A stretch of DNA of 64,000 nucleotides from Haliotis cracherodii (GCF_022045235.1 NW_027266281.1:4154001-4218000); one strand, 5' to 3'; numbered from the stretch's first letter, positions 1 to 64,000 are shown. Notes: generated by a model not told the origin, from the sequence alone. Numbers and translations: made by a program.

Positions 1-16
1 CTCACTCACTCACTTT

Positions 17-3000
17 TGTGTACTGCCATTGAATATTGTACAACCACTCTATTGTGTACTGCCATTGGATATTTTACAACCACTCTTTTGTATCCAGCCG
101 TTGAATATTGTACTACCACTCTATTGTGCACTGCCATTGAATGTTGTACAACCAATCTATTGTGTACTGCCACTTAATATTGTACAACGAATCTATTGTT
201 CACTGCCACTAAATATTGTACAACCAATCTATTGTGTACTGCCACTTAATATTGTACAACCAGTCTATTGTGTACTGCCACTGAATATTGTACAACCACT
301 CTATTGGATACTGCCATTGAATATTGTACCACCACTCTATTGGATACTGCCATTGAATAGTGTACAACCACTCTATTGGGTACTGCCATTGAATATTGTA
401 CCACCACTCTATTGGGTACTGCCATTGAATATTGTACCACCACTCTATTGTGTACTGCCATTGAATAGTGTACAACCACTCTATTGGATACTGCCATTGA
501 ACGTTGTACCACCACTCTGTTGTGTACTGCCATTGAATAGTGTACAACCACTCTATTGGGTACTGCCATTGAATATTGTACCACCACTCTATTGTGTACT
601 GCCATTGAATAGTGTACAACCACTCTATTGGATACTGCCATTGAACGTTGTACCACCACTCTATTGTGTACTGCCATTGAATAGTGTACAACCACTCTAT
701 TGGGTACTGCCATTGAATAGTGTACAACCACTCTATTGTGTACTGCCATTGAATATTGTACCACCACTCTATTGTGTACTGCCATTGAATGTTGTACCAC
801 CGCTCTATTGTGTACTGCCATTGAATGTTGTACCACCACTCTATTGTGTACTGCCATTGAATATTGTACCACCACTCTATTGTGTACTGCCATTGAATAG
901 TGTACAACCACTCTATTGGATACTGCCATTGAACGTTGTACCACCACTCTATTGTGTACTGCCATTGAATAGTGTACAACCACTCTATTGGGTACTGCCA
1001 TTGAATATTGTACCACCACTCTATTGTGTACTGCCATTGAATAGTGTACAACCACTCTATTGGATACTGCCATTGAACGTTGTACCACCACTCTATTGTG
1101 TACTGCCATTGAATAGTGTACAACCACTCTATTGTGTACTGCCATTGAATAGTGTACAACCACTCTATTGTGTACTGCCATTGAATAGTGTACAACCACT
1201 CTATTGGGTACTGCCATTGAATATTGTACCACCACTCTATTGTGTACTGCCATTGAATAGTGTACAACCACTCTATTGGATACTGCCATTGAACGTTGTA
1301 CCACCACTCTATTGTGTACTGCCATTGAATAGTGTACAACCACTCTATTGGGTACTGCCATTGAATGTTGTACAACCACTCTATTGTGTACTGCCATTGA
1401 ATGTTGTACCACCGCTCTATTGTGTACTGCCATTGAATGTTGTACCACCACTCTATTGTGTACTGCCATTGAATATTGTACCACCACTCTATTGTGTACT
1501 GCCATTGAATATTATACAACCACTCTATTGTGTACTGCCATTGAATATTGTACCACCACTCTATTGTGTACTGCCATTGAATATTGTACAACCACTCTAT
1601 TGTGTACTGCCACTGAATATTGTACAACCACTCTATTGTGTACTGCCATTGAATGTTGTACAACCACTCTATTGTGTACTGCCATTGAATATTGTACAAC
1701 CACTCTATTGTGTACTGCCATTGAATGTTGTACAACCACTCTATTGTGTACTGCCATTGAATATTGTACCACCACTCTATTGTGTACTGCCATTGAATAT
1801 TGTACAACCACTCTATTGTGTACTGCCACTGAATATTGTACAACCACTCTATTGTGTACTGCCATTGAATGTTGTACAACCACTCTATTGTGTACTGCCA
1901 CTGAATATTGTACCACCACTCTATTGTGTACTGCCACTGAATATTGTACAACCACTCTATTGTGTACTGCCACTGAATATTGTACAACCACTCTATTGTG
2001 TACTGCCATTGGATGTTGTACCACCACTCTATTGTGTACTGCCATTGAATATTGTACAACCACTCTATTGTGTACTGCCATTGAATATTGTACCACCACT
2101 CTATTGTGTACTGCCATTGAATATTGTACAACCACTCTATTGTGTACTGCCACTGAATATTGTACAACCACTCTATTGTGTACTGCCATTGAATGTTGTA
2201 CAACCACTCTATTGTGTACTGCCACTGAATATTGTACAACCACTCTATTGTGTACTGCCATTGAATGTTGTACAACCAATCTATTGTGTACTGCCACTTA
2301 ATATTGTACAACCAGTCTATTGTGTACTGCCACTGAATATTGTACCACCACTCTATTGTGTACTGCCATTGAATATTGTACCACCACTCTATTGTGTACT
2401 ACCATTGAATAGTGTACAACCACTCTATTGGATACTGCCATTGAACGTTGTACCACCACTCTATTGTGTACTGCCATTGAATAGTGTACAACCACTCTAT
2501 TGGGTACTGCCATTGAATATTGTACCACCACTCTATTGTGTACTGCCATTGAATGTTGTACCACCACTCTATTGTGTACTGCCATTGAATGTTGTACCAC
2601 CGCTCTATTGTGTACTGCCATTGAATGTTGTACCACCACTCTATTGTGTACTGCCATTGAATATTGTACCAGCACTCTATTGTGTACTGCCATTGAATAT
2701 TATACAACCACTCTATTGTGTACTGCCATTGAATATTGTACCACCACTCTATTGTGTACTGCCATTGAATATTGTACAACCACTCTATTGTGTACTGCCA
2801 CTGAATATTGTACAACCACTCTATTGTGTACTGCCATTGAATGTTGTACAACCACTCTATTGTGTACTGCCATTGAATATTGTACAACCACTCTATTGTG
2901 TACTGCCATTGAATGTTGTACAACCACTCTATTGTGTACTGCCATTGAATATTGTACCACCACTCTATTGTGTACTGCCATTGAATATTGTACAACCACT

Positions 3001-3918
3001 CTATTGTGTACTGCCACTGAATATTGTACAACCATTCTATTGTGTACTGCCATTGAATGTTGTACAACCACTCTATTGTGTACTGCCACTGAATATTGTA
3101 CAACCACTCTATTGTGTACTGCCATTGAATGTTGTACAACCACTCTATTGTGTACTGCCACTGAATATTGTACAACCACTCTATTGTGTACTGCCACTGA
3201 ATATTGTACAACCACTCTATTGTGTACTGCCACTGAATATTGTACAACCACTCTATTGTGTACTGCCATTGGATGTTGTACCACCACTCTATTGCGTACT
3301 GCCATTGAATATTGTACAACCACTCTATTGGGTACTGCCACTGAATATTGTACAACCACTCTATTGTGTACTGCCATTGAATGTTGTACAGCCATTCTAT
3401 TGTGTACTGTCACTGAACGTTGTACCACCACTCTATTGTGTACTGCCATTGAATATTGTACCACCACTCTATTGTGTACTGCCATTGAATATTGTACCAC
3501 CACTCTATTGTGTACTGCCATTGAATAGTGTACAACCACTCTATTGGGTACTGCCATTGAATAGTGTACAACCACTCTATTGTGTACTGCCATTGAATAG
3601 TGTACAACCACTCTATTGTGTACTGCCATTGAATGTTGTACAACCACTCTATTGTGTACTGCCACTGAATATTGTACAACCACTCTATTGTGTACTGCCA
3701 TTGAATGTTGTACAACCACTCTATTGTGTACTGCCATTGAATAGTGTACAACCACTCTATTGTGTACTGCCATTGAACGTTGTACCACCACTCTATTGTG
3801 TACTGCCATTGAATAGTGTACAACCACTCTATTGGGTACTGCCATTGAATAGTGTACAACCACTCTATTGTGTACTGCCATTGAATAGTGTACAACCACT
3901 CTATTGTGTACTGCCATT
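17..3918. repeat. 36-bp minisatellite, ~108 copies (TGTACTGCCATTGAATATTGTACAACCACTCTATTG)
   Basis: Direct 36-bp periodicity and 12-aa periodic ORFs on both strands. Starts just after a (CTCA)n SINE-type tail at 1-13. Confidence 0.98.
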
Positions 3919-4347
3919 GTGTTCTTTTGGTACAATATCACTTGTCTGCATGCAAATGAAACAGGGGACAAACTAACTTAAGTATTAATAATACCCCGTA
4001 ATTGTATTACCTGGAAATAAATACATCATGCCAATATGATATAAAATCTTTATAAATATTTATGTATCTGACAGTGGCCTTGCAAACATGATTTGGTAAA
4101 CAACATTTCTAATTACCGTGTATTCATATCTATAACAGGGATTGTTGACAGTAAGTTTACTTGCAGGTAGCCAAGTAGCGAGCAGTGGATAGGACGCCAA
4201 TCATTGATTTAAATTGGTCACTGATAAGAGGGCTGCAATTGTTTTTCAATTGGTAACTATATTGTTTTCAAAATGCAAAATGTTTAGGGACTAATCTTAC
4301 AATCTTTAGATTTTGAACAGTCAAAACAATTTCAAATGTAAACACAA

Positions 4348-4660
4348 GTGAGTGAGTGAAGATTTAACGTCATATCGGCAATGTTTCAGCCATGTTGTGA
4401 CGGGATATGTAAAGCACAGTAAAGTTCTAACTCTCAGGCACAATATAGTAATAATGAAATAAGTGGAGTAAGATTAAACAAAGTTTATATATGCCTAAAG
4501 GCAATATAGCATTAGTCATCAACACATGGGCTACAGATCACCAGCAACTAAACGGGGGTCACCATATTAGGGACCATGGGGACTTAGAGTACCTTTGCTT
4601 CCTGCATATGTATAGAATACTATTACCCACGTGGTGAATATACAGGTGGTGAGATACAAA
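4348..4660 (-). mobile_element. 3' UTR and tail of a Nimb/I-type LINE
   Basis: Minus strand ends ...GCTGAAACATTGCCGATATGACGTTAAATCTTCACTCACTCAC. 4570-4605 is similar to 5870-5908, which lies downstream of the LINE ORF at 6147-6600. Confidence 0.6.
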
Positions 4661-4689
4661 ATCCGTACGCCACACGTTTGTCGTACGAG

Positions 4690-5640
4690 GTTGACCTCGT
4701 TTTATTCGTTTTGATTGGACAACCGTGACCTCTGTCACACCGGAACTACTTTTTTCATGCATAAAAAATCACAAGACGTTATTCACTTTCACAAAACGAA
4801 ACGAATCAGAACTCAAGAATCTCATGACGTGATATTTGCAACACTTTATTAAACGAAACAAGATAGTCACACGCATCAAAGTCGTTTTGCAGTCTATATA
4901 AGTTATGCAGAAAGCTCTTACAGCCATTCTATAATCGTGTTATAACAATTTGCAATGTATGATTATCGATAGATCGAGGGTCCCTTTTGAGAGTGACGCA
5001 CCCGACCACTTTCGCGAATTTGATTTAAGGTAAAAGGTTATGCCTTGTGAAATGAAGTCAGTTTAAACTGTCTCTACAGAAACCTAGACATAAGTGTGGT
5101 GCTCCGGTTGTGCCATCATCATCAAAGTGTATGTTGTGACATTGCTTCCAAAGGTGTTAATTTTTCATGAATGAACATACACGACTGCAGTACCAGATCA
5201 ATCAAAGTAAACAGTTCCGATACAAATCATTCAAAAACTCCGTGGAAGTGTGCCTGAATTCTGTTTTTCTGGCCCAAAACATCCCAAATGTGAACAATAA
5301 CAGTTCCTAAAGATCTCTAGCGTAAAACGCTGTTTGTAGATCACAGTTGTCTTTTCTTATTCCGATAGTGATCTCGTTCGAAGCTGTCACTGACATGCAA
5401 GGAGATGCGCCTGAATTACCAAAAGTTGCAGGAATAGTAAAATAAAGATTTTGAGAATTGGTGCTGTCATGTTTGCACACACAACAGAAGAAACATATTG
5501 TTAATGCCTATGCATAGAAATGTCAACAATGCGCATGTTTGGGCATATATTATTTGAGCTTTCGCACGGTTAGATACCAGAGAAAGTCCACTCGTTTCGT
5601 AAAAATGGTATCTAACGAGAATGAGTGTAGTATTATCTAT
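4690..5640. mobile_element. Non-autonomous hairpin-ended element (Crypton-like)
   Basis: Terminus 5556-5640 is an inverted homologue of the terminus at 10934-11010. Left boundary is approximate and the class is inferred. Confidence 0.45.
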
Positions 5641-5744
5641 CAAAACTATAGAATAGTTTATGAATAAGTTCTTTTTCGATTAAAAAACATAATATTAAAT
5701 GAGAAGTTATGTTACTAAAAAAGTCCATGACTGTTTTACTCTCA

Positions 5745-6605
5745 AACATTTATCCTTGTGATGGAGGAACAATCAACACTGTCAAGCAGGACATGCTTAA
5801 CTGTGATTCTGTCATAAGGGACACAGAACGGAGGATCCTCACCTTTCAATAAATATCCTATCCATACCAGGGACCAAGGAGACTTACTGTAATTCTGCTA
5901 CCTGCATGGTTCCCCAGCAGGATTTACACCTTTACCCAAGTTACCGTTGATTGTTGCAAGTTTAGCCAGAGATTAAAATCAACAAATATTCTGCAGTTAA
6001 AATAGAGGTAGATATAAATATACATTGAAAGAGGTGGTCTTACATACCCTCTCAGGGGGACAATACGCTCCGTCAACCCCTGTCAAGGGCATAGCCACGA
6101 ACAATCTCTGTTAATAATCATACACCACCGATTCATAAAATACATATCAAAATTTGTGAACTAGTTCAATATCTTTTAAAAAGTTGAGGATTAAATATGA
6201 TTTAACATTGTTAAAAAGGTCCTTAACTGTTTTGACACTGAAATATTGATCCCTTGTGATGGAAAAATCGATACAGTCAAGCAGGATATGACTGACTGTG
6301 ATTCTCTCATCACAAGGGATGCAAAACGGAGGATCCTCACCTTTCAAGAGATAATCATGAGTATATCTGCTGCCGCCAATACGACATCGTCGCATTATGA
6401 CCTCTCCAAATCTGGACTGACAACCCAAGGAGGTGTAATCATCAGTTGGCTTAATTTCATGTACAGTTTTGACACGTACTTGGGAGCCTAATTTCTTTAG
6501 CGTTAGATCACGGATATACGATCTAATCTCGGGTATAAAATCACTGGAAGGGATTGGGAGTGTCACAGATTGTGTTACCAATGATTCCAACCTGACTGGG
6601 TAACT
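5745..6605 (-). mobile_element. Nimb/I-clade LINE ORF2 C-terminal fragments (two pieces) with 3' UTR
   Basis: HEIKP...RCRIG.SRYTHDYLLKGEDPPFCIPCDERITVSHILLDC (CCHC finger after RNase H). A second copy of the same segment lies at 5745-5860. Confidence 0.85.
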
Positions 6606-7193
6606 AACAAAAGAAGAAGAATATGTTTCTTTCTCATGAATCACGGTGGTGACATATAGAAGTTGACAAGCAAAACATACATACAAAGTAATGAGACAAT
6701 CGTGGAGATACGCAGTCGGCATTTAACATAGCAGTCTAGTCGTGAGAGAAAAGGTTCATTTAAGAGGACGTCATAAGTGAATTATTTTTCAGTATTTTGA
6801 TATTTACAATAATATAATCGGAGATATTTATTTTTTAATGTCAGCAGGCCCCCAGTGATGATGGGAAGCAAGTCGGAACACTTCTCACCCAAGCTAGATT
6901 TTCAAGTATGGAAACAACCCTTCCAATTGAGAATGATTAAAGCTAATTTTATTATGCACATTTATTTCAATAGTTATTAAGGTCCATGAAAGTTTGGTAA
7001 CTGGGGTAATTTACTATGCCTGTAAGCTATGTATGAAGGTAACCTTATATTAAGTATTTAAAGAATTATTCAAAAATGATAATTTTTGATTAAAGGTTAT
7101 TATTTTACCTTGAATTGATTGAGATTATCTGTTCCTCTGATTTCCAGCAGCAGCTCAGTGGTTGGGTCTGGCTTGCTTGTTGGATGTTGCTGT

Positions 7194-7317
7194 AGTGAGT
7201 GAGTATGGCGGGGGGACACCACAAATGGGCTTCACACATTGTACCCATGTGAGGAATCCCACCCGCGTCTTCGGCGTGACGAGCGAACGCTTAACCGCAA
7301 GTCGACCACAGCGACCC
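7194..7317 (-). mobile_element. tRNA-derived SINE family A, internally deleted copy
   Basis: Reverse complement of the SINEs at 32688 and 50109. Confidence 0.85.
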
Positions 7318-7872
7318 TTTCATGTTGCTGAAACATTTGTATACATATACGTATATTTACATTGAAAAGATGGCGGAATAAGAATGGTGCGAGTTGGGAT
7401 AACGTAAATGCTGAGTTTTTGTATAATTGATGTAAAACAATAAATAAAAATAATTAATTAAATGCTATTTCAAATTTCTTGCAGCATTATTGAAACTTAG
7501 TGTACTTACAAGCTGATTTTGGAAGAAAGCTCTATTTTTGAGGGGTTTACATGTTATTTTGTTCATATTAAAAATTAGTTAGGGTTTCCGAGGTGATGCT
7601 AACATAGACATATTTCATTGATAATATCATACTTGTATGTTGTAAAATCTTCAGTCATGTAAACATTTATAGAAATCTGAGCTACTCCATTCTCTAAATG
7701 TCCTTAGTGATGGAACTATGCCGTTATTTCGTTACTCAATTCTTATCTCTTTGTCGGTTTCATGTCAACGTTTACAACAAGAAAATGAAGAACAAGCAAC
7801 ATGTGGAAAAAAATATCAATATGTGTGCAATATTTGAAAGAAACTCACATTATCTATGTTTAGTAAAAATAT

Positions 7873-8870
7873 TTATCATATAATGGGTAGGTTTCTCGGC
7901 AGGATAAAACCAACGGATAAAGACGATATCCGTTGGGGTCATATTCCGATAGAGATGCAAATATCTAGGGTCAAGTAGGGACTACTTTCAGTGTTTATAA
8001 ACAAACATGGCGTCGCCCTTGTCATTCGGCTATCGAGTCACAATTTACCATCGGGAGCTGGATTAACTACCGGGATAATTGCTATCATTATCAAACAGTC
8101 TAGTGTCTAACTGTGACGTAGCTAAGGCATTTTATAAGTTTTTGGCAACTTTAGAGATATAAATTTCGAAACAATTTTTCGAGGGCACTAGGCTTAACCA
8201 ATCGGGATCAGTAGTCATATCTGTGCTTGTAGACCTTTGCGGCGTGAAACCTTTTCCACAAATTAGTTGGATTTGGCCGGGATATGCTTGAATTGTTACT
8301 TTGTTTCGTTTTGTCGCTGTGTGTAAAACTGACTGCACTACTTAACGTTATGACAGAACAGGCCGACTGTCAATAACGTCTGAACGTGGCCGTGACGTCT
8401 CATAGACTAGGGTTAGAGTAGCTTCCCTTTGACAAAGGGCAGTTACTCTAGCGGACAGACCGATTGATTGCCGCGAAAGAAAAGTAAAAACTGTTGTTGT
8501 TTTGCGTATATGCTGCTTCGCCACTGTTCAAGAAACAGATTTCAGTTGGAACTATATTGGCTACTGTCACTGTCCGACTGACACATCACTTACCCTGTGA
8601 CGTAATAAATATTAATGCGCGCATTCCAGGAAAACTCGCAATGTTTCGGCAATGTTTGTGAGAGTGGGAAAGTGATTTTCAAGCACAGAATTTAAGAATG
8701 ACATAATATGATAAAGAGGTTATCACGCTTGTGTGTTTGGGCGATGGTCAATATCCTGTATTAGGAATAAACACTATGTTTTTAGCTCGCCAAGGCTCGC
8801 TAAATACAATGTTTATTCCTAATGCAGGATATTAACCATTCCCAAACACACTCGTGTGATAACCTTTATT
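7873..8870 (+). mobile_element. ~1-kb non-autonomous element with terminal hairpins (Crypton-like), copy 1
   Basis: An inverted second copy lies at 44805-47152. Imperfect hairpin with ~60-bp arms at 8712-8868 and a short hairpin near 7910-7936. No TIRs seen. Confidence 0.75.
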
Positions 8871-9060
8871 TCTTCTTCAACCACATTGACTTTAGCTCAA
8901 TAAAATGATTTGCTATTCTATGTATCCTGTGAAAATAAATATTTTTGAAACTATATGATAAAGTTCATATCACGAAAAATCAATTTCCATTTAAATAAAC
9001 AATAATACCTGATGATTCAATGCCTCCAGGACTGCGTACCACAGAACAAATGATTATATA

Positions 9061-9720
9061 CTCAACAACAAAAGTTCCTGTGACACCAATATTTTAGTGT
9101 ATTTTTCAAACAAGTAAAGTTTGGTTTTCAATATTGTAGTACATGTATGGAATCAAGTCACAAAACCTCAACTGCTACAGAAAAGCATGCATTCCATGCA
9201 AAAATTGACTTTTATGCAAGCCCCATGCATTTCACTACCCAGGAATGGGTAAAAAAACATGTGCGTCAACGAGATTCCATCTGAAAAACAACAAAATTTC
9301 GCAATTATTCAACATAACGAAATGCCACGCCTGTCAGAAACAGTGGTGAGATCGGCGCCTTCGACGTCAACCACGTGTTCCACAGACACTCCAGGAACTT
9401 CGAAACATGCTTCAGCAGATTGGACAGATATCCCACAGGACTTTGTGCGACGCCTGGTCCATTCCATGAGACGAAGATGTGTTGCTTGCATCGCAACCAG
9501 AGGTGGACACACACGCTATTGATTTGTAAATTGACATTTTGGAATGTTCATGTTTTTTTTATGAAATCACGCATTATTTGAAGTCTATATGCCAAATTAA
9601 ACCATTTGAACACTTACAGGAGTCTTTTATCTGTTGTAAACCTAAATTGTTTCAGATTTTGTAAAAAACATAACTTTGCATTAAATCCTATTCAATGTCA
9701 CAGGAACTTGTGTTGTTCAG
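9061..9720 (+). mobile_element. Internally deleted Tc1 transposon
   Basis: TIRs CTCAACAACAAAAGTTCCTGTGACA / TGTCACAGGAACTTGTGTTGTTCAG with TA on the left. Transposase N-terminus MPRLS (9322) and C-terminus W.DIPQDFVRRLVHSMRRRCVACIATRGGHTRY* (to 9522). Confidence 0.88.
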
Positions 9721-9924
9721 AACATAATTTAGGATATCACATTTGATGATGTGAGATGGTAGTGCCAAACCACGTTGCGTGCCAAAATGGTCTGTTTTCA
9801 GTCATGAAGAACAAAGTTAGTAGGGTAAGCAGTGTGCGGTTCTCCCAACAGCACAGGATTGAGTAGTCAATTCTTTCGGGTAACTAACTTGACTTTTGTT
9901 TAGAAAAGGTTATTACGATATTAG

Positions 9925-10635
9925 GTGGCTGCCCACCCACCACTGATATCTGCATCCAGTCGAGATGGCTACCACACCTACCAACATCAGCATACAGCGA
10001 ATTTGGCTACCCCTCCCACCACTGATATCTGCATCCAGTCGAGATGGATACAACACCCTCCAACATCAGGATACAGCGAACGTGGCTACCCCTCCCAACA
10101 CTGATATCTGCATCCAGTCGAGATGGCTACCACACCTAACAACATCAGCTTACAGTGAAGGTGGCTACCCCTCCCACCACTGATATCTGCAACCAGTCGA
10201 GATGGCTACCACACCTACCAACATCAGCTTACAGTGAAGGTGGCTACCCCCTCCCACCACTGATATCTGCATCCAGTCGAGATGGCTACCACACCTACCA
10301 ACATCAGCTTACAGTGAAGGTGGCTACCCCTCCCACCACTGATATCTGCAACCAGTCGAGATGGCTACCACACCCTCCAACATCAGCTTACAGTGAAGGT
10401 GGCTACCCCTCCTACCACTGATATCTGCATCCAGTCGAGATGGATACCACACCTACCAATATCAGCTTAAATCGAAGGTGGCTACCCCTCCCACCATTGA
10501 TATCTGCATCCAGTCGAGATGGCTACCACACCTACCAACATCAGCATACAGCGAAGGTGGCTACCCCTCCCACCACTGATATCTGCATCCAGTCGAGATG
10601 GATACAACACCCTCCAACATCAGCATTCAGTGAAA
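9925..10635. repeat. 79-bp tandem repeat, ~9 copies, a dimer of two related ~40-bp halves
   Basis: CTGATATCTGC recurs at 9943 and 10022 and onward. Both halves begin TGGCTACC. Confidence 0.95.
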
Positions 10636-10799
10636 GTGATTACAGTCGGATTTGCGTCGAGGTTCGCCCAGCTGATAACATCAAGCCTCAGCTCAGCGCG
10701 CACCAAAATAGTTATAGTGATTTTATGGACGCATCAAACAATTGCGAGAACGCGAGATTTTCTCGCAAAAAATGATTTTCAACAATAAGACGGCTTCAC

Positions 10800-11783
10800 T
10801 GCACACTTTGGAAAGCGGAAATACCAACTTGAATATAAACACAAACACGGTTTATTGAGCAGCAGTTGTAACCAGAATATAAAAATGTCACTCGAAGAAT
10901 AGGAATTACACAGCACATTGACAGCTCGATACATATAGAATACTAAACGAGCTCCCGTGTAATACCAATTTTATGAAACGAGTGAATAGTTCTGGTATCT
11001 GACGAGCGAAAGCGATTCACGAGAGCGAGTTTAGTATTTTATTTATTACTTGTCATTTATAATGTTTTTAGAATTATACTGTTGAGTGGAAATAGGCTGA
11101 CACCTACACGATCCATGGCATAATCCAATTGAGTTTAACAGAATAATACTTCAAACACTTCAAAAGTTGAAACGTATGAATTTAATATCATACAATGGTC
11201 CACCTTTAGAATTCAGGCGTTCGTCCCACAAAATTATCGTAGTGCTAAGGCTATCACAACTCACGTAATTTAACTTAGACTAACGACTGTCGTTGCGCTA
11301 GAGTACGATCGCCTTGTGGAACGGGGCCTTGCACCTCGAAGTTTACAATCACGTCACAATACCCGATGACGTAATTTGTTGAATTTTGTTGCAAGATCCA
11401 TCTGCGAAACAATGCCATGTGACGTCAGCCTAGCAACAAGGTTGCTGGGGTCATCGAGTGTGCATAATCTCCTCCCAGTGATCCATCATCTCCACACACA
11501 ATGTCGTTGAATACGCCAAGGGATGTTGAGAGCTTTCAATATTTGTTCGTGAAACGTGTTCCGAGAGTACATAAGCACGCGTTTTGGTATTACACAATGT
11601 GTAATAAAGCTGTATGTTTATTAAACGGGTGATCTCTTCACGGGCAAGTAATAAATACATACATCTCATCGTGGTGTCGGATGTATTACGTATTACTGTT
11701 ATCTACCCGAAGCTCTCGAAAAACAACACATTGTTACCGACTCCATAAGCTGTTTGACCACAATTATGCTTCAGGGGGGTTAA
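10800..11783. mobile_element. Dispersed repeat split by an insertion; uninterrupted copy at 15630-15879
   Basis: 10800-10933 plus 11655-11770 align colinearly with 15630-15879. Confidence 0.8.
10934..11654. mobile_element. ~720-bp hairpin-ended non-autonomous element (Crypton-like)
   Basis: Absent from the paralogous site at ~15762 and flanked by ATACAT on both sides. Its terminus is related to 5556-5640. Confidence 0.7.
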
Positions 11784-14068
11784 GACGTGTTCTACATGTA
11801 CTACTTGCATCGAGGGGGATAAGACGTGTTCTACATGTACTACTAGCATCAAGGGGGATAAGACGTGTTCTACATGTACTACTAGCATCAAGGGGGATAA
11901 GACGTGTTCTACATGTACTACTAGCATCAAGGGGGTTAAGACGTGTTCTACAAATACTACTAGCATCAAGGGGGTTGAGACGTGTTCTACATGTACTACT
12001 GGCATCATGGGGGCTAAGAGGTGTTCTACATGTACTACTGGCATCAAGGGGGTTAAGACGTGTTCTACATGCACTGCTAGCATCAAGGGGGATAAGACGT
12101 GTTCTGCATGTACTACTAGCATCAAGGGTGTTAAGACGTGTTCTACATATACTACTAGCATCAAGGGGGTTAATACGTGTTCTTCATGTACTACTAGCAT
12201 CAGGGGGGTTAAAACGTGTTCTACATGTACTACTAGCATCAAGGGGGTTAAGGTGTGCTCTATATGTATTACTAGCATCAAGGGGGATAAGACGTGTTCT
12301 ACATGTACTACTGGCATCGAAGGTGTTATGATGTGTTCTACATATACTACTAGCATCAAGGGGGTTAATACGTTTTCTTCATGTACTACTAGCATCAAGG
12401 GGGTTAAGACGTGTTCTTCATGTACTACTAGCATCATGGGGGTTAAGATGTCCTCTATATGTATTACTAGCATCAAGGGGGATAAGACGTGTTCTACATG
12501 TACTACTGGCATCAAGGGGGTTATGATGTGTTCTACATGTACTACTAGCATCAAGGGGGTTAAGACGTGTTCTACATGTACTACTAGCATCAAGGGTGGT
12601 AAGTGGTGTTCTACATGTACTACTAGCATCAAGGGTGGTAAGTGGTGTTCTACATGTACTACTAGCATCATGGGGGTTAAGACGTGTTCTATATGTATTT
12701 CTAGCATCAAGGGGGTTAATAGTTGTTCTACATGTACTACTGGCATAAGTGGGGTTAAGACGTGTTCTACATGTACTAATGACATCAAGGGGTGTTACGA
12801 CGTGTTCTACATGTACTACTAGCATCATGGGGGTTAAGACGTGTTCTACATGTACTACTGGCATAAGTGGGGTTAAGACGTGTTCTTCATGTACTACTAG
12901 AATCAAGGGGGTTAAGATGTGTTCTATATGTATTACTAGCATCAAGGGGGTTAATAGTTGTTCTACATGTACTACTGGCATAAGTGGGGTTAAGACGTGT
13001 TCTACATGTACTACTAGAATCAAGGGGGTTAAGATGTGTTCTATATGTATTACTAGCATCAAGGGGGTTAATAGTTGTTCTACATGTACTACTGGCGTCA
13101 AGAAGGTTAAGATGTGCTCTACATGTACTACTTGCATCAAGGGTGGTAAGACGTGTTCTACATGTACTACTAGCATCAAGGGGGTTAAGACGTGTTCTAC
13201 ATGTACTACTAGCATCAAAGGTGGTAAGACGTGTTCTACATGTACTACTAGCATCAAGGGTGGTAAGACGTGTTCTACATGTACTACTAGCGTCAAGAGG
13301 GTTAAGATGTGCTCTACATGTACTACTGGCATCAAGGGGGTTAAGACGTGTTCTACATGTACTACTAGCAGCCAGGGGGTTAAGACGTGTTCTACATGTA
13401 CTACTAGCAGCCAGGGGGATAAGACGTGTTCTACATGTACTACTTGCATCGAGGTTGATAAGACGTGTTCTACATGTACTACTAGCATCAAGGGGGTTAA
13501 GACGTGTTCTACATGTACTACTTGCATCAAGGGGGTTAAGACGTGTTCTTCATGTACTACTAGCATCAAGGGGGTTAAGATGTGTTCTACATGTACTACT
13601 AGCATCAAGGGGGTTAAGACGTGTTCTACATGTACTACTAGCATCAAGGGGGTTAAGACGTGTTCTACATGTACTACTAGCATCAAGGGGGTTAAGACGT
13701 GTTCTTCATGTACTACTAGCATCAAGGGGGTTCAGACGTGTTCTACATGTACTACTAGCATCAAGGGGGTTAAGACGTGTTCTACATGTACTACTTGCAT
13801 CGAGGGGGTTAAGACGTGTTCTTCATGTACTACTAGCATCAAGGGGGTTAAGACGTGTTCTACATGTACTACTTGCATCAAGGGGGTTAAGACGTGTTCT
13901 ACATGTACTACTAGCATCAAGGGGGTTAAGACGTGTTCTTCATGTACTACTAGCATCAAGGGGGTTAAGACGTGTTCTACATGTACTACTAGCATCAAGG
14001 GGGATAAGACATGTTCTTCATGTACTACTAGCATCAAGGGGGTTAAGACGTGTTCTACATGTACTACT
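11768..14068. repeat. 39-bp minisatellite, ~59 copies (GCATCAAGGGGGTTAAGACGTGTTCTACATGTACTACTA)
   Basis: Direct periodicity, 13-aa periodic ORFs and a frame-breaking indel near 12790. Confidence 0.98.
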
Positions 14069-14159
14069 GAATGCTACTCACCACACACAGAGAAGTCATG
14101 CACTGATTCACCATATGAAAACCTGATGTAAACCTGGCCACGGTCATATCACAGCCAAC

Positions 14160-14214
14160 ATGGCGAAAGGGAGGTGTTTTCGTTTGGTGTGTCTGGCTGC
14201 GCTCCTTGTCAATG
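14160..14214 (+). CDS. Signal-peptide exon of an SRCR-domain gene (MAKGRCFRLVCLAALLVN, phase 1)
   Basis: CCAACATGG start context, basic n-region and hydrophobic core, G|GTATGT donor. Phase matches the exon at 20902, giving ...LLVNAVG-QTIRLV. Confidence 0.7.
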
Positions 14215-14449
14215 GTATGTTATTTTGTTTGAATATGTTATTTTGTTTAAATATAAGAACAAACATAGTATTATGCTTTCATTTATCTTTCGTGGTCTCA
14301 CTAATCGAGTCTGGACCAAACAATCCAATGAATGATATTATTGGCAACGATTCACGATTTTGGGGGTACGACGACAAGCTATCAACCAAGTCACCTCATC
14401 CTTCCGACGCCCGCGTTGTTGCTGGGGACATATACTTACCCATATATGT

Positions 14450-15316
14450 TTAATTACACATCAATGGTGTCAGTATTCCCACTTTATATCGTAAATCACA
14501 CATACGTGTTGTAAGTATTCCCACCAGATATGGTTAATCACACATCAATGGTGTCAGTATTCCCACCAGATATGGTTAATCACACATCAATGGTGTCAGT
14601 ATTCCCATTTTATATCGTAAATCACACATACGTGTTGTAAGTATTCATACCAGATAAGGTTAATCACACAACAGTGGTGTCAGTATTCCCACTTTATAGT
14701 GTTAATCACACAAGAGTGGTGTCAGTATTCCCACTTTATATTGTTAATCACACAAGAGTGGTGTCAGTATTCCCACATTATATTGTTAATCACACAAGAG
14801 TGTTGTAAGAATTCCCACCAGATATACTTAATCACACAAGAGTGGTGTCAGTATTCCCACTTTATATTGTTAATCACACAAGAGTGGTGTCAGTATTCCC
14901 ACTTTATATTGTTAATCACACAACAGTGGTGTCAGTATTCCCACTTTATATTGTTAATCACACAACAGTGGTGTCAGTATTCCCACTTTATATTGTTAAT
15001 CACACAAGAGTGTTGTAAGAATTCCCACCAGATATACTTAATCACACAAGAGTGGTGTCAGTATTCCCACTTTATATTGTTAATCACACAACAGTGGTGT
15101 CAGTATTCCCACTTTATATTGTTAATCACACAACAGTGGTGTCAGTATTCCCACTTTATATTGTTAATCACACAAGAGTGGTGTCAGTATTTCCACTTTA
15201 TATTGTTAATCACACAAGAGTGGTGTCAGTATTCCCACTTTATATTGTTAATCACACAAGAGTGGTGTCAGTATTTCCACTTTATATTGTTAATCACACA
15301 TCAGTGGTGTCAGTAT
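14450..15316. repeat. 42-bp minisatellite, ~20 copies (TTAATCACACAAGAGTGGTGTCAGTATTCCCACTTTATATTG)
   Basis: Direct periodicity. Lies in the putative first intron of the SRCR gene. Confidence 0.96.
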
Positions 15317-15879
15317 TAACACTGAGTTAACCAATGAGTTTTGGGATCTCCTAATATGGAGGTTTGAATATTAACTCTTGATTTGAGAGTGACACAACAA
15401 CGTCTCATTATGTTCTGGTAGACTTCATTAACCAGTGTGACTGTAAAGGCCCCTACCAGGAGGTTATTTGTGGACAGCAGCATGACCGCATGCAGGATCC
15501 ATAACAACGAGCACCGTACATCTTGAAATTAACGCGAACGTGAAATAAATGCGAAAAATGCGAGTAGTCTTCGTTCGTATTGATGAAACGTCGCATTTAT
15601 GTCTCCAAAATGACTATCAACAATAATACTGGACACTTTGGATAGCGGAAACACCAACTTGAATATAAACACAAACACAGTATATTGGGCAGCAGTTGTA
15701 ACCAGAATATAACAATGTCATTCGAAGAATAGGAATTACACAGCACACTGACAGCTCGATACATACATACTTCTTATCGTGGTGTCGGATGTATTACGTA
15801 TTACTGTTATCCATCCGGAAGTTCTCGAAAAACAACGCATTGTTACCGACTCAATGAGTTGCTTGACCACAGTTATGCA

Positions 15880-16128
15880 TTGTTTTGCTTCTTTGTTGTT
15901 GCCGCCGTACTCAACAATATTGCACTTATATGGCGGCGGTCTGTAAATAATCGAGTCTGGACCAGACAATCCAGTGATAGACATCATGTACATCGATCTA
16001 CGCAATTGCGGCACGATGACATGCATCAACCAAGTCAGCGATCCTGACCACCTGATCCCGCTAGTCGTCTTTTACAGCAAGCATGGGTTGCTGAAGACCT
16101 ATTCCACCCCCGGGATCTTCACGGATCC
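15880..16128 (-). mobile_element. SINE family B (Meta-domain-like 5' end, no tRNA head)
   Basis: Homologous to 46086-46354. Imperfect TSD ACAGTTATGCA (15869-15879) / ACAGCTATGCA (16130-16140). Confidence 0.88.
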
Positions 16129-16545
16129 TACAGCTATGCACGCACTGAGGACCACGCCCTATTTAGGAAAGGTCTTACATATTTACTAAACAATCGGCCA
16201 GTGAATCTATGTTGCTTTTTATTCAATATGGCGAAATACATTGCAGCTGACATTGTTCTCCTGGCATGTATTTCTTTCGTGGGAGGATCCGATTACTTAC
16301 TTTGATATATGTAACCTTTACTAATTAACTATTTCTGATGCATGTAAGGTAAACAATGATATGAACCACGAATGCTATGTGGTGGGTTGGTGTCGACAAG
16401 TGACTTGCATGTTTAATTATCTCCCAGTGTTATTTCATATTAGCACTACGTGGTCAAACAGCAGGCCCACTTTTATACCACTTTTCTATATAAGTACTTG
16501 TCTTCTTGTTACACTTGTCGTATCTAAAACCCGTAACAACATTAA

Positions 16546-16785
16546 GTGAGTTGGGTTTAACGGCACTTTTAACAGTATTCCAGTTACATCACGGCGTGTC
16601 AGCCTAATGTGGGAGGAAAGGCCGAAGCGATTCAGACGTTTACCACTTTGATGAAACTCACGAGCATGGGTATGGCGCTGACAAACCTAGACTCATAATG
16701 GGTTCAAACAGGGCTTCGAACCCACAATCAAAGGTTTCTAGCGTGCCTAGGGACCCAACTCTGCACAAAGAACATCGGCACCCTA
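16546..16785 (-). mobile_element. SINE family C (tRNA-Leu-like head)
   Basis: Reverse complement of 48909-49164. Confidence 0.85.
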
Positions 16786-17445
16786 GACGAATTTCCAGTC
16801 GAATATCCCAGTTAACAGTTAGGTCGTGTTTTGCTGACAATGATCAAAACGTAAAAACACCACTGAGCTGTTGACTAGATAGATAGGACTATAACAAACA
16901 GTCCCTTTAGCCAATTACTCTTTAGGTTTGTACTGCAGGAAACAGAATTAGAATGGCACACATGGTAAGGGGTTGGCCATTTGATATTCTTTGAGGGGGC
17001 CTGGGATTTAAGCGGAAAAATATATTGTCGTCAAAAATTTATGCTTCAAAGTGGAAAAAAAATGGCTGCCACAAAAATGACATAGTTGCATGGTGCTTGT
17101 CTTCAGTAATGGTCGCTTCCTAAACAACACTGTGTTGTATATCTTCAACTTTCTGCCATGCTACGACACCATTCAACAAAGAACTTCAAGTCACAGTTGT
17201 GTTGACATACTAATATTTTTAGATAATTGAAAAATGTATACACCTTTCGAAATTATTGATTACTAGAATCAAATACTCTGGTGTGGTCAGTTTTCCCTTC
17301 CCTATAATACAAAAAAAGCTTTATAAATCTCGAGGAGGTATTTGAAACATATATGTGACGAGAACCATTCAATTGGAGGTTAAAAATGTATACTATGCAC
17401 GTGTTTGATTAAAACATAGTGTGACCGTTATTCAGAGACATCAAG

Positions 17446-17707
17446 CTGGTTGGTTGGTTTGTTGTTTTACGCCGCACTCAGCAGTATTCCAGCTATATGA
17501 CGGCGGTCTGTAAATAATGGAGTCTGGACCAGACAATCCAATGATTGACATCATGCGCGTCGATCCAACTGGGACCGATGACATGCATCAACCAAGTCAG
17601 TGAGCCTGACTACCCGATCCCGTTAGTCGCCTTTTAGGACAAGCATAGTCGCCTTTTACGGAAAGCATGGGTTGCTGAAGACCTATTTTACTCCGGATCT
17701 TCACGGG
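17446..17707 (-). mobile_element. SINE family B
   Basis: 15-bp TSD TTCAGAGACATCAAG at 17431-17445 and 17708-17722. Confidence 0.92.
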
Positions 17708-19620
17708 TTCAGAGACATCAAGAATCACGTTGAATACAGAACATAGTACGAGCATAGTACAATTGTATAGCATTTATACAAATACATTCTTAACATTAGT
17801 TAAAGCCACTAAACCACCAGCATCTTTATAGACAATGCAATTTAGCAACTGTACTTCCGTTAACATAATTCACAAGCCAGGTATTATTTGGTGTATTCCT
17901 CAATGATCCAACATGTTTTTTTATCTCCTGGAATGCTCGTGGCTCACTTTCACCCTTGTTGCAGTGAAAACAGTAATGATCGGCATTAAAACAAAGTCAA
18001 AACTAGAACTATTTCCAATAAGCATCTATTTAAAGTCTATACAAAAAGGTAACATATTATATAATTGTCTAAAATTTAGGACAAACTGTAAATTTAATGT
18101 CCACATGTCGTATCGGAAATATCTCATGCCACAGATATTAGTACCAAAATTATTAAGTGAGTACCATAAAAAAAAAATGTAAGGTAATTTTGTTTCCATA
18201 TCATACTGCAGTTTGAAAAGAATGGATTCTTAGCCAGACATACCGGTGATTGATATTATGAGCCACCTCCCACAAGCTCGGTCGGTATACAATGAAACTT
18301 AATCAACCTTCATTTTGTCGGCTGTCAGCTGATAGTAAACACGTTGATTATTTGGGACCTATTCTAAACCAGAATAAAAACGGGAACAGATATATTAAAC
18401 AGGCATTGTAACTAATGACGACACACATCTTCATCGCTGCGCTGGTTTTAGCTTCAGCACGAATTCGTAGGGAGCATTGTAGCATTTGAAATTTACTTGT
18501 TACTACATTTATTGAACATGATATGGTTCAATATTGTTAAATATGATTCGGTGGTATAGCTAGTAGCCTACATGCCAACATATGGAGATCAAATAGGGTT
18601 GCTATCAATTTCATTATATTTCTTTATTGGTGCACATTGCCTACACTTATCTCACCTTAATACGCAACAAACGTTAACCAACTCACTGACAATATATTGT
18701 AATAGCTTTTGAGTATCGACCACCGAGGACCAATTAATCTCCCGCAAACACCCCGATATAGCGCGCGACGCGAGACTCGTTTTACTTTACTCATTTTCAT
18801 TAGAAGGAAGTCGGGCATATTTACTGGAAAATGATCAATTGATTCTAAAATGTAAATATTAAAACAACACATTGTAAGCACCTTGCTACAATATTACTTC
18901 AGACATCACCAACAATCTGATGATCCACATTTAGGCTAGTTCAGTCAGAGCTAATCAGGCCTCTTCATAATTAACAAGCATGTTTCTGTCACATCCCCAA
19001 AATGTAATTTAATAATATCACTGAGCGCTTTAAACTAGAGCAATAACTAGCAGCCTACAGTTAGTCGACCTGAAAAAAACTTCAACTTTTGTTATTCCCT
19101 CTCTTCGCTGTATAACAGAAATCTACTCAACTTTCACTTGGACAGAAATGAGCGAAATTGTTTCACATAAATCAAAGTCAGTAGATTAGTACATGTACAG
19201 TACACTTTTAATTGTAATGATTTCAAAAATAACACAGAAGAAATGTCGATAATTGTCAGTGGTCGGTAGGCGATGCATGTTATATATAGTCGTATACGCT
19301 TACGGTCAAAACCCGAACCTATTATGACGTCGACAAAACGCAAGAATTCTGATCGAACATATATTGCTTGCCCTTGATAATGTATCGATTGCTTGCCCTT
19401 TGTATCCATGAATTATAATATGGAAAAATAACTTGGGCCTCCTTAACCAGCAGTCACTCTCACGCCGCAAATTAATGCGCGCCAATTGTTTGATCAGGTT
19501 GACTGTAATGCTGCTTATAACACGATATGACAAAACAGCTACTAACAAAACGTGGAGTTTTATTGTACTCATGTAAGCTTTATTTCCATGAGACATTAAG
19601 GGGTACAGATTACTTCGTAA

Positions 19621-19622
<2 letters not shown>

Positions 19623-19670
<48 letters not shown>
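19623..19670. repeat. (AT)24 microsatellite
   Basis: Seen directly. Confidence 0.99.
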
Positions 19671-19673
<3 letters not shown>

Positions 19674-19964
19674 TAATACAATAAAACTAGGAGATGGTTG
19701 ATCGGCAAGAAAACATTATTTTCAAAAAATATTTTTGTGATGTCCAATGCCCAAAGTTATCACAACTGTTACAATTTAACGTAATACTAACGTTGTCATA
19801 GAGAGACGCAATTACGTTCAGGAGATTTTAGTATTCAGAGATGAAAACTCAAATGCTGAATTTATAGGAAAGTAGGTAATGCATAACTGACTTGGTATTC
19901 TGACAAAATCAAGTGGATTTTGATGAAACAGTTCTATTCCTATATGGTTTGCAAGAAGCAAATT

Positions 19965-20147
19965 GTATAACGTTTCACCGACGTTTCAGAAACGTAGTTA
20001 CAAAACGTTGTGTGATGGCCGATGCACAACGTTTTCACAACGTTTGCACGGTGACGTTATAATAACGTTGTGACAACGTTGTATCACAACGTTACCAATC
20101 CATAACCTTACCACAACGTTGTGACTACCTGGTGTGTTAACTGGGTA
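19965..20147. mobile_element. AACGTT-rich MITE-like end
   Basis: Dense ACAACGTT motifs ending GTTAACTGGGTA. The partner TIR was not found. Confidence 0.35.
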
Positions 20148-20901
20148 CCTCAGCCATCTCGAAACATTTTACTTGTTCTAGAATTGATACTTTGTCCAGG
20201 AATACAAACATTATGAACAGTTGTGATTGAGAACATACTTTGAAACAATGGTTCTACTGTACAGTAAAGTAACAACGTGCCTGAATATGACAGTCACTCT
20301 CTCTTATGATTTCAATACAGTACTCGTGTAATGTAACAACTTCAGAAATGTGCTTAAAAGTGCTCTTATTCAAACAAGGCGAATGAACCGTGAAAAGTAT
20401 ATTCAAACATTTAAGAACAACGAGGCAGAGTTTATCAATATTCATCATCAAATTACAGTTAGTTCATTGTGTCTCTACCATTGTCAGCCCACTCACCGTA
20501 CAACCTCACTCACTCTGGTTCCAACTTTGCTCTGTCACTCTTGGTCCATCATCTTCACTTCATCTGGCTCTCCCTTGTCTTTGTCGTTCTCAGTCTCTCA
20601 ATTCGATCCATCTCATTTGCCCCAATGATAAACATTCTCACTTCGCAAATGGAACAGGCGCTTGTTCCGTCCTCAATATCTAATGACTATGTTACATGAC
20701 GTTTAGGTTTTCTTCTGAAACATAGACGGGAGAAATAACGGTACAATGTGATTTTCTACAAGAAATAAAAATAAAATGGAACTAATTTACACTGTCACTT
20801 ACGACATACATATGGGTAATCAATAACTGTTAGTATTGATGAAATACTCTTCGCACCTTATTAAAGTGCTCATGATTCATGTCTTATTTTTATTTTCGTA
20901 G

Positions 20902-21049
20902 CTGTTGGTCAAACTATCCGACTGGTATCGCCGCTGAATAACGGTGTTGGCAGACTTGAGGTGTACTATAACGGTTCATGGGGAACGGTTTGTGATGATT
21001 ACTTTGGACAAGGGAACGCTATTGTGGCCTGTAGACAGCTGGGACGATA
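20902..21049 (+). CDS. SRCR domain, N-terminal half exon (phase 1 to phase 2)
   Basis: TTTTCGTAG acceptor and TA|GTAAGA donor, 148 bp. Translation VGQTIRLVSPLNNGVGRLEVYYNGSWGTVCDDYFGQGNAIVACRQLGR matches the SRCR GRLEV..G.WGTVCDD...ACRQLG motif. Confidence 0.93.
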
Positions 21050-22229
21050 GTAAGATGTTTACGATCGATCTGCAAAGATGTTGTTTTTTCCTTTTGCTGT
21101 GTAAACTTGGTTGTGTGCTTGATGTAAGGTTTGCATGTTGTGTTGTGATACTATCAATTTATTTCTACCTTATCAAAGTACGTACTACTTTAATATTCTT
21201 TTCAAATGTTCCATGTATAGTTTTACAGGAGAGTTAAATTCTTGTTAAAAAATAATTGTATTTTTAATGTTCGAGTAATCTTCCACACAAGTATCTGTAA
21301 ATCAAGCATGACGTGTTGAAAGGCCGAATCATATATCCTTTTTGGTCAAACCGAATTAGTCATTAGTAACAATAGAACGTCAAAACCCTTTCCATATCCA
21401 ATAGAAATCTTTGCATAAAGCAAAGTCGATTGTACAATTCCGACTATATTATGGGCAAGAAAGGGATGGTACTCTCTGTTGTGTTTGGCGCAAACACAAA
21501 AACAGTTACATAATATACATGCGTTCTATTTGGTCGGAACTGTCACTAACTTTCTTCACGTACAGTAAACAGTATTCTCAATCATATGCTTTGCTGTATA
21601 ACTTGTCCCTGAATATATGTAGCATAATGAAAACTAAATTTTTACATTATATTTTTGAGGACATTATCTTTTGAAACACAACTAAAATTCTTTTACCAAC
21701 AGATGTTACCATTGATTGCTGCGCTTTTTGGAAAAACCCACACAGCCCACCATTCTTAATTGATAACTAATATCCTGAATAATATTTTTAAAGCAAACCC
21801 ATTTTAAACAAAAGTCAAGTTCCTATTTCAACAGAAGTTACCATTTATTATTACCACTATCTCATCATACAAACCATTAGAAACGTACTTCCTAGCAGAT
21901 ATGATGATATCATTTCCATTTGCCAATACGATATAGATCAGAAGATATTTCTATGAGAATCTCAATATCACTTCATTTTTGGCACAGTATAAGACGCTTC
22001 TCGACTACAACCATGGAAAAATAAACTGGGCACCATATTGTATGAATAGTTATGGTAATATTTGTTTAAAGCATCATGTAATCAGTCAGACTGTTGTGTT
22101 TAACGCCGCTTTGAACAGTATTCCAGTTATATCATAGCATGTCAGCTTATTGTGCGAGAAAAATATTATATCTTATTGAGGAGGATTTCGTCAAATTCAA
22201 AAAGCTATTAGTAGCAGGTATCGAAACAT

Positions 22230-22750
22230 GAGTCTACTACTATGATATCGAGTCACCATTCCACTTTTGCGGCAGCATCAAAGAAATTCATCAAGATCAG
22301 TGAAGAAAGTTATGGCCGCTGTATTCTTGGATGCAATGAGTGTGATCCTTGTTGATTGCTAAGAAAGTCAAAATACGATTACCAGTGCCTATTTAGTTTG
22401 ATTCCTCGCCTGAGGTATTTTATTAAAGAAAAGCTGCGAGGAATGGTACTTCATGACATGCATCTTCTCACTCACCTCGACTTGCAAAGGCGGATGTGTG
22501 ACAATGAGGGTTCAAAGAGCTTTCTCATCCTCCATACTCGCTAGATCTGGCACTAACTGATTTTCACCTGTCTCCTAAACAGAAAGAACACCTTCGTGGA
22601 AAGTGCTATCACGACAACGATGACCTCAAAGCTCTCATGAACGGGGTTTTCAGGGTGGCTTAAGTTCTTCCTGACCGGAATTGAAAAGCTTCACTATCGA
22701 TATGAGAATAGTATTCATAAACAGGGAGATTATGTTCAAAAATATAATTA
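22230..22750 (+). mobile_element. Degraded mariner transposase fragment
   Basis: KVMAAVF.DA..VILVD, then HPPYSLDLALTDFHL..KEHLRGK (YSPDLAP.D motif), and a GDYV terminus. Confidence 0.82.
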
Positions 22751-22927
22751 ACAGCACTTTCACAATTGTTGGATTTGTTTGTTAGGCGTGGATTATTTTT
22801 ACCAGCTCACACATGCCCAATACACATGGCAGTTGGATTAATGATACATGAACAGTATGGCTGCTGGTAGTTGTGAGATGAATGAGTACAATTAGCCCCA
22901 ATTGGCTACAAAGATCAACCCGAATGA

Positions 22928-22936
22928 CCCCCCCCC

Positions 22937-22967
<31 letters not shown>

Positions 22968-22973
22968 ACACAC
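22928..22973. repeat. Poly-C followed by (CA)n
   Basis: Seen directly. Confidence 0.98.
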
Positions 22974-23339
22974 TCCGATGGCGTTGTGTCGCCTTCACAA
23001 ACATAAGCATCCTATTTAACGCTGACACATAATGATGATACAATCGGTATTGAACAATGGGTTGTCGCTTTTGTTTAAGAAATTGTATAACAACCTAATG
23101 AACCAGGTATGGTGTGGTGGTTTTACCATGTTTATAGGATTTTGTATTTATATTTTATTTCAACGTGGAAATGATTTTATGCGTGTGCATATCTTCGAAT
23201 GATAAAAATCCGTGAAGAGCGTGTTCCTTTCAAACAAACACATGCATATTTTGATAAATGGAACAACCTCGTTTGCATAGAAAGAATCCCAAATGCCTTC
23301 TTCAGTTTTTCAGTCTTATTTCTCTCTCTCTTCTCACAA

Positions 23340-24571
23340 GTAGATGTTTTTTGTATACTTCTGACAGTCCGACATCATTTAGTATTTTTTACTGATTTGG
23401 GTGCAACGAAGTCGTTGTTGGAGAAGTGCTTCACACCGTACCTAAAACTGAAGTGAAACTCGTCTCCAACAGCGGAAGAATTGCAAAGTGTGCAGACACG
23501 GTCTTCCCGTTTGAAGTAATAGGCAGTTTTCGAATTTTGGTATTTTTTAAAATGTTGGTAATATAAACCTTGACAAGAAACATTCTTGCCACTGTTGAAC
23601 AAATTGGTATTGAAGAATACTCTTGACCTTTGAAACCAGCCATGAAGTTGAGCAAGTAGATGGGTTTTTATATACTTCTGACAGTCATTTAGTATTTTTT
23701 ACTGTTTTTACTGAATTTGCATCATAGTCTTGTATCAAATATTATAAAATTATATAACATATTAGATAACTTTGTGGGTCCGTTAAAATTCGTTAATTTA
23801 TGCAAGAAGAAGATCATCCGTTTAAGTACTTTAATTTTGAGGGATTCACTGCCATGTTCCCCCTAAACCACAACATTGGGTGGTGAATTCCTCAGACCAG
23901 TTACTATTCTTAAAACTTTCAGTTGCATTTTCTTCATTATTTCTAAACTTTCAAAACCCCATATTTCGGAACAGAAGAGAAGGATTGGCACTACCATCAC
24001 ATCAAACGCCTTCAATAGACAATCTAATGATAGGTTAACATTTCGTGTTCTTTTTATTAGGCAGTACATTACTTTTGTCGCGTTTGCTCTCAGTGATTTC
24101 ATACAAAACACACATTTTCTATTTCTGAGAAGATTTATACCTAGATATGTGTAATTATCAACAATTTCCAGTATCTTTTCCTCAAAATATAATATCGATT
24201 TGGTTGATTCGGCTGGGCCCCTTCCAAAGGATATTTTCATTTTGCTTCCATTGTAAGCAATATTGATTAAAGGAATCGATTTTTGTAATCCAAATTGGGT
24301 ATCGCTAAATATCGTCCGCATAGAGTAATACTAAAATGTGTAATCATACAGTGATGCCATTTCTTGATATACGATAAAAAAAAACTAAATCCTGGTATTG
24401 TTATTGTCTTTGTCAGTTTATTTATCTGTTCAACATTTATATTTTTTACGTATATATCCGATTTATCAAGGTTGTTATGTTTAATTTTGTTAGTGACATT
24501 TGTATAGATGCATTATATGGTCGGCCATTATATGTATCAATTGGCGTCATATAGTTTGAATATAGCTCGGG
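23340..24571 (-). mobile_element. Degraded LINE ORF2 (RT C-terminal region and C-terminal Cys motif; RTE-X/L2-group-like)
   Basis: YTYLGI, VVPILLFCSEIWG and RVCTLCNSSAVGDEFHF, with frameshifts. Confidence 0.85.
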
Positions 24572-27500
24572 AGAGTGGGCAGTGCAAGGGTGAGTGGGCG
24601 GTGCACGTCTGAATAGAGAGGTGAGTGGGCGGTGGACGTCTGAATAGAGAGGGGAGTGGGCGGTGCACGTCTGAACAGAGAGGTGAGTGGGCGGTGCACG
24701 TCTGTATAGAGAGGGGAGTGGGCAGTGCACGGGTGAGTGGGCGGTGCAAGTCTGAATAGAGAGGTGAGTGGGCAGTGCACGGGTGAGTGGGCGGTGGACG
24801 TCTGAATAGACAGGTGAGTGGGCGGTGGACGTCTGAATAGGGAGGTGAGTGGGTAGTGCACGTCTGTATAGAGAGGTGAGTGGGCGGTACATGTCTGAAT
24901 AGAGAGGGGAGTGGGCGGTGGACGTCTGGATAGAGAGGTGAGTGGGCGGTGCACGTCTGAATAGACAGGTGAGTGAGCAGTGCAAGTCTGAATAGAGAGG
25001 TGAGTGGGCGGTGCACGTCTGAATACAGAGGGGAGTGGGCGGTGCACGTCTGTATAGAGAGGGGAGTGGGCGGTGCAAGTCTGAATAGAGAGGTGAGTGG
25101 ACGGTGCACGTCTGTATAGAGAGGGGAGTGGGCGGTGGACGTCTGAATAGAGCGGTGAGTGGGCGGTGGACGTCTGAATAGAGAGGTGAGTGGGCGGTGG
25201 ACGTCTGAATAGACAGGTGAGTGGGTAGTGCACGTCTGAATAGAGAGGGGAGTGGGCGGTGGACTTCTGTATAGAGAGGGGAGTGGGCAGTGCACGTCTG
25301 AATAGAGAGGTGAGTGGGCGGTGGACGTCTGAATAGAGAGGTGAGTGGGTAGTGCAAGTCTGAATAGAGAGGTGAGTGGGCGGTGCACGTCTGAATACAG
25401 AGGGGAGTGGGCGGTGCACGTCTGTATAGAGAGGGGAGTGGGCGGTGCAAGTCTGAATAGAGAGGTGAGTGGACGGTGCACGTCTGTATAGAGAGGGGAG
25501 TGGGCGGTGGACGTCTGAATAGAGAGGTGAGTGGGCGGTGGACGTCTGAATAGAGAGGTGAGTGGGCGGTGGACGTCTGAATAGACAGGTGAGTGGGTAG
25601 TGCACGTCTGAATAGAGAGGGGAGTGGGCGGTGGACTTCTGTATAGAGAGGGGAGTGGGCAGTGCACGTCTAAATAGAGAGGTGAGTGGGCGGTGGACGT
25701 CTGAATAGAGAGGTGAGTGGGTAGTGCACGTCTGTATAGAGAGGTGAGTGGGCGGTGGACGTCTGAATAGAGAGGGGAGTGGGCGGTGCACGTCTGAACA
25801 GAGAGGTGAGTGGGCGGTGCACGTCTGTATAGAGAGGGGAGTGGGCAGTGCACGGGTGAGTGGGCGGTGCACGTCTGAATAGAGAGGTGAGTGGGCAGTG
25901 CACGGGTGAGTGGGCGGTGGACGTCTGAATAGACAGGTGAGTGGGCGGTGGACGTCTGAATAGGGAGGTGAGTGGGTAGTGCACGTCTGTATAGAGAGGT
26001 GAGTGGGCGGTACATGTCTGAATAGAGAGGGGAGTGGGCGGTGGACGTCTGAATAGAGAGGTGAGTGGGCGGTGCACGTCTGAATAGACAGGTGAGTGAG
26101 CAGTGCAAGTCTGAATAGAGAGGTGAGTGGGCGGTGCACGTCTGAATAGAGAGGTGAGTGGGCGGTGGACGTCTAAACAGAGAGGTGAGTGGGCGGTGGA
26201 CGTCTGAATAGACAGGTGAGTGGGTAGTGCACGTCTGAATAGAGAGGGGAGTGGGCGGTGGACTTCTGTATAGAGAGGGGAGTGGGCAGTGCACGTCTGA
26301 ATAGAGAGGTGAGTGGGCGGTGGACGTCTGAATAGAGAGGTGAGTGGGTAGTGCACGTCTGTATAGAGAGGTTAGTGGGCGGTGGACGTCTGAATAGAGA
26401 GGGGAGTCGGCGGTGCACGTCTGAACAGAGAGGTGAGTGGGCGGTGCACGTCTGTATAGAGAGGGGAGTGGGCAGTGCACGGGTGAGTGGGCGGTGCACG
26501 TCTGAATAGAGAGGTGAGTGGGCAGTGCACGGGTGAGTGGGTGGTGGACGTCTGAATAGACAGGTGAGTGGGCGATGGACGTCTGAATAGAGAGGTGAGT
26601 GGGTAGTGTACGTCTGTATAGAGAGGTGAGTGGGCGGTGCACGTCTGAATAGAGAGGGGAGTGGGCGGTGGACGTCTGAATAGAGAGGTGAGTGGGCAGT
26701 GCACGTCTGAATAGAGAGGTGAGTGGGCGGTGCACGTCTGAATAGACAGGTGAGTGGGCAGTGCACGTCTGAATAGAGAGGTGAGTGGGCAGTGCACGTC
26801 TGAATAGAGAGGTGAGTGGGTGGTGCACGTCTGAATAGAGAGGTGAGTGGGCGGTGGACGTCTGAATAGACAGGTGAGTGGGTAGTGCACGTCTGAATAG
26901 AGAGGGGAGTGGGCGGTGGACGTCTGTATAGAGAGGTGAGTGGGTAGTGCACGTCTGTATAGAGAGGTGAGTGGGCGGTGCACGTCTGAATAGAGAGGTG
27001 ACTGGGCGGTGCACGTCAGAATAGAGAGGTGAGTGGGCAGTGCACGGGTGAGTGGGCGGTGCAAGTCTGAATAGAGAGGTGAGTGGGTAGTGCACGTCTG
27101 AATAGAGAGGGGAGTGGGCGGTGCACGTCTGAACAGAGAGGGGAGTAGGCAGTGCACGTCAGAATAGAGAGGTGAGTGGGCGGTGCACGTCTGAATAGAG
27201 AGGGGAGTGGGCCGTGCACGTCTGTATAGACAGGTGAGTGGGCGGTGCACGTCTGTATAGAGAGGTGAGTGGGCGGTGCACGGGTGAGTGGGCAGTGCAC
27301 GTCTGAATAGAGAGGTGAGTGGACGGTGCACGTCTGTATAGAGAGGTGAGTGGGCGGCGCACGGGTGAATAGAGAGGGGAGTGGGCGGTGCACGTCTGAA
27401 TAGAGAGGGGAGTGGGAGGTGCACGTCTGTATAGAGAGGGGAGTGGGAGGTGCACGTCTGTATAGAGAGGTGAGTGGGCGGTGCACGTCTGTATAGAGAG

Positions 27501-28684
27501 GTGAGTGGGCGGTGCACGTCTGAATAGAGAGGTGAGTGGGCGGTGCACGGGTGAATAGAGAGGTGAGTGGGCGGTGCACGTCTGAATAGAGAGGGGAGTG
27601 GGCGGTGCACGTCTGAATAGAGAGGGGAGTGGGCAGTGCACGTCTGTATAGAGAGGTGAGTGGGCGGTGCACGTCTGTATAGAGCGGTGAGTGGGCGGTG
27701 CACGGGTGAATAGAGAGGTGACTGGGCAGTGCACGTCTGAATAGAGAGGGGAGTGGGCAGTGCACGTCTGTATAGAGAGGTGAGTGGGCGGTGCACGTCT
27801 GTATAGAGCGGTGAGTGGGCGGTGCACGGGTGAATAGAGAGGTGACTGGGCAGTGCACGTCTGAATAGAGAGGGGAGTGGGCGGTGCACGTCAGAATAGA
27901 GAGGTGACTGGGCAGTGCACGGGTGAGTGGGCGGTGGACGTCTGTATAGAGAGGTGAGTGGGCGATGCACGTCTGTATAGAGAGGTGAGTGGGCGGTGCA
28001 CGGGTGAATAGAGAGGTGACTGGGCAGTGCACGTCTGAATAGAGAGGGGAGTGGGCAGTGCACGTCTGTATAGAGAGGTGACTGGGCAGTGCACGGGTGA
28101 GTGGGCGGTGCACGTCTGAATAGAGAGGGGAGTGGGCAGTACACGTCTGTATAGAGAGGTGAGTGGGCAGTGCACGGGTGAGTGGGCGGTGGACGTCTGA
28201 ATAGGGAGGGGAGTGGGCAGTGCACGGGTGAGTGGGCGGTGCACGTCTGTATAGAGAGGTGAGTGGGCAGTGCACAGGTGAGTGGGCGATGCACGTCTGA
28301 ATAGAGAGGTGACTGGGCAGTGCACGGGTGAGTGGGCGGTGCACGTCTGAATAGACAGGGGAGTGGGCAGTGCACGGGTGAGAGGGCAGTGCACGGGTGA
28401 GTGGGCGGTGGACGTCTGTATAGAGAGGTGACTGGGCAGTGCACGGGTGAGTGAGCGATGTACGTCTGAATAGAGAGGTGAGTGGGCAGTGCACGGGTGA
28501 GTGGGCGGTGCACGTCTGAATAGACAGGGGAGTGGGCAGTGCACGGGTGAGTGGGCGGTGGACGTCTGAATAGAGAGGTGACTGGGCAGTGCACGGGTGA
28601 GTGGGCGGTGCACGTCTGAATAGACAGGGGAGTGGGCAGTGCACGGGTGAGTGGGCGGTGGACGTCTGAATAGAGAGGGGAGTA
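24572..28684. repeat. 4.1-kb G-rich satellite of 31-bp (GTGAGTGGGCGGTGCACGTCTGAATAGAGAG) and 19-bp (GTGAGTGGGCAGTGCACGG) monomers, inside a LINE endonuclease region
   Basis: Direct periodicity. The minus-strand monomer reads PLYSDVH(C/R)PL. Confidence 0.97.
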
Positions 28685-29063
28685 GTCAATTATATTAGAA
28701 TCAGACACTTTTATCTTTACAAGCAGTTTTACCTGTCATTTTATCATTTCCTAGCCTGTCATTACCAATAAACAGATTTATTTTTTTACAGATTTTAATA
28801 AGTTATTTATTCTTGTTTTGTCCTGTGTTTTGTCATGCCCTCACGCGTTGCAACTCAACTTCATGGAACACAGACTCAGGGTTAAGTTCTGATCTCATTT
28901 CATCAATATCCAATTGAAACACTTCAATTATGTATTCGTCAAGAATTTCGTACTCGCATAGATTATATGTCCTGGCATTATAGTCCCCAATTAAAATGAC
29001 TTTGTGTGAAGAAACCATACAATTTACAAATGATAAATTGACAACGTCCCAGCTTGCAATCAA
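28685..29063 (-). mobile_element. LINE APE endonuclease fragment
   Basis: VILIGDYNART, then LFIGNDRLGNDKMTGKTACKDKSV...IIDY. Confidence 0.85.
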
Positions 29064-29659
29064 GGATTCTAAAAGATTACGGGTCCATCATAACTTCATC
29101 TGAGGCAAAGACTTACCCTTAGTGCGAACACCTGGCATCATCATTGAATTTCAGCAATCCATTTATATAATTTGATTACCTATTACGCCAAATGGAATCT
29201 GTTTCGTTGGAAAATTGAAACGGTTATTCTCTAGCATTGGCGTTTCATATTTCTACAATAGTTGTTTACGACATGAGTATTAGTTGATTACAATAGCTGG
29301 TGTCACATAGCACAAAATGATAGTTGTATGCCTGTAATGTCTTGGTTACTTTGACATGACAATTTGCCATCGAGGATCACACATTTCATCTAGAGGTAAG
29401 CTAATGTTTTAAATAATAGTTTACTCAGGAAACAATGAGTTACCTGAACAGACAAGTAAATAGTTATATTTCCCTTTAAAATAACACGTGGTTTAACACA
29501 CACAAATATTTAACAAACAGAAGTTATCATTATACATGCCATGAAAGCCAGACGGGAATGGGTTTTAAATAGTCCATGTACCGGTCATATACATGTAACA
29601 TAGATAAATGTGATGTGCAATACTGTTTGGAATTGAATGCGATATGTAAATAATGGAAC

Positions 29660-31455
29660 GTGTTCATTGGGTAAAACATTTCAAAACATTATGCAATATA
29701 AGGTGTTGAAGATCTTCTTTAATTGACCACAAATTACATTCTTGACTGCCCTGTAACAAGATCAGAAATCACAGACAGTATTCGTGCATTAAAGAACAAT
29801 AAATCAGCTGGAGTTGAACATATCATAAGCGAATACCTTAAACACTCATCAGATAGTATCAATAGTATGTATGAAAATGGTCTTTTTCCTGAAAATTGGT
29901 CATTAGGAATTATCATTCCATTAAATAAGAAAGATGACACAACAGTTCCAGATAACTATCGGGTGTCCTTAGCAAAGTATTCACTTCAATTCTATGCAAG
30001 AGATTATTTTTCTGGACAGACACGCTTTGTGTTATTTCTGAATGCCAGTCAGGCTTTCGGAAGGGGTATTCCACTGTAGATAACTGTTTTGTCCATAATG
30101 CTCTTGTACAACGATTCCTTTCACGTAAAGGGGATAAGTTTTACGTCGCTTTTTTATTTTTTAAGGCGTTCGATTCCATACACCGTAACCTTCTTTGGAA
30201 TTTGCTTTATAAACGGGGATTAAGTACAAAATTGGGTAGAATGTTGCAGTCAATCTACAAGAACGTTACGGCAAGTGTAAGGTCTAACAATCGTATGTCT
30301 GAGGCATTCGATTGCCCTTTGGGTGTCACGCAAGGCTGTGTACTTAGCCCGTTCTTGTTCCAGTTTTTTTATAAATGAAATAGTTCTTGAGATGGAAGAG
30401 GAGTGTCCGTTTGGTGTACAGCTCCATCCAGACATTATAACATCCTTTTACTTCTATTTGCAGATGATTTGATACTCGTTGACGATAGTGTTTCTAACCT
30501 TCAGAAGAAACTAAGCGACCTTGAGAATTCTTGTAACACTCGGAAAATGTCAGTTAATATGTCCAAGACCAAAGTTGTTGTATTTAAGAATGGTGGTGGT
30601 TTGTCACGTTTCGAAAAGTGGTTTTACAAAGGGAAAAGGGTTGAAGTTGCTTGCGGTTATACTTACTTGGGTTTGTATTTTAATAACAGGCTTAACTGGT
30701 CTAAAACTCTTGATAAGATTGCCCTGCAGGCGTAAAGGGTATGGATAACTATCCTCAGAGGTATACATTCGCTACAACCCTTTTCACCAGATTTCTACTT
30801 TCACATTTTCGATGCGAAGATCATGCCAGTGCTATTGTATGGTACCGAGGTCTGGGGGTTTGAAAATGATGACAAATTGGAAACTGTGCAGTTATATGCT
30901 TGTAAACGTTTTTGGGGTTTAAAAGTATCCGCATCAGACAACGCTGTATTGGGCGACTGTGGTAGATACCCTATTCGCGTTGCTTTGACCAGATGTCTGA
31001 CATATTGGCTGAACATACTAAAGATGCCAGACTTCCGTTTACCAAGAAAGTGCTACAATATGTTGTACCTGTATGATGAACATGGTCGTGTCAATTGGGT
31101 AACTAAATTAAGGAATTGTCTTTGCAAACTTGGGTTCGGAGATGTATGCAGGTTCCAAATGTATGGAAACCGAAAGGTGTTTTGTAATATGTTTAAACAA
31201 CGTTTGAAAGACAATTTTCAGCAGATCTGGCATAGCGAACTTCTTGCAAGTTCAAAAATGTCATTTTATGCTTGTTTTAAAACTTATGTTAAATGTGAAC
31301 CTTATTTGTCATTCTTAAATTCGCAAAATATGAGAACAACTCTCACGAGAATCAGACTGAGTTGTCATACTTTGGAAATTGAGAACAGACGTCATTATAA
31401 AATTCCAAGAAATTTAAGAAAATGCAAACTTTGTAAATTAGACTGTGTTGAATAG
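29660..31455 (+). mobile_element. Degraded LINE reverse transcriptase (RTE-X/L2-group-like)
   Basis: FPENWSLGIIIPLNKK..PDNYR, GVTQGCVLSPFLF, LLFADD, YTYLGL, PVLLYGTEVWG and RKCKLC, with frameshifts and stops. Confidence 0.93.
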
Positions 31456-31539
31456 TAATACATGGAAATTACTGGATCAGTGTTATGCAAATATTTATGC
31501 TTCTATTTCCTACCAAGGTGAACAATCAGACTAGATGTT

Positions 31540-32640
31540 GGCTAAGGCAGGGTAATCTATGGATGGGTTTTTTGTTTTGTTTTAATAAATGATCTCATTA
31601 CAGCCCTCAAACAGGCACAATGGGGCATTCGTGCATATGGTAAGGATATTCCAAAAGTCTTGCTTGTCGACGATACTTCACTTGTTAACACACCACCGAG
31701 GGGCTTTCAAACATCCCTTGATATTGTACATACATATGCCCAAAGGTTGCGCCTACCCTATAGCCCATCAAAAAGTGCAATTAATGTGTTCAGCGAAGCG
31801 AAACGCAAGGGGCATATCTTCCACTGTAGCCATCGGTAATCCACACATTACTACAACTGTTTCTACGGTATATGTTGGAATACTCTTAACGTATAATCTT
31901 TCTTGCAAAACAGGAATTGAAAAGGAGTCTTATTGAAGACAAAATATTAACACCCTTATATATTTAGGATTAAATAGTTCTGATCTTCATCCAATTTCAA
32001 GCGTGAAAATGTACCTCAGAATAATACACAAAACCATCACTTGTGCATGTGAATTACCCTTGACATCAAGGGACAACATACCGATCTATTTGAAGGCACA
32101 CAATGATATTTTGCACGCGCTGTACAGGATATTGATAAAAAATCTGCTTCAGAGTCTACTATTGCGAACCTTGGACTTTGGACAATTACTGCATATATTC
32201 ATAAATGCAAACTTTTAATTCTCGGTCGTTTATGCAACCTGAACCTGAATTGTAATACCAGTTTTTTTTGTGTGCGTCCATTTCTAGCCCTGTCTGTTCA
32301 AAGGCAATCTGTCAAGCACATAAATCAACACATACAATTTGGGTAGCCACCTTTGTACATAAGTGCAATACAGTACTTTCCCTCCAAAATTTTACATATA
32401 CGACGAACAATTATTTCTCACAAATGTATAAAAAAAACTCTGGCATGTCCCGTTCCAAGATAATTCATACAAAATTTACATACCGTGTACTTTGGCAATT
32501 AGTTTTTCTCTACCCGGAATACCGACCTGTCTAACAACTTTGTGTGAAAGTCTCATCACGCTGTAAGCATTCGAAAGAATACCTTCGACTATGACAACCA
32601 CATTATTTAACATTGTAAAACACTTATATCAGAAAGAAAT
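31540..32640 (+). mobile_element. Highly decayed LINE ORF2 remnant
   Basis: Scattered LRQG, YSPSKS and VYVGIL motifs in RT order. Confidence 0.45.
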
Positions 32641-32687
32641 GCGTTTTACCCTTTTCTTAATGACTCACTTGATGTTACAAAATATGT

Positions 32688-32857
32688 GGGGCGGTCGGGT
32701 AGCCTAGTGGTTAAAGCGTTCGCTCGTCACGCCGAACACCCGGGTTCGATTCCCGACATGGGTACAATGTGTGAAGCCCATTTCTGGTGTCCCCCGCCGT
32801 GATATTGCTGGAATATTGCTAAAAGCGGCGTAAAACCATACTCACTTACTTACTTAC
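32688..32857 (+). mobile_element. tRNA-derived SINE family A, full length
   Basis: A box TAGCCTAGTGG, B box GGTTCGATTCC, Asp-like GTC loop and (CTYA)n tail. 13-bp TSD TTACAAAATATGT at 32675-32687 and 32858-32870. Confidence 0.95.
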
Positions 32858-33599
32858 TTACAAAATATGTTGATTTCGAAATGGAAGACGAAACAGACAT
32901 GTTATCATGTTTGTGAAAAAGTGAAAAAGAATTTACTCACAATCTGGATCAACACATCTGGGAAACTATCATACTACATTTCGCCTATTATCTGTACAAC
33001 TAAAGCATCTTTTGATATATACTTTTAAGTTGATATCTGTCTCCGTATAGGTATTTGAATTTGATAGGTTGTGTGAAATTGTAAATATGTTATGCCTCTT
33101 TATTGTATTATGCTATCCACGTGTAACTGAATATACTTTCATTGTAATCTTCGGAATGACCACTGGGGGGAATTTAGAATATCTCTCCGTCTCTCTAACT
33201 TGTATTTTATGTATGGTTATACCCAGTGGTATCGAGGCTTCCTATTATTGTCATCCGTCAAATTTTGACATAACCCTTGTATGATTATTATGATAAGACA
33301 AAAGATTAAGATTGAATCAAAGGGAGTTTTAATTATTTGAGAGATCTGACACTTTTTTGTGTAAAACATCTTTTCAGAATTGTAATGGGCGATTGATGTC
33401 ACATCTGAATATGACACTGATACACGGAGTTATCTGAGCCTGGGGTGAGAATTATGGGCCTACTGGAGTGAACTGAACCTATTCTGAGTGAATTGTTAAG
33501 GGATTGACTTGAGCCTGCTACACCGGCAGGTACACTTCACTGTGCCCTCACCTCTTGTTCTTGGTAAAAGTGCAGTCAGTGATGGTAAATAGGGAGACA

Positions 33600-33690
33600 A
33601 TCACCAGATTGTCTGGTCCAGACTCGATTTTTTTTACAGACCGCCGTCATATAGCTTTAATATTGCTGACTGCGGCATTAAACAACAAAG
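33600..33690 (+). mobile_element. SINE family B, 3' fragment
   Basis: GATTGTCTGGTCCAGACTCGATT...GCGGCATTAAACAACAAA. Confidence 0.8.
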
Positions 33691-33704
33691 AGTAAAAAAC
33701 AATC

Positions 33705-34225
33705 ATCAAACCTCCGCAACTGCCTCCTCACAGTGGCATCATCGGCAGTAAAAGCTTTGGTCGGCGGGTGAGCACACACACAGTGACCAGAAGACTTCGG
33801 GCAGCAGGTAACAGGGCCTGTCGACCGTTCAGAGGACAGATGATGACATCTGAATTTCGACGCAGACGTCGTTCCCTACGGTGGAGCTGGCGTTATGGTG
33901 TGGGTTGGAATTTGTTGAGACCAGACAACCCCACTCGTCGTCATCTATGAAAACCTCGCTATATAGATGACATCATCCTACCAGTAGTGCTGCCCTACCT
34001 CGATCGTTCTGTACAAACACGACATGTTCTGTACAAACACGACATGCCAGGCCCTACACAGCTCGTATCGTACAGGACTTCCTTGCCAACAATAATGTCA
34101 ACTCCTTACCGTGACCGACATGTTCTCCTAACTTATCCCCTACAGAACACCTCTGGAACGCGATTGACAAGAGAGTTAGAGTCTGACCAGACCCTCCCGC
34201 TAACAGACAAGAGTTGATACAAGCT
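33705..34225 (+). mobile_element. Degraded Tc1 transposase fragment
   Basis: TVTRRLRAAG.RACRP and SPNLSPTEHLWNAIDKRVR. Confidence 0.8.
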
Positions 34226-35679
34226 CTTAGTTTAGTTTAAACATATTTTATTCTCATGAAAAGGATTGGGCACAAGTTATCACAACTTAGAACGCCCTCC
34301 CCCATCGATTTGCATGTATGCTCATTTACAGTTAATAAATCAAATGACAGAAAGGAAAGGAAAGAGATAGAAAAGCGTATGTACATTCACACTGCTCACT
34401 CAAACCTTTTTGTTTTCTTTATATATGTATGTACATTCCTAAAAGCTCTTACAACCTCTACAAGATGAAAGGAGCAGCTTGCCTCGCGGATAATCAGACG
34501 TTTGACGTTTTCCGTTCGACGCAGAGTCTTTACGAGTAATGATTCACGGGGTGGCCACATTCGGTATTTAAGTGACAATTTGTGTTTTAACTAATTGCAG
34601 TAAAAATCTGGATAATTCCTCTGATTCTGTTTGTCTGGTGTACGCTATTTAACCACAAAATGTCAAATTTTGAGTTAATCAACATTTTATGGAATTGTTG
34701 GATTATTGAATATACTTTACCTAAAACTTTTAGTATTTTAAGTTTTATTAATTGCATAACTGTTTATTCACGCGCGGTGTGGCAGATTGTAATTGAACGA
34801 GAGCAGGTATTGTAGACTAGCCTGTAAATAAGGCCAACACTGTAATTTGATACACCGTACTAATGAGATTATGGGAATTATCATAAGGAGGCTGTTGTTC
34901 GGGACTGTTATAATTTTTTTCATACCAAAAGTGGCAATGAATTTAAAAATTGCTTTCGTGTCACAGCATTCACTCAAGTTTTCCTCAATGTGCTTCAAAC
35001 ATAATTCCCATTGGTCAGTTCGACATCTCATATAATAAAATAATTATTTCGAGATTTCATAGAATGTGAGATATTCAGCCAGACGTTATGCAATAAAGAC
35101 GAATCGGTGATTTTTCTTCATTAAAATACGCACACGGGTACTTGTATATTGCACACCTAGTGTCACTCAATAGCCCAGTGTCATTAATGGAACGTTTTAC
35201 TTCAATACACAAGACCAAAGATGTGGCGTGCTGGGTTCTTCCGCTCTGTGGCCTCGTGTTTGTTAGTCATCATAAACAACGTATCGAATAGAAGTAACAA
35301 CAAGACATACAATTGGAAATGAGAAAGAAACCAAATAACTTGAATGTTGTTGATGATATTGCCAATGAATTGGAGTATGCTCGCATGAATTCGTATGATC
35401 AATTATAGTCTATTTGTGAGAGGTGAGACTGGGTTCATTAAAGATCATTACAATATGTACATAAAGTAAAACTTGTAAAACTTCTATAAAGGTAGCCGTC
35501 ATATAGCTGCAATATTGCTGAGTGAGGCAACAAACAAACCAAAATCTTGAAAGGTAAAATCCTACAAAAGGCCCATTTTGAAAAGTAATGTAATGACATA
35601 ATATAAAGTATATTTCATATACTACAATATACTTTGCACCCAATTAGTTAATGATTTAAGGAGACTGACCAAAACATGG

Positions 35680-36130
35680 GCGAAATATTTTAATGCCGCC
35701 AAACAATTATTTAGCTAAAGTTAAAATGAGTTGAATTATGTGCCATGGTGCTTGTAGACACATCTTTATGTATATGCAAAAGAAAAGCATGAGTTTTGAA
35801 CAAAGAAAAATATTCTTGGCCTGGGCGAAATATTTTGATAAGACCACAAATTAGCAAAGGAAGTTAGTCTCGGCCAAGGGCGAAATAATTTAATAACGCC
35901 ACACATTAGTTCTATTAAGTGAAAATGAACTGAATCATGTGTCATGATTGTAGACACACCTTTTATGTGTGAAGAAAAACCATGAGTTTTGAGCAAAGGA
36001 AAATATTGTCTTTTCCTAACGCCACACATAACTTGAGTTAAGTAAAAATGAGTTGAATTATGTGTCACGGTGCTTGTAGACACACCTTTATGTATTTGCA
36101 AAAGAAAAACATGCGAACAAAAATATTCTC
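35680..36130. repeat. Three imperfect direct repeats of a ~90-bp core upstream of the TATA candidate
   Basis: AAAATGA...TGTAGACACA.CTTTATGT...AAGAAAA.CATG at about 35723, 35922 and 36044. Confidence 0.75.
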
Positions 36131-36232
36131 GCCCACTATTCGCCTATGGGCCACTCTTCGTCCATGGGCCGTTTGGAGTGGGGTCAGCCAAGCTATTTCA
36201 GTGGCTTCACATGTTACACATCAACTCTAGCA

Positions 36233-36269
36233 TATAAATCCATTCCTTCACTTGCAGCAGCACCACACT
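36233..36269 (+). promoter_or_regulatory. Candidate TATA box and initiator
   Basis: TATAAAT at 36233-36239 and CCACACT (YYANWYY) with its A at 36265. Followed by ATGGTGAAG|GTAAGT. Confidence 0.5.
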
Positions 36270-37639
36270 GGGTACAACTCTTGACAATGGTGAAGGTAAG
36301 TAAACTGTTGTTTCCTGTATGTTATAAAGTTATATGTAAGGCTAACTAAAATACATTCTGCAGGGGAACCTACACTACGTACGAGTATTTAAGGAAACCC
36401 TGAGCCTAGAGCTGGAAAGGGGTGAGTATAGGCTACTACAGCTGAGAAAGGGATAATAGTGGAATGGAGGTGAATGTTTTATTAAAAATATATTCTGGGA
36501 TATGTACGAGACACAATGTTTACCGTTACCCACATGCTTAAAAGTTTTACTTTTGCTTCAATGTCAGATTTTATTTTGTACCTAGGTGTCTATCTGCTGA
36601 AATTAGTTCACTGGAATCAGTATAAAACGGACTTTAATTAATCCGTACCACCACTAAATTAAGTAAACTGCCGCGCAAAAGAAAGTATACACCCTTGTTT
36701 GTGCGGATATAGATATGGAACATTGTTGTGTTTCGGGCCTTAAGTTTTCAGTGGGTTTTTTTCAGCCGGGTAACGTATTGATAAGGTTTTGTAATGTTTG
36801 GGCAAATCAAATTTTAATTGTTACCTTCTTTTGCCGGGTAGTTTATCTTCATTGATCAGTAATGAAATCTGTCTTGTGTGGATTTCTTTTACTCTGAATT
36901 ACTGATTGTAATTATGGGACAATGTATTATAGCTCTCAAATTCGGAATAAATGTTTATACATCTCCGTCGCGCATCCGGTAGGCTGTTCGTCAACTTTGA
37001 TTGAAGCCTACACTGTCCTTGACTCAAATGTAACATAATATTACGGTTAATGACTATGAGAGGAAACTAAGTCTTTGCCAAATCACACATACTCAAGTTT
37101 GTTTTATTCCTACCTGTGTGTTGGAATATATACCTGTTTGTTGGCATACATACCTACTTGCTGCTATATATACCTACAGAATCCAATGTTTGTTTCCTTG
37201 TTATGATACATAAGGTCCACAGTAACTAGTTCCCAATATACTTCTCAACAAATATGGAAATATAGGGAAATATGTTATCTCAAAGTAGACACAATTTATG
37301 GATAACAACTTATTTAATATTGTAAAGGTGACGTTACGGTGGTAAGATCCTTATATTGTTGTCAAGCAAGACTGAATGAGGAATTTTATACAGAATATAT
37401 ATAGTCGGTAGAGGATTAACAGTAGAGGATTAACAGTAACAACAATTGCATACATGAGTGGGATAACATGAGTAGGCAATGACAACAGAAGGATAATGCT
37501 GTCACAACATGGTGGACAGAGAACACATGGGTGGAAGCCAACGGGACATAAAGCCTTTTAATCAGGATACGTTAGTAGGCGGATGGGAAAAAAATATGTT
37601 ATCTGTCCATGATGCACAAAATTGATTGTCATTATGAGT

Positions 37640-37882
37640 ATGAGTGAGTTGGGTTTAACGCCGCGTTTAACAGTATTGCAGCTATATCACGGCGAGTCAG
37701 CTTCATGTGGAAGGAAAGCCCGAAGTAATGCAGACGTTTACCACTTTGGTGAAACCCACGAGTACGGGTATGGTGCTGACAAACCTAGAAACATAATCGG
37801 GGCAAACCGGGATTCGAACCCGCAATCACAGGTTTCTGGCGGGCCCAAGGAAAGCAACTCTGCACAGCGAATCGTGGCCCCC
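37640..37882 (-). mobile_element. SINE family C
   Basis: Reverse complement of 48909-49164. Confidence 0.85.
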
Positions 37883-38460
37883 TGAACTTAGGGGAAAAAG
37901 AAACTATGACTAGAAACTATCTGAAGTGAGCGATATTATATAAAAAGGAACTATCATGGCGCTTTATCAGCCCTGAAAGAATACTTGGAGATGGTTGTAT
38001 CTAAAAAATATATAACTTAATATAAAACTTTTGAAAACTTAATAAAAACACAATTCACATAATATACAACTGCTGATGGGTATCTTAGACAGATTAAGAT
38101 ATTAAGATATTATATATTAAGATTTTTCAGCTTAAATGTACAACATTTCAAACATGGAAGGGACCATGCGGTTGCAAATTCAGTTCAGATTACTTTTTTC
38201 AAACTGTTGTTTAAATAGACATAATTAAATTTGACAAAATTTCAATTACATAAACAAACAAACTTTCTTTTGCCCCTCTGTTAATGTATTATATATCTTT
38301 TTGGTTCATATTTTTATGTGATACTGCTGCTGAGAATTGATAGAAAACAAATCTCACCACTTATGTCAACCACCGGTTTGCCTGCCTCGATGTTTTTATA
38401 TAATTTAATTGCTTTAATTTTGAAGCAATTTTCAGTTAATTCAAATGTTGATTCTTCAAG

Positions 38461-38515
38461 GATCCGACAAGAGTGCTGCTTCTCCTGCTGATTTGTCACC
38501 GGTGCTACAGCCTGC
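38461..38515 (+). CDS. Candidate signal-peptide exon DPTRVLLLLLICHRCYSL (phase 0 to 1)
   Basis: TTCTTCAAG acceptor and C|GTAAGT donor. Joined to MVK it gives MVKDPTRVLLLLLICHRCYSL. Confidence 0.5.
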
Positions 38516-38867
38516 GTAAGTTGGTAACTGTCGCTCACATGTATCGCATATCTCTTGCCCCATTGACACTTAACGTAGTATTCTATGGAATAACTAACAA
38601 CAATGGGTTTGAATTCAATCATTATTTTTTGGAAGTAAGTTAAGTACAAAATATTGGCGTCCAGATATTGAATCAGAAGTGATCAAAGATCCCCATTATT
38701 ATGATAAATGAATGGCATTATATAGACCTACTGTCCTATCCCCATATTGAAAACAGTCTGATTCAAACCTCTTGAACAAATTCAGGTGTCATCATTGGTG
38801 TGAGGAAAGATGTGAGGTTTCAGCTACATTGATCACGTGGTTTCTGAGGAGAAGAACATTATGATGG

Positions 38868-39331
38868 CAATCTCATTAAAAACAGATCTAAGTTCTCGTT
38901 GCCACTAAACAAAGATCTGAGGATATCCCATTACGGGTCACGTCAGAACGACCTTTCACGAATTAACTAGAAGTCGTCATCAGCCAATTAGAAAGCAGCT
39001 TTCTCTAGCTTTACGGCACTCGATTCAACCTGGCGACTTCCATTTCTGTCTACGCTTGAAAACTATATTGACCCAGTTATCGAACAAAAAATTCGAAAAC
39101 CGAACAAGCGAACATTTTGGAATGTCTAATATATGGTTGAGAGTGTATTGCAGTGTTAGCGTTTTCGAGGATGCTTGATTGTAAAATACATTCCGACTCT
39201 CACTTTCATAATCTGGGAAGCGATGCTTTGATAGGTCGGGTGAAAGATCGTTCTGAAGTGACCCATAATGGGATGGCCTCAGATCTCTGTTTTGCGACAG
39301 CTAGAACTAAGATCTGATTTTAATGAGATTG
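38868..39331. mobile_element. MITE with ~72-bp imperfect TIRs
   Basis: CAATCTCATTAAAAACAGATCT...GGGTCAC / GTGACCC...AGATCTGATTTTAATGAGATTG. Flanks ATTATGATGG / ATAACGATGG (8/10) may be a degraded 9-10-bp TSD, as in AcademH or MuDR elements (inferred). Confidence 0.85.
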
Positions 39332-39363
39332 ATAACGATGGATGATGTTTTGTATTTTCCAGT

Positions 39364-39412
39364 ATGGCGACTGGCAACCATATTGTATTTCTGATTATCT
39401 TGAACATACTTG
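39364..39412 (+). CDS. Candidate start/signal exon MATGNHIVFLIILNIL (phase 1), duplicated at 40570-40618
   Basis: TTTTGTATTTTCCAG|T-ATG acceptor, G|GTACGT donor and a hydrophobic core. Confidence 0.55.
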
Positions 39413-39739
39413 GTACGTCATAAAGTGACTATCTCAACTACCACGTTTCAGACCAATGGTCATATAATGTTTTGAGGAGATGTTTTACTAAAAGAAATAT
39501 TAAAGCTGGCTGGCTGCATATAGAAATCCCATTTTTATGCCTTGAATACACTTGAAACCCTTTATAGCAGCAAACACCCACTAGGTCCACTGAATCCACG
39601 AGGCAAATTATCGGTTTGATAATTGTACAGTTTGTGTATTGTAGTTGTTCCTCCAGACACATGTCCTGTCGTCATTGACGTCCAGACAGTATCTGGATTC
39701 ATCTGTGAAAAGGACCATTCGACAACGCCCGACAAACTG

Positions 39740-44340
<4,601 letters not shown>

Positions 44341-44479
44341 CACAATTAAAAAAAAATTTCACAATTGTCGCATCTACGGACAGTGTTTCAATGACACTAG
44401 TCATAGGAAGGGCACTCTTCACGATCAGATAACTTCTTTGGCATTGGAAGTAGTGGTAGTTGCAGCAGCAGCATATGTG

Positions 44480-44762
44480 GAAGATGTTCAATACATTTAG
44501 TGTCAATGATGATTATAAACTCCATAATGCCCATAGCAAGGAAAAACTTCGGGCCGAGTATAAATGTAGACTAAAGAACATCTGGAGTTCAGAGCATAAA
44601 GTTAAAGCCACAAATACTTATGCTGTACCTGTCCTTTCGTATTCTCTTGTTGTTGTTTATTGGAGGAACCAAGAAATTCACGGTGTGGACACCCTCACAC
44701 GAAGAATCATGTCAGACAATAGATCCAACCACCCTTGCTCTTCCCTTAATCGCTTACATTTA
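44480..44762 (+). mobile_element. R4/Dong-clade LINE fragment
   Basis: KVKATNTYAVPVLSYS...W...EI..VD.LTRRIM....NHP.SS..RLHL is the characteristic post-RT thumb of R4/Dong elements. Confidence 0.8.
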
Positions 44763-44910
44763 CAAATCTGTCTATCAATATATATAGACAGTATATATAT
44801 ACATAGTGTTTATTCCTAATACACGATATTTACCATCCCCAAACACACAAGCGTGATAGCCTCTTTATCATATAATGTCATTCCTTAATTCTGTGCTTCA
44901 ATATTGCTTT

Positions 44911-46060
44911 CAGACAGACAGACAGACAGAAGTTTATTTAATATTTTAGGCCATATGACCTATAGTACAGTAGTGTTGTTTTTTTGTATCAACATTGTAC
45001 AGTCACGTGTAGGTAATAATAAGTTTACATAAAATATTAACGTCTAATTTCAAAAATCTTCTTCAGGAATATTGACAGAGATGATATTGTATTTGCAGTG
45101 CAGGAGTTCAACAAATTTTTCATCAGTTGTTCATCTTTGTACATAGTTGAAATCATAGGGAGGTATCTATTTCTAAGAAACTGATAATATTTACAAATGA
45201 GAAGTACATGAAACTCATCCTCAACATAGCCTTCATTACAATAACGGCATAAACTACTTTCTTTATCTTGTACATTTTTCTTTCTGAGATTGTTAACATT
45301 AAAATTATGTAATGATATACGTAATTTACACAACGATCTTCTCAAAGTTCTATCCTGAAGTACAGATACATATTTTTCAGGAACAAGTAAAGATTATATA
45401 TTCGTATAATTGCATAAAAACCTTGAGGATAATATTTGACAGTGCCAATCTTGTGAAAATATATCAACTAATCTTTCCTTAAGCATGAAGATAAATAGTT
45501 TATCATTTCCAACATCTTGAGATATCCATGCAAGAGAAAAACCAGACATACAAAGAATATTTCTGATATCAGACACCCATAAACAATATTTACCCTTTTC
45601 ATCCAAGGCTTTTAACATATTATAACAATGAAGAGGAAATATATTTGAATTCATACGAAGTAGCTTTATCCAATATTTAACTGCCCGTAGCTGGGATGAA
45701 ACAAAAAGACTGGTACGACCAGTTTCTCCTAGAATGGCTTTGGTAGAGGCATATTTACCGACACCTAAAGAACGTTTAAAGCACATGGCATGAATTTTTC
45801 TATGGAATCATTATAATGACATCCCCATATTTCTGAACCATACAGCAGAATCGGTGCTATTTTTCTGTCAAAAACAATATGGAAAGATATAAATTTGTTT
45901 TCTTTAAAAACTCTATAGACAGGAATCAAGGCTTTAGATGCTTGCAGAGCCAACTGCTTACAAGCTGTTGACCATGCTAATCGAGAAGATACAGTCAATC
46001 CTAAATATTTATAATATGAAACAATATTGACTGTCTTATTACAATCCGTCCATTTTTCAA
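44911..46060 (-). mobile_element. 5'-truncated LINE (RTE-X-like) with a (TCTG)n tail
   Basis: PILLYGSEIWG, ILGETGR and LCRYCNEGYVEDEFHVLLIC, with a microsatellite tail at 44911-44929. Confidence 0.9.
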
Positions 46061-46085
46061 ATTTATCGCTTTCCCTCTCTCACAA

Positions 46086-46354
46086 GACCCGTGAAGATTC
46101 CAGGGTAAAACAGGTCTTCAGCAACCCATGTTTGCCATAAAAGGTGACTATGCTTGTCGTAAAAGGCGACTAACGGGATCGGGTGGTCAGGTTCGCTGAC
46201 TTTGTTGATGCATGTCATCGATCCCAATTGCGTGGATCGATGCTCATGATATTAATCACTGGATTGTCTGGTCCAGACTGGATTATTTACAGACCACCGT
46301 CATATAGCTGGAATATTGCTGAGTGCGGCGTTAAACAACAAACCAACCACCCAA
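46086..46354 (+). mobile_element. SINE family B, full copy
   Basis: 12-bp TSD CCTCTCTCACAA at 46074-46085 and 46355-46366. The empty site is visible in copy 1 of the host element. Confidence 0.95.
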
Positions 46355-47246
46355 CCTCTCTCACAAACATTACCGAAACATTGCGAGTTTTCCTGAAATG
46401 CGCGCATAGATATTCATTACGTCACAGGGTAAGTGATGTGTCAGTCGGACAGTGACAGTAGTCAATATAGTTCCAACTGAAATCTGTTTCTTATGCAGTG
46501 GCGAAACAACATATATGCAAAGCAACAATTGTTTTTAATTGCCTTTTGCTGCAATCCATCGGTTCGCTAGAGTAACTGCCCTTTGTCAAAGGGAAGCTAC
46601 TCTAACCCTAGTCTATGAGACGTCACGGCCACGGTCAGACGTTGTTGACAGTCGATCAGTCCTGTCATAACGTTAAGAAGTGTAGTCAGATGTACACACA
46701 GCAACAAAACGAAACAAGGTAACAATTCAAACATATCGGCCAAATCCAACTATTTTAATTTGTGGAGAAGGTTTCAAGCCGCAGAGGTCTACAAACACAG
46801 ACCTTGGCTAGGCCTCTTGCCCTCGCAAAAGTGTTTCGAAATTTATATCTCCAAAGTTGCCAAAACTTATAAAATGCCTCAGCTACGTCACAGTAGGGAC
46901 ACTGATTTTCAGTATATTAGACTGTTCTTTTGATAATGATAGCAATTATCCCTGTAGTTTATCCAGACTCCCGATGGTTAATTCTGACTCGATCGCCGAA
47001 TGCCGAGGGAGACGCCATGTTTGTTTATAAACAGTGAAAGTAGTCCCTACTTGACCTTTGATATTTGCATCTCTATCTGCATATGACCCCAACGGATATC
47101 GTTTTTATCCGTTGGCTTTATCCTGCCGAGAAACCTACCCATTATATGATAATATATATATATGTGTAACACTCTGTAACGAACAACAAAGTCCCTTCGT
47201 CTACAGACTAGGAACAATCTTTACATATGGCCCGTTTGTTTTCCAG

Positions 47247-48315
47247 TCTACACTGACCTGAAGCTAGACATCCTGATTGTAGAAGATGTTTCACGATCCA
47301 TCGGCAAACCCAACTTTGACGAAATGAAACGATTCCAAGAGAGTATGGTAAACTCTACCACCATAGGCCGTGATGCTGTTAACGTTGCATTGATAGAGTT
47401 TTCTTCAAACGCTAGAGTGGTACTGTAAACAGGGAATTTTTTGCGACCGTTTTATTATTGCGAGTTTTGCGAACGAGACTCAATCGCAAAATTTAAAAAA
47501 CGCAAAAAAATGAGTATAAATAATACATACATACATACTTTATTCATTGCAACACGTCATCAAATGTTGAAATCATCAACCAAAACCACAAGTTACTCAA
47601 AAAGTTAAAAACACAAATGAATGCAGAGTAGTCACACAATACATCACAATTGACAGTGTAAACAGACCAATTAGCGTCACTGTTACCCCTTGCAATCCCT
47701 TCCGGTCAACTTTCCGGCCAACTCAGATTAACTAGCTTCTGAGAGAAGCTGTCTATTGTTTGGTAATCGAGGGGTCATCTCAACACGGCAACTCGCAAAA
47801 GTATCTCGTCGCAGTATTGTCTTTGATGTGGTATTCGCAATATTTTAACGGCGCAGAAATATAGCTGTTTACAGTATTCAGATTCAATGAATATAGCAAC
47901 AGCAAGTCGGGTGTTCTGGCAGCTCTCAAACAGCAGACATACGAAGAGGGTCCCTCTACGAACATTGGCGATGCCATCAAGCTGGCTACAAGTACAATTT
48001 TCAATGGCGACCGCAATGACGCTGACAACAAGGTCATCATGTTTACCGATGGGTACACCACAAGGGAGGACCGGGAGGCCATTGCTGCCAGTATTGGTTA
48101 TCTGAAAGCCAAAGCTGAGGTATGTGTTGTTGCTATCTCGGAAGTAGATGCCAATTCCACAATCCACCTAGCTAATTGCTTCGAGACCTTCCAACATCTT
48201 CCAGATTGGCTCCCCTGATGCAGTCAGTGCTATTCTACAGAAGATGATGGCTGGTCCCGTCCTGTCGCAGAACAGCTTCGCCCAGCCGCCCAGAAATGAT
48301 ATTTACAGGGGATGA
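47247..48315 (+). pseudogene. Terminal VWA-domain exon interrupted by a MITE and a 4-bp insertion
   Basis: TTTTCCAG acceptor. Reads LDILIVEDVSRSIG (MIDAS DxSxS)...VALIEFSSNARVV|FRFNEY...STNIGDAI...VIMFTDG...EVCVVAI...(shift at 48171-48174) LIASRPSNIF...YRG*. AATAAA at 48346-48351. Confidence 0.92.
47423..47874. mobile_element. 452-bp MITE with a TA target-site duplication
   Basis: TA-CTGTAAACAG ... CTGTTTACAG-TA. Removing it and one TA restores the VWA frame exactly. Confidence 0.93.
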
Positions 48316-48381
48316 AATAGCTGTACTAAATGTTATTTCGTAACCAATAAATGGTCTGCATATGCTGCAGTTTGTTGTTTC

Positions 48382-49262
48382 ACTCTCACTCACTCACTCA
48401 CTCACTCACTCACTCACTCTTCGGGGATATCTAGATAATAAAGCATTCTGTCTAGACGGTGAAACTGCATCGTCTTGGGAAATATCTAGTAAATGAAGCA
48501 TGTTGACTCACTTACTCACTCACATTCGGTTTAGATGGTAAAACTGCATCGTCTAGAAACATATCTAGGAAAGAAGCATGCTGACTCGCTCACCCAGACA
48601 CTCACTCATTCACTATACGGGAATATCTAGAAAGAGAAAATTCTGTCTAGACGGTGAAATTGCTTCTTCTAGGGAAATATCTAGTAAATGAAGCATCCTG
48701 ACTCACGCATCCACTCACTCACTTACCCTACGGAAATATCTGGATAATAAAGCATTCTGTCTAGACGGTGAAACTGCATCGTCTTGGGAAATATCTAGGA
48801 AAGAAGCATGCTGACTCGCCCACCCACTCATTCACTTACTCACTATATCGGAATATCTAGATAATAAAGCATTCTGTCTGGACGGTGAAACTGCTTCTTC
48901 TATGGTTAGGGGGCACGGGTGGCCCAGGCGTCTAAGGCGCCGCGATTCGCTGTTCAGAGTTGCCAGAAACCTATGATTGTGAGTTCGAATCCCGGTTCGC
49001 CCCGATTATGTTTCTAGGTTTGTCAGCACCATACCCGTGCTCGTGGTTTTCACCGAAGTGGTAAACGTCTGAGACCTGCATCACTTCGAGCTTTCCTCCC
49101 ACATTTAGCTGACACGCCGCGATTTAACTGGAATATTGTACGGCGTTAAACCCAACTCACTCACTCTTCTAGGGTTATATCCAGTAAATGAAACATGCTC
49201 TCTCACTCGCTCACTCACTCACTCACATTCTCTCTAGTAAATAAAGCATGCTGACTCACTTA
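48382..49262. repeat. (CTCA)n-interspersed, TCTAGA-rich ~120-bp imperfect repeats
   Basis: Recurrent ATATCTAGATAATAAAGCATTCTGTCTAGACGGTGAAACTGC blocks. Confidence 0.85.
48909..49164 (+). mobile_element. SINE family C (tRNA-Leu-like head), full length
   Basis: GTGGCCCAGGCGTCTAAGGCGC head, GTTCGAATCC B box and (CTCA)n tail. TSD TCTTCTATGGTTA (48896-48908) / TCTTCTAGGGTTA (49165-49177). Confidence 0.92.
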
Positions 49263-49663
49263 CTGGAGGGATAGCAAGGATTTAGCTGCAGCAGGCCTAT
49301 TATGGTCACTAGCGGTTGATTGGCACAAGCACATGCTCCTAACCAGGCTCGTCACTGTTCCTGTGACCCTCCTTTACGCATCCAAACACCGTGTAGACAA
49401 GTAGTGCTGTTTCGGCTACAGTTTCGGTCTCAGATAGTAAGCTGATCTGTGATTATCATCCTCCCGCCATTTGTATGCTGAAAGTATGACATTGCTTCTA
49501 AGAAATACCGAAAATACCATAAAAAAACTGTATAACCCGAAACACCAAACGATATAAGGTGCACGAGTTTCAATAAAGGGGGAAAATAGTGCGTGTGTGT
49601 GTTATTTCGTTACCAATAAGTGGTCTGCATATACTAAGAGTTTGTTGTTTCGCGGGGGATAAG

Positions 49664-49664
49664 G

Positions 49665-49706
<42 letters not shown>
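49664..49706. repeat. (GTGC)n microsatellite
   Basis: Seen directly. Confidence 0.98.
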
Positions 49707-49707
<1 letters not shown>

Positions 49708-50108
49708 TGGGAGTAAAACATCAGTTTTCTCAAGAATTACACTGGTGGGTACCATATCCGAGTCAAAATATCAAACGGTTTCCTTTGATTCTCACAGACA
49801 GCAAATACCTGAATATAACTTGAATCCACAAGAATAGCATGGAAGGCAATGCAAATGAGAAAACAATGTTCGGTATTTGACCTGTATGTACTTTGTAGGT
49901 TTGCTTTTCACAGAATTAATACTCCAATGCAGATATCAAATTCATGCAACAACGAAATGACGCTTGCGGGGGCCATTTATTTTATTGGCATAACAATTCC
50001 ACCAACAATTAAAGTCCATAATTTGAAATTATGAGTAGGTAGCTGATGAAGTACATTCAGCGGGTGTTCCAATTTAATGAATTTTATATCTGATATCTCT
50101 TCAGTGCC

Positions 50109-50265
50109 GGGGCGGTCGAGTAGCCTAGTGGTTAAAGCGTTCGCTCGTCACGCCGAAGACCTGGGTTCGATTCCCGACATGGGTACAATGTGTGAAGCCC
50201 ATTTCTTGTGACCCCCGCCGTGATATTGCTGGAATATTGCTAAAAGCGGCGTAAAACCATACTAG
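50109..50265 (+). mobile_element. tRNA-derived SINE family A
   Basis: 12-bp TSD CTCTTCAGTGCC at 50097-50108 and 50266-50277. Confidence 0.95.
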
Positions 50266-50822
50266 CTCTTCAGTGCCATTGAAACAAAAATGATGAGTCC
50301 TAGAAATATTTATGTATGTTGGATGTTTATGTTCGAAAACAAAATAACGATCTATTTAGTTACTGAAACATTTAAACAAAGAGAAGAGATATTGTAAAAC
50401 CAACAACTTCTGTAAGTTCAAGGTATTGAGGTTTTTTTATATTATTCTTCTCAATAGTTTCTTCGTCGTAATCTACTTGAACAGATTGACTGTAAATAAG
50501 CGAAGACTAGATATAGACACTATTAACTTTAAAAAAAGACTGTTGCATAATTAGAACCATATATCTAAATGTTTACTCTACAGAAAGGTGTGCCTGTCAA
50601 AACATGTATGCTAAAAGAATTTTTTTTTAGAGTTTTCAATATATGTATTCTGCATTTGACAACCATTCATTAATACCAGCTGCTACAGTAAATGTATTTT
50701 AGATCTTGTTCATCAGTGAATAAATTTGAAAGTCACACATTTGTTGAAAGGTAAAAACTTCTCTCTGAGGCCAATAGTTTTAATGTTTACCTACAATATA
50801 TGGTTTTCTGAACAGCATATAT

Positions 50823-50997
50823 GGGGAGGTGGGTGGCCAAGTGGTTGACGCATTCGCTCTTTATGTGGAAAAACCCAGGACTGATTCCCCTACATGGGAA
50901 CAATGTGTGAAGCCCATTTCTGGTGTCCCCGGCCGTGATATTGCTGGAATATTGCTAAAAGCGGCGTAAAACCATTCTCACCCAATAGCTCACTCAC
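50823..50997 (+). mobile_element. tRNA-derived SINE family A, diverged head
   Basis: Same body and tail as the copy at 32688. Confidence 0.88.
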
Positions 50998-50999
50998 TT

Positions 51000-51808
51000 T
51001 GAACCTTGAAAGCCAAAACTTTAAGTTATATTTTTCGGAAAATACCCATTTAAAACAAAAGTAGAGGTCCTTTGGCAACGGAAGTTACCAGTTATTGCTG
51101 TGCCTTTTTTGGTGACCGCACACAGCCCACCATTCACATTTGGCACTATCTTGACTAATATCATTTTGGCACGCATTATGGTTTGGCACTATCCTCTTCA
51201 TATCTTTAAACACAAACTTTACATTATAATTTTCAGAAAAATCCCATTTTAGGCAAAAGTCAAGCTTCTTACCCAACAGAAGCTAAAAGTTATTGTTGTG
51301 CTTTTTGGAGAACCCAACACAGCTCACCCTTCCAATTCGAAACCTATTGACTGAAAACGGCCCGTTTTGGCTTCTCACGCGGTTTGGCACCTACATATAA
51401 ATATTCTGAATAATATTTTTGAAGCAAACCTATTTTGAACAAAAGCCAAGTTTCTTGCCCAACAGAAGTAAAAGTTATTGTTGTGCTTTTGGGGGGAACC
51501 GGACACAACCAACCCTTCTAATTCGGAACATCTTGACTACCACAGCCCATTTTGGTTTGCAACGGAGTTTGGCACTATCCTGGTCATATCTTAAAACCAA
51601 AACTTTACAATATATGTTTCAGAAAATTCCTATTTTAATCAAAAGTACAGGTTCTTTCGTAACAGAAGTTACCAGTTATTGCTGTGCTTTTTCGAGAACC
51701 GCACACAGCACATCATTCAATTTCGGCACATCGTGACTGAAAACACATAATTCTGGCACGCATCATGGTTTGGCACTATCCTCTTCATATCTTGAAATCC
51801 AAAACTTT
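51000..51808. repeat. ~195-bp degenerate tandem repeat, ~4 copies, with dispersed relatives at ~21660-21850 (+) and ~9755-9905 (-)
   Basis: GGTTTGGCACTATCCT and AACAGAAGTTACCAGTTATTG motifs recur at ~190-200-bp spacing. Confidence 0.85.
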
Positions 51809-52029
51809 CGCCGCACTCAGCAATATTCCAGCTATATGGCTGTGATCTGAAAATAATCGAGTCTAGACCAGACAATCCAGTGATTGACATCATGACAGAA
51901 TCGGTTGGTTAGGCTCTCTGACTCGGTTGATGCATGTCATCGTATCCCAATTGTGTAGATCGATGACATGCATCAACCAAGTCAGTGAGCCGCTCAAATG
52001 GGATCCACAGTAAAGTGTCACGAAAAGTA

Positions 52030-53790
52030 CGCAATCTCAAATCCTTGAAGCCATTGATAAAATGAAGTTGAATAAATCTCCTGGTGGTGATAATATACCA
52101 GCAGAATTCTTTAAATATTTAAAACAAATTGTGTTACAATCATTATTAATTCTATTCAACCAAATCTTGAATAATGGTATGTTCCCCAAAAGTTGGTGTT
52201 CCAGTGTCATTGTATCGCTTCACACAAAGATATTTGTTACCATCTTAAACAATGACTACATTTACATGTAGAAACACATGAAACTATTGATTCTGTAAAT
52301 AGACAAAAGTACAAAAAATACTTTATGTATATAGTCCACTCGCCCATATATAATACATTTATTTCAAATATTTTATTATTACATCTTCTTTCATAGCTGT
52401 AATACAGGTATTTACGTAATTTTCCATGTAATTGTTACATGGAGATGACTGCAGCATTATGAATTTATGCATTTTTGGATTGTGGCAAAAACGTTGTTGG
52501 TACGTACAGTTGTCTAATATCGTTGTAGTATTCACATTCTAAAGTAAAATGATATTCATTCTCTATACTTGTTTCACATATAGGGCAAAGCTGTAAACGT
52601 ACATCAATATCAGCCCATCTACCTTCGTTTATCCTAAGTCTTAGTTGCCCGTCTCTAAGCCGTATAATAACATTTCGATATTTTATTTCACCAACAAGAG
52701 AAAGCTATTTTCTGGTTCCAGGAGACTTTTAAACTCTTTATACAGGATGTACCTAGAACTAGCCTTGATAGTACTATTCCATGATTGACGGAACATATTT
52801 ATCAAAACATTTTAAAACTATTAATGAATAAAGGTTTGTCGCCAACAGCTTGACTGTGCCTTACTACTCCAAATCCGTGAGAAAATAATATGGAACGAAT
52901 GGAAGAAGCGTAATTCTGATGGCCACACTTGTCGATATATACAAGCATATTATAAGATTTTCTTGGTAAAGAAATTGACTCTGTACATGAATGGAAGTTT
53001 TCAGGTTGGGATCTATATTTCTTCAGAGATGTTTAACATCATAGCATTACTATTTGCAGACGATCGTATTACTGTCACTGATATCATTTTCAATGTTATT
53101 TGACTTTATGAAAAAACTTGTGATAGACACCACCCAAATTGGGCAAGCTATGTGAAAAGTTTACTTTAAATCCAGTTATTTAAGTAAAGAATTATAGATT
53201 GCAACGTCCAAGAATGGCACTCTTCAACGAAAACTAACCCTTGTTTGGCATTTTATTCATGGATAAAGCACCCTTTCAACTCGAAAATTATAAAGTAAAT
53301 ATTAACATCCCCAAGTATAGAATTGCATTGCTAAAGGTTAGAGTCGGTTATGATTTATTGGGTATTCAGAAATATAGAATAAGACAGGTTTTGTTGATAC
53401 AGGGAGCGACTTTGTGTGCCCAGAATGTAATGAACTTGAAGAGGAAGCGCACGTTTTCTTCAATTGTCCTCTGTACTCACAGATAAGAAGTAAATATTTG
53501 GCACTCTATGAACATCTCAACACTTTTGTTAGTCATGACATGGTAAGCATGATAAACTCTTATAATGATGAGATGATCTTTGATATAGCAAAGAACCTTT
53601 TTCAAATGTTCTGTATGAGAAACAAATTGCAGTCCATAATTACTACACATATTGATGTGGTGAATGTTACAAGTGGTTATTACAATACTTATGCAGTCAC
53701 TCCTTACATATGCTGTAAGTTTGTGAGTGACATGACATTATCTGTACTGTGGGTCTTACGGCCTTTCACCTCAATAAACCCTTGAATCCG
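52030..53790. mobile_element. Cluster of LINE fragments in both orientations
   Basis: KSPGGDNIPAEFFK..FPKSW (+, 52062), C-terminal Cys motif (-, ~52500-52700), LLFADD (+, ~53050) and CPECNELEEEAHVFFNCPLY (+, 53414). Confidence 0.85.
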
Positions 53791-53814
53791 TGAATCCTTC
53801 AATTCTTGTTCTTT

Positions 53815-56304
53815 CTACTTAGGTCAAGGCATTTTAATAGGATACATAGTCAGGTATCCTATCTACCTTATGTCAAGACATTTTAATAGGATCCACAGCC
53901 AGGTACCCTCTCTACCTTAGGTCAAGACACTCAGGTCAAGATCGACAGGCAGGTTTCCTTTCTATCTTGGGTCAAGACATTTTAATAGGATCCACAGCCA
54001 GGTACCCTCTCTGCCTTAGGTGAAGACACTTAGTTCAAGATCGACAGACAGGTGTCCTTTCTGTATGAGGTCTAGACATTTTAATAGGATCCACAGTCAG
54101 GTACCCTCTCTACCTTAGGTCAAGACACTCAGGTCAAGATGTACTTTCTATCTTGGGTCAAGACACTCAATGCGACCCTCAGTCTGATGTCCTCACTATC
54201 TTGGGTCAAGACCCTCAATGCGACCCTCAGTCTGGTGCCCACTCTATCTCGGGTCAAGACACTCAATGCGACCCTCAGTCTGGTGCCAACTCTATCTTGG
54301 GTCAAGACACTCAATGCGACCCTCAGTCTGATGCCCTCTCTATCTCGGGTCAAGACACTCAATGCGACCCTCAGTCTGGTGCCCTCTCTATCTTGGGTCA
54401 AGACACTCAATGCGACCCTCAGTCTGGCGCCCTCTCTATCTTGGGTCAAGACACTCAATGCGACCCTCAGTCTGGTGCCAACTCTATCTTGGGTCAAGAC
54501 ACTCAATGCGACCCTCAGTCTGATGCCCTCTCTATCTCGGGTCAAGACACTCAATGCGACCCTCAGTCTGGTGCCCTCTCTATCTTGGGTCAAGACACTC
54601 AATGCGACCCTCAGTCTGGCGCCCTCTCTATCTTGGGTCAAGACACTCAATGCGACCCTCAGTCTGGTGCCCACTCTATCTTGGGTCAAGACACTCAATG
54701 CGACCCTCAGTCTGATGCCCTCTCTATCTTGGGTCAAGACACTCAATGCGACCCTCAGTCTGGTGCCCTCTCTATCTCAGGTCAAGACACTCAATGCGAC
54801 CCTCAGTCTGATGCCCACTCTATCTTGGGTCAAGACACTCAATGCGACCCTCAGTCTGATGCCCTCTCTATCTCGGGTCAAGACACTCAATGCGACCCTC
54901 AGTCTGGTGCCCTCTCTATCTCGGGTCAAGACACTCAATGCGACCCTCAGTTTGGCGCCCTCTCTATCTTGGGTCAAGACACTCAATGCGACCCTCAGTC
55001 TGGCGCCCTCTCTATCTCGGGTCAAGACACTCAATGCGACCCTCAGTTTGGCGCCCTCTCTATCTCGGGTCAAGACACTCAATGCGACCCTCAGTCTGGC
55101 GCCCTCTCTATCGTGAGTCAAGACACTCAATGCGACCCTCAGTCTGATGCCCTCTCTATCTCGGGTCAAGACACTCAATGCGACCCTCAGTCTGGTGCCC
55201 TCTCTATCTTTGGACAAGACACTCAATGCGACCCTCAGTCTGGTGCCCTCTCTATCTCGGGTCAATACACTCAATGCGACCTTCAGTCTGGTGCCCACTC
55301 TATCTTTGGACAAGACACTCAATGCGACCCTCAGTCTGGTGCCCTCTCTATCTTTGGACAAGACACTCAATGCGACCCTCAGTCTGGTGCCCTCTCTATC
55401 TTTGGACAAGACACTCAATGCGACCCTCGGTCTGGTGCCCTCTCTATCTTGGGTCAAGACACTCAATGCGACCCTCAGTCTGATGCCCACTCTATCTTTG
55501 GACAAGACCCTCAATGCGACCCTCAGTCTGATGCCCTCTCTATCTCGGGTCAAGACACTCAATGCGACCCTCAGTCTGGTGCCCACTCTATCTTTGGTCA
55601 AGACCCTCAATGCGACCCTCAGTCTGGTGCCCTCTCTATCTTTGGACAAGACACTCAATGCGACCCTCAGTCTGGAGCCCTCTCTATCTTGGGTCAAGAC
55701 ACTCAATGCGACCTTCAGTCTGGTGCCCACTCTATCTTTGGACAAGACACTCAATGCGACCCTCAGTCTGGTGCCCTCTCTATCTTTGGACAAGACACTC
55801 AATGCGACCCTCAGTCTGGTGCCCTCTCTATCTTTGGACAAGACACTCAATGCGACCCTCGGTCTGGTGCCCTCTCTATCTCGGGTCAAGACACTCAATG
55901 CGACCCTCAGTCTGGTGCCCACTCTATCTTTGGACAAGACCCTCAATGCGACCCTCAGTCTGATGCCCTCTCTATCTTTGGACAAGACACTCAATGCGAC
56001 CCTCAGTCTGGTGCCCTCTCTATCTTTGGACAAGACACTCAATGCGACCCTCAGTCTGGTGCCCTCTCTATCTCGGGTCAAGACACTCAATGCGACCCTC
56101 AGTCTGGTGCCGTCTCTATCTTTGGACAAGACACTCAATGCGACCCTCAGTATGGTGCCCACTCTATCTTTGGACAAGACCCTCAATGCGACCCTCAGTC
56201 TGATGTCCTCACTATCTTGGGTCAAGACACTCAATGCGACCCTCAGTCTGGTGCCCTCTCTATCTTTGGACAAGACACTCAATGCGACCCTCAGTCTGGT
56301 GCCC
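53815..56304. repeat. 48-bp minisatellite, ~45 homogeneous copies plus a degenerate left edge
   Basis: Unit CAAGACACTCAATGCGACCCTCAGTCTGGTGCCCTCTCTATCTTGGGT, giving 16-aa periodic ORFs. Confidence 0.98.
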
Positions 56305-56634
56305 TAGCTTCCACACTGTGATATCCTTATAATTACAGATAACATACAGATAGCCCATGTTATCAACTGCTACTCCTGAAGGCTGACTGAAGAGTTCCGA
56401 CTCCCCGATCACCCTGCATACCTTCCTCCCCCTGCTGGAGAACTGCACGATGGATCCATGGCCTGTTTCAGCAATGAAAATGTTCCCTGCGCCATCACAA
56501 GCCACGCCTAGGCATTTCACGGGTTTACACCACAGCACTTTACCATCCTGTTTGAGGCAAGATGCTGTGTTGCCCCTACAATCAGTGACAACGATGGTGT
56601 TGTTGGGTGTGACGGTGACCCAAGTTGTTATCAA
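56305..56634 (-). pseudogene. NHL-repeat beta-propeller C-terminal fragment (TRIM2/3/71-like family)
   Basis: VTVTPNNTIVVTD, GVACDGAGNIFIAE and QPSGVAVDNMGYLYV are three NHL blades. The 5' side is replaced by a LINE 3' end and the 3' side runs into the 48-bp array. Confidence 0.8.
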
Positions 56635-56639
56635 TAAAG

Positions 56640-57799
56640 ATGTATGGTTTTTTTTATTAACTCATAAACTTCTAGAATGCCAATCTTTGCTCTTTGTTGT
56701 TTATTCAGCAAGGGTACGTAGGCCATCGGTCCATGTAACAGCAGTTGTACAGCAGCCATTATTAAGATTGCAATTAACATCAGCCGTTTTGTCCTTAATT
56801 GCATAGACCTATGAATATACATAGCCAAATTTCTTATGATATTACTTTTATCACTTGAATTTATGTAACGTGGGAAATACATAGTAGTTTCTTGGAATGT
56901 ACTGTTCACGCAATTCGGCATACATCGGCAGACAAACATGAAATGATACTCATCCTCAACCAAACCTTTTTTAAAAACATTGCAAAACCTTTCATTTCTT
57001 GGAGCATTTGCATATCTGCCAGTCTCAATTTTTAGTTGATGAAAACTACATCTAAACTTTGCTAAAGCTACACGAAACTTATGGATAGAAATATACTATA
57101 GATTTATACTATTTAATGTAATTGAATGTTTTTACACCGTGTGACAAGGATACATGCCAGTCTTGCTGATAAATACATTTTGCTCTTACCATACATTCTG
57201 ATATATTTCGGCACCAAACAATAAAATTGACATCACTTTCCTATCTAAAACTTTGAAGAAATACGGCAAGGGTCTAAGTTTCAACAGATATTTTAAGATA
57301 CAAAATAATGTTGTTTTTTCTAGATTTCAACGAAGAACTCGTATAGTACTTATTCCACGTTAACTTCCTAGAAAATATTATACCCAAATACTTGTAAGAT
57401 GAACGACATTCAATGCGATTGCCCTCAAAATACCATTTCTCACGCTTAGAAAGGATACCACCGTTCTTAAAAAAACACAACTTTAGTTTTATCTAGATTT
57501 AAGGTTAGGCTTTATTGATGACAATACTGTTGTAACACGTTAATTCGTTTTTGTAAACCTACAATAGTGTCTGATAAAAGAACAACGTCATCCGCAAACA
57601 AAAGTAAGAATAAATGAGTCAAGTTTGGATGCAACTGGATGCCAGGAGAGCATAACTTTTCTACTTCATCAACAAGACTATTAATAAAGAATGAAAATAG
57701 CAAGGGACCTAAGACACATCCCTGACGAACCCCCACGCTACCGTCAAAAAACATATTTGAAACTAAACTATTAATTTAACACACGATTTTACACTTTCA
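56640..57799 (-). mobile_element. Degraded LINE RT to 3' end (RTE-X-like)
   Basis: GVRQGCVLGPLLF, LLFADD, YKYLGI and VEDEYHFMFVC. Confidence 0.92.
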
Positions 57800-57958
57800 N
57801 NNNNNNNNNNNNNNNNNNNNNNNNNNNNNNNNNNNNNNNNNNNNNNNNNNNNNNNNNNNNNNNNNNNNNNNNNNNNNNNNNNNNNNNNNNNNNNNNNNNN
57901 NNNNNNNNNNNNNNNNNNNNNNNNNNNNNNNNNNNNNNNNNNNNNNNNNNNNNNNNNN
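57800..57958. other. Assembly gap (159 N)
   Basis: Seen directly. Confidence 1.
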
Positions 57959-58148
57959 ATGATATTGAACGCGACATTAAACCCCAGTCCTTGCTTTAGC
58001 CCCTTAATGCCTAGCGTCAGGCAGGGTAACAATTAGTACCATCGTTTAACGTCTTTTGGTACGTTTTTCTTACCTATTCAATCTTGGTAGCTTAATTACA
58101 GTAATCCAAGGAGAATTCATTAATGTAACGTGTGTAGTATTCCTTGAC

Positions 58149-59585
58149 GATATTTGATGTTGTAGCGTTTACTTATGTTATCAGTATGTACATGTGTACG
58201 TTATTTATCATTATGTGGTATTTGATGTTGTAGCGTTTACTTATGTTATCAGTATGTACATGTGTACGTTATTTATCATTATGTGATATTTGATGTTGTA
58301 GCGTTTACTTATGTTATCAGTATGTACATGTGTACGTTATTTATCATTATGTGATATTTGATGTTGTAGCGTTAACTTATGTTATCAGTATGTACATGTG
58401 TACGTTATTTATCATTATGTGATATTTGATGTTGTAGCGTTTACTTATGTTATCAGTATGTACATGTGTACGTTATTTATCATTATGTGGTATTTGATGT
58501 TGTAGCGTTTACTTATGTTATCAGTATGTACATGTGTACGTTATTTATCATTATGTGGTATTTGATGTTGTAGCGTTTACTTATGTTATCAGTATGTACA
58601 TGTGTACGTTATTTATCATTATGTGGTATTTGATGTTGTAGCGTTTACTTATGTTATCAGTATGTACATGTGTACGTTATTTATCATTATGTGGTATTTG
58701 ATGTTGTAGCGTTTACTTATGTTATCAGTATGTACATGTGTACGTTATTTATCATTATGTGGTATTTGATGTTGTAGCGTTTACTTATGTTATCAGTATG
58801 TACATGTGTACGTTATTTATCATTATGTGGTATTTGATGTTGTAGCGTTTACTTATGTTATCAGTATGTACATGTGTACGTTATTTATCATTTTGTGATA
58901 TTTGATGTTGTAGCGTTTACTTATGTTATCAGTATGTACATGTGTACGTTATTTATCATTATGTGATATTTGATGTTGTAGCGTTTACTTATGTTATCAG
59001 TATGTACATGTGTACGTTATTTATCATTATGTGGTATTTGATGTTGTAGCGTTTACTTATGTTATCAGTATGTACATGTGTACGTTATTTATCATTGTGT
59101 GGTATTTGATGTTGTAGCGTTTACTTATGTTATCAGTATGTACATGTGTACGTTATTTATCATTATGTGGTATTTGATGTTGTAGCGTTTACTTATGTTA
59201 TCAGTATGTACATGTGTACGTTATTTATCATTATGTGGCATTTGATGTTGTAGCGTTTACTTATGTTATCAGTATGTACATGTGTACGTTATTTATCATT
59301 ATGTGGTATTTGATGTTGTAGCGTTTACTTATGTTTTCAGTATGTACATGTGTACGTTATTTATCATTATGTGGTATTTGATGTTGTAGCGTTTACTTAT
59401 GTTATCAGTATGTACATGTGTACGTTATTTATCATTATGTGGTATTTGATGTTGTAGCGTTTACTTATGTTTTCAGTATGTACATGTGTACGTTATTTAT
59501 CATTATGTGGTATTTGATGTTGTAGCGTTTACTTATGTTATCAGTATGTACATGTGTACGTTATTTATCATTATGTGGTATTTGA
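58149..59585. repeat. 68-bp tandem repeat, ~21 near-identical copies
   Basis: TATTTGATGTTG recurs at 58151, 58219 and 58287 and onward. Confidence 0.98.
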
Positions 59586-59656
59586 GGTTATGATAGAGTT
59601 ATCGAATATTATGATAAGGCCATGACGCGTCACTTTTTTTAATTAAACGGGTCGAG

Positions 59657-60078
59657 TGAGTGAGTGAGTTGGGTTTAACGCCGCTTTTAACAGCATTCCA
59701 GTAATCACGGCGTGTCAGCTTAATGTGGGAGAAAAGCACGAAGTGATGCAAGTCTCAGACGTTTACCACTTCGGTGAAACCCACGAGCACGGGTATGGTG
59801 CTGACAGTCGTCTAAGGCGCCGCGATTCGCTGTGAAGAGTTGTGTCCCTTAGGCACGCCAGTAACCTATGATTGTGGGTTCGATTCCAGGTTCTCCCCGA
59901 TTATGTTTCTAGGTTTGTCAGCACCATACCCGTGCTCGTGGGTTTCACCGAAGTGGTAAACGTCTGAGACCTCCATCACTTCGGGCTTTCCTCCCACATT
60001 AAGCTGACACGCTGCGACATAACTGTAATACTGTTAAAAGCGGCGTTCAACCTAACTCAATCACTCACTCACTCACTT
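59657..60078. mobile_element. Head-to-head fused pair of family C SINEs
   Basis: A minus-strand 3' half (59657-59806) abuts a near full-length plus-strand copy (59809-60078). Confidence 0.9.
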
Positions 60079-60907
60079 ACTTTTCAAGGACCGAACACCA
60101 GCAAGAGATATTTTACGGCCGTTTCTTAAGGTTCATGGAAAGTATGTTTGTTTGAAACATAAAAATGTTGATCAATGTTGTTTTAAGTTTCTTTTTACGC
60201 TTCATAAGTTAGCTAAAATACTTCCCTCGCGTTTTTATTATATTTAGAACCCTTATCCTCGCGGATTTTGGTTTTAAATATCATAAAAAAAACTCCGACG
60301 TGTTTTACCCTACCCATAATGAACCACCAGCGTGTCTGATCGTTTCAGTAGCTGTATATGGATATAAATCATTTTTTCCAATTTCAAATATCATGTCCTC
60401 CTTTTGTAAACTGCATACAGTCAACTATGACTGAAACGGTTTCATATCTAATTTAGTTGCTGACTGAGGGCCTCGAACGCAGGCAAATAGATTTGCTTCC
60501 CATGTCACAACAAGGTGATGTAACAAGAGTTATCCCCCTTCCATTACCTTTTACGTTTCGGCAGTCTGACGAATGATCACATGATCTTGTATTTTGCGTA
60601 GTTCCATCATAGGAGATTTCATAAACTATAAGAACATTCATAAGAAGATGTTTTATTCTATTTACCCACCTAAAACAGGATACATTTATTAAAAGTTGTT
60701 ACATTTTTAAATAAAGTTGTACAATAGTCAAAATAGTGTAATGTGTTGCTATTTCACTGTGATAATAATTTGTTTTCTATATCGTAACGTTTATGTTTTA
60801 TCGAGTCTTTCACTCCATTTTCGTCCTCACTGACACATTCAATTAATGTTATAGTTGTACATTAATCTTACTTCTGAAAACATGTCAGTGAGGACGAATA
60901 TACGAGG

Positions 60908-63284
60908 AACATTTGCCCACCTTTCCCTGATAGTCGCTCCAAATAACTACTCATTTCCTTACCTTTTCCCGATATTCGATCCTAATACCTAAACATTTTC
61001 TCTCCTTTCTCCGATATTTGCTCCTAATACCTAAACATTTCCTCCACTTTTCCCCGATATTCGATTCAATTACCTAAACATTTCCTCTCCTTTCCCCGAT
61101 ATTCGCTCCTAATACCTAAACATTTCCTCTCCTTTCCCCGATATTCGCTCCTAATACCTAAACATTTCCTCTCCTTTCCCCGATATTCGCTCCTAATACC
61201 TAAACAATTCCTCCACTTTACCCTGATATTGGCTCCTAATACTTAAACATTTCCTCACCTTTCCCCGATATTCACTCCTAATACCTAAACATTTCCTTAC
61301 CTTTCCGTTATATTCGCTCTTAATACATAAACAATTTCTCTTCTTTCCCCGATGTTCGCTCCTAATACCTAAACAATTCCTCCACTTATCCCTGATATTG
61401 GCTTCTAATACCTAAACATTTTCCCTCATATCCCTGATATTCGCTCTTAATACCTAAACATCTCCTCACCTTTTTCCTATATTCGCTCCTAATACCTAAA
61501 CATTTCCTCTCCTTGTTCCCGATATTCGCTCCTAATAACTAAACATTTTCTCTACTTTCCCCGATACTCGCTCCTAATACCAAAACATTTCCTTCACTTT
61601 TCACCGATATTCGCTCCAAATTCCTAAACATTTCCTCTCCTTTCCCCGATATTCGATCCTAATACCTAAACATTTCCTCTCCTTTTCACCGATATTCGCT
61701 CCTAATACCTAAACTATTCCTCCACTTTTCCCCGATATTCGCTCCTAATACCTAAACATTTCCTCTTCTTTTCACCGATATTCGCTCCTAATACCTAATC
61801 ATTTCAACTCCATTTCCTGATATTTGCTCCTTATACCTAAACAATTCCTCCATTTTTCCCCGATATTCGTTCTTAATACATAAACATTTCCTCACCTTTC
61901 CTCGATATTCGCTCTTAATACCTAAATATTTCCTCAACTTTGTCCTATATTCGCTCCTAATACCTAAACTATTCCTCCACTTTTCCCCGATATTTGCTCC
62001 TAATACCTAAACATTTCCTCACCTTTCCCCGATAGTCGCTCTTAATACCTAATCATTTCCACACCTTTCCTCGATATTTGCTCCTAATACCTAAACTATT
62101 CCTCCACTTTTCCCCGATATTCGCTCCTAATACCTAAACATTTCCTCTTCTTTTCACCGATATTCGCTCTTAATACCTAATCATTTCAACTCCATTTCCT
62201 GATATTCGCTCCTTATACCTAAACAATTCCTCCCTTTTTCCCCGATATTCGCTCTTAATACATAAACATTTCCTCACCTTTCCTCGATATTCGCTCTTAA
62301 TACCTAAATATTTCCTCACCTTTTTCCTATATTCGCTCCTAATACCTAAACTATTCCTCCACTTTTCCCTGATATTGGCTTCTAATACCTAAACATTTTC
62401 TTTCATATCCCTGATATTCGCTCTTAATACCTAAACATCTCCTCACCTTTTTCCTATATTCGCTCCTAATACCTAAACATTTCCTCCACTTTTCCCTGAT
62501 CTTCGCTCCTAATACCTAAACATTTCCACACCTTTTCCCCTATATTCGCTCCTAATACCTAATCATTTCAACTCCATTTCCTGATATTCGCTCCTTATAC
62601 CTAAACAATTCCTCCCTTTTTCCACGATATTCGCTCTTAATACATAAACATTTCCTCACCTTTCCTCGATATTCGCTCTTAATACCTAAATATTTCCTCA
62701 CCTTTTTCCTATATTCGCTCCTAATACCTAAACTATTCCTCCACTTTTCCCCGATATTTGCTCCTAATACCTAAACATTTCCTCACCTTTCCCCGATAGT
62801 CGCTCTTAATACCTAATCATTTCCACACCTTTCCCCGATATTTGCTCCTAATACCTAAACATTTCCTCACCTTTCCCCGATAGTCGCTCCTAATACCTAA
62901 TCAGTTCCACACCTTTCCCCGATATTTGCTCCTAATGCCTAAAAATTTCCTCTCCTTTCCCCGAAAGTCGCTCCTAATACCTAATCATTTCCACGACATT
63001 CTCTGATATTCGCTCCTAATGCCTAAACATTTCCTCACCTTTTCCCAGTAACTCGACCCTAATACCTAAACATTTCCTCACCTATTTTCAGTAACTCGAC
63101 CCTAATACCTAAACATTCCCACACCATTCCCTTATATTCGCTCCTAATACCTAAACATTTCCTCACCTATTTTCAGTAACTCGACCCTAATACCTAAACA
63201 TTCCCACACCATTCCCTTATATTCGCTCCTAATACCTAAACATTTCCTCACATATTTTCAGTAACTCGACCCTAATACCTAAAC
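60908..63284. repeat. 42-43-bp satellite with a 382-bp (9-mer) higher-order repeat
   Basis: Unit CCTTTCCCCGATATTCGCTCCTAATACCTAAACATTTCCTCT. The variant AATCATTTCAACTCC occurs at 61797, 62179 and 62561. Confidence 0.96.
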
Positions 63285-64000
63285 GTTGCATCACCGTTTC
63301 CCCACTGTTTGTTTGAACTATTTCCGGACTATTCACAACAGTCGGGTTCCAGCCCACGTGCTTTCATTCCAACATGGTGTCACAGTTATGTTTGCTCAAC
63401 AGATGGAGTTGTCACATTATCGTTGCGCAACCGATGTTGTCACGAACGAGTACATCGCCGTGGCAGCCTGTGGCTTTCATGAAACATCGGCAAAGTCGAA
63501 AATGAAATTACTGAAGACAATAACCATGCTTTGATATCACCCTTTCGCGGTCCATATCGATTTGTTGTGTCTCCAGAGATCGAATGATGCAAATCAATTC
63601 ACTGCAGACGACAGACGGGACTACTTTCAAAGGAGAAACTACTATAGCGTATTAATTGATTCCAATCGGAGCTCGTCTGGATAGAGCGCGCGGAAATGCC
63701 TACTTGAGTTCGGTGTAACATGCCAACAGACTGACTGATTCGATCCAACTTGTGGAGAAATATTCGGAAATAGCTATTAGATAATTGCTTCAAACGGATC
63801 TGGGACAGAATACCTTTGAAATCCTTCAGTTGCTTATAGCATAGGAGTGGATGCCTTTTGGCTGTTCTTATTCAACAAGACAGTCTCTCGGCGTTATTAC
63901 CTCTTTATGCATAACCAGCGTCTCCAACCACTCAGCTTCGTCAAACATAACCTCTTTATGACTGATAGACTATTGCCTAAAGAGTAGTTCCAGGGATAAT

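What the first reader, a model, noticed from the sequence alone, without database searches (positions are those of the whole stretch)
24572..28684. 4.1-kb satellite born in place from a LINE endonuclease catalytic motif
Seen: on the minus strand the LINE APE reads GDYNART...NDRLGNDKMTGKTACKDKSV..IIDY and enters the array in frame as SPLYSDVH. The monomer encodes PLYSDVH(C/R)PL plus one base. The last monomer exits as HCPLSRAIFK into non-repeat DNA that leads on to the RT remnant. Known: APE domains end with an (I/V)DY motif followed by the catalytic SDH..P motif. Inference: ~30 bp around the catalytic Asp/His was amplified more than 100 times at its native position, so this is a traceable satellite birth with both parental flanks retained.
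Basis: partly seen in the sequence, partly recalled or inferred. Interest (0 to 1): 0.7.

Follow-up and report, generated by a model that had tools for sequence, protein, structure and literature searches.

The report
Minisatellite grown inside a dead LINE
A 31-base piece of a dead jumping gene is repeated about 120 times between the remains of that gene, while sister copies elsewhere in the genome still show it once or with a few partial repeats, so it likely grew in place by miscopying: a well-documented but ordinary example of a known way that repeats arise.

Summary
The array is real: 141 units at 24573-28679 (119 of 31 bp, 22 of 19 bp). Array-free LINE copies carry the unit once at this site, and it encodes the endonuclease's SDVH motif, which aligns to SDH of L1. 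All 138 unit-junction matches in the genome lie in this array and one 95-99.5% duplicate. Corrections: the true VIDY motif is deleted (44 bp); the 3' exit 'SRAIFK' is not parental; the parent was already dead and was copied as cargo in a multi-copy block carrying a VWA exon. Block copies show a series: single unit, 19-bp part at 2-12 copies, then 50-bp and 31-bp arrays here. An 8-bp direct repeat 31 bp apart likely set the register. Contigs under three other organism labels also hold tandem units, so the birth is old. A second seed in the same block, not at a catalytic motif, did the same. Likely neutral; a new member of a known kind, which this scan has already noted in other genomes.

The parts
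28685..29087 (-). 5' flank: decayed APE endonuclease of a LINE (GDYN motif to KDKSV)
   Evidence: translation; 83-84% to free copies over 28705-28998; free copies hit Pfam PF03372 and PF00078
28704..28705 (-). junction of a 44-bp deletion that removed the canonical VIDY motif; shared by the block copies on C6, C14, C24, C25, C26, C18
28676..28683 (-). first copy of the seed direct repeat (ACTCACCT in the single-unit C25 copy, recurring 31 bp later; ACTCCCCT here)
24573..28679 (-). minisatellite array, 141 units: 119 x 31 bp and 22 x 19 bp
28080..28679 (-). part of the array built mostly of 50-bp (31+19) units, same unit order as in the C18 duplicate; likely the oldest arrangement
   Evidence: flank+31+19+31 also in contigs of organisms B and C
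24546..24571 (-). remnant of a ~270-bp dispersed repeat inserted behind the motif; joined to the last unit after loss of about 68 bp
   Evidence: junction bridged in run X3
24406..24540 (-). LINE sequence resumes (region after the endonuclease)
   Evidence: 79-90% to free and block copies
24336..24431 (-). site of a ~1.2-kb deletion of the RT core
   Evidence: 1,291 bp in free copy L032 against 95 bp here
23396..24380 (-). end of RT and C-terminal region of the same LINE, with stops and frameshifts
21628..56619 (.). stretch duplicated in inverted orientation at C18:4912999-4965956; its part 23.4-48.4 kb recurs in pieces at 75-90% identity on C6, C14, C18, C24, C25, C26

Best explanation
The array is a minisatellite whose unit is ten codons of a dead LINE endonuclease, and it likely grew in place by strand slippage and unequal exchange, with no function. 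Shown: the unit exists once in free LINE copies; one copy lost its VIDY motif and most of its RT, took a ~270-bp insertion with a target-site duplication, and was spread as cargo of a larger duplicated block. Shown: block copies hold the 19-bp 3' part of the unit 1, 2, 5, 6, 10 or 12 times. Inferred order: (1) a 19-bp duplication made 31+19; (2) misalignment between the two copies of the 8-bp repeat ACTCACCT, then 50 bp apart, duplicated 31+19; (3) exchange between the 31 and 19 registers gave 31-31 neighbours; (4) slippage and unequal exchange of single units and of blocks expanded them; (5) a deletion removed the 3' flank; (6) the region was duplicated on C18, where the second array was cut short.
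For: Single unit in 12 free copies and in the C25 block copy. 19-bp series by TRF and flank mapping: C25 1.0, C14 2.0, C26b 5.3, C26a 6.0, C6a 9.9, C24 12.0. All 138 junction matches and all 172 core matches in the genome are accounted for by the two arrays and by copies of this LINE; all 21 matches of the 19-bp junction lie in six block copies. The C25 copy has an exact 8-bp repeat at exactly the array's period and register, one of only 2 such repeats of 8 bp or more at 15-60 bp spacing in 1,947 bp. The array starts with 31+19 units and ends with a 19-mer; 7 hybrid units in the two arrays join the 31-mer head to the 19-mer at TCA; runs of 4-5 identical variant units recur 12-37 units apart. 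The copies with the 44-bp deletion form one clade, bootstrap 100. A second seed in another LINE remnant of the block is single in 4 copies and 10-12 times repeated in the 2 sister copies on C26.
Against: The 19-bp duplication has no exact flanking microhomology, only an offset TCA, so the first step does not fit the direct-repeat model well. The clade of 19-bp carriers has weak support (41 and 52), so a single origin of that step is compatible with the data but not shown. Shuffles give about 1.7 repeats of 8 bp or more per 1,947 bp: the seed is notable for its place and spacing, not for existing. No 31-31 or 50-50 two-copy intermediate was found in this assembly. The order of steps 1-3 rests on array polarity, not on dated intermediates. 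Absence of function was not tested.
Confidence: 0.85

Rival explanations
1. The 19-bp repeats arose several times, or spread between block copies by gene conversion, because the site is a duplication hotspot; the 31-bp array is the extreme of that hotspot.
For: Support for a single clade of 19-bp carriers is only 41-52. Identity between window and duplicate is highest beside the array (0.2-0.9% substitutions) and falls to 2.5-3.6% 10-25 kb away, as conversion near the array would give.
Against: The best tree does group all 19-bp carriers. None of the 12 free copies and none of the 3 copies with a different deletion has a repeat, so the motif is no hotspot in the family at large.
Confidence: 0.2
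2. The repeat was made by reverse-transcriptase stuttering during retrotransposition, or was carried to new sites by a deleted non-autonomous LINE.
For: The unit lies inside a LINE, and repeat-bearing copies stand on five contigs. Ahmed and Liang suggest that retrotransposition may start such repeats.
Against: Repeat-bearing copies share more than 10 kb of flank beyond the LINE, with other element remnants and a VWA exon, so they are duplicates of one insertion. Members of that clade (C25) have a single unit, so the repeat postdates the insertion.
Confidence: 0.04
3. The array has been kept or expanded for a function, for example as a regulatory or chromatin element of the neighbouring VWA gene family, or as a coding repeat.
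For: Tandem units are present under four organism labels and deep in two (A and D). The VWA exon 18.5 kb away is 94-97% conserved between block copies against about 80% in non-coding parts.
Against: Copy number runs from 1 to 141 between block copies; the duplicate lost two thirds of the array with 480 bp of flank; every frame through the array region has 8 or more stops; the window holds nine or so unrelated arrays of like size.
Confidence: 0.05
4. The array length is an assembly artefact, or the C18 duplicate is the second haplotype rather than a second locus.
For: In run X3 a contig over a stretch identical in both copies (29185-29400) has depth 34, like the window-only junction (31 and 20), with no doubling.
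Against: Units are varied and ordered differently in the two arrays. Short-read depth on the array is about 100 times the flank in X3. The duplicate's homology ends at 21628 without a gap and no N lies in the 90 kb fetched there. X3 may be another individual, and contig depth is a poor measure.
Confidence: 0.1

Closest known systems
Transposon-derived minisatellites of the human genome (Ahmed and Liang 2012, PMC3389668; part 2 of 4 of the text read, supplements not read)
   Same: Unit over 20 bp taken from a transposon and lying inside it; 7,276 of 31,472 human minisatellites are of this kind, 601 from L1; most at one locus; partial arrays in related species.
   Different: Mean copy numbers given there for Alu-derived arrays are 2.3-2.4; this one has 141 units, two unit lengths, and paralogues that keep the early stages.
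Minisatellite birth at 5-10-bp flanking direct repeats (Haber and Louis 1998, seen only as described in the review PMC6947457; passages read)
   Same: An 8-bp direct repeat bounds the unit at the array's period; later growth by slippage, conversion or unequal crossing-over.
   Different: The 19-bp step has no exact flanking repeat; the 50-bp and 31-bp periods share one seed.
Tandem repeats from LINE ORF2: chicken HinfI (CR1), PROsat of Phodopus, seal Pvc20 (review PMC9659126; passages read)
   Same: Coding sequence of a LINE is the source of the repeat.
   Different: PROsat and HinfI are described as satellites holding part of a LINE; here the whole unit is 31 bp of ORF2 and still sits in the parent.

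Membership tests
Transposon-derived minisatellite | unit matches a transposon sequence | tested here: met
   unit present once in 12 free LINE copies and in the C25 copy
Transposon-derived minisatellite | array lies inside the parent element at the homologous site | tested here: met
   5' junction in register; LINE resumes about 35 bp behind the array after a deletion and an insertion remnant
Transposon-derived minisatellite | arrays absent from unrelated sites | tested here: met
   138 of 138 junction matches and 172 of 172 core matches accounted for; limited to 1 and 2 mismatches
Direct-repeat-seeded minisatellite (Haber and Louis model) | 5-10-bp direct repeat bounding the 31-bp unit in the single-copy ancestor | tested here: met
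   8 bp at 31-bp spacing in C25; 6 bp in a free copy
Direct-repeat-seeded minisatellite (Haber and Louis model) | such a repeat bounding the 19-bp unit | tested here: not met
   no exact repeat of 7 bp or more at 19-bp spacing at this site in C25; only an offset TCA
APE-type non-LTR retrotransposon (parent) | APE endonuclease followed by reverse transcriptase | tested here: met
   Pfam PF03372 and PF00078 in free copy L034; model pLDDT 93.9, top Foldseek hits are L1 endonuclease, E 1.5e-7
APE-type non-LTR retrotransposon (parent) | SDVH is the SDH motif of the endonuclease | tested here: met
   profile aligns SDvh to L1 and exonuclease III SD-H and vvDY to KIDH/IDY (that second stretch is not significant alone); SDxH in 78 of 150 homologues by my pattern, none of the 78 without the extra residue. 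Catalytic role of these residues is recalled.
APE-type non-LTR retrotransposon (parent) | clade (CR1, L2 or other) | not tested
   no library of classified elements on hand
Satellite DNA in the usual sense | very long arrays, often many loci, heterochromatic | tested here: not met
   4.1 kb and 1.4 kb at two loci; chromatin state not testable
Non-autonomous element carrying a tandem repeat | copies at independent insertion sites | tested here: not met
   repeat-bearing copies share over 10 kb of flank

The most novel reading that the evidence does not exclude
The duplicated VWA-gene block is a natural replicated experiment in minisatellite birth: about a dozen copies carry the same latent seeds (19/31/50, 37, 20, 40 and 48 bp), each expanded to a different degree in a different copy and species, so birth order, register switching (19 to 50 to 31) and growth rates could be read on one tree. 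The bolder form: once seeded, the array drives conversion and deletion around itself and so shapes the gene family.
Probability: 0.25. Interest if true: 0.45.

Novelty: new member of a known kind. Interest (0 to 1): 0.22.

Why it matters
It adds no new mechanism. Its worth is as a clear case: the single-copy ancestor, several early stages and two long arrays stand in one genome, and related organisms appear to hold the array at different sizes. That makes the order of steps in minisatellite birth testable with long reads, and gives a polymorphic marker beside a duplicated gene family.

Tried and rejected
Structure as a driver: three units fold weakly as DNA (-2.1 and -6.0 kcal/mol) and the G-rich strand has no canonical four-G3 quadruplex pattern; rejected as the main cause, though shorter G-runs are many. 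Coding repeat: 8-20 stops per frame on the LINE strand, over 100 on the other. Single-sequence search of the free endonuclease against solved structures found nothing; the profile did. Pfam did not recognise the window's own endonuclease or RT-end fragments. The AU test was uninformative because the constrained tree equalled the best tree; I did not test the opposite constraint. No RNA holder was listed; no inference drawn. The raw-read run X18 gave only 23 reads and was not used. Look-alike search among earlier findings was empty. Four literature searches listed no paper on this locus or on a repeat from an SDH motif; the library lacks most subscription papers, so this is no proof of absence. 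The LINE clade and the identity of the inserted repeat (SINE-like is my recalled label) were not established.

Full report
Observation. TRF finds a 31-bp array at 24589-28683 with 50-bp and 19-bp sub-periods, among about nine other large arrays in the window. Decomposition on the minus strand gives 141 units from 28679 to 24573: 119 of 31 bp and 22 of 19 bp, the 19-mer being the 3' part of the 31-mer; 31-mers are 90% identical pairwise. The first ~20 units alternate 31 and 19; the rest is mostly 31, and the last unit is a 19-mer.

The parent. The 446-bp 5' flank matches 41 places in the genome (a lower bound). Of 30 loci fetched with a free copy as query, 24 showed the motif; 12 are free-standing LINE copies with a single unit, reading KSVIDYVIVSQMCLP.FSDFNIIDYSPLYSDVHCPLTFT. 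A free copy has Pfam endonuclease and RT domains. Its endonuclease model (pLDDT 93.9) matches L1 endonuclease first. A 70-sequence profile aligns SDVH to the SDH of L1 and exonuclease III and VIDY to L1 KIDH (this stretch is not significant alone). SDxH is the norm in this family (78 of 150 homologues matched my pattern, all with the extra residue). That these Asp and His residues are catalytic is recalled knowledge.

The parent was dead and was copied as cargo. The window copy also lacks about 1.2 kb of RT. Copies on C6, C14, C24, C25, C26 and C18 share the VIDY deletion, most show a ~270-bp insertion with a target-site duplication behind the motif, and they share pieces of flank up to window 34-48 kb at 75-90% identity. 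A probe from 38.2 kb finds 13 long matches at about a dozen places on C6, C9, C18, C24, C25 and C26. The block holds a VWA-domain exon (Pfam) that is 94-97% conserved in the five other copies listed. In trees of non-repeat flanks the deletion-bearing copies are one clade (100). The copies are therefore segmental duplicates of one old insertion, not new retrotranspositions.

A graded series. At the same site the 19-bp part stands 1.0 times on C25, 2.0 on C14, 5.3 and 6.0 on C26, 9.9 on C6 and 12.0 on C24. One further copy (C18:6.746 Mb) has the site partly deleted, one (C6:2.62 Mb) ends before it, and one (C9) has lost it. All 21 exact matches of the 19-bp junction pattern fall in six block copies. 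The 31-31 junction has 138 matches with up to one mismatch: 105 in the window and 33 in an inverted duplicate at C18:4.962 Mb. The unit core has 172 matches with up to two mismatches: 151 in the two arrays and 21 in fetched LINE copies. The duplicate spans window 21628-56619, begins with nearly the same unit order, has 48 whole units, and then joins window 24095 at a short shared sequence.

Mechanism. In the single-unit C25 copy an exact 8-bp repeat, ACTCACCT, bounds the unit 31 bp apart; it is one of 2 repeats of that length at 15-60-bp spacing in 1,947 bp (shuffles: 1.7), and only 6 bp in a free copy. This is the arrangement of the Haber and Louis model as described in PMC6947457 (passages). 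With one added 19-mer the same repeat bounds 50 bp, which is the period at the start of the array. Seven hybrid units in the two arrays join a 31-mer head to a 19-mer at TCA, showing exchange between registers, and runs of 4-5 variant units recur at 12-37-unit distance, showing block duplication. I infer the order single, 31+19, (31+19)n, 31n. Against: the 19-bp step has no exact flanking repeat, and the clade of 19-bp carriers has support of only 41 and 52.

The 3' junction. The parent continues HCPLTFT. In the window about 68 bp behind the last unit are lost and the array abuts a 26-bp remnant of the inserted repeat, after which LINE sequence resumes. A short-read contig bridges this junction. 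'Both parental flanks retained' is thus true only loosely.

Age and reality. Of 21 runs listed, 17 hold part of the 5' flank, under four coded organism labels. I laid 5 of them. Contigs of organisms B and C cover 31+19+31 without gaps; B, C and D have contigs across 31-31 junctions (60, 108 and 71-72 letters laid). Summed depth on the array is about 3,000 in A and 2,000 in D, 150-600 in C and lower in B, against contigs of 5-35 beside it. Depth of this kind is no copy number, and run X3 may be the assembled sample. If the labels are species, the tandem arrangement predates their split. Earlier notes on this genome call it an abalone; I did not test that.

Internal control. In the 3' part of another LINE remnant in the block (window ~32300) a 37-bp piece is single in four copies and repeated 10-12 times in the two C26 copies, which are sisters (100). 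A 20-bp repeat is at 2-3 copies in the window and 8, 30, 45 and 105 in four others; 40-bp and 48-bp arrays vary too. In-place birth is routine in this block and needs no catalytic motif.

Comparison. Ahmed and Liang count 7,276 transposon-derived minisatellites in human, 601 from L1 (part 2 of 4; supplements not read). PMC9659126 lists repeats from LINE ORF2 in chicken, hamster and seal (passages). This scan's own notes list eight such cases in other genomes, one from an endonuclease (unchecked AI notes, not support). Four searches (listings and abstract starts only) showed no paper on this locus.

Verdict. Real, born in place from the SDH-type motif of an already dead LINE, likely neutral, and a new member of a known kind. 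Its one merit is the preserved series of stages. Interest 0.22.

Noticed in passing
window 47180-48215 (+): A VWA-domain exon is split by a ~450-bp high-copy element (47422-47874); the C18 duplicate and four other block copies lack the insertion, and the exon is 94-97% conserved among them, which suggests a duplicated gene family with this copy interrupted.
   Followed up: partly
window ~32290-32335; C26:1406989-1407444 and C26:1459133-1459513: A second minisatellite (37 bp) born inside another LINE remnant of the block: single in four copies, 10-12 units in the two C26 copies.
   Followed up: yes
window 37111-37177: A 20-bp repeat at 2-3 decayed copies here stands at about 8, 30, 45 and 105 copies in other block copies.
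   Followed up: partly
window 21628-56619 against C18:4912999-4965956: Substitution divergence from the inverted duplicate rises with distance from the array: 0.2-0.9% at 22-33 kb, 1.2% at 33-35 kb, 2.5-3.6% at 37-54 kb. Unexplained; conversion or haplotype structure.
   Followed up: no
window 54069-56321 (+): A 48-bp array (45 units; 16 in the duplicate) is open for 750 codons in one frame; probably because 48 is a multiple of 3 and the unit has no stop.
   Followed up: no
window 56263-56661 (-): Open frame with NHL repeats (Pfam PF01436, E 1.2e-9), present twice in the duplicate region.
   Followed up: no
window 29723-31452 (+), 33696-34214 (+), 45040-46079 (-), 57515-57775 (-): Further decayed elements: an RT remnant in the opposite direction to the array's LINE, a Tc1-type transposase piece, and other LINE fragments.
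   Followed up: no
window 39745-40522 and 40951-41728 (approx.): A ~1.2-kb direct duplication (identical open frames at 39942 and 41148) that the C18 duplicate seems to lack.
   Followed up: no
window 16-3919, 9923-10638, 11771-14068, 14443-15317, 58151-59589, 60908-63303: Six more unrelated minisatellites of 36-79 bp; about a quarter of the window is tandem repeat.
   Followed up: no
L032:3363-5264: Free copies of the LINE have a long Asn/Asp/Val-rich repetitive open frame with a poly-Asp run in frame before the endonuclease.
   Followed up: no
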